Program-made: the position numbers and the translations under genes
Notes under the pieces: model-generated
What the model saw: the letters and a program-made list of their open reading frames with translations, nothing else
Told to the model about the DNA's origin: nothing
Databases searched by the model: none
Shown here: piece by piece, positions 1-64,000 of the stretch
Numbering within the stretch: the stretch's first letter is position 1
How the letters are laid out: every line of letters begins with the position of its first letter
Assembly (NCBI GenBank): GCA_004431415.1
Contig: QPMI01000040.1
Coordinates: 1 to 64,000, forward strand
Direction of reading: 5' to 3'
Length of the DNA stretch: 64,000 nucleotides
Source of the DNA: Cyanophora paradoxa CCMP329
Taxonomy: Eukaryota > Plantae > Glaucophyta

Positions 1-2
1 GA

Positions 3-292
3 AACTTACCGGGAGAAGTTGGGCCCGAGTCCCGAGTCGCCGGCAAACTCCGTGACGTAAATGACGCTGACGTAAATGACGCGACCCTTCAGGTTAATTA
101 ATTAAGCAAGCGCTAGCGCTAGCTAGCTAGATATCGATACCACCTAGCTAGTAGCACTAGGACACTAGGACACTAGGACACCGGGGGGTACCCCCGCCGA
201 GTTCAAGTCTCGAACTTACCGGGAGAAGTTGGGCCCGAGTCCCGAGTCGCCGGCAAACTCCGTGACGTAAATGACGCGGACGTAAATGACGC
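3..292. repeat. Direct repeat, ~80-bp unit at 3-82 and 213-292 (210-bp period), with TGACG motifs
   Basis: AACTTACCGGGAGAAGTTGGGCCCGAGTCCCGAGTCGCCGGCAAACTCCGTGACGTAAATGACGC(T/G)GACGTAAATGACGC occurs twice; the spacer has CACTAGGA x3 and GCTA repeats. Confidence 0.95.
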
Positions 293-360
293 AAATCCCA
301 TTGGAGCTACGTTCGCACACTCCGGACGCCTCCCACAATTTTCCAAGGTACCCAGCAAGC

Positions 361-649
361 ATGGACTTCACCGATTGCGCCAGGTATCAAGCAGGAGCCT
401 GAGGACCTTCTCACCGCCGCCGCCTCGGCGCCCAAGCAGCGCCGCCGCCGCGGGCCCAAGTCCCTCTGCTCCGAGCCCGAGATCCTGGCGGCTCCGGCGC
501 GCGGGCCGGAGACCGTGGACCTGACCCTGGAGGAGCCGGCGCGCGGCCCGCCGCGCCTTCTGATCCTTGCGGCGGCGGCGGCCGCGCTCTACTACGCCGC
601 CCGGCGCCTGGGCCCGCAGCTCTCGGGCCTGGTCCGGAACCTTTTCTAA
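361..649 (+). CDS. Small protein with C-terminal hydrophobic helix (one frameshift needed near the start)
   Basis: ATG 361; reading frame IKQEPEDLL...RLLILAAAAAALYYAARRLGPQLSGLVRNLF*; upstream AATTTTCCAAG motif. Confidence 0.5.
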
Positions 650-660
650 GTCCCTCCTCA

Positions 661-997
661 ATGGAGGCCCTGCAGATCTCATGGCCTTTGCGCTGCCCAT
701 CTTCTTCCTGGTGGGCCTCAGCCGCATGGAGCGCGAGGCGCGCCAGCCGAGCGCGTCGAGCGCGGCCTCACCCCGCAGAGCAGCGCAACCTCACCGAGTG
801 GACTGGCGCTCATGGCCGGCCGCATGCTCGACGGCAACCGGCTCGAGCCGGGCCACCGCCTCAAGCTAGAGGACGGCGGCACGGCCCTCTGGGGACGGCG
901 AGGCCTGGAAGCACGATTCGACGGGCGAGCCGATGAAGCTGCTCGCCTCGGCAACAAGTACTGGCGCGGCGACTCGATGGAGTTCCGGCGCCCGTGA
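661..997 (+). CDS. Small protein with N-terminal hydrophobic segment (frameshifted)
   Basis: MEALQ/LMAFALPIFFLVGLSRMERE.../...GRMLDGNRLEPGHRLKLEDGG...NKYWRGDSMEFRRP*; upstream CTTTTCTAAG. Confidence 0.45.
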
Positions 998-1045
998 TTG
1001 CTAGTGATTTTCTGGTTCCCTCTTCTAACCTTCTACCAGCAAAGA

Positions 1046-1334
1046 ATGCCCGACCCCTCGCCCGACCCCGCCGCAGGGTGCCGAGAGCGCGGGGCAGCTC
1101 GGACGAGTACTCCGAGCTCACGGATCCCGACCCCGACGAGCCCGCGGCGACGCCTTCGCGACGGAGAACGAGCGCTCCCTCATGCGCGTCTACGAGGCGC
1201 TGCGCGAGGCGATCTACTGGGAGGATCCCCGCCTGGGAACCCTGATGAACTTTGCAAAGTTCGCCGAGTTCATGTTCGCTATGACCGTGCCCTTCACCCG
1301 AGTCGTGCTCTGGGATAGGAACAGGAACTGGTAA
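1046..1334 (+). CDS. Small acidic hypothetical viral-type protein (frameshifted)
   Basis: MPDPSPDP...SDEYSELTDPDPDE...EAIYWEDPRLGTLMNFAKFAEFMFAMTVPFTRVVLWDRNRNW* reconstructed across frames. Confidence 0.4.
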
Positions 1335-1456
1335 AGGCATTGAATACACAGTACAGAGCCCTACGAGCTAGAGCTGCTATTCGCCCGAGTCCAGGCGCGC
1401 CTTCTTGGCCTTGGAGCGGCGGAGGCGGGAGACGTACTGCAGGCGCAGGTTGCGCA

Positions 1457-1735
1457 CTAGGAGCTCGCCGGCCGTGGTGCCCGGCAGCCCGGAACCGAGT
1501 CCGTGGGCAGCAGCTGTCCCTCGCGTATCGCCTTGTACGTCTTGCGCTTGTTGAATGCAACCTTCTCCGTATCCTCCGCGACCGGGACTTCCAGCGCCAG
1601 CGTGCGCTTGGCCTTCTTGACGGAGACTGCGTTCGCACGCTCCAGCTTCACTCCGGGCTCCAGGGGGGTAGGGGCGACTGCGTTCGCCACCGGGTTCTCA
1701 GCGAAGGAAACACGGGGGGAAGAGCCGCCGCGCAT
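1457..1735 (-). CDS. Small basic hypothetical protein
   Basis: ORF MRGGSSPRVSFAENPVA...; upstream ATTTTCTAAAG motif; abuts the neighbouring ORF. Confidence 0.45.
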   Translation of the reverse strand: MRGGSSPRVSFAENPVANAVAPTPLEPGVKLERANAVSVKKAKRTLALEVPVAEDTEKVAFNKRKTYKAIREGQLLPTDSVPGCRAPRPASS

Positions 1736-1747
1736 GGTTCGCTCGCT

Positions 1748-1933
1748 TTACCTAGCCTTTAGAAAATAGTCGAGCTGGGCGCTCTGCAGGCGCGCGCCCT
1801 GGTAGGCGCCGCGCAGCTGCCACGCGAGCCAGATCGCAAGGAGCACCGCGGCGACGCCGGCGGCGATCTTGGCGTAGTGCCAGCCCTTCATCGCAAGCTC
1901 CGGCACGGCCGCAACCGCCTGCCCGACCTTCAC
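1748..1933 (-). CDS. Small single-pass membrane protein
   Basis: WHYAKIAAGVAAVLLAIWLAWQLRG hydrophobic helix; may be the frameshifted C-terminus of 1930-2145. Confidence 0.5.
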   Translation of the reverse strand: MKVGQAVAAVPELAMKGWHYAKIAAGVAAVLLAIWLAWQLRGAYQGARLQSAQLDYFLKAR

Positions 1934-2145
1934 GCCGCGGCGCCCGTCCGATCGATTCCCGTCAGCGTGCTGCCGAGTGCGCCCGCGGCCACGTCGGCCC
2001 AGGGAAGCTTGCCGTCGTTCTTTAGGATGAGCTCGTTGTTCTTGCGCTCGATCGTCGTGCTGATCGCCGCGGCCAGGTGAAGCTCGGCGGCGGCTGCGCG
2101 CTCTTCGGTCCGAAGACCTTGGTCAGCACGGCGTCCACCAGCCAT
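1930..2145 (-). CDS. Small hypothetical protein
   Basis: ORF MAGGRRADQGLRTEE...; upstream TTTTTCGAAG motif. Confidence 0.45.
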   Translation of the reverse strand: MAGGRRADQGLRTEERAAAAELHLAAAISTTIERKNNELILKNDGKLPWADVAAGALGSTLTGIDRTGAAA

Positions 2146-2168
2146 CTTTGACCTAGACTTCGAAAAAC

Positions 2169-2648
2169 TATCTAAATGACCAGGCGCGCAGGTACCAGAC
2201 CATCAGGAGCGAGCCGCCCAGCGCCACCAGCAGCGGCAGGTGCCCGTCCACGGCGCGCCGCATGCGGTTGTCGCACAGCTCTGGCAGCTCAGCCGGTTGG
2301 CCTCGTCGAAGTAGGCGCTCACGGCGTAGGGGCGGCGGCCGGCGGGTGCAGCCCCCGGCCCAGGCACGGGTAGGCCTCCGCCTGCCGCCGCGCGGCCAGC
2401 GCCGCCGTCGCCGCGTGCGCCGCCTCCCTCTGCCCCGGCGCGATCGCCACGAGGGGCAGCGCCCCCACGCTCCTGCCCTTGCCCGCCCCCTTGATCGTTT
2501 TCAGCGACGGCGGCGCGGGATCCGCCGCCTTCACCCTGGGCCCCTCCGCCGCCGCCCCGCCCTTAGCCCTCGCCGCCTCGCCGATCTTGCTGCATCGCGA
2601 ATCCGATTTGAACACGGTGCACAGCAGCTTCTCTACCGCGCTCGACAT
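2169..2648 (-). CDS. Hypothetical protein with C-terminal TM helix (frameshifted)
   Basis: MSSAVEKLLCTVFKSDSRC...PYAVSAYFDEANRLSCQ/ELCDNRMRRAVDGHLPLLVALGGSLLMVWYLRAWSFR. Confidence 0.45.
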
Positions 2649-2738
2649 CTTCGAACGTGTAACGAGAATGAAGAAAATTTAAAGGAACGCCAACGGACTC
2701 GGAACTCGGAAAAGGGGAGGGAGAATGAACTTGAAAAG

Positions 2739-2925
2739 TTAGCGCCCGGCGGGGCGCATGCCGGCCGCCGCCTGCGAGGCGCCGCCGGGGGCGTAGAGGG
2801 ACTTGGCGGCGTAGCGAAGCCCACGCCTATGACCGCCGAGGCCGTGGGGGTGCCGCCGAGGAGCCAGGTGAGGTCGCGGCCAGCGCTCCTAGCGAGTAGT
2901 GGGCAGGATAAGCTTCGAAGGCCAT
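2739..2925 (-). CDS. Small hydrophobic protein (frameshifted)
   Basis: MAFEAYPAHYSLGA.../LTWLLGGTPTASAVIGVG.../YAAKSLYAPGG; upstream ATTTTTCTCAA. Confidence 0.35.
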
Positions 2926-2972
2926 CGCGGGACCGAATTGAGGGAGGGTTGAGAAAAATACCGCCTCGGGCC

Positions 2973-4555
2973 TCAGTGGTGCAGGTGCCGGAAGCGCGCG
3001 TTGTCCTCGCCTCCTCGCGCGCCGCCTGCTCCTCCGCCGCGTCGATCTCCGCCCGCGAGGCCTCCCGCGCCGCGGCCGACGCGTAGTCCTTGAGCACGGG
3101 CACGCGCCGGTAGCTGTAGCCGAGGCCCTTCGCCAGCCCCGCCGACTCCGCTCGAACGCCCGCCAGCGCTCCGAGGCCTCCGCCCCGGCGATCTGGCCGC
3201 GCGGAAGCCGGAGTCCAGCTCGGCGCGGAAGGCGATGGTGGCCTGCAGGCGCTGGCCAGAGGGCCTGGCGCCGCTCCTCCGCCTCGCGCGCCTGGCGCGC
3301 CGCCAGCGCCCGCCGCTCGGCCTCCTGCTGGGCCCCGAAGCCTGGATCGCGGTGAGGACGGCGCCGGGGCCGGGGAGGGGCTGGGGCCGTCGGCGCTCGC
3401 GGAGGAGGCCGAGCTCCCGTAGCCGCTCGGGCCCGCGCCGCCGTTCGTCGGGGTACCCTGCCTTGGATCAGGAGGGGGGCGGGGGAGGGTACGGGAGGGA
3501 AGGCGGGGGGTACGCGGGCCGGACCTGGCGCGGCAGCATCTCGTCGATGCGCTGCTGGCCGGGGCGCTGCTGGGGGCCGTGGCGGGGGGCTGGGCGGGAG
3601 GAAGGCCGGCGCCGAGTTGCGGGTGCGCTTGCCCTTGCCCTTGGTGTGGGGCTTGACGAGGAAGGGCCCGACGTCGGCCACCGGGTCCTTGAACTGGCGA
3701 CGGGATCGCGATCGCCTCCAGCGCCGGCTGGCTCTCGCCGAGGAGAGCGGGGCCTTGGGACGATGCCGCGGATGTAGGTCTGCCAGACGCCGCCGAGCTT
3801 GTAGGAGTAGGGGCGGCACGAGGAGCCGAAGCCGGCGAGGGTCTCGTCCAGCCGGCCGTTCTCGATGTCAGCGCCGACGGCGGCGGAGGTGTCGGGGCCC
3901 TCCGTGCGCGCGATGTACTCGACGATGCCCGCGACGCTCGTCATCCAGCCCTCCGTCTCCGAGCCGACGAGGAAGGTGGTGGGGTCGACGACGCAGTGGG
4001 TGATGATGAAGCGGGTGAGGGGGCAGGAGGCCGTCTCCTGCCAGAAGGCGAGGCGCTTCTCCCGCAGCCACACCGGCTCGAAGGCCTGGATGCAGGAGGC
4101 CTGGCGGCCACCTGCGGCGCGGGCGACGTTAGCGCGTACGACGTCGGGACGGGCGGGGAAGGTGCGCGGCTTCGAATCCAGCGGCTCCCCGCGAAGCTGC
4201 CTGCGGCCCAGTGAGCGTGCTGCGAGCGGGAGGTGGAGGATTGGCGGGCGGGCCTGCGTCCAGCGCTGAAACGTAGCTCCACTGATGCTATCCGCGATGC
4301 GCGTAGCCGCGACTGGCTGCGGACAAGGAGGGCTTAGCTAGGACAAGAACGGGTGTGGGGCGCGGGCTGGAGGCGCGGGAGGCGAGCCGGAGCCGCCGAA
4401 TCGATGCGCGGGCTTGAGAACGAGATCTAGAAGCGTGCGCAAGTCGCCGCGAACGTCGGCTCGAGTTGCGGAAGGCGCGGCGGCCAATCTCGGCACCTGC
4501 TCAGAGACCAAATGTCAGCGGACGCGGGCGAATCGAGCGCGAGGTTGCGGACATG
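2973..4555 (-). CDS. Hypothetical protein with a D5-primase/helicase C-terminal winged-helix-like domain; apparent short introns in the 5' part
   Basis: CPLTRFIITHCVVDP...SVAGIVEYIART...DETLAGFG...GGVWQTYIRGI resembles the D5 C-terminal wHTH pattern; CTAAC/CTAAG branch-like sites and CAG acceptors at ~4110-4500; start uncertain. Confidence 0.35.
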
Positions 4556-5245
4556 TTCTAGGTGCTAAATGCAAGGGATAGAGCGGCAAGAGAGCGAGCT
4601 GGCACCTGCGGGATGCGGCGGAGTGCTCCGGCTCGGGCGCCATCGAGCTTTCGAAGGTCCGCGGCCGGCGCGAGCGACCCTGCGCGTGGCGGCGTGAGTG
4701 CGGCGTCGAGAGAGCTTTCCAGCGCCCAAAATCTGAGGTCCGGAGCTAGCCGTGGTGCGGAGAAAGAGGTTGCGAAGTGAGGCGCACCTCCGAATCGAAA
4801 GGAGCGAGGCGGCGGCTCTCCGGGCTGAGCGGAATGCAAGCTAGTGCCTCTGGCAAGTGCTGCAAGGAGCGCTGGGCCGGGCGCTGCGAGATGCGCTGCC
4901 CGGGCGCTTTTTTTCGGGTTGGGGTACTGTGTTTTGAGTCGAAACACGTGGAGCAACCGCGTGAGCCCAAAACTTTCTGAGCTTAGGAGCAAAGGCGGTC
5001 GAGCGCTCGGCCGCGCAAGCTAGCTCCGGCGCGCTCTGCCTTCTCTCTACACGTGTCGCATTCACGTGCGCTCAAAACTTTCTAAGCTTCGGTCAAGCAA
5101 GGGCTAGCGCTTCCGAAGTTCTACGCGCGCGCCTCCCGTCCGCCGGGCCGACGGTCTGCGCGTCACATCGTCCGCTGCGCCAAGAAGGAGAGATCAAGAC
5201 GGTGTCAACCGGGTCTAGTTGAGCGCTTAAGGTCGGACCAAAGCC

Positions 5246-5380
5246 TGTCCCGACCCTCCCAGATCTTTAAATTAATATCTCAGAAGTCGAGACAGCCGCT
5301 GAGCAGTCCGGATCCAGACGGACCAGAGCCTGTCCCGACCCTCCCAGATCTTTAAATTAATATCTCAGAAGGTCGAGACA
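5246..5380 (+). repeat. Two copies of the 50-bp imperfect palindrome (5246-5294, 5331-5380), putative origin/initiator sites
   Basis: TGTCCCGACCCTCCCAGATCTTTAAATTAATATCTCAGAAGGTCGAGACA; GC-rich arms, AT-rich core; the first copy lacks one G. Confidence 0.9.
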
Positions 5381-5470
5381 GCAGTCCAGACGTCGACTAT
5401 AGCTAGCCAACAGACGTTGACTAGCCTAGTAGATCTAGAATTTTCCAAGCCTAGCTATAGAGAGACGACC

Positions 5471-8400
5471 ATGGCAACCGGACGCGTGTCTCTCGACGTC
5501 GACGCCTTCCTGGCCCGTATGCCGGGCCCGGGTACAGCAGATAGATCTGAGCGAGCAGGAGTGCAGCTTTTTCGTTCGATTCCTCTCGTCGAAGTCCAGA
5601 AGGCCTGCAGCCCGACCCTGGGGACGGCTTTCTGCGTCTTCCACCCGCCCTGCATCACCCCAGCCACTTCTCGGGTGCCGAGGATGAGACGAGCACCGCG
5701 GCAGCCTGCGCCTTTGCAACCAAGTTCGGAGGCTTCACTTTCTCTCGCCCCTTGGATAATGGATTCAAGGCTGCCTACGTCCTACAGAGCCCGGAGGCTT
5801 GCGATCTCATGGCATGGTTCTTTGGAGCTCGAGCGGCCTGGAGCTCGGTGTGGATGGCACGGGGGCTACGTTCTGCGGGGCCGGCGCCCGGGCCGCGAGC
5901 GGAGCTCCTCCCCACTCCATCCAGAAGCTCGGCGCCCCGCGCTAAGCCCATCCCGGAGCCGGGCGCTCTCCTGGATTCGAGCCCAAGCCTGCCGGCCTTG
6001 GAGCGGCTCCTGGACCGCCTGCGCAAGAACAAGGCGGTGAGGGACGAGATCTGGAAGGCGGGGCAGAGCTGCGCGCGGACCTTGGCCTGCACGACGCCCG
6101 CCGCGTTCAGCACCTTGGAGTCGAGCCCGACGGGTCCATCACCCTCGTCCTGGGCGGGAGTCAGCCGGGGCGCCGGCGGCTCGAATCTCCATCCAGGCGC
6201 ACGGTATTGAAGTCGAGCTCGAGGGGGAGGGACCGGAGGGGAGTCGGGCAGCGTGGCACAGACCCGCTATGTGACCGATCCCTCGCAGCCTGTCGCCTTC
6301 GACATTGCCCTCCCCTCCTCCTGATCGCGCTCGAGTCGACGGGCCTGGAGGCTTGCGTCAATGCAGTGGATGAACGCCACCTCTCGTGCAAGATCCTTAC
6401 CTCCGCATTCGGGGCGCTGGAGCAGAACCCGAGATCCGCTCAGCCGCAGGTCGACGTCATCTGCTCGGGACTCAACACGGGAAGACGCAGGCGCTGATCG
6501 ATGCGTACCTGGACCGGCCCTCGCAGGCGCTGGCGAGTGATCCTCGTGACTTGCCGCCGGCCTTCTCCCGCGACCTCAAGCGTCGCATTGATGCTGCGGA
6601 GTTGTCAAAGGACGCCGTGCTTTACATGGACATCAAGAAGCCACCGGAGAGCTCAAAGGGATCGCATGGCAAGTGGGGCTTCCGCCATGAGGAGTGCAGG
6701 TGCGTCGTCATCACATGGACTCGCTGCACAAGGTGCTCGAGGACTGGGAGGGCTGGTCGACGGCGCCGCTACTGGTCGTGCTGGACGAGCTCTCCTCCCT
6801 CACGAAGCACCTCACCTCGAGCGGCACCTCGAGCCCACCGGCCTGCACCTAGGTATGCGGTCAGTGCCTCGAAACGCGCGCTGCGTGGGCCTATGGCGCG
6901 GCGTGATGAAGGCATCGCGCATCGTGGCGATGGACGGCTTCGTTCGTCGGTCGATCTCGCGTACCTGGCAGAGTCGGCGCAGGAGGTCGGGGCGCGCCTG
7001 GGGCTCCTGTACAACTCGCATCGCACCTGCGACTGGAAGATGCGCGTGTCAGACAGCCCGGCGCACGTCGAGGCGGACATCATGGTGCAGTGCCGACCTG
7101 GGCGCTCGCGGGCCATGATCATCGCGGAGACGCCGGCCAAGGCGATCGAGCTGCAGGAGAAGATTGCGAAGCAGGCGCTGGAGCAGCTCAGCCTGGGCGG
7201 CGCTCAGTACGTGACTCAGCTCGAGGCAGGGCCCGAGGACGGCAGCGGCGCACCGTTCACGATCGGGCTCATCGTTGGGCAGGCCAAGGAGAAGAGCGTG
7301 CGCTTCACGAACGAGGGCCCAGTGCGCATCGTGTCGATCGATGTGTCTGAGGAGGGCGCGTACAAGGCCTGCGACGTGCTCATCGCAACTTCCGCGCTCG
7401 GGCAGGCGTGGACTTTTCGGACGCGCACTTTGACAAGGTCTACGGCGTGTTCCAGGCGGAGCCCGCGCAGCTGGAGGCGGACGACATCGTGCAGCTGCTG
7501 TTTCGAGTCAGAAGGCTGCGCAAACGCAGCACGCCCGACGGGGAGCACCTGCTCGTCGCCGTGCGCAAGAACCGGACGCCCTCGGTTGCGGTCGGCGCGG
7601 CGGCTGCGCACTGGCGTGAGAGCGACGACGACGAGAGCTCGGACGACATGCAGCGCTACCTGGACCTGAAGGCTAGCCACCGCGGGAGCCGCCGCGCCGG
7701 CATGCCCACTCGGCGCCTCGCAGTGGCAGCGCGCCTGCGGCTGATGTCGACCTGCGCGCTGATGAACGTGCAAGTCACGGAGGATCAAAACCCGAGCGGA
7801 CCGAAGCAGGAGAAGGAGCAGCGGCTGCGCGAGATCAGGAGCGTGCTGGAGGCGGGCGCGCTGGAGCCCGTCGATCTGTGGAGCACGGTGCTGGCCTGGA
7901 GGCAGTCCCGCGAGTCTCTCGCTAAGCTGGACATCGAGAAGGTTGCTTCGCTTGCTCGCACGTCGATCGCCGCGTTCCTGGCCAAGGATCCGAGCGAGCT
8001 GACCGAAGGAGACGTCGCCTGGATGTGGGATTCGTTCTACTCCATCCCGCTCACTGCCGTGGTCACGCTGGTGCTGAAGCATGGCGCGGACGTTGCCGAG
8101 ATCGTGCCTACTGCTGAGCGCCTCAAGGTATCGAAGGTCGTCGCGCTGTTCAAGAAACTCTTCGGCTGGCGGGGTATGGAAAGCTCGCGGGGCGTGCTCT
8201 GTGGTCGGACGAAGCCTACGCGGCCCTGGCGTCGCCGGAGGGTCGGGAGGCGTACGCGGCTCTGCAGAGTCTGGACGAGCGCGCGCCCCGCTTCGATGCA
8301 GCGGACGGTGAGAAGAAGCGGCTCTCGCAGCAGTCTTGGCAAGTCATCAAGTACCTGCTGGAGAAGTACCTCGGAGTGAGACGCGCTTTCTCCGACGCGG

Positions 8401-8573
8401 ACGGAGGGCAAATGGGCAGCCGAAAGCGACGCTACATCACGTGGGAGGAAGACATGCTCGACGACGCAGTAGAGCGCCAGGCTAAGCAGGCAAGGGCAGG
8501 CATGGCGCCAAGCTTCCCAGAGGTTTACAACGTTTTCTCCGACTGCTATGCTCTCATTCACAGGCGCGTGTGA
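5471..8573 (+). CDS. Herpesvirus UL9 / replication origin-binding protein-like SF2 helicase (multiple frameshifts; pseudogene or sequencing indels)
   Basis: Motifs in UL9 order across frames: VICSGLNTGKT (Walker A), ITWDSLHKV, LVVLDELSSL (Walker B), ASRIVAMDG, DVLIATSALG-GVDFSDAHFDKVYG, IVQLLFRVRRL; intronless. Confidence 0.8.
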
Positions 8574-8674
8574 TTGTCGGATGTCACAGTGTGGACTTCG
8601 CGAACGGGATGCGCGTGCCAGTGTGTAAATACGAACGTGCGAATTCAAGTGACGTCATGCATATGATCAATGAA

Positions 8675-8724
8675 TGTCTCGACCTTTTGAGATATTAATT
8701 TAAAGATCTGGGAGGGTCGGGACA
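8675..8724 (-). repeat. Inverted copy of the 50-bp palindromic element
   Basis: 49/50 identical to the reverse complement of 5331-5380; extra half-site TGTCCCGACC at 8765. Confidence 0.95.
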
Positions 8725-9003
8725 TTGCGAGGGCGGACGAGAGTGAGGGCATGCACTCTCTATGTGTCCCGACCTTTTCTGAACAACTCATGATTGCCGT
8801 ATCATCGATCTGCATTTACTCACTTCGTTCTCTGTCGCTTGCACATGCGCGGTGTGGGATTACTAATTAGATCTAGTCTCCCTAGCCCTCTGCGGCCGCC
8901 TTCCTGCCCCCTGCAAAGAGCAGCTCAACCAAATCCTGTGGGGTCTGATTCATTGCAGACTCGCCTTCCCCGCCTGGGCCTGAGCTACACCAAGCTACGG
9001 TGA

Positions 9004-9534
9004 GTCCGACCAAGAGACGTGTCCGGACCCTCCCTACTTTCTTTATAGATTATTGGAAAGGTCCGGACACTAGAGGAGGGAGGGCGTACATAAGTAGTCT
9101 GACCAAGAGACGTGTCCCGACCCTCCCAGATCTTTAAATTAATATCTGAGAGGGTCGAGACACTAGAGGAGGGCGTACATAAGTAGTCTGACCAAGAGAC
9201 GTGTCCCGACCCTCCCAGATCTTTAAATTAATATCTGAGAGGGTCGAGACACTAGAGGAGGGCGTACATAAGTAGTCTGACCAAGAGACGTGTCCCGACC
9301 CTCCCAGATCTTTAAATTAATATCTGAGAGGGTCGGGACACTAGAGGAGGGCGTACATAAGTAGTCTGACCAAGAGACGTGTCCCGACCCTCCCAGATCT
9401 TTAAATTAATATCTGAGAGGGTCGAGACACTAGAGGAGGGCGTACATAAGTAGTCTGACCAAGAGACGTGTCCCGACCCTCCCAGATCTTTAAATTAATA
9501 TCTGAGAGGGTCGGGACACTAGAGGAGGGCGTAC
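9004..9534 (+). repeat. Tandem array: 5 near-identical 89-bp units plus one degenerate unit, each carrying the 50-bp AT-cored palindrome
   Basis: Palindromes start at 9113, 9202, 9291, 9380, 9469 (period 89); degenerate 50-bp copy at 9020-9069; identical linkers CTAGAGGAGGGCGTACATAAGTAGTCTGACCAAGAGACG. Confidence 0.97.
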
Positions 9535-10172
9535 GACTTAAACTCGCGCAGCGCCGCCTGCTCCTCGCTGAGGTTCTCTGACTTCATTCGATCGCTGTAG
9601 GGCTCGGGCGGAGTTCCAGCCTTCACGTGCATCCAAAATAGATGTAAGCACCGCCGCATGAGCTCGATGTACCTCTCGTCCCGTCTGACGTACCACGTTT
9701 GCACGCGCAGAGGCGTGAAACAGAAAAGTTCGGCCCAGTCGCGGCCCGTGATGTCCAGAAGTCCTTGCAGTTGAGGCATATAATAGGTAGGAACTCTATC
9801 ATAAAGTTCGCCCTTGTACGGGCATTTCACCTCTAAAATTCTATCATTTCCTATAAGTCCGTCGGGACTACCGGCGAGGAACGGCATTTCTTTATGTTCG
9901 TGCAGTCCAGTATGTTTAATGTCAACGTTATCGTTCAGTGCCTTGTAGATAGAGACCGCGAGGGGCTCATAGTCATGCCCATAGGTTAGGGCAGGGTTGT
10001 CAAAGTTGTTTTCCTCCGCTATCCCGCTTAGCTCCGCCACAGGCGGGCCCTGGATTTCCAGGGTTTATGCCGCACGCAGCCGCAAAATTAGATGCAGTTA
10101 GTTTTTCACGGCGCGCCGCGTGCCACGCTGCGCTCCCTGTTGCAAAGTCTCGCAATTTGTATCGGTATGCAT
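9519..10172 (-). CDS. YqaJ-like viral recombinase / lambda-exonuclease family nuclease (frameshifts in the 5' third)
   Basis: QG(S)AAWHAARREKLTASNFAAACGINPW...ALTYGHDYEPLA...FLAGSPDGLI...ILEVKCPY...YYMPQLQGLLDITGRDWAELF: PD-(D/E)xK YqaJ motifs. Confidence 0.9.
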
Positions 10173-10222
10173 AGCGTAGCCTCGCAGTAGCGTTTAGAAT
10201 TTCTTGATGTGTGCAATTGCAA

Positions 10223-10884
10223 ATGTCGGATGCAGAGGAAGCGCCCAGGGACGTGATCGCACAGTTCATAGATCAGGTCAAGGACCTTAGACGCTGGGTG
10301 GTAGAGCAGGCCTCGCGACCGAATCGACAGCGCCAACCCTGGCCGGTGCTAGAGCTGGCCCGGGCAGGGTGGCTAGACACGCATTACAACTCTGGCGGGG
10401 CCCTTTACGTTCGGAGCCACGACGAGGGCAGGATTATCGACGAGTTCAAGCGCATCTGGTTCGCCCTGGGCTCCAAGCTCAGCATACTCTCGACCCTCCC
10501 GGACCACATTCGCATGCAAATCCTCGAGTGGTACGCGAAGGCAAGGGACTCGCAATGGGACGACGTAAATTTGCGCGACCTCTCGCGCTTGCGCTCGGCT
10601 GTGACGGCGTATGTCACAAACTATGATTATCACGTCAAAAAGCCCCAATTCGAAGTTGAGCCAATTCCGATGAATCTGGTACCCCTGGGATGGGAAGAGT
10701 ACCCCGAGTACTCGTGGAACAGGGGCCTCAACCCCCGCGCCAGGCCCTGCCAGCCCGCCCGCCCACCGATAAACGCCCCGCCCCGCGTGACGTCAGACGG
10801 GACATACGCGAATGGGAGGAGTGGAGCAACGACCCGAAGAACTGGCTACCCGGGAGGCGGAGATGCGGAAGCGCGCGAGGCTGA
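10223..10884 (+). CDS. Hypothetical protein, paralog A of a tandem pair (frameshift near the C-terminus)
   Basis: Intronless ORF MSDAEEAPRDVIAQF...; shares motifs with 10951-11687. Confidence 0.6.
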
Positions 10885-10950
10885 TGCCCGGCGACAGGTA
10901 CCCCGACCGCGAGTAGGGGTACAGGTATAAATTCTCACCGAGCCGCGAGC

Positions 10951-11687
10951 ATGGCGCGAACACGCGAGTCCGACGTGCTGTACAACAACGGCGACCTGGA
11001 CGGGAGATTCGACAGCGGAACGTGGACTTGGAGGATGCGAACGCAGTGCTGGAGGGGAGGCGCACGTCCTCAGGGGCGGCTCGCCGGCGGAGAACTTCAT
11101 GGAGCGCGTGCTCTACCTTGTGCGCTGGATTAGAGACGAATTCCACGACGAGCGAGAGCTCCCGGACAGGGAGATGATCAGGGCCGCGGGCTTGATGGGT
11201 ATGACAGAGAACCCGAGATCGTACCTGAGGCGCGAACGCAGGGATCTGAACGGCGATTGGGCCGACCTGCAAGCGCTGTGGACGGCCTTTGCGAACCGCA
11301 AGAGCCAGATCCTTGCCCTGCCCGCGCAGGTACAGCAGCGTATCATTGATTTCGTAGCCCCCTGGCGCGACGAGTCCCTCCAGCAGCCATTCATGCAACC
11401 ACGCTTCCTCTCCGGGCTCAGGAGCGCGTTCTTCCACTTGGCCGTGAGCAGCGACCGGTATTTCACACCGCAGAGGATCGTTCACGGCGAATTCGGCATA
11501 CCCCCGAGTGGCTGAATTTTGCCACCGTACCCCTTCCCCACCCCGCCTCGAAGGCCCCCCCTCCCCTACCCCCGAGCAGCGTGAGTCACTCAAGCGTCAG
11601 AGGGAGGTACGCGAATGGATGGACGACACCAGCCACTGGGTACAGGGCGAGGCCGAATTACGCAAGTTCGGAAGGTTCGGGCAGTAA
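10951..11687 (+). CDS. Hypothetical protein, paralog B of a tandem pair (frameshifted)
   Basis: MARTRESDVLYNNG...LQALWTAFANRKSQILALPAQVQQRIIDFVAPWRD...LSGLRSAF...REWMDDTSHWVQG. Confidence 0.6.
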
Positions 11688-12037
11688 CAGCGGGGGGTAC
11701 AGCATTCAGTTAGAGCCTGAGCATCGTTAGAGGCCGGGAGGCCCCCCGAGGGGTACACCGGCTGTTACTCCCCGCGTCGGTTAGTGCTAGCCCCCCTGTT
11801 AGTGCAGCGTGTACCTGATCGCAATATAACACCCAAACCTCCGCGACGCGTGACTCATGCAACCTCCGAGGGTTAACAATGCATTGACAGCGAAGGGGCA
11901 AGCTCGAGAGCTCAACGCTTCACAAAGGCCCACGTATATAGCTAGAGGCTACCGGTAGCGGGAGCCTAGCGCCGCGGCGCTAGTACCCGCGCTACTACCG
12001 CCGTGACTGCGCCGTGACGCCGCCGTCTACCGGTACT

Positions 12038-12559
12038 CAGTGATGAGTCTCTAATTTATAATACAAAATAATACTCATTTATATAATTATTATAATAAAC
12101 ATTACTGTAATAGTCCCAGGGCGGCAGTTATCGATAACAATAAAATAACCGGGGGGATACAGGCTACAAACACTCTAAACGCTGCGTAATTCATGCTTAG
12201 CAACGCCTACGTCAAAAAGAAACGATGCGCAGCAAGCTATAAGAGTCGTACAGCATCTTTGGCGTTCCGGCAGGTCGCCCGCCCGCCCGCCCAGCCACGG
12301 GGGTACAGTGGGTACGGCGCCTCCCTCTGGTGAAACCACGGGAATTTAGATGTCTGCATTCTGAAATCCACAATATAATAGCTTAGGCGATGTTCTTATC
12401 CCTTTTCTAACGTTTTCAAGCTGTTCTGTGAGGTGCGGGGGTGCCCTCTCTATGGAGCGTTATTTATAATACGCTAATCGTTATAATAATATTATATAAC
12501 GTTAGTGTAATATTATAATAAAAGAGCGTATTTTGGTCTAATCTGTAATCCCATCACTG
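12038..12559. mobile_element. Non-autonomous hAT-like MITE
   Basis: Ends CAGTGATG...CATCACTG; degenerate AT-rich subterminal inverted repeats; exact 8-bp TSD CCGGTACT at 12030-12037 and 12560-12567. Confidence 0.85.
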
Positions 12560-13514
12560 CCGGTACTACCGGTACTCGGAATTCGCTAGCGCTAGCGCTC
12601 GCGATCGGAATTCGAACTCGGAACTTTGAGCTCGAGTCGGAAGTTCGGAAAGCTGAGCTCGGCCCCTCCGAAAAGGTCGCGTCACAGGCTCACAGCAGCT
12701 GAGCTAACGTCACTCGCGTGTTCCACTCATCTTGAAGATCTCTTGATTCTCTTCCCTTGAATCACGCCGTTATCAAAGTAGTATCATAGTATGATGGCAT
12801 CATCACGGGCCATTCACGGCGCCCTTAATGCCCTTATGATGGGCCTTATGGCCCTTATCATGGCCCTTAGGATGCCCTTATCGCTGCAATATATTAATGA
12901 GAACAAAATAATAAAATTAGTGTCGAATTAAATTTGCTCATTCATCAAAATTAACGTGGCTCCATTTCTGCTAAACATGTGTTCACGTGCAAGTGAGCGA
13001 GCCGTGTGAATATGTTGACGCATATCGACGTTTCGACTTCGGAGATGATCGACGTTTCGGAATGAAAATTGTTAATTACGCACTATTACTTGTACCCCTG
13101 CTGGCTCCTTGTCAGAGTCCGGATCCTTGATCGAAAGCTTGCTTGCTTGCACGCGCGGCCGCCGGGCGCGCCGCGGCCCCACTGCTTGTCTGGAAGATTC
13201 CCGAAAGCTGAAGTCTCTGCGCCTCTTCACTGCAGCTGCTTCCAGTCGGGTCAAGCTGCTCGCCCTTCGAAGATCTAGATCTAGAACGACGAATTGGTGG
13301 GCGCCCTGCACCTGCAGCTGGATCGGTGCGAGCGCGCGACGTTGACGGCTCTGGGTCTTCTTGAAGCTCGGAAACATCGGCTCCCCCACAAAAACGGTGC
13401 TTTCTGTGCTACTGCTCCTCGTGTGCTGCCCGTAAGCTTGCAATTGGTGCCAGACGCATTGAGCATGCCAAACCCAGGACTCGGCCTCTCTCGATCTGGG
13501 ATCGGCGTCCGCGG

Positions 13515-16500
13515 ATGAGCAAAGAGCGCCGGAAGGCGGCGGCGACGACGTCGGCGGCTGCGAGCCCGCCGTGCTCAGAGAGGGGATCGCCGGCGCTGGA
13601 CCCTGATCATGAGCCGTCACCCGTTCAAAGCCCAGGCCATGCATATGGCCGCAAAGAGTCTCTCGCTCCGGTGAGCTCCCCATGCCGCCTTCTCGACCAT
13701 CGACGAGCCACGACGCGGCGCCGTTCGCCGTCTGCGCGTTCCCATGGCCACTTCATGGTCATCTGACCGGTACCGCTCGGCGGACCCGGCAGCTCGCGCT
13801 CCTCCAGCTCCGGGGCATGGGGAAGGGCGAGCTCTGGACGTGCCCCGCGCTGGACAACGCCCACAACCTTGTGAAAGGGGACAACCTTTACAGTGCGCGC
13901 CCTTAGAACCGTACACCTTTTGCCTCTAAACGCTGTTCATCGCTCACTGAGTCAACCCATATTAGTCGTTAATGTTTGTATCTCTGATCACGCTCCCGCC
14001 CGCTCAACTTCTGCGCTCCCATCGCAGTTGTCCTCCCGCGCGCCATCGAACTGGACCCGGATTCGCGGCTTCAGATTCACGTCTCGGGGCTCGATGGGTA
14101 CCCCTGCGAGGCCCGCGTACCCCTCCTCGATGAGCAGTGCGTACCCATCCCTGGCGAAGCCCCTGCGCCCTACCCCCGCGGCTCGTGCACCCGCGCCGCG
14201 GCCGGGGCCCGCCGCCGACCCGGGCCCGGGCCCGGACCGCTTCGCAGCGGGAAATGCGTGGAGCGCATGCCCATCGCGGATCGCCTCCAGTGGTCCCTCT
14301 GCCTCCTCGAGGTGCGTCACCGTACCCCTGCCCGCGGCATCAGGATACCGATTCGCGATCGCCGCGGCGCCCCGCCGGATTCGAACCCGTAAATCTCGCA
14401 GGGGGACGATCTGGACCCCAAATCGGGCGTGAAGAAGAGCCTGAGGCGGGAGATCGGCCCGTTGGAGGCCGACGGGCACGCCGTCCTCGTCCTCTCCATC
14501 CCCTCCTCCATCCTCGACGACTCGTCCCTTCGTGACGCGGTGCGCGCACGCGTGCACGCGTACCCCGCCTGAGCTTCTTCCCCTCCCCTCCCCCCACGCC
14601 CTCCTTCCTTTCTTTCCTTCTTTCGTTTGTTCGTTAGTTCTCGATCTCAAGCTTGGTCTTATGCGCGGCCAGGTTTGCGTTGTCACGTTCCGGGACTGCG
14701 CCGGCCCCGTCGCCCGGTTCGCGGCGCGGTTCTGCTCACGCGAGCTCAAGAACGGCCCTTCCGGTGCGCATGCGCTCGCGCGGTTAATTAAATTCCAAAG
14801 AAACCGTACCCTTCTAGGTCCTTTCATTCCAGTGTAAGTAAACATAATGCATTGATCGCAGGGGAGCTGGTGAAGGAGGCAGAGCTGAACAGGCTTAAGA
14901 AGCACATCCTGAAGAAGCGCCAAGCCCACAGAGGTGCCCCAGACCTAAAGTACTTTAGATATCGATCTTCAAATATTGATAAATATGTATCCCGATCCCC
15001 AGCCTTTAGTTTCTGCTCTAGATCTGCGCGGATTGCGCATGCTGCAATATATACGTATTAATATTTATCGCGATCGCGCCCAACAGGGATTGCGCACCGA
15101 GCCACGTCGGGCTCGCGAACGGCGGTGGCGGAGGCGGAGGCGGCTCCCGCGTGCTCCGCGCCCCGCCCCATGCCGCCCTTCAGGCGGCTCAGCTTGGCCA
15201 GCGCCGGCGCCGGCGTCAGTGGCCATGGGGGGATCAGTCCGCGGTCGGTCCCGAGCCACGCCCACGTGCAGGGGCCGCCCGAGCTCCGCAAACGTAAGCA
15301 CTGGCTCACATAAGCTTTAAATTTGAGCTTATAGCTTATAATTAAGATATGAAGCAATGGCTCACACTCTTCATGTACTTGCAATTGTGCGCGCAGGGTC
15401 CTTGTCGACCCCCGACCTGGACGCCACGGGATCGCCCCGCGATTGCAGGCCGATGTGCATCTCGCCCCGAGCCCGGCCCGTCGCCATCTCTCCCCGGCCC
15501 GCGCCGTCGCCGCCGGTGCTGCGGCCGTCGCCGCCGGTGCTGCGGCCGTCGCCGCCGGCGCCGGCGTGCACGTGCCCGCCGCCGCCGCCGCCGCGGCCCC
15601 GGCCTCGGCCCCGGAGCTGCACCAGCTGCAAAGGCCGGCCGCCGTGCACCCGATGCAAGCGCATATGCATCTGGGCATGGCACCATGGCCAGGCCCCGTC
15701 CCGGCCGCCCCAGCGCTCGGGCACCCCTTCACGGCCGGCGCTGGCCACGGCCATGGTGAGCGTACCACCCGCCGCCGCCGCCGCCATTTCTTTCTGATCC
15801 TTTTTCGCAGACCGGGTGAAGCTCGAACCGCCGGCCCAGGCATGTTTTGAATTCGCCGCGACCGGACCGCGGCTGGGGATTCATGATCACGTGGCCCATG
15901 CCCATGGCCACGTGCACCCCATGGCCAACACCTGTACATGTCCGCCGGCACCGGTACCCCAACTTCTGGCCCACGCGTACGGCCATGGCCACCATCAGAC
16001 GGCCACCGGTACCCCGCACCCGCCCGGCCCGCCGGCGCCGGCGCCGGCGACGGCGACGGCGACGGCGCCTCCAGCCGATCGCGACTGCTGGTCGGCCCAC
16101 GGCCAAGGCCAGCGGCCCGCCCCCCGGGTCATATGCAGCCTCAGGTGAGCTAGCTTTCAGACTTCTTTGTTGTAACCCGTGGGCCTCCGGCCGCGGCCCG
16201 CCCGCCCCGCGCCGCCGACCGCCGGCGCCGGCGCCGGCGCCGGCAGCCTCTGGGGGACGCCTCCTGATGAGCGGCCGCAGGCACCGGCCACGGTACCGGT
16301 ACCGGTGCCCCCGCAATCCTTCGGCTCAAACCTGGACGCGCGGGCCGCGATCTCGAGCTCCGCTGGCCCGCCCCCGCCTCCGCCAGCGGGCACGGTCCCC
16401 GCGGCCGGCCCTTTCTTCCTCCCGCGCGTCGGATTCCCCCCCGCGGCCGGCGCCGCCCCGGGCCCGCCCCGGGGCGCATGCGCACCCCAGTGCGGGGTAC

Positions 16501-17355
16501 ATGCCCATGGCCACGTGCATGGCCATATGCATGGGCTCGCGGCGCCGACGGCGGATCCGAGCGTCCAGTACCCCTCGCCGCCCTCCGACGCGTCGACCGT
16601 TGTCTCTACCCCGCCGCTCAGCCCCCCCGGCCAGCCTTCAATCGACGTGTACCCAGTCCCGTCTTCGGACTGCGCCCCGCGTGCGCCCCGCGCTTTCTCT
16701 TTGCCTCGATGCCGCTAACGCCACACTCTCAATCTTAGCGTCACGTATTACTATCATATCATTCATTTGAAATTCTAGTCTATTCGAAATTCTTAAGCTT
16801 CCGCCGGGCCGGGTTAACGTTCGCAGTCGGTTTTTGATATCGATGTCTTCTTCTGACGAGAGGCCCGGGCCGGCGTCTGACGCGCAGGCTTTGACGGGGG
16901 GCCCGTCCCCGTCCCAACCCAGGACCTCGTCCCCCTCGAGGTACCCCCCCACCACTCCCCCCCCGGGTGCCATCCGATCGCGAGATCTAGCTATATATAT
17001 AGACGCCTTAAAGTTCGCGCATGCGAATCGAACTGATAGGGGCCGAGTTGTCCGGATTGCCTATAGCTCTAACTAGCTATATATAGACCTTCGCCTGCAA
17101 CTGCGCGCACGATCGCGATAGACCTTTCACGATATCGCGATCATGATCATGATCACGACCTGGCCCGGCTCGCGATCGGCCCCCGCGCAGGCGATGTGCA
17201 CTTGGGGACCCGCCCCGGACTTCCCGGACGGCATCGAGATGGCATCAGCAGTGCAGAACGCCGCGCCGCCCCCGTACGCGTGGGCGGCCGGCGGCGGCCT
17301 TGCGGGCCCCGCCACTGCGTCCCCGGCCCAATGGGCCGGGATGCATGCGCAGTGA
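13515..17355 (+). CDS. Multi-exon hypothetical protein with a globular N-terminal region and His/Pro/Gly-rich low-complexity C-terminus (possible transcription regulator)
   Basis: Spliceable exons VLPRAIELDPDSRLQIHVSG..., GDDLDPKSGVKKSLRREIG..., VCVVTFRDC...FCSRELKNG, ELNRLKKHILKKRQAHR; HGHGH tracts; ends ...QWAGMHAQ*. Confidence 0.45.
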
Positions 17356-18020
17356 CGGCCCCGGGAGTCCGCCTGCACGCTGGGCGGCTGGCCCAAGGCC
17401 AGAAGCCTGGCGGCCGCAACGTTAACGGCGGGGGCCAAGCTCCCGCCGGCGCGCGCGGCCGCGGCGCCCCCCAAATTAATGTAGGATACAAAAAATTAAA
17501 GCGCGTTTTATACTTATCTTCCTCGTTTCGATCGTGCGCATTCGTTCGGTTCTCATGCATTCGAATTTTAAACTATAGCTAGCTATAAAAGCAGGCCAGG
17601 CCTCCGGATCCTCATGATCACTTCGAATCTTCGTATCTATAGTTCGACGTTTGCAGCATAGATAATTGCATTGGTGTAGACGTCGACGCCGCGAGACGGC
17701 ACGTGCACGCTTCGAAATTCTGGAAATTGGCTTTTAAATCATGAAATTCTGATTCGTACGGATACGTACGCGCGCGTGCTGAGAGCCGCCGTGCTCTCGA
17801 GCTCTAGATCTACTTCGTCATTCGATCTTCGAACCAGTATACGTAGATTCTGCGACTATCATATGCATAGAATTTTGCGTTTGTACACATACATTATACA
17901 TGTATCGTATTTCTCGTTAGTACTGTAGCACTGTGTAAGTATGATTGCCGTCGTACGTTGTAGCGTTTTGTCACGCAGTTTGAGACTTCTTGGAGTTAAC
18001 ATTGGCCTGCCGATTCTTAA

Positions 18021-18283
18021 GTGACAGGCACCTAACGGTTCAAGGCTTCGAGCTTCTGACTATCCCACGGATCTCTAGACGGGCAGTAAAAGAGACTACG
18101 CACACGGACGGGCTCCGTGGTGGTCAGAGTAGCCTGCAGCTGGACCCCGTTATAACCGGCCCCCGGGCCCTGCTGAACAACAGCAGCGGCGCCCTCGGGC
18201 AGAACCGGCGTGGTATAATTACAACCGTGAGAGTCGAGATCCGTGGGATAGTCAGAAGCCTTGAACCGTTAGGTGCCTGTCAC
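18021..18283. mobile_element. MITE with ~48-bp TIRs flanked by TTAA
   Basis: Left GTGACAGGCACCTAACGGTTCAAGGCTTC(gagcttc)TGACTATCCCACGGATCTC is the reverse complement of 18236-18283; TTAA at 18017-18020 and 18284-18287. Confidence 0.9.
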
Positions 18284-19784
18284 TTAAGACGATCGATGAC
18301 CGTCATTCCGTCATCAAATTCTGTAATCGCTACCGTTTATTAAAATATTTTGCATTAGGCTAGCTAGCACTTTCAAGTTTCAAGGCTTGTATACGTAATT
18401 ACAAGTTTACAGAATTTTCGCCGCCTAAACTCCATTCGCGATTTCAATGCACCATGTATACGTAGCTATAGAGTTAATTAGGACTGTCCTGCATCGTGTT
18501 GATTATAACGTAACGTGTTCTTCGATCATGATCATGATCATGAGTCGCCTGACGTCGACTCATCATGATCAGTGAGGCCAGGGCTACCGCAGCCTGGCAG
18601 AGTCGGCGCAGCCTTAAGCTCACTGCTCATGATCATGATCAGCGGCTGTCATGCTCAGTTTCATATGCATCGAATGCCCGGCGGCCATCATGGCATGGCC
18701 ATCGATATCGGTTACGTGATCGCATGCATATGATCATGAAGAGTTCATGTTTAACGGTTCTTGTTTCTTGAGGACATGAAAAAAACTCTTGAACTGGCAC
18801 CCGGCCCGTGACCCGGCTACTCGGCGGCTAGCGCTGCGCTGAGTTTGGCAGCGGATCTCGGAGATCTAGATTCTCGGTGCCAGTTGATGGCAAACTTTGC
18901 CAGCCAGTGCTCAATCGAAGCCAGTCTGCCACAAATGTAACACAATGCAAATTGAGTCGATCAGGTGATGCGGAGTGGGGCCACTGGCACAGTCTGGCAG
19001 GAGATTTTGTGCGGACTGGCAGTCTGGCAGAATCTGACAGTTGACTCTGGCATGCATTGGCATTGGCTGCCGGGCAGTGCCGGCGCCTGCCGCAAGTTCA
19101 CGCACTGTTGATCCCATATATAGTCAAGCATTATAATTACGGAAATTAGGGACAATTACCCTGAACTTCGGAATTCGGTGCTTTTCTGCCACTCAGAAGG
19201 GGCCTTCAGGGGGTACGTGCAGTCCAACTCAGGGGAGTCCGGCGCTCAGTCCCGCGCGCATGCGCAAGTTCAGCTCAACTTCGAATATTAATTCAGCAGC
19301 CGCTGAGCGCAAGGGAATTCGAAGCAGGCAGGCCGCAGGCTGCACAGCTGCACAGCCATATGCATGCTGCATGAGCGCCTTGCATGAGCGGGGGCGGATG
19401 GTCTGAAGCAGCCTCAAGCGCTCGGTGAGCTTCAAACGTGAGACGAGGAGCGGCCGTGAAGCTGGGCCTTCGCAGGCTGAGCAGCACTAGGCCAACTTGC
19501 CGCCCCACAGCCCGGCCTTCAGCATCCTACAGCGCTGAGTCGCTGACCATGAGCCGCTAAGCTTCTGCTGAGGTAGAATCAGATCAGCATACGTGTCCCT
19601 GGGCTGCAGCTGGCGACCGACGTACACAGGCACCGGTTCGACGGATCGTGGCCGCAGCCGGTGCACATGCGCCGCCCCTGCTTGCTCAGCCGTTCCCTGG
19701 TGTGTTCTCGCACTTCTGAAGGGGTGCGGTTGCGCAGCTTCCGACGCCGAGCCTGCGCGGCGTTCCCCCAGGCCCGAACTGATC

Positions 19785-22700
19785 ATGGTGCCCGAAGCGA
19801 TCGGTACGCCTGTCGACATCGCGTTCCTGTGCGACAGTCTCTTAGAATCTCTCGCCAGATGCGAGTGGGAAGCGGTACAATCCGTCGCTCGCCCTCAGCT
19901 CTCGCTCGAGGCCCGTCGACGGATCGATAGTGCCGCGCTCGCAATCGCAATGCGAGGACCGCCATCCCGCCCTTGAGGACGGCGCCGAGGACGTGGTTGA
20001 GTCGGAGGTGCCGCCCTGGACGGGCTTGCGTGGACCGCCGGCGAGGGGCGTCGACGTCGACCGAGCCGCGGCCGGAGCCGGAGCCGGCGAACATGAAACC
20101 GTGGCCGCTTCGCGTGGGCCCGGGCCGCATCATCGCCCGGCACGGCGCGAGGTACGTGCCTTCGTTTCCGAGTTCTTCCCCGCGCTGGTCCGACCCGCCG
20201 GGCCGCGGGCTGGGCCACTCAGGTTTCTGTCTTCGTCTCGGGGCCGTTCCAGGACACCGCAAGCGAGTTCGATGCGATCCGGCGGCGCGCCGCGCCGCGG
20301 CTCCGCGCCCTCTGCGCCGAGCGAGGCGTCTTCTTTCAGCTCGTGGACCTGCGGTGGGCGAAACCCCGCCCCGCCCCGCCCCGCCCCGCCCCGCCTCGGC
20401 TCACCGCGCGGGAGCGAAGGTGGGGCGTGTCGCGCGACGAAGTGCGGCGGGGCGAGCTGCTCGTCCGATGCATCCGCGAGGCGCAGCGGGCGACCTACTT
20501 CGTCGGCCTGCTTAAGGCGCGCCCCGCCCGCCTCATATGATCTGATCCGGGGCGGACCGCACGGGCCTCCGCCCCGCCCCGGCCGGCCATATGATCCGGG
20601 ACGGGCGGATGGCCCTGTTACTAACGTCCCGACAGGGCCGGTACGGGCGCCGGCTGGCGAATCCAGGTGCTTCTTCTCTAAAGCCCTCTGAGGAGCGCAT
20701 CATGCAAAGGCGCGCCGCGCCGCCCGTACCCCCCCGCGACCCGGCGCCGACGCCGGCGCCGCAGGAGCCTCGCGCAGGCCGAATCGGAGTACCCCTGGGT
20801 GCGGGCCTGTCGGGACCAGTCCCTCACGGAGGTCGAGATGCGCGCCGCCGCCCTGAACGACCCGGCGGTGCCCCCCACTTTCGAGCCGTACCGTCCCTCT
20901 CCGGGGCCTCGAACCGGGCCGGGGTGCTGCAGGCGGCCCGCGAACGGAGTCTGTTCTATTTCGCGGAGGGTCAGCCGGGCTCGCCGGCGGACGCGGATGG
21001 GTCCCGCCGCGTGGCCGCGCTCAAAGGCGAGGGCGGGGCCCCTCATATGACCCGCTTCACCCCTCCCACCTTCAGCCGTCGCTCACGTGAGTCCGCGGCG
21101 GGCAGAGGAGATCCGCGGGGCGGGCATGCGCGTCGCCGGCTTCGAAGGACCAGAGGACCTCGCAGCGTCCCTCGCCGACGACCTCGCCGGGGTACGCTTT
21201 CGCGCGCCGCTTGCCTCGCGGCCTCGATCCCCTGCCCCCCCTCCCCCTAATCGTTTCTCCCCTCCCCAACGCACCGACGCCGGTACCCCGTCCGCCCCCC
21301 GCAGCTGATCGAGAAGGACTACCCCCTCGAGGCCCTTCCCTGGCTCGAGGCCGAGCGCGCGCAGCAGGTACCCCCTCCCCCCCCCCCCCCTCCCCCGGCC
21401 CCCTTCCTGTCTCCTTTTCTTTTCCCCCTCTTCCTCGCCTCGCCCCAGCCTCAGACGTCGACCGCAGGCCTCGTTCGCGGAGGGACGGCGGCGCTGCTTC
21501 TGCGGGGACGAGTCGGACGCAGAGGCGCTGGATGCGTACGCATCGGGCAGCGGGCCCGAGGTGCGCGAGGGCTGGCAGGGCTCAAAGAAAAGATGTCCTA
21601 AGATAGGAGGCCGCCGCGGCGCCTAGACAACCTAGAACCTATCCTATAGAACCTATCCTATCTAGAACCTAGACTGTCTCGAACCCAGGTGCGCGCGCGC
21701 GCGTGAGGCCCGAGGGGTCGAGAAGGGCTCGGAGGAGGGGATCCACGGAATCGGGGATCTATTCTTTACTCTTTACTCTTTTGTTCTTTATTCCGGGACC
21801 GAGAAAGAGTTCGGAAAAGAAGATAGATCCACGGAACCCGAGATCTATCCTTTACTCTTTCCGATGCCTTCTGATTAATCATGATCGTCCGCAGATTTTC
21901 GTTCTTAGTAGCGCCGGGGGCCTTGGAAAGAGCGGTGCGCGCGCGGCACTCCCGAGCTTCACGATCGGAGCCTTTGGAATTTTTAATTTATGAGGGGCCT
22001 GTCCTCGCTTTTAAGGCCTAGGGGCCTGTAATCTTTCTCGAGCGATGGAGTGGGGCTAGCCAGCCGCTCGTAGGCTCTGAGACTGTACCGGGGCCGCAGC
22101 GACGCTGGCGAGCTGGGCGGCGCGCTGGGCGGGGGCGCACCCCGCCGACCTCACCGTCGCGGCGTTCATCGGGGGGACCAACGGCTCCTCCCTCCTCCCC
22201 TCCCTCGCCCGGTGCGCCCCCTGCCCCGGCCCGCCCCGCCCGGTTTCCGCTTCTAGCCTCGAAGGCCGCAAAGTCTCAGAAAGACGCTGTATAGCTCTTT
22301 TCTAGCTCTCATCTTATCTAGCCGGCAACGATCGCTGTGGATCTAAATCTAGACCTAGAGGGAAGGGCGCTGTATGTAGATGTAGAGGGAAATCCTTCCC
22401 TCCCTCCCGTGGCTGACGGGGCCCGCGGGGCGCGCCGGCGGCAGACGGCTCGCGGAGGAGGCAGCGGCGCGGTGGCCGGCCCTGCCGCAGCTCGACTGGC
22501 GCGGCTGCGACGCCGAGCTCGCGGTGCGCTCGCGCCTCCTCCTTGCCCTCTCAGATCGAATTCCTTCTCTGCCCCCCGTCTTCTTCTCTGCTTGCTTGCT
22601 GCATTGATTTTTCAACATTGACCGTCGAGATCGGCAAATTATAAGATTCCAAGCCCCGCTCCTCGCGCCCACAGCTGCAGATTTCTGTTTCTCTTTCTCG

Positions 22701-25700
22701 ATCACGTCGAACGATCTTTTTTGAGGTCCCCTTCGACACAAGTCCTGCCTGACCGAGCGGCGCGCAGATCCGGCTGCAGGCGTGGCTCTCCGCCGCGGCG
22801 GCGGTCTGGCCCGGCCGCGCCGTAATCGTACTGGACGCCGTCGACCAGGTGAGTGAGCGGAAACATAGAGAACAGGTTTTGAAGATAACAGTGAGCGGAA
22901 ACATAAAAACAAATGTTTATGCATGTTGCATCCGTTCGGTTCTCTTAGCATTGCAGCCGTCATATATAGCGCTGGGCCATCCAGCGTGCATGTGGATCGA
23001 TCCGGACCTGTGCATCTGCATCCGCAGCTGACGCGTGCGCGCGCGGCGCCGGCGCCGGCAGCTCCGCGGCGAGCCGGCGGCGCGCTCCCTGTCCTGGCTC
23101 CCGCCGGCGGGCCCCGCCCTCCGCATCGTCCTATCTTCAGCCCCCGGTCCGTTTCTCGCTTTGCTTTTCTCGCTTTTCTCCGCTTTTTAATTGAGTGACG
23201 TCGGGCAGGCCCCGCGCTGGAGGCGGCGCGGGCGCGCCCGCACGTGCACCGCGAGCTGGCGGCGCTGGACCCGGACCGCAGGCGGACCCTCGCCCACAGG
23301 CTCCTCGGGGTGCGCCCGCCCCCCCCCCCCCCCCCCCCACTAAGTTGAGAACTTATTTGGCCGAATCCGAAGGCCAACAGTTGTTATAGATAATCCAGAT
23401 ATTTCTAATATAAACAAAGAAGATATCATAAGCTGCCGCCTCCCGCCCTGCTGATCCGCCCCCGCTTGCTTGCTTGCTTTCTTCTCTTTACGCTCGCGGC
23501 GCGGGCGCGGCGAGCAGGCGCAGGGCCGTTCCCTTGACAAGGAGCCACTAGACCGCATCGTCTCCAGCCCGGCCTGCGGCAACGCCGTGCGCGGAGCTGA
23601 GCTCCGCTCTTTTGGGGGCGGATCCTTATCATAATTACTGCGCGCCCCCTCAGCTCTTCCTCACGACGCTGCTGGAGGACCTCTCGACCTGCGCCACGGG
23701 TGCAGAACTGGAGGCGCGCCTCGAGGCCCGCCTCGCGCTGCGGGGCCCCGCCGAGCTCTACCGGGCGCTGCTGGAGGACCTGCGAAGGCGGCACGGGCGG
23801 CTGGTGGCCGAGGCGACGGGGGCGCTGCTGTGCTGTCGGCACGGCCTGGCGGAGGCGGAGCTGGCAGCCTTCGTGGGCGCCGGCGAGCTCGAGCGCGGCG
23901 GGCCCTCCGAGGTCCTAGGCCTTTGCCCTTCCTCTTTCCATCTACGTTTGTCTGCAGCGGCCTTACTTACTTTCCTCGCAGGAGGAGTGGGCGGAGCTGT
24001 GGTACCACCTCCACCCCATGCTCGCGCCCCGCGGTGCGCGTCGTTCGCTTCCACCGCTCACATGAGCGTGCCTCACCGTCTGTGGGATCTGATCCGCGCT
24101 CAGACGGTCTCTACGGATTCCTGCACCGATGCGCCGCCGAGGTGAAAACATGGAACCTCCCATCTCGCACTGACTCGATTCGATTCGATTCGATTCGATT
24201 CGATTTCGGCGCAGGCCGTCGCCGAGGCCTTCGGGCTCCGCGACGAGGCGGGCCCCGCCCGCACCGCGCTCTACGCCCGCCTCGGCGACTTCTTCGCCCG
24301 AAGCGTTCGTTCAAGTTTACTTTGCTATGTATCTGGTAGAAGCTACCAGATGATCATGATTTAACGACGAGGGCTACCAGGCGCCCGGGGAGAGGCGGGC
24401 GCAGGAGGCGCCGTGGGCGCTGGCGCGGGCGGGCCCCGGGGCGGGCGCCCGCGGGCGCCTGGCCGAGCTGCTCTGCTGCCCCGACGTCGTGAGGCGCCTG
24501 GACCTCTACGAGACCGCCGAGCTCTGGAGGCAGGTGCGTGCGGATCAGATCCGCGCATCAAAGGCCGATGAAGAGATCAAACGAAGACAGTGAGGTTTAA
24601 ATCTTACCTGACCTCGCCCAACTGGCGCAGAGCGGGGAGGCGGCGGGGGCGGCCGCCCGCTTCGCGGCCCGCGCCGGGCCCGGCCTCGGGTCCGCTTAAG
24701 CTCGCTCGCTCCGATTCCCGCCAAATTTCAAATTCAAATTCCGATCTTCGTCCTTCCCGCCAGGACGGACCCCGCGCACCTCGTGCGGGTGGGGGAGACG
24801 CTAGAGCGCATCGGGCGGGCCTCGGACGGCACCCCGTTCCTCCAGGTCCGTGCCCCCTGATTTGATTGTGGCGCCTACGGGGGGGGCGGGGCCGGGACGG
24901 GGCTGTTTCTCGCATGGGGGGCCGCGAATATAGCCCGTCCTGCTCCCCAGCGCCGCGCATGTGGGGCCCGGGCCCTGGTTGTCTCACGCCCGCTCGCGGC
25001 CGCCGCTCGCGCAGCGGGCGCTTGAGCTGCTGGAGGGCGGCGGCGCGGGCCCCGACGGCCCGCAGCCGCGGCTGGAGGCGGCTTCCGTGCGGCTGCACCT
25101 CGGCCGCCTCTACCACGTCCAGGTGCGCTAGAGCTTGGAGGGCTCGGGTCTCGAGCTTCGAGGGCTTAGAAGGGAGGCTTAGCTCAGAAGGTTTCGATCT
25201 AGAGCTTTTTGAGTTAGTTGAGGTTCAGCTGAGCCCTCCACCACGTCCGGGTGCGCGCCTCTTAGAGCTAGAAGGCCTTAGAGCTAGCTTAGAGCTTTTA
25301 GAGTTAGTTTAGGTTCAGCTGAGGCCGGGTTAGGAGCTTCTCTGCTTAGCTTCTCCACCCGCCGAGCTGAAGGGCTGAGCTTGAGCTTCGAGGGCTGGGC
25401 TTGTCGAAGAGCGTCAAGGCCCGGGCTTGGCCTGGGGGGGAACACTTCTTGAAGGCCTAGAGCTTCGGCGGCTTAGCTTGTTGGACGGACGGCCGGGGCG
25501 CACCTCGGCCTGTCTTTGCGCGCGCGGCCCCGCCCGCCTCACTTTCCCCGCGAACAGGGGGAGTACGGGGCGGCGCTGGGGCAGATCTAGATCTGCCCCA
25601 GGGCCTAGATCTGGGCCTAGGTCTAGATCTAGACCTTCAGATCTAGATCTGCCCCAGCGCCGCCCCGTACTCCCCCTGTTCGCGGGGGAAGGGCACTACC

Positions 25701-28342
25701 GGGCCTAGATCTAGATCGCCGCTTCGCGGCGCCCCCGAAGTACATCTAGGCCTAGGGGCGGCCCGGCCTGGAGGTCTAGATCTAGAGCTTTGAGGGCTTG
25801 GCTTGTTGAACGGCCGAGGCACACCTTCGCGCGCCCCCGCCCGCCTCACTTCCCCCGCGAACAGGGGGAGTACGGGGCGGCGCTGGGGCACTACCGGGCG
25901 GCGCTGGCGGCCCGCGAGGCGGCGCTCGGGCCCGACCACATCGACACCGGCGGTGAGCCGAGAAGGGTCTAAGGAGATTGGGATAGGGCCGCGCGCGGGC
26001 GGCCCTCTTTAAGGGGCTAAGCGTTGAACTATAGGGCCGCGCGATTGTGATAGGGCCGCGGGCGGGCGGGTGCGCCCGGAAGGAAGGGGCTAAGAGGCTC
26101 GCTATAGGGCCGCGCGCCCGGCTGCGGGGCCTTCTCGAGAAGAGCGAAGAAGTCTCTTAGCCCTGGAGTGCTGGTCTAAGAACATTGGGATAGGGCCGCG
26201 CGCGGGCGGCCCTCTCGAGAAGAGCGAAGAAGTCTCCTAGTCCCTTCTCTAGCCCTGGAGCGCTGACGCCCCCGGCCCCCGCAGCGGCGCTGCACTTCCT
26301 GGCGATGCTGCACCAGGACCGCGGCGAGTACGCCGCCTCCCAGCCCCTCTACGAGGTCCGCGCGCGCGCGCCACGGCCCTCGATCCATTAAGCTTCGGAG
26401 GACGGCTCCGGCGCGCTCGCTCGCTTGCTCGCTCGCTCTGGGCGCAGCGGGCGCTGGCGGTGCAACAACTTATAGAAGATCTAGAATTTATAGATCATGG
26501 CACACTGTAAAGTTCCGACGCTCGCTCGTGGCGCAGCGGGCGCTGGCGGTGGCGGCGGGCCACCTCGGGCTCGACCACCCGAGCGCCGCCTCCGTCCTCC
26601 GCGGCCTTGCCATGCTCCTCCAGGTCCCTTCCTCCCTTTCCTTTTCGTTCCTTTTTGTTTCCTTATTTCTTCCTTCTGCAGGACCGGGGCCGCCTGGAGG
26701 AGGCCCTGCCCCTCTTCCAGCGGGCCCTCGCAGTGCACCGGAGCGCCCTGGGGCCCGAGCACCCCGAGACCGCCGGGTGCGCCTCCTCTCTCCTTTCTAG
26801 AAGGCGGGAGATCCTAGGGTTCCAAGACTCAGATCTGACCTGACCTGAACTTCGCCGCGGCGTGCGCTCAGGTCGATGTACGAGCTGGCCCGGCTCTGCC
26901 TGGCGCGCGGGAGCGTCCCCGCCGGCCTCCGCCTCTACGAGGTCACCTCACCTCAGATCTGATCTGATCTGATCTGATCTGATCTGACCTGAAATGACCT
27001 GCACTCCGCAGCGGACGCTGGCGATCTGCGAGCGGGGCCTGGGGCCCGAGCACCCCTCCAGCGCCATGGTCCTCCAGGTGCTCAGATCAGATCTGAGCTT
27101 CCTTTCCGTTCCTATTCGTTCCTTTTTGGTTCCTTTTGAGCCTCTCTTATGCCTCCGCAGCTGGGGGCGGAGCTGGCGGCGGCGGCGGGGCGCCCCGCAG
27201 AGGCCTTCCGCCTGTGCGAGGTGGGCCCGGACCCCTTCTTGCCTCCTAGGCCTGGTAGACGCTGGGGAGAGCGCCGCCCCTCCTAGAAGAGCCAAGGACC
27301 CGCGGCCCCCTAACCTCCCACAAGGCCGTCTGCCGAGCTAAGAGCGCCGCCCGAGCCGCCCGCTGAGGTGGGCCCGGGCCCCTTCTTGCCTCCTAGGCTA
27401 GAGTGCCGCCCCTCCTAGAGAGGCGTGTGCGCCCGAAAGAGCGGTCCCCTACCCTAATCCCTTCGGCCCGCTAGACGCCTCCTCTCCTAGAAAAGGCCGT
27501 CCCACGGTTCCCTAGCCTCCTGCGGGCCTCCCCAGACCCGCGGACCCCCGGCGATCGACCCCCGCTCTCCACTGACTCTCTGCGGGGAGCCTGCCAAGCG
27601 AAGAGCGCCGCCCCCGCTCCCCGCTGACTCTCTGCCGGGCGGGGCGCAGCGGGCGCTCGGGATCCGGGGGCGCCTCTTCGGGGAGCGCCACCCCTGCACC
27701 GCCGCCAGGTGACCGCGGGCCTCTTGCCCCCGCCAAACGTTAGATCTAGAATATCAGCCCGGCGGGCTAAAGCTAGCTTAGCTAGCTAAAGCTAGCTGGC
27801 TGGCCACCTCTCCCCTCCGCCACCCCTGCACCGCCGCCAGGTGACCCCGGGCTTCTTGCCCCCGCCGAATATCAGAATATCAGCCCGGCCGGATCCCAGC
27901 GCCCGCCTCTAGCTAGCTGGACGGCGGGTCACCTCTCGCGCCGAGAGGCTGACTGGCCTGTCTTCGGCGGGCTAAAGCTAGCTGGCTGGCTGGCCACCTC
28001 CTGCCCTCCCCCTCCCTCCCTCCCTACCTCCCTCCCTCCGGCTTGCGTGAGCTTCCCTAGGCCTCCGGGCAGCGCGCACGGGCTGGGGGAGCTCTAGAAT
28101 AGAATATGGGAGAGGCCCCGCCGAGCATTAGGATATCAGCCCGGCCGGAAGGCGAGGGAGGGAGGGAGGGGAAGAGGCAGGCCTGTCTGTCTGTCTGCCT
28201 GTCTGTCTGCCTGGCTGACTTGGGCTTCCCTTCGGCCAGCGCGCACGGGCTGGGGGAGCTCTGCTTCGCGGCGGGGCGCCTGGGCGAGGCCCGCGCCCTC
28301 TTCCAGGTACCCCCCGCCCCCTCCCCTCCCCGCCCTAGACTA

Positions 28343-28381
<39 letters not shown>

Positions 28382-30146
28382 GGACTAGCTAGCTTGCTTG
28401 CTTGCGCTGGAAGCCCCGCCGCGCCCCGCCCTAGACTAGCATGTCTCCTCGCCTCGGGCCGACCTGCATAGACTAGTTGGAATCTCTCATGCACTTGAAA
28501 CTCTAAAGAACGGCGCCGCCGTCTGTCTCCGTCTCCCGGGCTACTCGGGCCGACCTGCTGGGGCGCCTCGCGTCGCAGGGGGCGCTGGAGGTCTTCCGGG
28601 GCAGCCTCGGGGAGGCGCACCCGGACGCCGCCTCCGCCGCCCACTGCCTCGCCGCCGTCCTCCACCAGCAGGTGCGCCGGATACGAGATAGGCGAGACTT
28701 TGTTCTAGACATTGTTCTAGAGAATCGCGGCCCGGCGGTCCCTCCAAACTCTGAGCTGACGCTAGTAGAGCTTCTAGGGGTCTGGTCGCTAGTAGATCTA
28801 GTCTAGTAGATTCCAGATCTAGCTAGGGTCCAGTTGTCCTAGAGCGTCGCGGCCCCAACTCTGAGCTGACGCCGGCCGCGCGGCGCGCAGGGTGAGCTGG
28901 CGGGGGCGGCGGGGCTGTACGGGGCGGCGCTGGCGGCGCGGGAGGCTGCGCTGGGGCCCGCCCACCGCGCCACGGGCGCCACCCTCCGCTGCCTTGCTCT
29001 CCTCCGGTCCGCCCCGCCCCGCCCGCAGCCTTAGAGATTTAGAGATTGAAATGGGTACGGTGGAGGGCGGTGGAGGGCGCCCCGCCCCGCCCGCGGCCCT
29101 AGGAATTGATGATGGGGGGCCAAGCCCTGGGCGCTTCGAAATCGTTTTGCGTTGCTGACGCATCTTTCTGCGGCGGTGTACCCAGGGAAGAGGCGGGGGA
29201 GCGGGCCGCCGCCGTCGCCCTCTACCAGGTACCCGTACCCCCCCTCCCCCTCCCCCCTCCCCCCTTCTCTCAGTTTTCGAGTTTGCCATCCTTCCTTATC
29301 GGCCCGTCTCTCTCTCGATCGGCTCGCTTTAGATTGGTTTTAATGACGCCCCTCGTCTCCTTCTCGCAGAGGGCGCTCTCCGTCCTGGAGAGGGCGGACG
29401 GGGCGCCTGCGCGGCGCGAGGCGGAGGCGGCGCGGGGCGCCCTCGAGCTCGCCGCGCGCGCCCCGCCGCGCCTCGCGTGCCACGAGGGCCCGTCGGCGGC
29501 GGGGGCGGAGGAACCGGTACCCCCAGGGGTGGAGGGGGAGGAGTGGACGGTGCTTCTGCTGGGCCCCGGGGCGGAGGCCAAGCGGCGGGTGGCGCGGCTC
29601 CTCACGGGCCGCGGGGACTACGCCGGCGTGCCCCCCAGCGCGGTCCGTTCTGCCACATGCGAGGGAGAGAAGAAGATCATAAGATGTACTGGGCGATACA
29701 CATATGAATAAGAATCGACTTAAAAGGCAAGATCTAGAACACTTCCTACGCTATCTATCTATGCCTGCCTCCTCGTTCGGTCCCGGCCCAACTTTCGCCT
29801 CACCAAACCGGGCCGCCCTTCCCCCGCGCAGTGCGCGGCGGTGGTGCAGGGGGAGGCGGCCGTGGGCGCCGGCCGGCGGAGGCTGCGGGTGGTGGACACG
29901 GCGGGGCCGCGCCGCGCCGCCATCGACGACGTCCTCGGCGAGGTGAGTGGGAGCGAACATATATGTCCAGACCCCTGAGAGCGAGATCGTGACCGCTAAC
30001 ATATCAACATTCCCCGTCTCTTACACAACGAATGCGCGAATGCGCGCGCGCGTACGCGTGTACGTGTGCAGGCGTCGGCGTTCTGCCCGGAGGGCTTCAG
30101 CGCTCTCGTCGTCGTCGCGGAGGTGGGCGCCAGCGCCAGCGCCGAG

Positions 30147-30177
<31 letters not shown>

Positions 30178-33015
30178 ACACTGCTTCGGACGAGGTGCGC
30201 GAAATCAATAGGGGGGGCCCTGAGGAGAGCATGAGGGAATGAAGATCCCGGAACTAAACGCGAGGCTCTCGCTTAGTTTTTCCAGACGAGTTAGCTCAAG
30301 CGCAGCCATAAGCAAACCTTATTATAAGCTGGGTTATAAGTTATAGCTAAATGTAAGCTGGGCGGGTCGGGCGGGGCGGGGCGAGCGGGCCTGGGCGAGC
30401 TCTCACTTAGTTTTTCCGGACGAGCTAGCTTGCTGGCCATCAGCTAGAATCTGGAGGCGGCGCGCCCCGACTTCGGTTGGATGTGCCCCTGACTTCGCCC
30501 CCGCGCACGGCAGTTCTTCGACGTGCTGCGGGTGGCGGTGCTGGGGCGCGCCGGCGAGGCCCGCGCCGTCGTCGCCCTCGTCGCCCACGCCGCCTCGCCC
30601 GGAGGGGGCCCCCGCCCCACAGAAGAAGAAGAAGGAGGAGGAGGAGAAGGCGTGGAAGCGGTCCGCGCAGAGGAGGAGGAGGAGGGGGAGGCTCCTTCGC
30701 GCCGGTGGGGCCGCGGCCTCCGCGCGATGGTCGAGTCCTGCGGGCGCCGCTGCGTCGCCTTCGGATCGAAGCTCGTCGACTCCGACGGCGGCGCCGGCGC
30801 CGGCGAGGCGGCGGGGGCCGCCGCCGCCGCGCGACGGGCGCTCCTCGCACACATCGCCGCAGTGGCGTCGGCGTCAGAGAAAGAGGCGGGCGCGAGGGCG
30901 GGGCGGTGCTTTTTCGCGCGGGAGATCGTCCAGGGGGCCGCCCTCTGGCGATGCCGCCCCCGGCGCGCCCCGGACGCCGTGCGCCGCTCCCCTCCTCCAC
31001 GCAGGCCTAAAAGATGCATATAGGCCGAGCTCACTCTCCCGCGCAGTGGCAGCGGGCGGCGATGGACGTTGGCGATGTCCTCGCACGCCTCCGCCTCCAC
31101 TCCCTCGACGGTGCCCCGCCCCGCCCCGCCCCAGAGACTCTCCCGCCCACCGCCCGCCCGCCGCCTTCGTTCGCGGCCAGCGCTCCGCGTGGTCGCCCTC
31201 GTCGACCACGAGAACGACCAGGTCCGCCCCCGAGCTCCCCTCCCGAGAACGACGGGAAATCCAGTGAAATCCAGTGAAATCCAGTGAAATCCAGTGGCAT
31301 CTAGTGCGAACGAAGTCTAGTGAATCTAGGGGGGGAGGGGGGGGGGGGGGGGCCTAACAGTCTCCCGCGGCCGCCTGCCTGCCCCGCTCCCTTCCAATCT
31401 CGTCCGCTCTCTCCCCCAACCCCGCCCCCCCGCAGCGGGCGGCGGGGTCGCTGCTGGAGGCGCCCCCGCTGCTCTCGCACGCGCGCACCCTCGTCTTCTA
31501 CTGCCAGGACGCCCCCGCCGCCCACCGTCTCCGGTCCGCCCCTCCCGCCCCGTTCCCTAATTAGAACCGTTCCCGTTCCGCTCTAGCAGATCTAATTAGA
31601 TTCTAATTATATAAACTTTACGAGCGGCGGCGCCTCGCCCCACCGCACCCCGCACTCCGCTCGCGCTCATGTGATCTGACTGATCCGACTCACCTGAGCA
31701 GGGTGCTGGAGGACCCCGAACGCTCGGGGCGGCCCGACCTCCTCGCCATCCGCGCCCCGCACGCCCGCCGCAACGCCGCCGACTTCGCCCTCACACAGGT
31801 ACCCCCCTCCTCTTCCCCCCCGTCCCCCCTAGAGGAACGAAACGAGGGAAGCGAGCTAGAGAACGATCTGTACCTCTGCGTAGCTTAGCCCATTTACCTG
31901 CTCTTGTCCGTCCCGTCCGATCCGACGGACGAGAGCAGGCAAATGCGCTTAGCTGGCTGCTAGGCCCATTTCTCTTCCCCCCCTGCTCTCAGGCTCAGGC
32001 CCATCCGCCCCGCGCCGCCCATCCACCCCGCGCCCCGTCGCCCGGCCCCGCCCCTGCCCTGCCGGCCTCGCCCCTCTCACCCGCACGCCCGCCCGCCCCT
32101 CCAGTGGGCCGGCCTCCTGCACGCCCTCGTACCCCTCTCGTGCAAGGTTACCCCCCCTCTAACCCCCTGATTCTCTACCCCCTCCTGACACTCTACCCCC
32201 CCCCCCCAAGTTCCTCGTGGTCTCCCAGGACGGCGCCCTCGTGGACCTGGCCTCCGGCCTCCTCCAGGCGCGCCGCTCACCTGACTCTGATCCCGATTCC
32301 GATCTGATCTGATCTGATCTGATCTGATATGATCTGATTCCGATGGGACGCAGGCGCGGGCGCGGCCCTTCGCCGTTGTCGCGGGGCACCGCATCAACCT
32401 CTGGTCCCGCATCCTCGGTGCGCCCGCTCTCCTTGTATATACAAGCAATCCGTCAACTACATCCACCTTTGGCTTGGGACCTCGAGCTTTCTGGGTCCAA
32501 TCTGAGGCTTTTCGACGCAGCGGAGCTTGAGGCGGTGGAGCGGACGCGCCCCGGCTGGGCCGGCCTCAGGCGAGCCGCTCACCTGAGTCTGATTCGATCC
32601 GATCCGATCGGATCTGATTCCGGCGCCAGGGAGATCCGCGCGGCGGCGCTGCAGCGCTTCGCCCCGCGGGCGGCGGCGCGTCTGGCGGCGGACCGGCCTA
32701 AGGCATGCTCCTCGGCCTGGAGCCTCCTGCGCAACACGGTGCGCCGCGTCCGCACACGAACACCGCGGACCCTCAGACGGGCGCCGCCTCAGGTGATGCG
32801 GCCGGCGGAGCGTGAGCTCTTTGGCGGCGAGGCGCACGCGGCCGCCGTCGCCGGGGCCTTGGCCGCCTGCGGCGCCTTTCTTGCCCCGGACGGTGAGACA
32901 GAGACGGGGCGGTAGAGGGGAAACTGAGAGGGGGGGTCTGACGTCTCCGGCGCGGCGCGGCGCGGCGCGGCGCGGCGCGCAGGGCGTGGGGAGGTTCGGT
33001 ACGGCCCCGCAGCGT

Positions 33016-33068
<53 letters not shown>

Positions 33069-33726
33069 CCTGCGCCCTCTGGGTTCTCCGGTACCCGCCT
33101 GGTGCGCGACTTCGCTTCTTTCTTTTTTCTTTCGAGCCGAGGAAACGCACCCTACCCCCCCGCCATCTGAGCTCCAGTCTCCCGATCAGACGAGGAGCCC
33201 GTCGCCCATCGACGCCCCTGCGGAGGCGGAATGCGAGCCCGCGCGCAGGAAGGTCCTCCGCGCGTCCCCCGGCCACGACATCGTGGGGCTGTTCGGCCGC
33301 GCGGCGCGCCCTGTACCCCCCGGCCCGGAGGAGGAGACCCTCTCGGACCTCGGCTTGGTCGTTCAGAGCCGTGGCGCGCCGCTGCCGGCGCCGGCGCCGG
33401 CGCAGGCGGCCGCCTGCCAGCGCCCTGTACCCCCCGAGCGCGAGCGCTGCCGCTTCTTCCCCCCCGCCGGGGGCGGGTGCCGCCGGGGGGCGAAGTGTCC
33501 TTTCGCTCACGAGGGGCCGGGCGCGGCCCCCGCCGGCCACGTGCACGGGCCCGCCCTCGGCCTCATTCACGGCCTTAGCCTGGAGGAAGTGCTGGCGGAC
33601 CCGCCCGGGGGCGAGGGGCCGGGGCCGGACTGGGCGAGGGCGAGCTCGAGGGAGGAGAAGCTTGAGCTTCAAGCCCGGCAGGCGACTGCAGCGGCCGGCG
33701 AGTCGCGGTCGCTTTCACCCCTGTGA
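19785..33726 (+). CDS. Large multi-exon NPHP3/TEP1-like STAND protein: DUF4062-NACHT-TPR-AIG1/GIMAP-like-PIN/NYN-like-CCCH zinc finger
   Basis: VSVFVSG.FQD...LCAERGVFFQLVDLRWGV (DUF4062); SSAGGLGKS and VIVLDAVDQ (Walker A/B); LGPEHPETA-type TPRs; TVLLLG...LRVVDTAG...VESCGRRCVAF (AIG1); LVDHEN...NAADFAL...FLVVSQDG (PIN); CRFFPPAGGGCRRGAKCPFAH. Start uncertain. Confidence 0.75.
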
Positions 33727-35686
33727 CCCTCCATTTCCCACTGCATTACTTATAACTACCTTTCGAAAATGCTTTATCATAAGTACAATTTTACAGTCCA
33801 GCATTATCGTATAGAAGATCTAGAGTTTATGTAGAGTCATGGCTCACTGTAAAGTGTAAATGCACACTTAGAGAGCAGTTCGTCCGACGGTCACTGATCA
33901 TGAGTCGACGTCACAGTCTTGTTGTGTCTATTTCATTTCAGGAAGAACATACTAATTATATAAGTTATACGTATACGTATACTTAGCGACGTCCGACGGT
34001 CAGATTATGCTTGACGGCGTCCTTTTCTATTGGCCATGCATGGTGAATAACGCTGCATATATTAACGCAGTCCGCAAGTGAACACCACGGCATATCAATT
34101 TCCATAATATCATTCGTAAGTCGTAAGTGGCAAATTGTCTTTAGCTTATAATTAGAATGTGTCGCAGCGCATGCATGCGCGCAATTGCAAGCTTAAGCTT
34201 TAATTTTGCAGCTCGTTCACGTGCACAACTAGTACTCATGTATATGTAAATGATCATGATCATGATCCGATGATCATGATCATTATGTATACGCACCTGC
34301 CAGGCTGATCATGATGGACTCCGGGATATATGTATCGATCGGGGTCGCCGGATCCGCCATACCAGCTGCAGGCCGCTAGGCCCGGCGGCCCGGCGGCCGG
34401 CGCCCTGCATGCGCAACTGGCCATATGGACGAAGTTCCGAAATTTAAGTTTCATGATCAGCCTTCCAATCCCAACGCCGACCGCCCCGCCGCTCTCGAGT
34501 TCCCGGCCCCTACCCCCGGCCCCCCGCCCGCCCTAGGCCTCCCCGCCCCGGCCGCCCCGGCCCCCCGCCCCCCTCCCCGCCCCCCCGGCGCCCGGCCCCG
34601 GCCGCCCGCGGCCGCTCCCTCTCCCCGCGGCCGCCCCCTCTCCCCGCGGCCGCCACCGGTACCCCCACCGGCCCCCCCCTCCTCCCCCTCCCCTCCCCTC
34701 CCCCCCCCCTTCCCGCCCCCCTTCCCGCCAGGCCCAGCGCTAGCCAGGGCCGGGGCCCCGGCCCCCATGTCATGACCAGCCCGCGCGCCCCCGCCCCCAC
34801 TCCCCGCCCCGACCCCCGCCCCCCTCCCGCCCCGGCCCCCCGGCCCCCGGCCCGGCCCCCTCCCGGCCCCCTCCGGCCCCGGCCCCCGCCCCCCTCCCCG
34901 CGGCGGCGGCCGCGGCGCGGTGCCGTGTGCATGCCAGGCCGCGCGCGTGCGCGCGCGCGCGCGCCCGGTCCCGCGGCCGCGGCCGCGGCGCCGGCCGGCG
35001 CCGAGCGCGCGCGGCCGTTGCAATAATTTCTGTCCGGTTGTGCAGAAACTGCGCCGACAGTGCATCTGCGCAGCCCTTTTGCATGTCTGCGCACACATTC
35101 GTATTACCGCGCGACACTTGCTGCTACGTACGGCCCGGCGGCGCCGCTGCGGACTGGGTGCGTATGCGGAGCATGCATGCGCATGCGGGCTGCGGGCCTG
35201 CCGCAGTGCGGCAGCTGCAGCCTGCAGCTAGCGCTGCAGAAGGCTGCAGGCTGCAGGCTGCAGCATTGCACGCGGCCGGGCTGTGCGCCAGCCTGTGCGG
35301 CTGTGCCACGGCCGGCGGGCCCGGCGCCGGCGCCGGCCCGGCGGTGCCACCACTGCCACGGTGCCCCAAACACATATGTGGGCGCTTGAATGGTCACGGG
35401 GCAACGACCCACGTGCCACGGTGCCAGTCATTCTTTTTTAGCCTGTCATTTGTTCGGAGAGTTCTACCCAACGGGTACAAGAGCTCTGATTTTAACGTAC
35501 CCCAATTTCAACTTGGCAACAGCAACTTGGCAAGCGCTTCGAATTCAAGATTTGGGCTATATATGCGCATGCACTGCGGCACTTCACCCACATACGCGCG
35601 CCAACCCAGCTCAAGTAGCGCTATAAACTGTGCGCAAGCTGCTAGCTGTAGACGTGATTCGTCACGAATCCAGGAAATGTGTTGAC

Positions 35687-38600
35687 ATGTACCCCGGTTT
35701 TAGAAATTACCCGCTTCCTCCGATCACTCTGCTGGGCATAGCACTCTGGTGCCGGTCCAGATTTGCAAGGAGACGTGGGAGCTGCGCAAGGGTGGAGTAC
35801 CCACACGCGTACGGTGCCGTCGCTGCTGCGGGCCTGCGGCAGCTCCCGCCGCGAGTCCCGCGTGCGTGCAGCGCTTCGTGCGAGCCCGAAAGCCGAAGCT
35901 AGCCTCGTACCGGCAGTGCTCTGTGCTGTAAGACGAGCTGATATCTCTGCGCAGCCTTACTACATCATCGCATCATCAACTCAATCCAGACATTTGGGGT
36001 GCTGTTCGTCCTTGAGACTGGAGCAGCAGCACAGGATGCGAAGCAGCAGGCTGCCCTCATCATCCGGCAACTGAGCGCAAACGCGTCAGAGCTGCTTGGC
36101 CCAGTCGTGGCAGAGGAGGCTCTGGGGAAGGACCTGGCGGATTTCAGCACGGTTTTCTCGAGCGAAGTCCTCGATGCGATCCGCGGGCGCGTGTGCGGCA
36201 CCGCGGGCGGCCCCTTCCGCGCAATCTGCGGGACCGGAGAATGGGTCGGAGCTCTGCATCCGTCGGGGACTGCCACAACCGACAAGCGGCACTTCCTACT
36301 GGAGATGCTGCAGCACAAGACCGAGATCGATCCTCTTGGCGTGCTCAGCGATGCGCAGCTTGCCGTCCGTGCGCGAACGAAGTTCCCTGCCCCGCTCCCA
36401 CCCCAGCCGCCCGACGCCTTCGCGCAGAGCGCCTGCAGTGCGCTACCTCAGCGGATGAGCTGGGAAATGTCATGGTGGAGGAGATCTCTCGTCTCACTGG
36501 CTTCGCTCGAGTAATGTCCGCCCTCCACCCCGCCGCCACCCTTACTCGGGTCGCCGTGCATCTCACGAGCCCCGCCCCGCTCTTCGTGCGCAGGCTATAC
36601 CGTTTCGATAGCGATGTAAGCGATTTGTTCTTCCTTTTTCCTCCTTTTTCTCTGCTAACATTTCGCCCAGGGACACGTGCGCTCTACGAGGACCCCTGCC
36701 CGTGCCCTGCCGCCCTTCTTCCCAGTCTGACGGTCCCGCAGGGCCAAGTCATAGCCGAGTGCTTGAGTCAGGAGAACCAGGAATCGTACCTCCACCTTAT
36801 GTAGTGCGCACGCGCCTGGGCACACGCCGCCCTTGGCTCGCGCGCCTCTTTGACTTGAACTCAGCCCTGCGACCGACGTGCCTTTCGTCGCCCGGAGTTT
36901 GTATTGTAAGACGAAATTCCGGCTTATCCCCGACATCGGTGAGCGCGCGCGAGGCCTCGATCTCGCAATTTACCCGCTTCCTTGCTGAGCCCTCCCCTTG
37001 TCAGACTACACGCCGGTTCCCATCGTCTCCTCCCCCGGTAGTGCAAGGCTGGACACGTCACTCGCAATGCTGCGCGGCGTAAGCCCGTGCCACATTCGAT
37101 GTGCGCGCCCGCCCGCCTTCCCTCCCTCCCGCCCCTTCGCTGGGCCCCGGCTGACCCGCCCGCCTGGCCCCCCAGACCTGCGCAACATGGGGGTACGGGC
37201 CTCCCTGTCCTTTGCCATCGTGCAGGATGGAAAGTGCTGGTGCGAGATCGAACGCCCCGCGCCCCTCCCCCGCCGGGCGTCGCCGAGCGCGGCCCCGGGG
37301 GCAGGGGCCTCTGCTGCTGCCACCACTACGAGCCCAGAGCCCTCCCCTACCACGTCATGGTGCGGGGGACGGCGCGGCAGCCTCCTCCGCGAAACGAGAG
37401 CGGCGCCCGCCTGACGCGCGCCCGCCTCGGCCCCGGCCTCGCCGCAGACGGCGTGCACGGCCCTCGTCTCGATGTTCCAAGTGTCTATGCAGGCGAAGGC
37501 GCACGAGCAGCGGCAGGAGTACGAGATGAAGGCGCGCACTATCCAGGCGCAGATCCTGAACCAGTCGTGCGAGAACCTGGACTACGTGGACGCCCTCATC
37601 AACTGCTCCCCTTGCATCCTGGACCTCGTCCGATCCACTGGGGCATCCATAGTCGCGGGTGGGACTGTCTGCAGCCTGGGGACTGTGCCCACAAAGGTGC
37701 CGGCGCCGGGCGCGAGTTGAACAGTGTGCGCCGGCACTGCTCGGCGGCGCTGACGCCGCCGCTCGCCGCCTCGCAGGAGCAGTGCCTGGACTTCGCGCTC
37801 TGGCTGCGGGACGAGACGGCCGGCATGTCGGCTGACGAGATCTACACGTCGACGTGCCTGATGAAGGACTACCCCGCCGCCTCGGAGTTCAAGCACGTCG
37901 CGTCGGGCGTCCTCGCCGTCGCCATCTCGCGCGAGCAGTCCGAGTTCGTCTTCTGGTGGCGCGGCGAGGTCTCCAACTCCGTTCACTGGGCCGGGATGCC
38001 GGACAAGTCCTACGTGGTTTCCCAGGACGGGCTGCACCCGCGCATCTCGTTCCAGCGGTGGACGGCCCTCGTGACGGACCGCTGCGAGGTCAGAGATTTG
38101 ATCCAGATTTGATCCGGATATGATCCGTGATTTGATCCGTGGTCTAACTGTTGCCGCCGCGGGGATTCGAACCCCTCAGGCCTGGTCTGAAGCCGACATC
38201 GCCGCGGCGCGCATCTTCCGCATCACAGTCGGAGACCTCCACGTCCGCATTTCGGCAGAGGCGCGCTCCCCTCTGATTTCCCGTGTCTCCGGCCCGGCCC
38301 GGCCCTGCTCGGCCCGGCTGATCGCCGCTTGCACCGCAGCTCAAGCTTCGCGGCGAGATGCTGGGGAAGCTCAACGCAGAGCTGGAGGAGGCCAACTCGA
38401 AGCTGGCGCGTCTCATTCTCTCCTTCCGGCCCCGCGCCGGAGATTGGCTGCGCCTCCGACGTCGCTTACGCCGCGCCCGCCCGCCCGCCCGCCCGCCGCG
38501 CAGCGTTACGTCGCGTCGGAGCTGACGACCCTCATCCAAACCGTGCCCGTGCCGGTGTTCGGCGTCGACAAGGGCGTCAAGATCGACGAGTGGAACCCCG

Positions 38601-41600
38601 GTTCATCCGCCCTCCGCCTCCGCCTCCCCCATCCGCCTCCGCCTCCGCCTCTGCCTCTGCCCTGACGCAGCCCCTGGCAGCCTGCGAGAAGCACTTTGGC
38701 TTCGCCGAAGCGGAGGTCTTCGGGGGCGACTTCAGTGAGCGGGTCGTGATCTACGAGCAGCGCGAGGCGGTCACGAGGGCCCTGAGGCAGGCCCTCGCCG
38801 GGCAGCAGGTCAAGGACTTCGAGCTCACGGTGCGCGCTAGTCCGACTGGGAACCTAGCCACGCCTAGCATAGTCCGATTGGGAACCTAGGAACCTAGTCC
38901 AATTGGGAACCTAGGAACCTAGTCCGATTGGGAACCCTAGCCTAGCCTAGCCTGGCCTGGCCTAGCCTAGCCTGGCCTGGCCTAGCCACGCCTAGGCTTG
39001 CCTGAGCTGAGCTTGTCTTCGGGCGGGCGGGCAACAGGTCTTCGCGAACGGCAAGCGGACGGAGTACAGCCTGCACGCGGCCCCGCGAATGGACTCAAAC
39101 GGCAACACCGTCGGCGCCGTCGGTACTTTAAGCTTTCTCTCGTACTTTCTGAAGGCGGCCGCTGACCAAGAGGCGCCCGCGCGCGCGCGCGCCGCTCGGC
39201 AGCCGTCTGCCAGGACATCACGGAGCGCAAGGAGGTCGCCAAGGCCGAAGTCCGCGCCGCCCAGGGTCCGCCCCCGCCCGTCCGCCCGCCCCGCCCGCCC
39301 CGCTCACGCCGGCCGCGCAGCCCGCAGCGCGAACGACGCCAAGAGCATGTTCCTCGCCACCGTCTCGCACGAGATGCGGACCGTGCGCCGCCGCGCCGCG
39401 CCCGGCCTCCCTTCCCGCGCGGCGCGGCGCTGACGCACGCGACCCGCGCGCAGCCACTCAACGGGATCCTGGGGATGCTGCAGCTGGCGATGGACAGCGA
39501 GTCGCTGCCCAAGGTGGCGGAGGACTACGTGAAGCGGGCGTTCCAGTCGGGGGAGCACCTGCTCGCACTCATCTCGGACATTCTCGACATCTCCCAGATC
39601 GAGTCGGGCAAGATGCAGCTGCGGCACATGGCCTTCGACATCCGCTCGCTGCTGCGCTCGGCGATCAACCTGATCGGCCCCAAGGCCGAGGCCAAGGGCC
39701 TCAAGGTCTCCTCCTGCCTCTCCGACGACTTTCCCGTCCGCGTCATCGGCGACTCGGACCGCCTCCGCCAGGCCCGCCCGCCCCGCGAGCCGCCCGCGCT
39801 GTCCCGCGCTGACGGGGCGCCCCGCAGGTGCTCATCAACCTGTGCAGCAACGCCGTGAAGTACACGCGCAAGGGCCGCATCACCGTCACCTGCTCCATCG
39901 AGGAGGAGGAGGAGGACCGCTCGTGCGGTAAGAAGACCGCCCGCCTCCGCTTCGAGATCAAGGACACCGGTTCGCGCCCCCGCGCGCCCGCGCCCGCGCC
40001 TGCCGCGGGTCGATCTTCTGGTCCGCCGACGCGGGCGCGGGGGCGCAGGCATCGGCATCCGGGAGAGCGACCTGAAGATCCTCTTCACGCTCTTCACGCG
40101 CATCCGCGAGGAGAACTTCCAGGACCCCGGCGGCACGGGCCTCGGCCTCGGTCCGCGCGCCCCGCGCCCCGCGCCCCGCGCCCCGCGCCCCGGCTCACAG
40201 CGCCGGCAGCCATCTGCAAGCAGCTCGTGCAGCTGATGAACGGCGAGATCGGCGTGCAGAGCAACTACGGCAAGGGATCCGTCTTCTGTGCGCCCGCCCC
40301 GCCCTGGCTTGGCCTGTCGAGGGCGCCGGCGTCACGCGCGCACCCGCCCTTTGTGCAGGGTTCGTCATTCCGTTTGAGATTTCGTCGGAGCCGGCACCCC
40401 TTCAGGATGAGGACGTGGACGAATTCAAGCCTTCGGTGCGCGCCGGCCGGCCGGCCGGCCGGCCGGCCCGCCCCTCTAAGATCGCCGCGGCCGACTGGGC
40501 CCGCGCCGCCGCCGCCGCCAGATCGAGGTGCACCGCTCGGCGGTCATTCTGCTCGCCGAGGACAACGAGTTCAACGTGCGCCCGCGCCCGCCCCGCCGCT
40601 GCTCCGCCCCGCGCCGCGCGGCCGACGGCGGGGCCGACGGGGGCGCAGATGGAGGTCGCCCGCGTTCTGCTGCAGAACGCCGGCCACGTCGTCTTCACCG
40701 TGCGCGCCCCGCCCGCCGGCGCGCCGGCGCTCCGAGCGGAAGCTGACGGGGCGGGGCGGGCAGGCGCGGAACGGGCTGGAGGCGGTGGACCTGTTCGCGC
40801 GGCGGGTGCGGCTCGCCAAGTCGGGCACGTCGACGCAGGCGGCCTTCGACCTCGTCCTTATGGACTGCGAGATGCCCGTCATGTCCGGCTACGAGGCCGT
40901 CCGCAACATCCGGTCCGCCCCGCCCCGCCCCGCCCCGCCCCGCCCCGCCGCGACCCCGGCCCGGCGGCCTGCCGACGCGCGCGCGCGCGCGCGCCGCAGA
41001 ACCGTCGAGTCGAGCGAATGCGTCGCGCGCACGCCCGTCATCGCCCTCGTGCGCAGCGCCCCGCGCCTGCCGACCCGCCCGCCCGCCCGCCGCGCCCCGC
41101 CGAGGCCGCCCCGCAGACGGCGCACGCCATGAAGGAGCACAGCGAGAAGTGCTTCTCGAGCGGCATGGTGCGCCCCGCGCCCCCCGTCCCACCCCGCCGG
41201 CGCCGACGCTGTGGCCGCCCGCGCAGGACGACTACATGACGAAGCCGATTTCGAAGGAGGTCCTCCTCCAGACCGTCGCCAAGCACATGCAGGTCGGCCG
41301 GCCGCACCTTCCACCCTGTACACCCCCGCCCTCTGCTTAACCTTTCCGCGCTCGACAGCCCCGCCGGTTTCGCCCCGGTGCCCCCCTGCCCGGGTCCCAC
41401 GCCGGGTCCCTACCCTTCTCCCGCCCCGGCTCGGTGCGCGCGTACCCCCCACCCCATTCCGGAAGCCCCGCCCCCCCGGTTGACGTACCCCGACAGGCCT
41501 CCATGTCCTCCACAAACTCGCCCGCCCTGAGCAGCCCGGCCATCGTACCCTCCCCGGGCCCGATGGGGTCCCCCCCTGCCCCCGCCACAATCCAGACCTC

Positions 41601-42771
41601 GTGCGGCTTCGCTTCCCTTGCCTCGGGCCTGCCGGGACCCGGCAGCGCCCCGGGGAGCGCCCGGGACCGCCCCCCGCCAGAGCCCCGCCTGGGCGCCGTC
41701 GACGGGTCTGGGAGCGCGCCCGGCAGCGGCCGGCAGTCGCCCCGGGGGGGTATCGCCAACTTTATGACCCCCCCGAGCACCACCGGAGGCGCCCTGGAAG
41801 CCCGTATGCAGCGGCACCCCTCCAACACCGATTTGACCCTACCCCCCGCCTCGCTGTCGCGGAACACGGCGTCCCCCACGAACCTCACGCGCGCCCGCCT
41901 CTCCGTGGGGGGTACCAGCGCCGCGGCCCTGGCGGCGCAGGTCCTCGCCTCGAGCGCGGCGGCGGCGGCCGCCGGCGTCATACTCTCCTCCAACGGGCCG
42001 GAGGAGGGCTCCGACCCGGGCTCCTCCGGCGCGGCTCAGTCCTTCCGCCGGAGAACCTCCATTGCCGGAATCGAACTCCCGCTCCCCGCCAACGAGCCGG
42101 CCGCGTGTGACGAGTCGGACGACTCGGTGGTCGACTTCAAGGAGGCCATCCGGGCCCTTGGCGCGTACCCCCCAATCCTTGCCCGGTACCCCCCTTCCTT
42201 CCGCTGACCGCCCGCAGGCGGCTCCGAGGAGCTCTTCCGCTCCCTGCTGGGCAAGTTCAGCCACTCGAGTGCGCCCCCCCCCCCCCCCCCCCCCCCCCGC
42301 CCCGGCCAGCGCTGTACCCCCGCCGGGCCGCGCCTCACGGCGGCGGCGGCGGCGGCGCAGGCCTCGAGACGGTGAACAGCATCGAGCTGGCGCTCATCTC
42401 GCGCCAGTGGTCCGAGGTCCGCCGCCTCGCCCACTCCCTCAAAGGTCCGCCCCCGCCCCTACCCCCCCCCTACCCCCTCTCACGCGCTTGTACCCCCGCA
42501 GGAAGCGCGTCCTACGTGGGCGCCCACCTGCTGGCCGCCTCGTCCCTCCAGCTACAGCACGCGGTCGACGCCGATTCCCTCGAGACGGTTCGTGCCTCGC
42601 CTCGCCTCGCCTCAAAACGAAGCGCGTTGCACTTTACTCTTCCGTTATTATTTATTGACCAACGCTGCGCCCCGGCCCCCTTGGCAGGTCCGACCCCTTG
42701 CCAAGGTCGTCCGGCTCGAGTACGAGCGGGTCCGGCACTGGATCACATCGTACCTGGCGCCACGCTCCTAA
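35687..42771 (+). CDS. Phytochrome hybrid histidine kinase: PAS-GAF-PHY-PAS-HisKA-HATPase-REC-HPt
   Basis: IQTFGVLF (PAS2); TGFARVMLYRF, YPATDVP, LRGVSPCHIRYLRNMGV (GAF with bilin Cys); HPRISF (PHY tongue); SHEMRTPLNG, NLCSNAVKYT, DTGIGI, GGTGLGL; AEDN, LMDCEMP, TKP; LAHSLKGSASYVGA (HPt). Start approximate. Confidence 0.93.
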
Positions 42772-43716
42772 TTCCCTACAATCCCTTTCCTTTCACGTTC
42801 TGTACGTACTACGTACTCGTCCCCACCCTTGAGCTAGCGACGTGCACCGCCTTCGAGCATCGGCGAGCTTCGCAGTCTCTATACATATGTGCATGTTTGG
42901 CCTAATCGTTTAGAGGGTAGGTTATCGTTTTTCCGTACTAGCCCCTGCGTGGGAAATCAGTCCACACAGTTTCTTTCAACTGAGAGTGGCTCTGTTGACG
43001 TAAGGCGCTGCTATCTCTTTCAATTTGCCGTAGACGAAGCCATCGGACTTTTTCCTATACAAAGCCTTGGACTTTCATTCGTTTTCGATTATTCGTTCAG
43101 CGCACGTGGCACGCGCGTCACTGCTGAACCTTGTGTGGATCCGGATCCTGTACGTATCTATATCCAAATATATCCAGGCACCGCCTTTACCAAGTTAACT
43201 TCCGAGCTTTGAATCCTTAGACCGGGCTTTGCAAGTGTACATGTCCGGGTCAGGATCCGGAGTAAGGATCATGCCGCAGCGCGCGCATATGCATGATGCA
43301 TTAAATACTACGGTAGAACCGCGGCCAATATCGATGACATTCGCCATACGCGTACGCCGCGCGGCGATGATACGCGTACGCTGCGCTCGAGCCGCGCGGC
43401 GATGATACGCGGCGATGATACATGCGATCGAGCGAGCTCGAGCCTGCCGGCGCCGGATCAATTGCAACCACTGGGCCAGCTGCAGCTCATAATCCTAGCT
43501 GCGCATGCAGCGCTAGCGGCTTCGAAGTTCATGCCAAGATCATCGGATGTTCGAATTCACTGTACATGTCACTGCAGCTGGGCCGGGGCCCGGGGCATGC
43601 TGCATGCGCAGCTGATCATGATCATGCATATGCGTGTGAGCTCGAGTACTACGGTACTAGTCCGGCCGCGGGCCGAGGATCGATCCGACCGTCGGACGAT
43701 ATCGATCAGCCTGGCC

Positions 43717-45632
43717 ATGGCGGCTTACGTGGATGTCACTCAGTCGATCAACGTTGAACTTTTCGGACCGCGTAACGCAGGAGCTCGAGGCCGGTGGATC
43801 TGATCCATCCTGTACCCCTCCGACCAGTGCCAGTTGAACGAAGCCGGCCGTCTGATGGCCACCCCGCGTCGGCGACGCACGGGCTCAGAGGACGGGAATC
43901 CGTTCCTAAGCTCGCTTATATCCTACGCCTGCTGCATCCCCATCCACGCAGCGCCGAGCTTCACGGTTTGAGCTCTCCCGTTGATCTGAGCTAGCACGCC
44001 TCCTGACGTATGGAGCAGATTGGATCATACACCAACGGTGCGGTACGCGTCCGCAGCCAGTGCGGTCAGCCAACGTCGCTTGCCATCAGATGCCGTTGTC
44101 CAGGAGGGCCCTGGCTACTGTGCACTTCAAAAGAGCATGCGTGCCGATCGTGCGTTGCCTGGGACCCGCCCGATGGGACGCGGAGGCGGGGCGGCGCGCC
44201 AGGCTCCCTTTAAGACGTTGGGCGGCCATGAGGCCGGAGTCCGAGCGTCTTCTGATGGATTGCAGAGGACCGTTTCCGCATCGTTGAACGATTCGGCGGC
44301 GACTACTCGGCCCTCTTCTGCGGGGTCTACGACGGGCATGGTCACTACAAGGACGGAGTGAGTCGCGCAGCTGACGACTGCTCCCGCGGGCCTCTTACCT
44401 GGGCACGCATCGCAGGTCGAATTCGTCACGCAGCACCGTGCGCCATAGATCCGCAGGCGCTCGCGTGCGGCAGCGCGGCCGACCCGGAGCGCAGTGCACA
44501 AGAACGTACAGATGGACGGCGGCTGGCCGTCGGACCCTGGGCGTGCCCTCGCCAGCGGCTTTCTGAGGACGGACGAGGACTTCAAGCGGCGCGGAGGCGA
44601 GCGGTACTTCCAGTGCGGCGCGTGTGCGATAGCTGCCGTCATCGCCGTGCGCACAAGCGTCCCGCCGGCGCGCTCTGCGTGCCCGCTTCCCGCCGCCGAA
44701 GGCGCCCGGCGACCGCAGGACGGCGTCTTGACGGTGGCGAGCGCGGGTGATTGCCAGGCAGTCCTGGTCCGCGCCGGCAACGCGCACAATTTGATCCGGC
44801 CGCACCGGGTCGACACCGAGCGGGAGCGCATCGAGCGGGCGGGCGGCGTGGTCGTCGGATCCGACACCAAGCGCGTCAACGGCGTGCTCATGGTGCGCTG
44901 CGCCCCGATTCGCGTCGCCGTGCCGTGCCGCGCTGCCTCGCGCCTGCTGACGCCACTCAGGTCACCCGCGCCATCGGGGACGGGGAGCTGAAGGACGCGG
45001 GGGTGGTGGCACACGTGCGTACCCCCCTCCCATCTTCCTCGAGCCGATTCGACCCGGTCCGTGCAGCCTGAGGTCCACAGGAGCCGTCTCTCCGCGGCCG
45101 ACGAGTACCTGATCGTGCGCCACCGTACCCTCCTCCGCGTGCAACACCGTACCCCACGGAGGCGCTTATCCGCGGGCGGCAGATCGCGTCCGACGGCTTG
45201 TGGGATATGGTCAGGCGGGACGAGGCGGCGGCGGTCTGCGCGGCGGCCGGCGAGCCTCGGAAGGCTGCCGCGTCGCTCCTGCAGCTCGCCCTGGACCGCA
45301 AGACGACGGACGACACGACCGTCGTCGTGATCGACCTGAGCCGGTACCTCCCGCAGGCCGGCAACCCGCGCGCCAGCCCCGCCCGGCCCCGCAGCAGCAC
45401 GGCCCCTCCGACGGCCTCGGGACGCAACAGCATCTACGCTACGTCACCGGCGCCGCGGAAGGACCGGGACGGCCCGGCGCCGCCCTCGGCGCGGGGGGGT
45501 ACGCCCCAGCGCGCCAGCGTGTACAGCTCGTCGGGGTCCGGGGGCCGGCCCTCCCTCTTCAGCACGCTCACGGGGTCCGGTGGCTCGGGCTCCAAGCAGC
45601 CGCGGGGCAGCCCAGCGGCGAACAGAACGTAG
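43717..45632 (+). CDS. Protein phosphatase 2C (PPM family), multi-exon
   Basis: EDRF, CGVYDGHG, VASAGDCQAVL, ERERIERAGG, RVNGVLMVTRAIGD, IIASDGLWD, DDTTVVVIDL. Confidence 0.92.
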
Positions 45633-45745
45633 GCGCCTTTTTTTTTCAAGCGAGTAGAAGTGCTGAAGAAGAAGGGGCGGGGGCCCGCGGTGGAGGGGGT
45701 GGGGCCGGGAATGGGGGCGGGGCGGCCGGCGGAAGATCTAGACAA

Positions 45746-47440
45746 TCAGAAGGCGAGCAGGCCGGTCGGGAATTTCCACACCTGGTTACGACGCAAAAAG
45801 TTGGATGGGGCTGGGCAGCGGCTGGGGTAAAGCTGCAGGGGGTAGCGCACCTTTCCGGACCCCGAAATCTCGAGCCGCCCATCGTGGATCGAGAACGCCT
45901 CCAGTCGTACCTGCACCCCGCCGGGCGGGCCCCCGGTCGGCGGGAGGAATCTCGGTACCCCACGGTTCCGCGGCGCACCAGGAGCCCGTTCAAATCCAAG
46001 ACGACCCCGTTCAGAAAGTCCTCCAGTGCCTTCGCCAGCCTCGCCGCGAGGGCAGCGTCACTGTACGCGTACCCCAGTCGGTTCACTCTCCGTTGGGGGA
46101 GGAGGGGGGAGGGGGAGGGGGGCGGACGTCGACGGGTCGCCGGCGGCGGTAGCCCCCTCGGGGACGTTCCCCCCGCTGACGACGGCCTTGCCCCCCGGTC
46201 CAGCAACCACATCAAAGCTGCGCGCGGGAGCTCGGGACTGGAGCGTGGTGGGTCTGAGGGAGAGGCGGGCCCAGACCAGTGCTCTACCCCATCGTAGTCC
46301 GCGGCGAGCTCCAGTACCCCTGCGCATGCGCCGCGTCTCAGCGGACGAGCCCGAACGAGTTTTGAACTCGGGCGCGGGACGGATGGGACCCCGCCGGATG
46401 CCGCGCGCCCGGAGGCCCAGCAGGGGCCGGCCGTCCATCTTCAGCTTGGAGAGCGAGGACCTGCGGTCGTGGATCAAATTCAGCATTCCGGCATTCCTTG
46501 TACTGATACATGATATATAGATAGACGGAAGCGGGCGCCTGAAAACGGGCGATACGAGGAAGCTGTTGAAGTCCTGGTCGCCCACGACGAGGCGCGCCGT
46601 CGCACGCGCCTCCGACGCAAGCACAATCCGCCCGCTGCGGGGCGAAGGCAGGACCGACGTAACGGATCACGTCTCGTTTGAAATGCAGGCGATAGGGTCG
46701 AAGCCGTCGCCTACGCGCTTGCCTTAGGACAGCGGGCAGATCGAGCTGCAGCGCTTCGGTCTTCACGTGGATCGAGCGGCACGAGAGGCCGCGCGGCGTC
46801 TCCCAGCCACGGCCTTCGACCTGCACGAGAGAGCATAAAGAAAGCGCGCAAATCTAGAACACATTCAGCGCGCCTCGACCTCATCGACGTGCCCGGAGAG
46901 CAGCGAGAGGAAGTTTGACGATACAATTCGAACGCTGACCCTGTGAGAGCGTCGACGCGCGCGCAGGCGGCAGGCAGTGATCTTGCGCACCCGTCTTGGT
47001 GCTTCAGGATCATGCTCAAGCCTGCGGGAGGAGGATCGATTTCGACACTTCAAACGGCGCGTGTGTGCATCTTTTCACAGGGCGATATCGACTGGACCCG
47101 CACCTGCAGTCGCGATCGAAGAGATCGCCTCGGTGGAGAGCGAGGCCTGGGGAGTGCAGGGCGACCAGCGCGGCGGCGGCGGTGCGGCGGGCGCCGCCAC
47201 CAGCCTGCCGCCGCCCAAGGGCCGCGCGTACAGCGCCGCGCAGAAGGATAGGTCCGAGCGAGCGCATGATCTCGGTCGCAGCCGCTCAGCCGGCGCCTGG
47301 CTCGCTGCACGCGGGGGTGACCTCAGATGACAGCTGCTGGTCGGGGGCGCGCTCCGGTCGGAATAGGCGAGGCATGTCGCTGCAGCGCTCCTGCTGCAGC
47401 TCGCCGGGGCCGCAGGGGCCTGGAAAGAAAGTCGGTGCAT
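45746..47440 (-). CDS. DUF2993/LmeA-like protein, probably plastid-targeted
   Basis: VSVRIVSSNFLSLLSGHVDEVEVEGRGWETPRGLSCRSIHV...ARLVVGDQDFNSFLVSPVF...FSIHDGRLEISG; Ser/Ala/Arg-rich N-terminus MHRLSFQAPAAPA. Confidence 0.6.
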
Positions 47441-47521
47441 CGTGTGCCAGGGTATAGGTCATTCGGCGAGCGGCCCGCGAGCTCATCGGCTCGGGCGCTG
47501 CAAACGCTGCCGCTTGCCGCG

Positions 47522-55488
<7,967 letters not shown>

Positions 55489-56028
55489 CCGTACCCCCCG
55501 CCGCTATAGCCAGCACCCTCTCTCCCGAAGCGTACCCCTCGATCTTCTCGCCGTTCCTTTCGATCCGCCCCTTCATCGCTCCCCTCCAGGCCTCTACCCC
55601 TCCCGCCCCTCGTCGCATTCACTCCCCCCCTGCCCCTTCTGTCCCCGGAGTCTGTCCAAGACGCACCTTTTTGGCCTCTGCTTCCGCTTGCTGCTGCCCA
55701 ACCGATTAAGGGGAGATCCATGCCCGCAAACGGTCTAACAATTTTTGCAATCGAAGGAATGAATTCATGCTATGTACAATGGCAGATGAGCGTGCCGAAC
55801 TTCGGAATGAGCCTGACGATGTCCACGCGGGGCGATGAAGCGGGGCGGGGCTGCCGAGCGAGCCCCCGCAGAGGGGCCGCCCTAGTATATAGGGGCTATG
55901 GTACAAGGCGGCCACGAGGGGGCACGCCCCCGGCGGCGCGGCCGCGGCGGCTTTGCAGTTGCCGCGGCGACAGATCGAACTCGAACCTACGTATACCATG
56001 CTAAGGGCCACTGACTTGCAAAAACCAG

Positions 56029-56340
56029 GTGGCCGCCAACCGTCCAGGTAGGCCTCCAAGCGATCGCGAGATGCAGATGAGACCGAGCAAATTTAAAGCG
56101 AGCGGAAACGTGGACAGACTGGAGTCCGTGTAGGCCTCCGAAAGAAGAGGAGACCGAACCATGCATGGCCAGAAGCGATAGCGGGAACTATGTACAAGGA
56201 AACCGTTGAAACCGTTTTAACTGCAGAAGAGACATGTGGCCGCCAACCGTCCAGGTAGGCCTCAAAGCGAGATATCGATGCACTATCACGCACATGAGAC
56301 CGAGAAAGAAGCGAGTGGAGACGGAACTATGTACAAGGAA
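56029..56340. repeat. Degenerate intergenic direct repeats
   Basis: GTGGCCGCCAACCGTCCAGGTAGGCCTC at ~56029 and ~56236; GGAACTATGTACAAGGAA at ~56184 and ~56323. Confidence 0.7.
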
Positions 56341-56560
56341 GCGATGTCGAATGCCAGGACGAGTACAAGACGACTGCCGAAGTATCTACAAGACAATGTC
56401 CCTTTAGGCCTCCGAGCGGATACATGCGAGGCCCAGCAAGAAGCCAGCGGGAGAAACAAGGGGCTCAACGGGGCCCTCGGAAACGGAACGATTCGCAGCG
56501 GGCGGGCAGATCGCGCGGCGGCTCGCAGCCGCGCGGTGGGCGGGGCGCGGCGGGCCGCGC

Positions 56561-59500
56561 TCACTGCCCCCCGGCGGCCGCGGGGCGGGGGGGCCGGGGA
56601 GGCGGCGCGGGTCTGCCGGGCCGGCGGGCGGCGCAGCGGCGCGGAGGAGCCGGAGGCCTGCGGCGGGGCGCTGGCCCCGCCGGCGGCGGCCGGCCGCGGG
56701 CGGCGGCGCGGGAGGTGGGGCCAGGGGACGGGGTGTGGCGGGGCGGCTGCGATGCGAGCGCCGGCCCCTCCGCCGTGATGTAGGCGTAGGTGCGGTGCGG
56801 GGCCGGCGGCAGGTTCGGCCACTGCTCCCCGACGATGTGCGCCGGCGGGTTGGCCTCCGGGCGGGGAGGGCGCCGCGTCGGCTGGGCCGGCAGGGCGACG
56901 TTGTGGAGCAGCTGCGGCCCCGCGTAGCGCCGCACGATCCGCGCCTCGTCCTCCCGCTTGCGCTTCTCCTCCGCCGCCGCCCGCCGCTTCTCCTCCGCCG
57001 CCGCCTGCGCGGCGGAGGGGCGCCGCGGGGCGGTCGCCGGCGCGGCGGCGGCCTCGCGGCGGCGCTTCTCCAGGAAGTACTGTATGGCGCGCTCCTCCTT
57101 TAGGGCCTTCTCCACGCGGCGCTTCCGCACGGCCTCCTTCTGCTTCGCGTACGCCACGCGCATCGCGTCGGCGGTCTTCTGCGCCAGCACCGCCTCCCGC
57201 GAGGGGACGACGTTGGGCGGGTGCGCCCGCGGCGTCGCCGGCGTCGGCTGCTGCATCTCGTAGCGCTCCCGCTCCGTCGGCGGCGCCGGCCGCGACCGGC
57301 CGCCGGGCTGCCCCGGGGCCGGTGCCGAGGCGGCGAGCGTGAGCATCTCGAGCATGAACCTGGGACGGGCTCGGGTCGGGGCGGGCGGCGCGGCGAGGCT
57401 CGGGGGCGGGGGCCGGGGGCGCACGGGTAGAGGTAGTCCTCGTCGGTGCCTTGCTCGACGATCTCGGCGTCGATGTCGGGCGGGCCGTAGCTGACGCCGC
57501 GCCCGCCGGCGCTCCGCGGGCCCCCGATGGCGCAGCCGCGGGGCCCCGCGTTGCGGTAGAAGGTGACCCAGTAGGGCGTCCAGCGCCCCCCCTCCTCCGG
57601 GTACGGGACCACCTGCTCCGCCCCGGGCTCCCCCTTGCACCATGCGACCACCCTGCGCGGCGGGCTCGGCGCGCGCGCGCGCGCGGCTCGGCTCGGCGGG
57701 GCGGGCGGACCGGGCAGTCTCGAGGTACCCGGGGCCGGCGTGGCGCACGGCGCCGGTCTCCTCGTTGACTTTGATGGCGTGCGGGGGCATCGCCGCGAGG
57801 TACTCGCCGCTGCCCTCGACGCCGTAGAAGAGGTAGAGGGTGCCGAGCTTCAGCGCGGCCACGGCCTCTGGGTCGAAGCCAAGGGCCGCCGGCACGGCGC
57901 AGAAGCTGTTCGGCACGTAGCCGGCCGGGGCGCGCCCCGGCCCGCCCAGCTCGACGGGCGCCGAGGGCGGGGGGAACGGGAAGCCCTCCGGCCTGCGGCG
58001 GGGCTTCGGAGGGGGCGGGGCGGGGGCGGGGCGGGGCGGGGCGGGGCGGGGGCGGGGACGGACCAGCCTCAGGGAGGCGCTTGACGTCGGGCGGCCGCGG
58101 GGTGACCCGCGCGACTTCGAAGCCACGCTCGTCGTGGATGACGACCTGCGCGCGGCGCCCCCGCTCGCCCCGGCGGCAGGCGGTCGGGGCGCCGGGAGCG
58201 GCGCACCGTCTCGCGGAGGGCGTAGCCGGCGCTCTTGGCCGCGGCGAGCTGCTCGAGCTCGAGCCGGCGCTGCTCCACCGACGAGACGGGAGCGGCGGCG
58301 GCGGCGGCGGCGGCGCGGGCGGCGCGGGCGGCGAGGACGGGCGGCCCGCGGGCGTAGGCGTCCCAGTCGCGGGCGGCGATCTCCTCCTTGCGCGCCTCGA
58401 GCCATTCGGCGATGTTGGCGAGCTCGGCGGTGCGCCGGCGCGGAGGGCGGTGCGGGCGCCCTCGCGCCCCTCCCAGCGCTGGTGCGCCCTCCGCTCGTGC
58501 CGCCGCACCTGCTTCATGCTCTCCCTGAACCCCGCCGCCGCCCGCACCACTGCGCGGCGCGCGCGGCGTCGGCGGCTCGGCGCGGGGCGGCGCGCGCGGG
58601 CGGGGGCGGCTCGCGGGGCGCGCCTCGTGCCACTGCTGGACGACGGGGCGGGTCTCGTTCCACTCGGCGAGCGTGGTGCGGCCCACGAAGCAGAGACTCT
58701 CGATGTACGCCTTTGCCTCCAGCCCCGGGCACCCCGCCTGCGCCCCCGCGGCTCGAGGCGGGGCGGGGCGGGTGGGGCGGGGCGGGGCGGGCGGGGCGGA
58801 CGATGACGGCCTCGCGGTGGCGGGAGGCGACCTGAAGGACTGACATCATGTCGCCGGTGCGGCTGAGGCGGTCCAGGGCGTTCGCGTGGAGGATGACGCG
58901 GCGCGCGTGCTCGTCCCACGCCCGCTTGCGCGCCGCGTCCCACGGCAGGCCGGCGTCGTACAGCTCGAGGTGGCGCGCGTAGAGGCGCAGCGCGGGACGC
59001 CGGCAGCTGCGCCGGCGTCACGGGCGGGCGGGGCGGCGGGGCGGGGCGGGGCGGGGCGGGCCTGCTTGAGGAGGGGCCGGGGGTCGATGAGGAGCTCCTC
59101 GTCCTTGAGGGACCGCACGAGCGCGCCCGTCTCCGCCTCCGTCCGCGCGCTGCCCGCCCCCCGTCAGAGGCGGCCGCCCCGGGCCGGGGGAGGGCGGGCG
59201 GGGCGGGAGCACAAGAGGCCGAAGAAGGGACGGCCGAGGACGTCGCGGGCGGCGCGGAGCTGGGCGTTGGCGGGGCGGCCCGGGGGCGCCACGTTGGCGA
59301 ACTGCGCGAAGCCGCCGCCGAGGGCGTCCCCGCCGCCGTCGATGAAGGTCAGGTCCTGCTCCCACGCGTACGGCTTGTCCTCCCCCAGGACCTCCAGGTT
59401 GCGCAGGACGCTGCGGCGCCCTCGGCTCGGCGGGGCGGGGCGGGGGCGGGGGCGGGGGCGGGGCGGGGCGGGCACCCGAAGGCGACGTGGTGGTTGGCGG

Positions 59501-62500
59501 CGCCGAGGCGGCGGCGGCCTCGTCGGGGCTGAGGGGCGGCCGCTGGCGGGGGAGACGGCGGGGTTGGGCCACCAGCCGGCCAGCAGCTGCCCCGGGAGGA
59601 GGACCTCCCCCGCGAGGAAGAGCCCCAGGCCCGCCCCCGCCACCGTCGACGGCCGCACCTGCGCCCCCGCCGCTCAGCGGCTTAGCCTGGCCGCGCGGGG
59701 CGGCGCGGGGCGGGCGGGGCGGGCCTGGACGTCGAAGAAGGTGTGCGGCTCGATGTGCGTCTCAGTGTACACGCGCTCTGCGCCCCCGCCCGTCACGCCG
59801 GCGGGGCGGGGCGGGCGGGGGCGGGGGGACCGGAGAGGACGAGGCGGCCGGCGTCGGCCTCGTCGAGCCAGCGGCGGCGGAGGAAGGAGCGGAGGGAGAC
59901 TGGGCGCACGGCCCCCGCCCAGAACCCGTCGCAGGGGAGCGGGGCGCCCGCCGCGATGGGCCGCCCGCGGGCGACGCAGGTGCGGCAGCGTGCCTCGCCC
60001 CAGCGCAGGTGGTCCCACGGGCGCTCCGGCGGCCGCCCCTGCGCGTCGACGACGCCGGCGCACCAGAGGCAGAGCGGCTTGTGCTGCCCCACGCGGCAGT
60101 AGGCGAAGATCTCGCCGGGCAGGAACGTCCTCCAGCAGTCCCCGCAGTGCTGCGCCGGGGGTGAGGGCCGGGCCGGGGCTGGCGGGGCGGGGCGGGGCGG
60201 GGCGGGCGCGCGTGGTGGCTGGAGTGCGGGGGGAACTCCTCTTCCTTCTTCGCCTCCTCCTCCTCCGACCCGTCGTCGTACATCCTGTACCCCGCCCGTC
60301 AGGCCGGGGGCGGGGCGGGGCGGGGCGGGGGGCACTTGGGCCCGGCGAAGGTGTAGCCCTGCCAGCCGGCGCCGGCGGCCCAGCCGCCGCTGGGGTCGCC
60401 GGCGGCGGCGCGCCCGCCGCGTGCGACCTTGGTGAGGCTCCCGAAGAGGTCGGGGCGCACGGGGCGGGGCACGGGGGGAAGCGGGCGGCGCGGAGGGCGG
60501 CGCGCCCCGCGGGGTGCGGGGGTCCGGCCCCGCGGGCACGCCCTCGTCGGCGCGGCCGCGGAGGGCGCGGCGGGCGGCGTCGACGGCGGCGCGCATGACG
60601 GCGTCCTGCAGGGCGGGCGAGAACTCCTCAAAAGGACGCCCCGCGGCGGCCCGCAGCTCGGCCTCGTGCTGCGGGCTCAGGCGCCAGCCCGGCTCCGGCG
60701 CCGCCTCGTACTCGTACTCGTCCGTCCGCTGGCCCCGCCCCGTCAGAGGCCGCGGGCGGGGCGGGGCCGCCCGAGCCGCGCGGGGCGGGCGGGGCGGGCC
60801 TGGAGTCCTCGGTGTACTTGAGGCGGAGGAGGCGGGCGAGGCGGCGGCGCTCGGCGCGGCGCCAGCGGCGCACGGCCTTGGCCTCCTCGAGCACCGCCGC
60901 CTCCTCGGGCGTCGCCGGCACCGGGTCCAGCCGGGGGCGGCCCTCCTCGTCCGAGCTGCCCCCGCCGTACCCCCCTCAGCGGGCGGGGGGGGGGGACGCG
61001 GGGGGTACGGGCGGGCCTGGGGCCGGAGAGGCCGACGAAGAACTCGGGATACAGGCCGCCGTGCCGGAGGAGGGCCTTGACGCCCTCGGGGAGCGTCGGG
61101 CCCGTAAGTCCCTCCGGGTCAAGGTGCCGCGGCAGCTTCTTCTCCTTCCCCTTCCCCTTCTGCTTCTCCTTCTTCTTCTTCTTCTGCCGCTCGCCCTCCC
61201 CGCCCGAGCCCGCGGCCGCCCCCTCCTCCTCCGCTGGCGCCGCCGCCGGCGGCTCGGCGCCGGCCGCCGGCGCCTCGCGCGAGCTCAGACCGGCCGCGCC
61301 AGCCGGCTCCGCCCCGGCCTGCGGGCCGCCGGGGACTCCGCCCCGGCCTGCGGGCCGCCGGGGGACTCCGCGCCGGCCTGGGGGCCGCCGGAGGACCCGG
61401 CGTCCGCCCCGCCGTCCTGCCCGCCCCGCCGCCGCCGCCGCCGCTGCTTCCCCCAGCCGCGCCCGAGCTGCTGCCGCCGCCCGCCGCGCTCGAGTCTCCG
61501 CCGCCGCCTGCACCTCCGCCTGCGCCTCCGCCGGCGCCGGGCCCCGGGGAGGCGGGCCGGGCGGCCCCCCGCCCCGCCTCCGCCCCCGCCGCCGCCCCGG
61601 CGGGCGCGCGGCGGCGGGGCGGCGGGGCGGGCGGCCGGCGGCGCGGGCCTCGGCATGCGGCGGAGGACCTCCTCGACGTCCTGCGCCGCCCGCCCCTCGG
61701 CGCCCCGCGGGGCCGGGGAGGGGGGGCGGGCGGGGCGCACGACGGGGGTGAAGCCCGGCCGCTCGAGGCGCGCCCCGCCCGTCATCAGCTCCAGCCACTC
61801 CTGCCCCCGCACCCCTCAGAGGCGCCGGGGCGAAGGCGGGCGGGACGGGGCGGGGCGGGGCGGGCCCGTTCGGACTGGGGCAGGGGCCGGGCGGGGGCGG
61901 GGCGGAGGTCGCGCCAGTCGACGTCGTAGCGTTCGGTCTTCCAGAGCCACCCGAAGGGCTCCTCGAGCTCGCGCGCCGCCGCCGCCGCGCGCGCCGCGTC
62001 CTCGCGCTCGCGGCGGTCGAGGACCTCGTCGAGGGGCGGGGGCGGGCGCGGGCGGATCCCGCCGCTCTCGAGCTCCCGCAGCTCCTCCGCCGTGAGGCCG
62101 CGCCTCCGCAGCGCCCGCTCCACCGCCGCCGCCTCCGCCTCCGTCCGCGGCACCAGCGGGTCGACGTCGGAGGCCGAGGAGGCGGGGGCAGGGGCGGGGG
62201 CGGCCCCGGGGCGGAGCTCGAAGAGGAGGAGGCGGCGGGGGCCGGGGCGCCGCCCGTGAAGACGAACGGGGGCGGGGCGGGGCCGCCGGGGACGCCCGGC
62301 GAGCTCGAGGAGGCGGGGGCGGGGGCGGGGCGGGCCCCGGGTCGGAGAAGGCGAAGGGGGACGGGGCGCCCGCGCCCGAGGAGGAGGCGGACGCGGGGGC
62401 CGGCGGGGCGGGGCCGGCGGGGCGGGCGGGCCTCCCGGGGCCTGCGGGGCGGCCCCCGCGCGGAGGGCGAGGCGGGCGCGCAGCTTCCGGTCCGCCGCGC

Positions 62501-64000
62501 GCTCCGCCACCGACTCCCACAGCCCCTTCTCCGCGCTGCGCGCCGCCGGTCAGCCCGGGGCCGGCGGGCGGGAGGGGTGCGGGCGCGCTTGAACTCGAGC
62601 TCGTCGGCGGTGCCGGCCTCGTCGTCGGTGCCCTCGTAGGTGGGGCGCATGTACCCGTCGAGGCCGAGGTGGGGGTTCAGCGCAGGGTCCAGCAGGGCGG
62701 GGTCCCTGTCCGGCGGGAAGGCCGAGCCCGCGGAGCCCGAGGAAGCCGAGGAGGAGGACGAGGGGGAGGAGGAGGAGGAGGAGGAGGAGGCGGAAGAGGA
62801 GCTCGAGCTGCGGATTCGCTCAGAGGCACGCGCGGCGCGGCGCGCGGCGCGGCGCGGGGCGGCACCTGCGGCCCTCCTCCTCCTCCTCCTCCTCCTCGCC
62901 CTCCCCCTCCTCCCCGCCGGTCTCTCCCTCGCCCTCGCCGCTGCCACCCTCGGCGCTGCTGCCCTCCTCGCTCTCGCTCGCCCACGCGCCGCTCTCCTCG
63001 CCGCTCGAGGGGACCGGCGTAAGGTCGCCCCGCGCCGCCCGCTCCAGCTCCTCCTCCTCCTCCTGCCGCCGCCGCGCCGCCTCCGCCCGCGCCCGCATCT
63101 CCGCCCGCTCCTCCTCCGTCTGCGCCAGCTGCTCCCGCGAAAGGCCTTGACACGGGGCCGTGTGCACCACGTCGAAGAAGGTCCCCCACTTGCTCGTGTC
63201 TGCGGGGATGTGAGGGAAGGAAGGAAGGGGGGATGAAGGAAGGAGGGGGCGCGCCGATGCCGAGCTCGTCCGCGATGCTCTTGAGGGGGGCCTTCTGATT
63301 TCTGATGGGGCACAGCGATCGGCTTTTCTTGGGATTCTCTTTGTTGAGCCAGCTGAATCCGCGGGGCTTGAGGAAGGCGTCGGGGTCGGCCTCGAAGCGC
63401 GGGTGCGCGCGGATCTCCTTCCAGAGCCCGAGCAAGTTCCGCAGCGCAGCTGCTTGCGTCTCGTCATGGTCACTTGCACATCAGCTACTGGCTCGCACGC
63501 ACCTCTAATGGCGTCCGCTCCCGTGAGGCCCGTCTGGCCCGTGCCCGCCGCGCGCGCGCCCGTCATTGCCGGCGGGATCAGCTCGTCTGCGGCGCGGGCT
63601 CGGCGTCGGCTCCGATATCGGTCTCGGGGTGCGGGATCGGCATCGGACCTACGGTCACCTCCCCCGCCTCGATGCGCGCGAGGTCGGGCTCGAGGCGGGC
63701 GCCTGCGACGCGATCAAAGCGACGCGGGCGCGCGGGGCGGGAAAGACGCACGGACGGCGAGGAAGTCGGCGATTTCGAGCAGAGCTGGAAGGCTTTTTAC
63801 CTGCGATACATTCTGCTGTGTTAAGTGTCCTAAGAACCGCTTCTTGACCTCGGCCTCGCGCTCCTGGTACTCCTTCGCCCTCGCCAGCGCCCGCCGGAGG
63901 TAGGAAATCTTCTGTTTGTTGATCTGCGACTGCGTCCCTGCGTGCGCTGCATTGAGACGTCCTTCACCAACATCGTCCAGCGATCAGCGCGCGCACTCTG
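56561..64000 (-). CDS. Large multi-exon protein with Cys-rich zinc finger and divergent SET-like domain (5' end at or beyond the window edge; may be more than one gene)
   Basis: HCGDCWRTF...YCRVGQHKPLCLWC...RCRTC; VRPSTVAGAGLGLF...FIDG...FAQFANV...NAQL...VRSLKDEELLID; acidic E-rich and K-rich tracts. Confidence 0.5.

Follow-up and report, generated by a model that had tools for sequence, protein, structure and literature searches.

Does a short stretch of algal DNA hold both a replication initiator and the sites on which it acts? The question is raised by a window of 64,000 nucleotides from Cyanophora paradoxa, in which the sequence-only reading saw a herpes-like module of helicase, convergent exonuclease and nine palindromes at 5246..10172, in what it took to be an algal-type nuclear genome. 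The host is indeed a glaucophyte alga, and the coordinates are correct for the module, but the element to which it belongs is larger and present in many copies. We lean, with modest confidence, towards an integrated, virus-like element with many copies whose replication would be initiated by the module at this locus, the helicase being predicted to bind the palindromes. The element is probably polinton-like or mriyavirus-like. That UL9-like helicases occur in giant viruses and mriyaviruses is known already, as are the hundreds of capsid genes in this genome (366 according to the available text of PMC10120064, falling into two clusters of 272 and 94).

The helicase gene (5471..8573, ATG to stop, forward strand) is intronless and encodes about 1,030 aa. 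Judged by its motifs and modelled structure, the product is a UL9/OBP-like superfamily 2 (SF2) helicase. SF2 motifs I, Ia, II, III, V and VI are present in the UL9 form, including the UL9-type motif III, and are kept across the subfamilies found in the genome; motifs I, II, III, V and VI lie at 6471, 6784, 6927, 7385 and 7498. In the window the reading frame is split across several frames, and Pfam searches of 13 window fragments do not find the helicase family; unbroken gene models elsewhere in the genome do match it. Frameshifts are numerous in the window and would suit dead remnants, beside which the palindrome would be a dispersed host repeat, present by chance. We regard this reading as highly improbable. 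Set against the window, single full-depth short-read contigs over 5353-6815 show 16 gaps but no substitution, and helicase gene models from other copies are unbroken (325 and 548 aa); these observations indicate that the frameshifts in the helicase gene are assembly errors.

Fourteen helicase gene models were scanned with PF02399, whose Pfam gathering cut-off is 20 bits. Three pass (P0001, 29.7 bits; P0003, 22.5; P0010, 21.7), two fall below (P0012, 18.1; P0036, 17.2), and the other nine, most of which are without the motif I region, give no match. The best PDB profile matches are to herpes simplex virus (HSV) UL9 (E 0.004), with motifs I, Ia, V and VI aligned. Structural realignment places UL9 first and second (Z 14.2, 336 residues aligned, rmsd 14.4; next Z 12.8), laying model residues 90-827 on UL9 chain 34-818. 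The predicted structures are weak (mean pLDDT 45.5 and 41.9), and Foldseek ranks UL9 only 13th in the PDB, among generic SF2 helicases. The C-terminal domain is helical, with a basic motif common to all four subfamilies, and its match to UL9 is weak, at the far end of the same high-rmsd alignment (model 827, chain 818). With PF02399 passed and HSV-1 UL9 the top PDB match by both profile and realignment, the original identification of a UL9-like SF2 helicase stands.

As a sign of origin, ‘herpes-like’ is not supported: UL9-like helicases occur also in mimiviruses, ASFV, mriyaviruses and SmDNAV, as the accessible parts of the literature describe, and the helicase is the sole pointer to herpesviruses in the visible element. 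All helicase relatives recovered are C. paradoxa gene models; no helicase loci were found in viral contigs or phages, and a half out-of-frame helicase fragment searched among longer proteins gave no match. Viral fold matches are mostly to giant-virus proteins, the best for the full-length model being Clandestinovirus PrimPol/helicase and giant-virus OBPs. Helicases that join a primase (AEP) to an SF2 domain, namely mimivirus R8, ASFV pF1055L and those of some mriyaviruses, OsHV-1 and SmDNAV (10.1101/2024.02.29.582850; 10.64898/2026.08.29.747986, both as far as their text is available), supply many of these matches. They resemble the element helicase in length (about 1,000 aa), helicase family and protist or algal virus setting, and YqaJ is common in the viruses that carry them, as it is beside the element helicase. 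By the same partial sources, their AEP motifs are intact, whereas none is seen in the element helicase, and paired palindromic origins go unmentioned. HSV-1 UL9 (PF02399; PDB 9hgj, 9hgi) shares the SF2 motif pattern and likewise shows no active primase, but is only 14% identical over the realigned stretch and has no counterpart to an extra N-terminal region of about 330 aa. This region is possibly a decayed primase-like domain. Residues 42-120 of P0036 form a low-confidence beta-alpha-beta-beta-alpha-beta region in the predicted structure; inspection by eye finds no catalytic DxD, the candidate His varies, and the helicase gene models have no AEP/primase match in Pfam.

The nine imperfect palindromes, each of 50 bp, were all located, between 5246 and 9518, in the arrangement first described. 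Two precede the helicase on the forward strand: palindrome 1 (5246-5294, one base shorter in the window) and palindrome 2 (5331-5380, with the helicase ATG 90 bp downstream). Palindrome 3 is inverted (8675-8724, reverse strand), about 100 bp past the helicase stop, and is complementary to palindrome 2 at 49 of 50 positions. The other six lie in a forward-strand array (9003-9534) of 5.9 units of 89 bp, each with one palindrome; the first (9020-9069) has unchanged arms and a divergent, still AT-rich core, and the rest start at 9113, 9202, 9291, 9380 and 9469. A half-site stands alone at 8765. Because 5232-5380 aligns to two array units (155 bp, 81-82% identity), direct repeats bracket the helicase. 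The arm pattern, TGTC-nn-GACC, matches 16 times in the window, always inside 5246-9518, against a mean of 0.90 and a maximum of 4 in 100 shuffles. As had been proposed, the palindromes go with the element and not with host DNA: the remaining ~52 kb of the window hold no copy. For the two upstream palindromes, the surplus depth translates by rough estimate into some 114 and 205 copies in the genome, fewer than the ~300 that nine per element would give. The dispersed-repeat reading is largely refuted. They are not MITEs either, a candidate ruled out as they are without target-site duplication. No exact palindrome match was found in viral contigs, and no Rfam family in 1-13,000.

In the five copies examined, the 19-bp arms pair at 14-18 positions around a 12-bp core that is 83-92% AT. 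The oriS-like anatomy claimed for the palindromes is therefore present: two inverted boxes around an AT-rich spacer, in about 50 bp, the arrangement of box, AT spacer and box given for HSV oriS in the available text of PMC13483431. What sets the element apart from HSV is the number of palindromes—nine, including a tandem array, and predicted sites only—and the algal host; herpes capsid, polymerase and ICP8 are not seen in the visible element. Could the palindromes instead be termination or polyadenylation hairpins, which occur between convergent genes in giant viruses? Seven of the nine lie between the stop codons of helicase and YqaJ, one directly at the YqaJ stop, and the six copies folded fold well as single strands (z = -1.9 to -7.6). 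Two, however, precede the helicase, in a gap between divergent genes, the arm sequence is conserved exactly, more than hairpin formation by itself requires, and antisense RNA runs over the helicase as far as palindrome 3. We judge this explanation very unlikely.

The convergent exonuclease was also correctly called. The gene (10172-9519, reverse strand) encodes a nuclease of the YqaJ/lambda-exonuclease family (PF09588, E 5.8e-15), and so places a lambda-Exo superfamily enzyme near the helicase, as in HSV; the full gene model scores 99.6 bits and has the PD-(D/E)xK catalytic residues. The reading frame breaks once, near 10036, at a one-base discrepancy between the window and all four runs. The gene ends in array sequence: its last five codons and stop share the 16 bases of the spacer and adjoin the last palindrome. 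Genome-wide, helicase and YqaJ are neighbours: among the matches listed, 10 of 14 YqaJ models adjoin a helicase model (null mean 0.06, maximum 2), adjacency being scored from serial gene-model accession numbers and not from DNA. An ENA protein shares 64% identity with the window YqaJ. The best segments of 99 YqaJ-bearing viral or metagenome loci are 27-44% identical, and none of these loci matches the helicase profile or the element DNA.

The module belongs to an element that spans window 1 to ~12,030, only its right end being visible. Depth over this span is about 33 times that of the flank (33.9 and 32.8 in two DNA runs), a figure that sums contig depth and is not a strict copy number, and among the matches listed the helicase models occupy 31 separate loci. 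Extrachromosomal forms, which read depth might have revealed, left no sign: the depth ratio is steady. The left arm (1..4337) holds about seven ORFs without assigned family, three with a hydrophobic end; one (2648-2170) is found again on other contigs, close to helicase/YqaJ models. To the right, two forward-strand ORFs (10223..11515) are paralogous (24% identity over 127 aa, E 1e-4). At the right edge lies a separate AT-rich insertion (12038..12559) with short inverted ends and a flanking 8-bp direct repeat, which we take to be a hAT-type MITE; single-copy depth begins beyond it.

The term ‘self-contained’ does not fit what is visible. Over 1-12,030 we saw none of the following: polymerase, active primase, SSB, capsid, integrase, recombinase, transposase or HUH nuclease. 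Pfam (13 and 83 window ORFs) and PHROGs (24) find only YqaJ in the element, besides two weak matches at chance level, and the ORFs scanned in this partial element include no HK97 capsid, terminase, DNA polymerase or SSB. In the visible part of the element, which continues beyond base 1 and whose left-arm ORFs are frameshifted, no packaging ATPase or terminal repeat was found, nor any long inverted match within the window, which shows the right end only. ORF 4337-3471 had a chance-level lead to TraG in the atlas; it has no Walker A by eye and is therefore not named a packaging ATPase. Together with the near-identity of the copies, the failure to identify a structural gene in 12 kb would suit a capsid-less, transposon-like selfish replicon (transpoviron- or Helitron-like) that copies itself by helicase and nuclease, and replicase-only elements have been proposed for this genome (10.64898/2026.10.13.758929, available text). 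Such a replicon is nonetheless improbable: no transposase, HUH or integrase was found in the visible part, small left-arm ORFs with hydrophobic ends would be typical of virion-type genes, and capsid genes may lie further left, as the element continues past the start of the window.

Polinton-like viruses (PLVs) offer a further comparison. Polisuviruses carry repeat-bracketed replicases near nucleases, one C. paradoxa element among them (10.64898/2026.10.13.758929). The element resembles PLVs and Polisuviricotina in being integrated in many copies in a protist, in the swapping of replicases, and in bracketing repeats, an adjoining nuclease and the host genome itself (10.64898/2026.10.13.758929; PMC12220804; PMC10120064), and a PLV gene table has a PF02399 column, all as the available text of these sources shows. 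Unlike them, it shows no capsid, ATPase, integrase or TIRs in the window, its replicase seems to be without polymerase or active primase, and the accessible text of these sources makes no mention of antisense splicing. No paper describing this element was found; bioRxiv supplements and figures, outside the search, may bear on novelty, and a relative may be depicted in figure 6 of 10.64898/2026.10.13.758929. New here are four helicase subfamilies, signs of cassette swapping, tandem reiterations, ~33-fold depth and a spliced, likely antisense RNA.

The other subfamilies are 47-73% identical to the window helicase. Three of the four sit among neighbours that are 97-99% identical; helicases only 65-72% identical, for example, adjoin a YqaJ 97% and a left-arm ORF 99% identical. 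Divergent helicases among near-identical neighbours point to an exchange of helicase cassettes between element copies, and many integrated copies with modular replicase exchange are a trait of PLVs and mriyaviruses. In some copies the palindrome-bearing segment is duplicated in tandem, and RNA-contig junctions (10756>7222 and 8780>7316) match chimeric gene models P0034 and P0018 (one contig). Similar reiteration, with no sequence relation, is seen in baculovirus hr repeats, which are tandem units with one imperfect palindrome each, and in HSV defective-interfering amplicons, in which a palindrome-bearing segment is reiterated head-to-tail.

These features lend some plausibility to the view that the palindromes are recombination or regulatory sites—asymmetric-spacer recombinase targets or hr-like enhancers—and the helicase a plain replicative or recombination enzyme akin to giant-virus primase-helicases. 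The arms with their asymmetric core, the inverted and direct copies around the gene and the swapping of cassettes fit recombination sites; the 89-bp array resembles hr repeats; and the best viral matches of the full-length model suit such a helicase. No recombinase was seen in the visible element, though, the palindromes cluster only around helicase and YqaJ, and the N-terminal region has no primase motif by eye, as in orthoherpesvirus initiators (in the sources as available). We think this view unlikely, if a serious contender; recombination and origin roles may also coexist.

On the favoured reading, that of an initiation module, a helicase dimer would use its C-terminal domain to bind the TGTC-nn-GACC arms, in the way that HSV UL9 binds boxes I and II, and would then open the AT-rich core. 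YqaJ would resect ends for recombination. DNA synthesis would fall to the polymerase and primase of the host or a helper virus, proposed because the visible element encodes none, while recombination at the direct-repeat clusters flanking the helicase would exchange or reiterate the cassette. If so, replicase swapping in polinton-like viruses gains a concrete mechanism. Giant viruses and their smaller relatives commonly carry UL9-like helicases, while the accessible literature describes origin and binding for herpesviruses alone. With a candidate initiator and nine candidate sites inside 5 kb, and four subfamilies to compare in an alga that can be cultured, origin recognition and protein–site co-evolution outside herpesviruses become directly testable. 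A bolder version we hold to be possible but doubtful: the pairing of initiator and palindromic origin, regarded as typical of herpesviruses, would also operate in a family of nuclear algal elements, where a UL9-like protein, its primase lost, would recognise oriS-like palindromes of its own, cassettes of differing specificity would be swapped like plasmid replicons, and host-spliced antisense RNA would silence the gene until induction.

The helicase gene is likely covered by such an RNA, host-spliced and antisense (5338..8717, reverse strand), with eight listed joints and introns of about 48-116 nt. The element may be quiescent in culture, this transcript being the main RNA of the helicase region. 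None of the listed runs is recorded as RNA, and X15 and X17 were treated as such because both show splice joints; depth at 7542 is zero in both, which marks an uncovered part and is no proof against sense mRNA. A protein-coding role is not supported, the longest Met-ORF having 123 aa, though indels in the window blur this. The strand was inferred from splice signals: CT..AC joints, rejected as sense-strand introns, are in reverse complement ordinary host-type GT..AG. RNA contigs of two studies carry introns of the host type, by comparison with host introns by eye, and the locus would offer a case of an intronless viral gene under a multi-intron antisense RNA.

All nine copies of the 50-bp imperfect palindrome that the sequence-only reading had placed around the helicase and exonuclease genes are present. 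They lie at 5246, 5331 and 8675 (the last inverted), at 9020, where the core is divergent, and at 9113-9469; the copies from 9020 onward belong to the 89-bp array. Arms pair at 14-18 of 19 positions, and the 12-bp core is 83-92% AT (five copies examined). The arm pattern matches 16 times in the window, every time within 5246-9518, against 0.90 matches expected; that the palindrome is a repeat of the host genome is scarcely credible. The second and third palindromes (5331 and 8675) bracket the UL9/OBP-like helicase gene as inverted repeats, identical at 49 of 50 positions. Between the upstream pair and two array units, identity is 81-82% over 155 bp, so the helicase is bracketed by direct repeats, too. 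Repeats so arranged might instead be sites for a recombinase, or enhancers, which we consider unlikely. The array itself probably grew by tandem duplication of the palindrome at the stop codon of YqaJ, the convergent exonuclease gene, because the last five YqaJ codons share one 16-base sequence with the array spacer. That palindromes at such a place are terminators is very improbable. Loose contig ends at 9014 and 9509 reveal palindrome variants with different cores in other copies, candidate sites for other helicase subfamilies.

We lean slightly toward regarding the palindromes as predicted initiator sites. A helicase dimer would bind the two arms, ATP-driven opening would begin in the AT core, enzymes of the host or a helper would synthesize DNA, and resection by YqaJ would feed recombination, leading to fork restart and to exchange or reiteration of the cassette. 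Of this mechanism, the anatomy alone is observed. The herpes simplex virus (HSV) origin oriS, which is bound by the C-terminal domain of UL9 (PMC13483431), has the same layout of arms and AT spacer, but the DNA-binding residues of UL9 could not be mapped on the helicase. If true, this would be herpes-style origin recognition in an alga, a prediction that is testable.

The claim that the helicase is UL9-like held up in an HMM check. Herpes_ori_bp scores reach the Pfam threshold in three Cyanophora paradoxa gene models from other genomic copies (P0001, P0003 and P0010) and are just under it in another two; nine of the 14 scanned have no match, mostly missing the motif I region. HSV UL9 was the sole match at E<=1 in one PDB profile search and the first in another (E 0.004). 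For the C-terminal fragment, the atlas gives a cluster in which 14% of members carry PF02399, a lead only. Structures predicted for two paralogues are of poor quality (pLDDT 45.5 and 41.9), and Foldseek placed UL9 only 13th in the PDB; in structural realignment the two top ranks went to UL9–oriS complexes (Z 14.2 over 336 residues; next Z 12.8), and the alignment extends into the C-terminal domain, at an rmsd of 14.4 and on these poor models. Viral structure matches are mostly giant-virus and herpesvirus origin-binding or primase-helicase proteins, mixed with RNA-virus noise. From the profile, realignment and viral matches, the helicase belongs to the wide UL9/R8/pF1055L family. Members in mimivirus, ASFV, some mriyaviruses and SmDNAV are described as having an active N-terminal primase, and orthoherpesvirus members as having none (10.1101/2024.02.29.582850, 10.64898/2026.08.29.747986). 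By eye, no primase motif was seen in the N-terminal region of the helicase, where the structure model is weak, and we infer that the primase was lost. A basic motif near the C-terminus, conserved in all four subfamilies, may contact DNA or serve as a nuclear signal.

The module of helicase, YqaJ and palindromes is real and multi-copy. All helicase relatives found are C. paradoxa gene models (4 in one search, 14 in another, plus cluster members). With adjacency inferred from serial accession numbers, among the accessions listed (at most four for each sequence), a helicase model is the immediate neighbour of 10 of 14 YqaJ models (null mean 0.06), and for 8 of 13 models of the left-arm ORF (window 2648-2170) a helicase or YqaJ is no more than six genes away (null mean 0.24). 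Three other helicase subfamilies are 73, 67 and 47% identical to that of the window. Helicase 25121 (65% identical) is flanked by YqaJ 25120 (97% identical) and left-arm ORF 25122, whose sequence is the same as that of 9492, near a window-type helicase; four genes from a 72%-identical helicase lies a left-arm ORF with 99% identity. Divergent helicases among near-identical neighbours are the expected trace of swapping the helicase cassette between repeat clusters. YqaJ (9522-10172) has a GC content of 53.5%, versus 65.7% for the helicase, and a depth ∼3.5-4 times that of the element; it is likely to have been acquired separately and to be common to the helicase subfamilies. One ENA protein is 64% identical to it.

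On some contigs the order is helicase–YqaJ–helicase (g5896-g5898), or a second helicase model lies two genes from the first, and the RNA-contig junctions 10756>7222 and 8780>7316 recur in chimeric gene models (P0034 and P0018) on a single contig. These gene orders and junctions indicate that the palindrome-bearing segment is tandemly reiterated in some copies, as would be expected if it favours its own copying; herpes amplicons offer an analogy. Gene model P0011 (tig00000983_g5896) joins the ORF at 2145-1748 (minus) to the 5' side of a co-directional helicase, and YqaJ and another helicase follow; either copies on this contig are rearranged or the gene model is an artefact. The ratio of depth over 7152-8412 to depth over the helicase's 5' half is 1.7 in run X10 and close to 1 in run X1; reiterations may differ between cultures.

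At least eight splice joints lie inside the helicase in two runs (X15 and X17) that are probably RNA, with 32 further joints beyond those listed. Of the eight, five, with CT..AC ends, are common to the two runs and the two studies, one more is likewise in both, and two are in a single run; both DNA runs lack them. Seven read as GT..AG introns on the minus strand, and so does the eighth once its intervening 19 letters are placed (chance, 1.6% per joint). Their ends (GTCCGC, GTGCGC, GTACGC ... CAG) resemble, by eye, introns of host RPB2. Since splicing takes out helicase motifs I, III and V, and also VI if a loose end is a ninth intron, we rejected sense-strand introns of a working gene. The RNA appears to be antisense, its strand read from splice signals, as contigs carry no strand or level information. 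Across 5338-8717 (minus), motif II is not removed and introns make up less than one-fifth, a post hoc observation that may be chance. Viral genes are reported to be silenced by methylation in C. paradoxa (PMC12344493). Bidirectional ORFs and overlapping transcripts are also described there (PMC6704402), and the antisense RNA may thus be read-through, spliced by the host spliceosome, rather than a regulator.

Both genes are probably intact. Over 5353-6815, single contigs of each DNA run show 16 gaps and no substitution relative to the window, and models from other copies are unbroken (P0001 over motifs I-IV, P0013 over the last 548 aa); the window's frameshifts are therefore most plausibly errors of long-read assembly. 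The YqaJ frame break is a one-base difference from the window in all four runs. For indels, 12 of 109 rows were examined.

Other virus-like elements are known from this alga: 366 capsid genes in two clusters (PMC10120064 supplement), giant-virus insertions (PMC12344493) and adintovirus-like contigs (PMC8502044). Polinton-like viruses include primase-SF2 replicases (PMC12220804). According to a 2026 preprint (10.64898/2026.10.13.758929), replicases can be bracketed by repeats and adjoin endonucleases; one of its examples is a C. paradoxa element, and palindromes and small arrays are in a figure. That figure lay outside our literature search, which found no description of the element, its palindromes or the antisense RNA; the accessible text of 10.64898/2026.06.19.733378 and PMC4889955 holds nothing specific to it. 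The module is a new variant among known virus-like elements. That its carrier is a capsid-less replicon is improbable, and compatible with origin function of the palindromes.

Contigs of four public runs (two DNA, two probable RNA) were compared with window 1-14,000. Long contigs from within the element reach depths of ∼3,200 and 214-224 in the two DNA runs, and the flank from 12,532 has 95 and 6.5; the ratios of 33.9 and 32.8 rest on summed contig depth, which is not a strict copy number. Independently of depth, helicase models occupy 31 loci. The left edge lies beyond the window start. Window 1-300, with an 80-bp direct repeat at 210-bp spacing, TGACGT motifs and short palindromes, has 1.8-4 times the element's base depth and is perhaps a repeat common to more elements. 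The right edge is near 12,030. About 50 bp inside it, an 18-bp GC-rich palindrome (11967-11984) brings a terminal hairpin to mind; folding of the 91 nt around it is not stronger than that of shuffled sequences (z -1.5). At this edge lies a separate, AT-rich 522-bp insertion (12038-12559) with short inverted ends, an 8-bp direct repeat on both sides and a depth ∼5-9 times the flank.

The remainder of the window holds intron-rich host genes for a phytochrome/histidine kinase (35942-42902; PAS, PHY, HisKA and a weak Hpt match), PP2C (44449) and RPB2 (48174-55490), several of whose introns seem, by eye, to start with GC. A perfect 35-bp inverted repeat in host DNA (18015-18289; arms 205 bp apart) is probably a small MITE.

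Follow-up and report, generated by a model that had tools for sequence, protein, structure and literature searches.

A gene of Cyanophora paradoxa CCMP329 joins an NLR-like DUF4062-NACHT-TPR core to a tail of GIMAP-like, PIN7-like and CCCH domains (Table 1). It lies in the window analysed here, a stretch of 64,000 nucleotides, where positions 19785-33726 very likely form one spliced gene. A preliminary description of this DNA had read the core and the three tail domains as one chain, and the open frame, the RNA joints and the domain matches reported below bear this out; the motifs it quoted lie at aa 1188-1197, 1479-1482, 1541-1544 and 1568-1570 of the spliced protein.

Table 1. Features of the fusion gene, in positions of the window
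Feature	Position	Strand	Basis and remarks
Whole gene	19785..33726	+	53 exons, 1,907 aa; spliced model, RNA joints, paralog alignment
Start codon and likely disordered N-terminus	19785..20151	+	Exons 1-2, aa 1-104; start shared with published model P0121
DUF4062/NIR TIR-like NADase head	20223..20965	+	aa 105-250; retains the catalytic Glu but lacks several invariants on the pocket side
NACHT ATPase	21895..23303	+	aa 352-515; Walker A at 21910, Walker B Asp451
Helical and winged-helix modules of STAND core	23518..24533	+	Exon 18 search, alignment
KLC-type TPR array	24777..29444	+	aa ~762-1150; Pfam TPR_10/12 on single exons
Fusion exon (exon 38)	29370..29642	+	Last TPR with its capping helix, a linker and the start (first strand, P-loop) of the GTPase-like domain
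AIG1/GIMAP-like putative pseudo-GTPase	29541..30927	+	aa 1183-1432; GIMAP profile matches (hhalign, HMMER) set against shuffles
PIN7-like (minimal NYN) nuclease domain	31183..32401	+	aa 1472-1598; profile tests, RNA joints
Unassigned segment of ~100 aa after PIN	32405..33005	+	Resemblance to bacterial PIN7 C-terminal domain not significant
Single CCCH zinc finger	33448..33510	+	C1816 to H1836; frame fixed by 33101/33190 joint
3' untranslated region	33727..34239	+	RNA contig X1 record 33536-34239

Gene model and RNA evidence

The spliced frame of 5,724 nt runs through 1,907 codons to a single terminal stop, with 47 GT and 5 GC donors and 52 AG acceptors. In the spliced 3' 2.3 kb the alternative frames carry merely 2 and 5 stops; since stops are scarce in other frames at such GC content, the open frame by itself is weak evidence, and the case for one gene therefore rests on RNA and homology. 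Downstream of exon 38, 12 of the 15 introns are present as joints in contigs from runs that we took as RNA (a guessed type) on the strength of their GT-AG joints, while 32267/32354, 32417/32521 and 32892/32983 are absent among the contig joints. In one RNA contig, TPR exon 36 and the fusion exon are separated by a gap of 41 nt, as would fit exon 37, and the GTPase-to-PIN joint occurs in four runs from two studies. The sole support for joint 30194/30514 is one probably chimeric contig, and the short side of joint 33101/33190 measures just 24 nt. Stretches at about 30608-30659, 32236-32532 and 32873-33077 are uncovered by RNA, which proves nothing either way.

An RNA piece covers 19961-20149 in exons 1-2, whose product has a pLDDT below 50 over aa 1-99. 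A contig spanning the full gene was not found, nor was an RNA joint for the STAND-to-TPR intron or, among the joints listed, for the STAND part; paralog P0126 (g20969) aligns unbroken along this upstream half (41.9%, aa 102-1151). The published C. paradoxa model P0121 (711 aa) is identical to the spliced protein over aa 1-351 and terminates at the intron after 25122, within a TPR unit that runs on in the paralogs. Between aa 976 and 1366 there is no in-frame Met, so the N-terminal half of the GTPase-like domain could not be translated from an AUG of its own without TPR sequence.

We consider it very unlikely that the locus yields two products, with PIN-CCCH made mainly from its own start at Met1455 (31062, 17 residues ahead of the PIN domain) or with the gene split at an unobserved junction. 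Such a split would agree with the end of the published model and with the RNA joints listed, among which three between PIN and CCCH and all of the STAND part are missing, but the repeatedly recovered GTPase-to-PIN joint argues against it, and the published break cuts through a TPR unit left whole in the paralogs.

An eroded head on an NLR-like core

DUF4062 is described as a TIR-like NADase effector in two 2026 preprints (10.64898/2026.05.01.722283, 10.64898/2026.09.04.749371). The head matches the TEP1 crystal chain 11gz with an E-value of 2.1e-12 and scores 22.7 bits in Pfam DUF4062 against a cut-off of 24.7. By alignment mapping, E229 is the equivalent of the TEP1 catalytic Glu E1008 and is retained, as is Arg182, which means that the head may still work. 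Near-invariant columns of the head are changed at 7 of 31 positions; the same columns carry 0-4 changes in 22 of 23 scorable paralogs (most of them 0-2) and 0-3 changes in all 100 other relatives. Altered residues include family Ser111, invariant in 120/120 aligned rows, and family Arg120, invariant in 122/122, so that the family-invariant SST and ER motifs read SGP and EF; judged by conservation only, these motifs may be needed for NADase catalysis. The head is the most eroded of the parts tested. The NACHT domain has diverged too (6 of 51 columns changed, 0-8 in paralogs), so the erosion is head-specific only in part.

In the NACHT domain, for which paralogs pass the Pfam cut-off, Walker A keeps its GKS with the first Gly changed to Ser, and the Walker B Asp451 is kept. 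A profile built solely from paralogs scores 871 bits across aa 86-907, a search with exon 18 retrieves 13 family members, and a paralog-built profile finds seven TPRs, with the TPR_10 cut-off reached in two single exons. The DUF4062-NACHT-TPR core proposed in the preliminary description is supported, with its DUF4062 part below the Pfam cut-off.

The core belongs to a family that has expanded in Cyanophora, with 27 other records and hence at least 28 members including the fusion gene. The nearest outside relatives of this expansion are bacterial or metagenomic, and conflict genes usually show just such a lineage-specific expansion with bacterial or metagenomic nearest relatives. The fusion gene has a branch length of 0.66 in a FastTree of 60 rows, which retains 34 of 100 outside rows. 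Its tail occurs in 0 of 127 annotated relatives, paralogs being judged from predicted proteins, and an ortholog carrying the same tail was not found among the relatives examined. The fusion gene is very likely an odd member of a lineage-specific DUF4062-NACHT-TPR (NLR-like) expansion that has gained a tail.

With the DUF4062/NIR-NACHT STANDs named in the same preprints (TEP1, NWD1, NWD2, NPHP3, TTC41 and the bacterial PsAvs2), the fusion protein shares the DUF4062 domain with the E1008-equivalent Glu, the NACHT with Walker A and B and the C-terminal TPR array. It differs from them by about 750 residues added past the TPRs and by the lost SST and ER motifs.

A degenerate GTPase-like domain, a putative PIN7-like nuclease and a CCCH finger

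The step from repeats to tail falls within a single exon, as first proposed, for which an open frame (29370-29642) and overlapping RNA contigs provide the basis. Paralog P0248 ends at the helix equivalent to the capping helix of this exon. A junction inside one exon, immediately beyond the paralog ends, might be expected of a chance read-through chimera, in which loss of the stop let a decaying paralog read into an adjacent GIMAP-PIN-CCCH gene, giving a product without joint function. The long branch, the degeneracy of both head and GTPase and the absence of the tail from the 127 relatives would fit such an origin. The frame, however, is unbroken over 52 introns, GC3 lies between 0.84 and 0.97 in each domain, splicing is correct in RNA contigs, and the Walker and PIN residues are intact, all of which makes a chimera improbable.

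The first tail domain resembles AIG1/GIMAP GTPases, a match that by profile comparison is remote. Its hhalign probability against a GIMAP profile is 80.6 (local) over 192 collinear columns, and it scores 10.1 bits, a value reached by 0/1,000 shuffles (maxima 1.2 and 3.8 in 1,000 + 1,000); these comparisons cover GIMAP profiles only. On the whole protein the GIMAP profile reaches 3.4 bits only. Single exons matched neither PF04548 in Pfam nor any PDB sequence in the AIG1 searches, and exon 41 found no match among proteins of 273-2,000 aa, which is weak evidence. In the ESM Atlas, exon 41 falls in an AIG1 cluster (0.85) and exon 38 among GTPase N-termini in mixed MMR_HSR1/septin/AIG1 clusters (0.87-0.89). 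The likeness to AIG1/GIMAP GTPases (PF04548) extends collinearly over ~190 columns and includes the G3 DxxG and two AIG1-typical boxes; the G1 Lys also remains, whereas the domain has otherwise lost G1, G2 and G4 together with the arginine finger and contains low-complexity inserts. The GTPase is likely dead, with GTP binding predicted to be absent, and the degenerate P-loop noted at the outset agrees with the loss of G1.

Degenerate G1 motifs are not rare, since 74 of 426 fish GIMAP domains carry one, and fish GIMAPs are also fused to other immune domains, namely CARD (P0054) and RING/B-box (P0035). The best 120 of 3,327 long GIMAP proteins were all from fish, and none showed TPR, NACHT, PIN7, NYN or CCCH domains or, among the matches listed, a fusion to STAND-TPR; two of their Pfam lists are incomplete, and the result speaks to fish fusions only. 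One long fish GIMAP showed NB-ARC among many P-loop cross-hits.

The PIN-like domain of the preliminary description can be refined to PIN7 (PF18475), an NYN-type family that is almost purely bacterial and that best matches this putative nuclease among the profiles compared; PIN_11 (ZNF451) is a related family. All PIN7 invariants are retained (D1479, E1481, N1482, N1541, D1544, S1568, D1570). The domain scores 19.9 bits with a separately built profile (the Pfam PIN7 cut-off is 34 bits), above maxima of 4.7 in 1,000 shuffles and 12.7 in 1,000 block shuffles, and hhalign gives a probability of 94. This profile was built by selection on two C-terminal motifs, and 10 of 10 members tested were Pfam PIN7. 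The N-terminal DxEN motif is present although it was not part of the selection, and the score of the N-terminal half alone was reached by 0/1,000 shuffles and 7/1,000 block shuffles. Searches of single exons in Pfam and PDB returned no PIN match, nor did the PIN7 profile in PDB sequences. Behind the last Asp, the conserved Gly-aromatic pair is replaced by Gly-Ala and shifted by one. In the family survey of Matelska et al. (PMC5499597), PIN7 is counted as 603 bacterial proteins and one eukaryotic protein and described as having undemonstrated activity and unknown function; the minimal NYN layout reported there, with DxEN, NAxD and SxD at the same spacing, is shared by our domain, which differs in being split by introns and fused to a STAND. 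A resemblance of aa 1601-1702 to the bacterial PIN7 C-terminal domain was rejected, as the shuffles reaching its score rose from 2/150 to 16/120 with a 60-sequence profile.

When a bacterial PIN7 protein was folded, the nearest structure appeared to be the NYN RNase of MARF1, with 116 residues aligned at an rmsd of 3.0 and a Z of 11.0; a hydrogenase domain of no relation scored within 1 Z of it, in effect a tie. The Asp residues of the fusion protein are spaced by 65 and 26, those of MARF1 by 68 and 26 (PMC6294520). MARF1 has a second Asp, residue 427, at a position where Phe stands in the fusion protein. With its invariants complete, the PIN7-like domain likely cuts RNA.

The C-terminal CCCH finger (C-x9-C-x5-C-x3-H) had also been predicted; its cysteine and histidine spacing is present and zf-CCCH_4 matches with E 3.8e-5 and 23.7 bits, 0.9 bit short of the 24.6 cut-off.

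A possible sensor-triggered ribonuclease

An immune-receptor-like switch joined to a tail that likely cuts RNA suggests a sensor-triggered ribonuclease. We tentatively favour a ligand-gated STAND ribonuclease that is coming to replace the NADase output. An invader-derived ligand would bind to the TPRs or to the pseudo-GTPase, the latter serving as bait or as a surface for dimerisation; NACHT, in which the Lys-Ser of Walker A and the Asp of Walker B are kept, would exchange its nucleotide and oligomerise; and oligomerisation would free or cluster the PIN7 domain, which could cut single-stranded RNA with a divalent metal while the CCCH finger helps to grip it. The ancestral NADase head, under relaxed constraint, might contribute little, as output moves from NAD depletion to RNA cleavage. 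An immune role is plausible. Bacterial DUF4062-STAND-TPR proteins are reported to defend through NAD depletion (10.64898/2026.09.04.749371), and PIN plus CCCH act on viral RNA in ZAP-KHNYN (PMC12709174).

Effectors placed after repeats, as in the fusion protein, are described for bacterial NACHTs (10.1101/2022.07.19.500537), and the bacterial TPR-GreA/B-C-PIN system (PMC8195603) likewise carries a PIN at the C-terminus behind a TPR array. These systems are prokaryotic, lack a GIMAP-like domain and, by description, carry a different PIN version. MARF1, whose NYN is the fold nearest to the PIN7 relative, Regnase/MCPIP1 and ZAP-KHNYN share a PIN/NYN ribonuclease with an RNA-binding module. MARF1 and ZAP-KHNYN are without a STAND switch or GTPase-like domain, unlike the fusion protein. 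To our knowledge, neither is present in Regnase/MCPIP1.

The tail could instead be an integrated decoy, its GIMAP-like, PIN and CCCH domains being baits that resemble the host targets of pathogen proteins and trigger NACHT on binding, with DUF4062 NAD cleavage still the output. The GTPase nucleotide motifs are lost here, as they often are in decoys. E229 and R182 are retained, and the tail follows the repeats like the non-canonical domains, for example zinc fingers, of fungal NLRs (PMC12258605). We regard a decoy as unlikely, however, because every PIN7 invariant is kept, which a pure bait would not need, and because erosion is strongest in the head among the parts tested.

A non-immune role, as a MARF1- or Regnase-like decay factor for mRNA or transposon RNA with STAND-TPR as scaffold or signal input, appears distinctly unlikely. 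It would agree with the nearest solved fold, that of an mRNA-decay enzyme (PMC6294520), and with human full-length NPHP3, NWD1 and NWD2, reported to be without NADase activity (10.64898/2026.05.01.722283). Housekeeping and signalling genes (phytochrome, PP2C, RPB2) also lie downstream, but the expansion with its bacterial and metagenomic relatives follows the pattern of conflict genes. A link to the endogenous viral island that had been placed nearby is not supported: the island rests on one YqaJ exonuclease gene, the only one identified there, ~10 kb upstream, and a viral-contig motif scan gave one chance match only.

DUF4062 heads are reported from only 9% of early-branching Archaeplastida (10.64898/2026.09.04.749371), and immunity in these lineages is barely known. 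The fusion gene unites three modules with ties to defence in animals and plants in one chain, which is missing from the public gene model; surveys of domains in predicted proteomes overlook such fusions. It bears on two questions, namely if PIN7 has nuclease activity and if a C-terminal RNase can be gated by a eukaryotic NLR-like switch; the paralogs whose heads are intact could serve as controls. An effector swap may be in progress in this glaucophyte, in which an Avs/TEP1-type NADase receptor is losing its head while pseudo-GIMAP, bacterial-type PIN7 RNase and CCCH take over as a STAND-gated antiviral RNase in one eukaryotic chain; doubtful as this more specific scenario is, it would, if true, offer a first handle on the function of PIN7.

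Gene structure, transcript evidence and the published model

We read from the window the exon boundaries of a 53-exon gene with a spliced frame of 5,724 nt, which encodes 1,907 aa with one stop and uses 47 GT and five GC donors and 52 AG acceptors. The alternative frames of its 3' 2.3 kb hold only two and five stops; since open frames are cheap at high GC, the gene model rests on RNA and homology. RNA contigs were built from five runs, X1-X4 and X6, with X1-X3 and X6 coming from a single study and X4 from a second; the runs are presumed to be RNA, none being recorded as such, and six of this kind contained 6-11% of the sequence words.

Twelve of the 15 introns 3' of the fusion exon (exon 38, joining the last TPR to the start of the GTPase-like domain) appear in X1-X3 and X6 contigs, each at its predicted site, and GTPase-to-PIN pieces were seen independently in X4. 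The 30194/30514 joint is carried by one 1,218-nt contig located mostly elsewhere, the 33101/33190 joint has one flank of just 24 nt, and three PIN-to-CCCH joints are absent from the RNA contigs. An X3 contig connects TPR exon 36 with the fusion exon, leaving a 41-nt gap that matches exon 37, and overlapping contigs (29369-29567 and 29530-29641) bridge the fusion exon itself; none of the RNA joints listed lies upstream of it. The preliminary description had proposed one transcript: the downstream introns and the exon 36 contig speak for this, but no RNA contig covers the whole gene. Separate products from the locus seem very improbable, and a functionless read-through chimera appears unlikely.

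Among 1.84 billion representative sequences, exon 18 had 13 matches, the 100% match being the EukProt Cyanophora paradoxa record tig00000158_g10124.t1. This published model of 711 aa is identical to ours over aa 1-351, lacks the exons for Walker A and B, and stops in the intron following 25122. Our model aligns unbroken with the paralog g20969 (P0126) over aa 102-1151 (41.9%) and reaches 990 bits with a paralog-only profile, versus 546 for the published model, which argues that wrong annotation very likely caused the published split. Near-exact copies of exon edges, splice sites included, lie in introns of the TPR region (25521-25691, 26430-26462, 27818-27876); one of them, which repeats the start of exon 26, forms a 54-nt hairpin inside the intron where the published model stops.

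The C-terminal tail

The AIG1/GIMAP-like domain with a degenerate P-loop, suggested earlier, is upheld by profile comparison. With a profile of 21 GIMAP fragments (four of four tested were Pfam AIG1), hhalign aligned aa 1180-1435 across 189 columns at a local score of 32.0, reached by 0/200 shuffles (11.9 +/- 2.2) and 0/200 block shuffles (18.4 +/- 2.5); the protein's true NACHT P-loop region scored 24.5 in the same test. HMMER gave this profile a weak 5.2 bits, reached by 2/1,000 block shuffles. A 97-domain profile yielded a probability of 80.6 and 10.1 bits (0/1,000 and 0/1,000 controls), and only 3.4 bits against the whole protein. In the ESM Atlas, both flanking exons led to GTPase clusters, with leads below 0.9. 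G3 and the G1 lysine are kept; the G1 glycine and serine, G2, G4 and the arginine finger are lost. The region reads as a pseudo-GTPase, provisionally placed with the AIG1 kind. That the tail domains are integrated decoys is, like the read-through chimera, an unlikely explanation.

The PIN-like domain also withstood scrutiny. Its profile came from a motif scan (120 loci, 106 usable sequences; 10/10 tested were PIN7), and it matched aa 1475-1571 of the full protein in a single-sequence search (E 5e-6), with an hhalign probability of 94 and 19.9 bits on the isolated domain (0/2,000 controls), scores that are inflated because profile members were chosen on two motifs. For the unselected N-half of the domain the signal was weaker yet present (0/1,000 shuffles and 7/1,000 block shuffles reached it), and all seven PIN7 invariants are kept. 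Matelska et al. (PMC5499597) give PIN_7 603 bacterial members, one eukaryotic member and an unknown function. The predicted structure of a bacterial PIN7 is nearest to the MARF1 NYN, which bears on the family and not on this protein. An RNA-decay factor outside immunity is a distinctly unlikely reading of this protein.

About 60 of 140 bacterial PIN7 frames (L026, L027, L038, L058, L143-L170) carry a C-terminal domain opening in an RP motif, for which Pfam gave no name in the four proteins scanned; its predicted structure has three helices and a hairpin and is winged-helix-like.

The DUF4062 head within the Cyanophora family

DUF4062 is described in three 2026 preprints as a TIR-like NADase (10.64898/2026.05.01.722283; 10.64898/2026.09.04.749371; 10.64898/2026.06.25.731849). 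TEP1 R908, R954, R976 and E1008 fit chain 11gz with one offset; our head keeps E229 (= E1008) and R182 (= R976), and the R908 and R954 positions are variable among paralogs too. The family residues Ser111, Thr112, Met116, Arg120 and Trp185 are replaced, the Arg120 change being RNA-covered with zero mismatch. Seven of 31 near-invariant head columns deviate, versus 0-4 in 22 of 23 scorable paralogs and 0-3 in 100 other relatives; in the NACHT-WH part 6 of 51 deviate, inside the paralog range of 0-8. AlphaFold still predicts a confident alpha/beta fold, and NADase activity may be impaired. Most other paralog records keep the NADase motifs intact.

A second eroded head occurs in the paralog tig00000658_g2927 (P0129; 8/26 near-invariant columns deviate), which has two substitutions in common with our gene and also lacks the Walker B Asp; a tail may lie hidden at its locus.

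At least 27 further DUF4062-NACHT-TPR records belong to this family (P0122-P0149, P0248), assigned to Cyanophora by accession for eighteen, together with P0248, and by name style and clade for the other eight. The best 120 of 610 core relatives, from an incomplete search lacking the self record, comprise 21 Cyanophora family records and 99 metagenomic or, if named, bacterial sequences (32-37%). In a 60-row tree, midpoint-rooted and showing no donor, a branch supported at 100 separates our gene and 25 paralogs from the other rows. The tail was found in 0 of 127 relatives by AIG1 and PIN profiles, CCCH pattern and tail sequence, nor did P0248 match it; P0248 ends at the helix equivalent to the one opening our fusion exon. 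Paralog models may be truncated like the published one.

Genomic surroundings and proposed function

Features of the window
Feature	Position	Strand	Remarks
Virus-like or mobile stretch	5300-11520		intron-free
Long frames	6374-8570		frame-switching; no Pfam or PHROG match
Tandem array	9003-9534		89-bp x 5.9
YqaJ exonuclease	9522-10064	-	E 6e-15; PHROG 434
Gene under study	19785-33726	+	53 exons
Phytochrome-like gene	~37000-41000		PHY, PAS, histidine kinase, receiver; downstream of gene under study
PP2C-like gene	~44200-45400		downstream of gene under study
RNA polymerase II RPB2	~47800-55300		downstream of gene under study
Coding-like region	56500-63900	-	very GC-rich (~80%); no Pfam match in three segments tested

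The preliminary description placed the gene near an endogenous viral island; the stretch at ~5.3-11.5 kb looks mobile or viral and includes a YqaJ exonuclease, with 10 of its 11 long frames lacking a useful Pfam match, but nothing ties it to our gene.

In the openly accessible literature covered, including related work (PMC8195603, PMC12258605, PMC3723955, PMC7145615, PMC6294520, 10.1101/2022.07.19.500537, 10.1101/2024.03.25.586683, PMC12709174), we found no report of the fusion or of the Cyanophora expansion; Cyanophora records are probably among the EukProt hits in Table S5 of the NIR preprint. Every single part is already known, as are C-terminal effectors on STANDs; the combination was not found elsewhere. 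The fusion is real and probably a species-level variant. We tentatively favour a protein that could act as a ligand-gated RNase while its NADase head fades, each functional step of which we infer.
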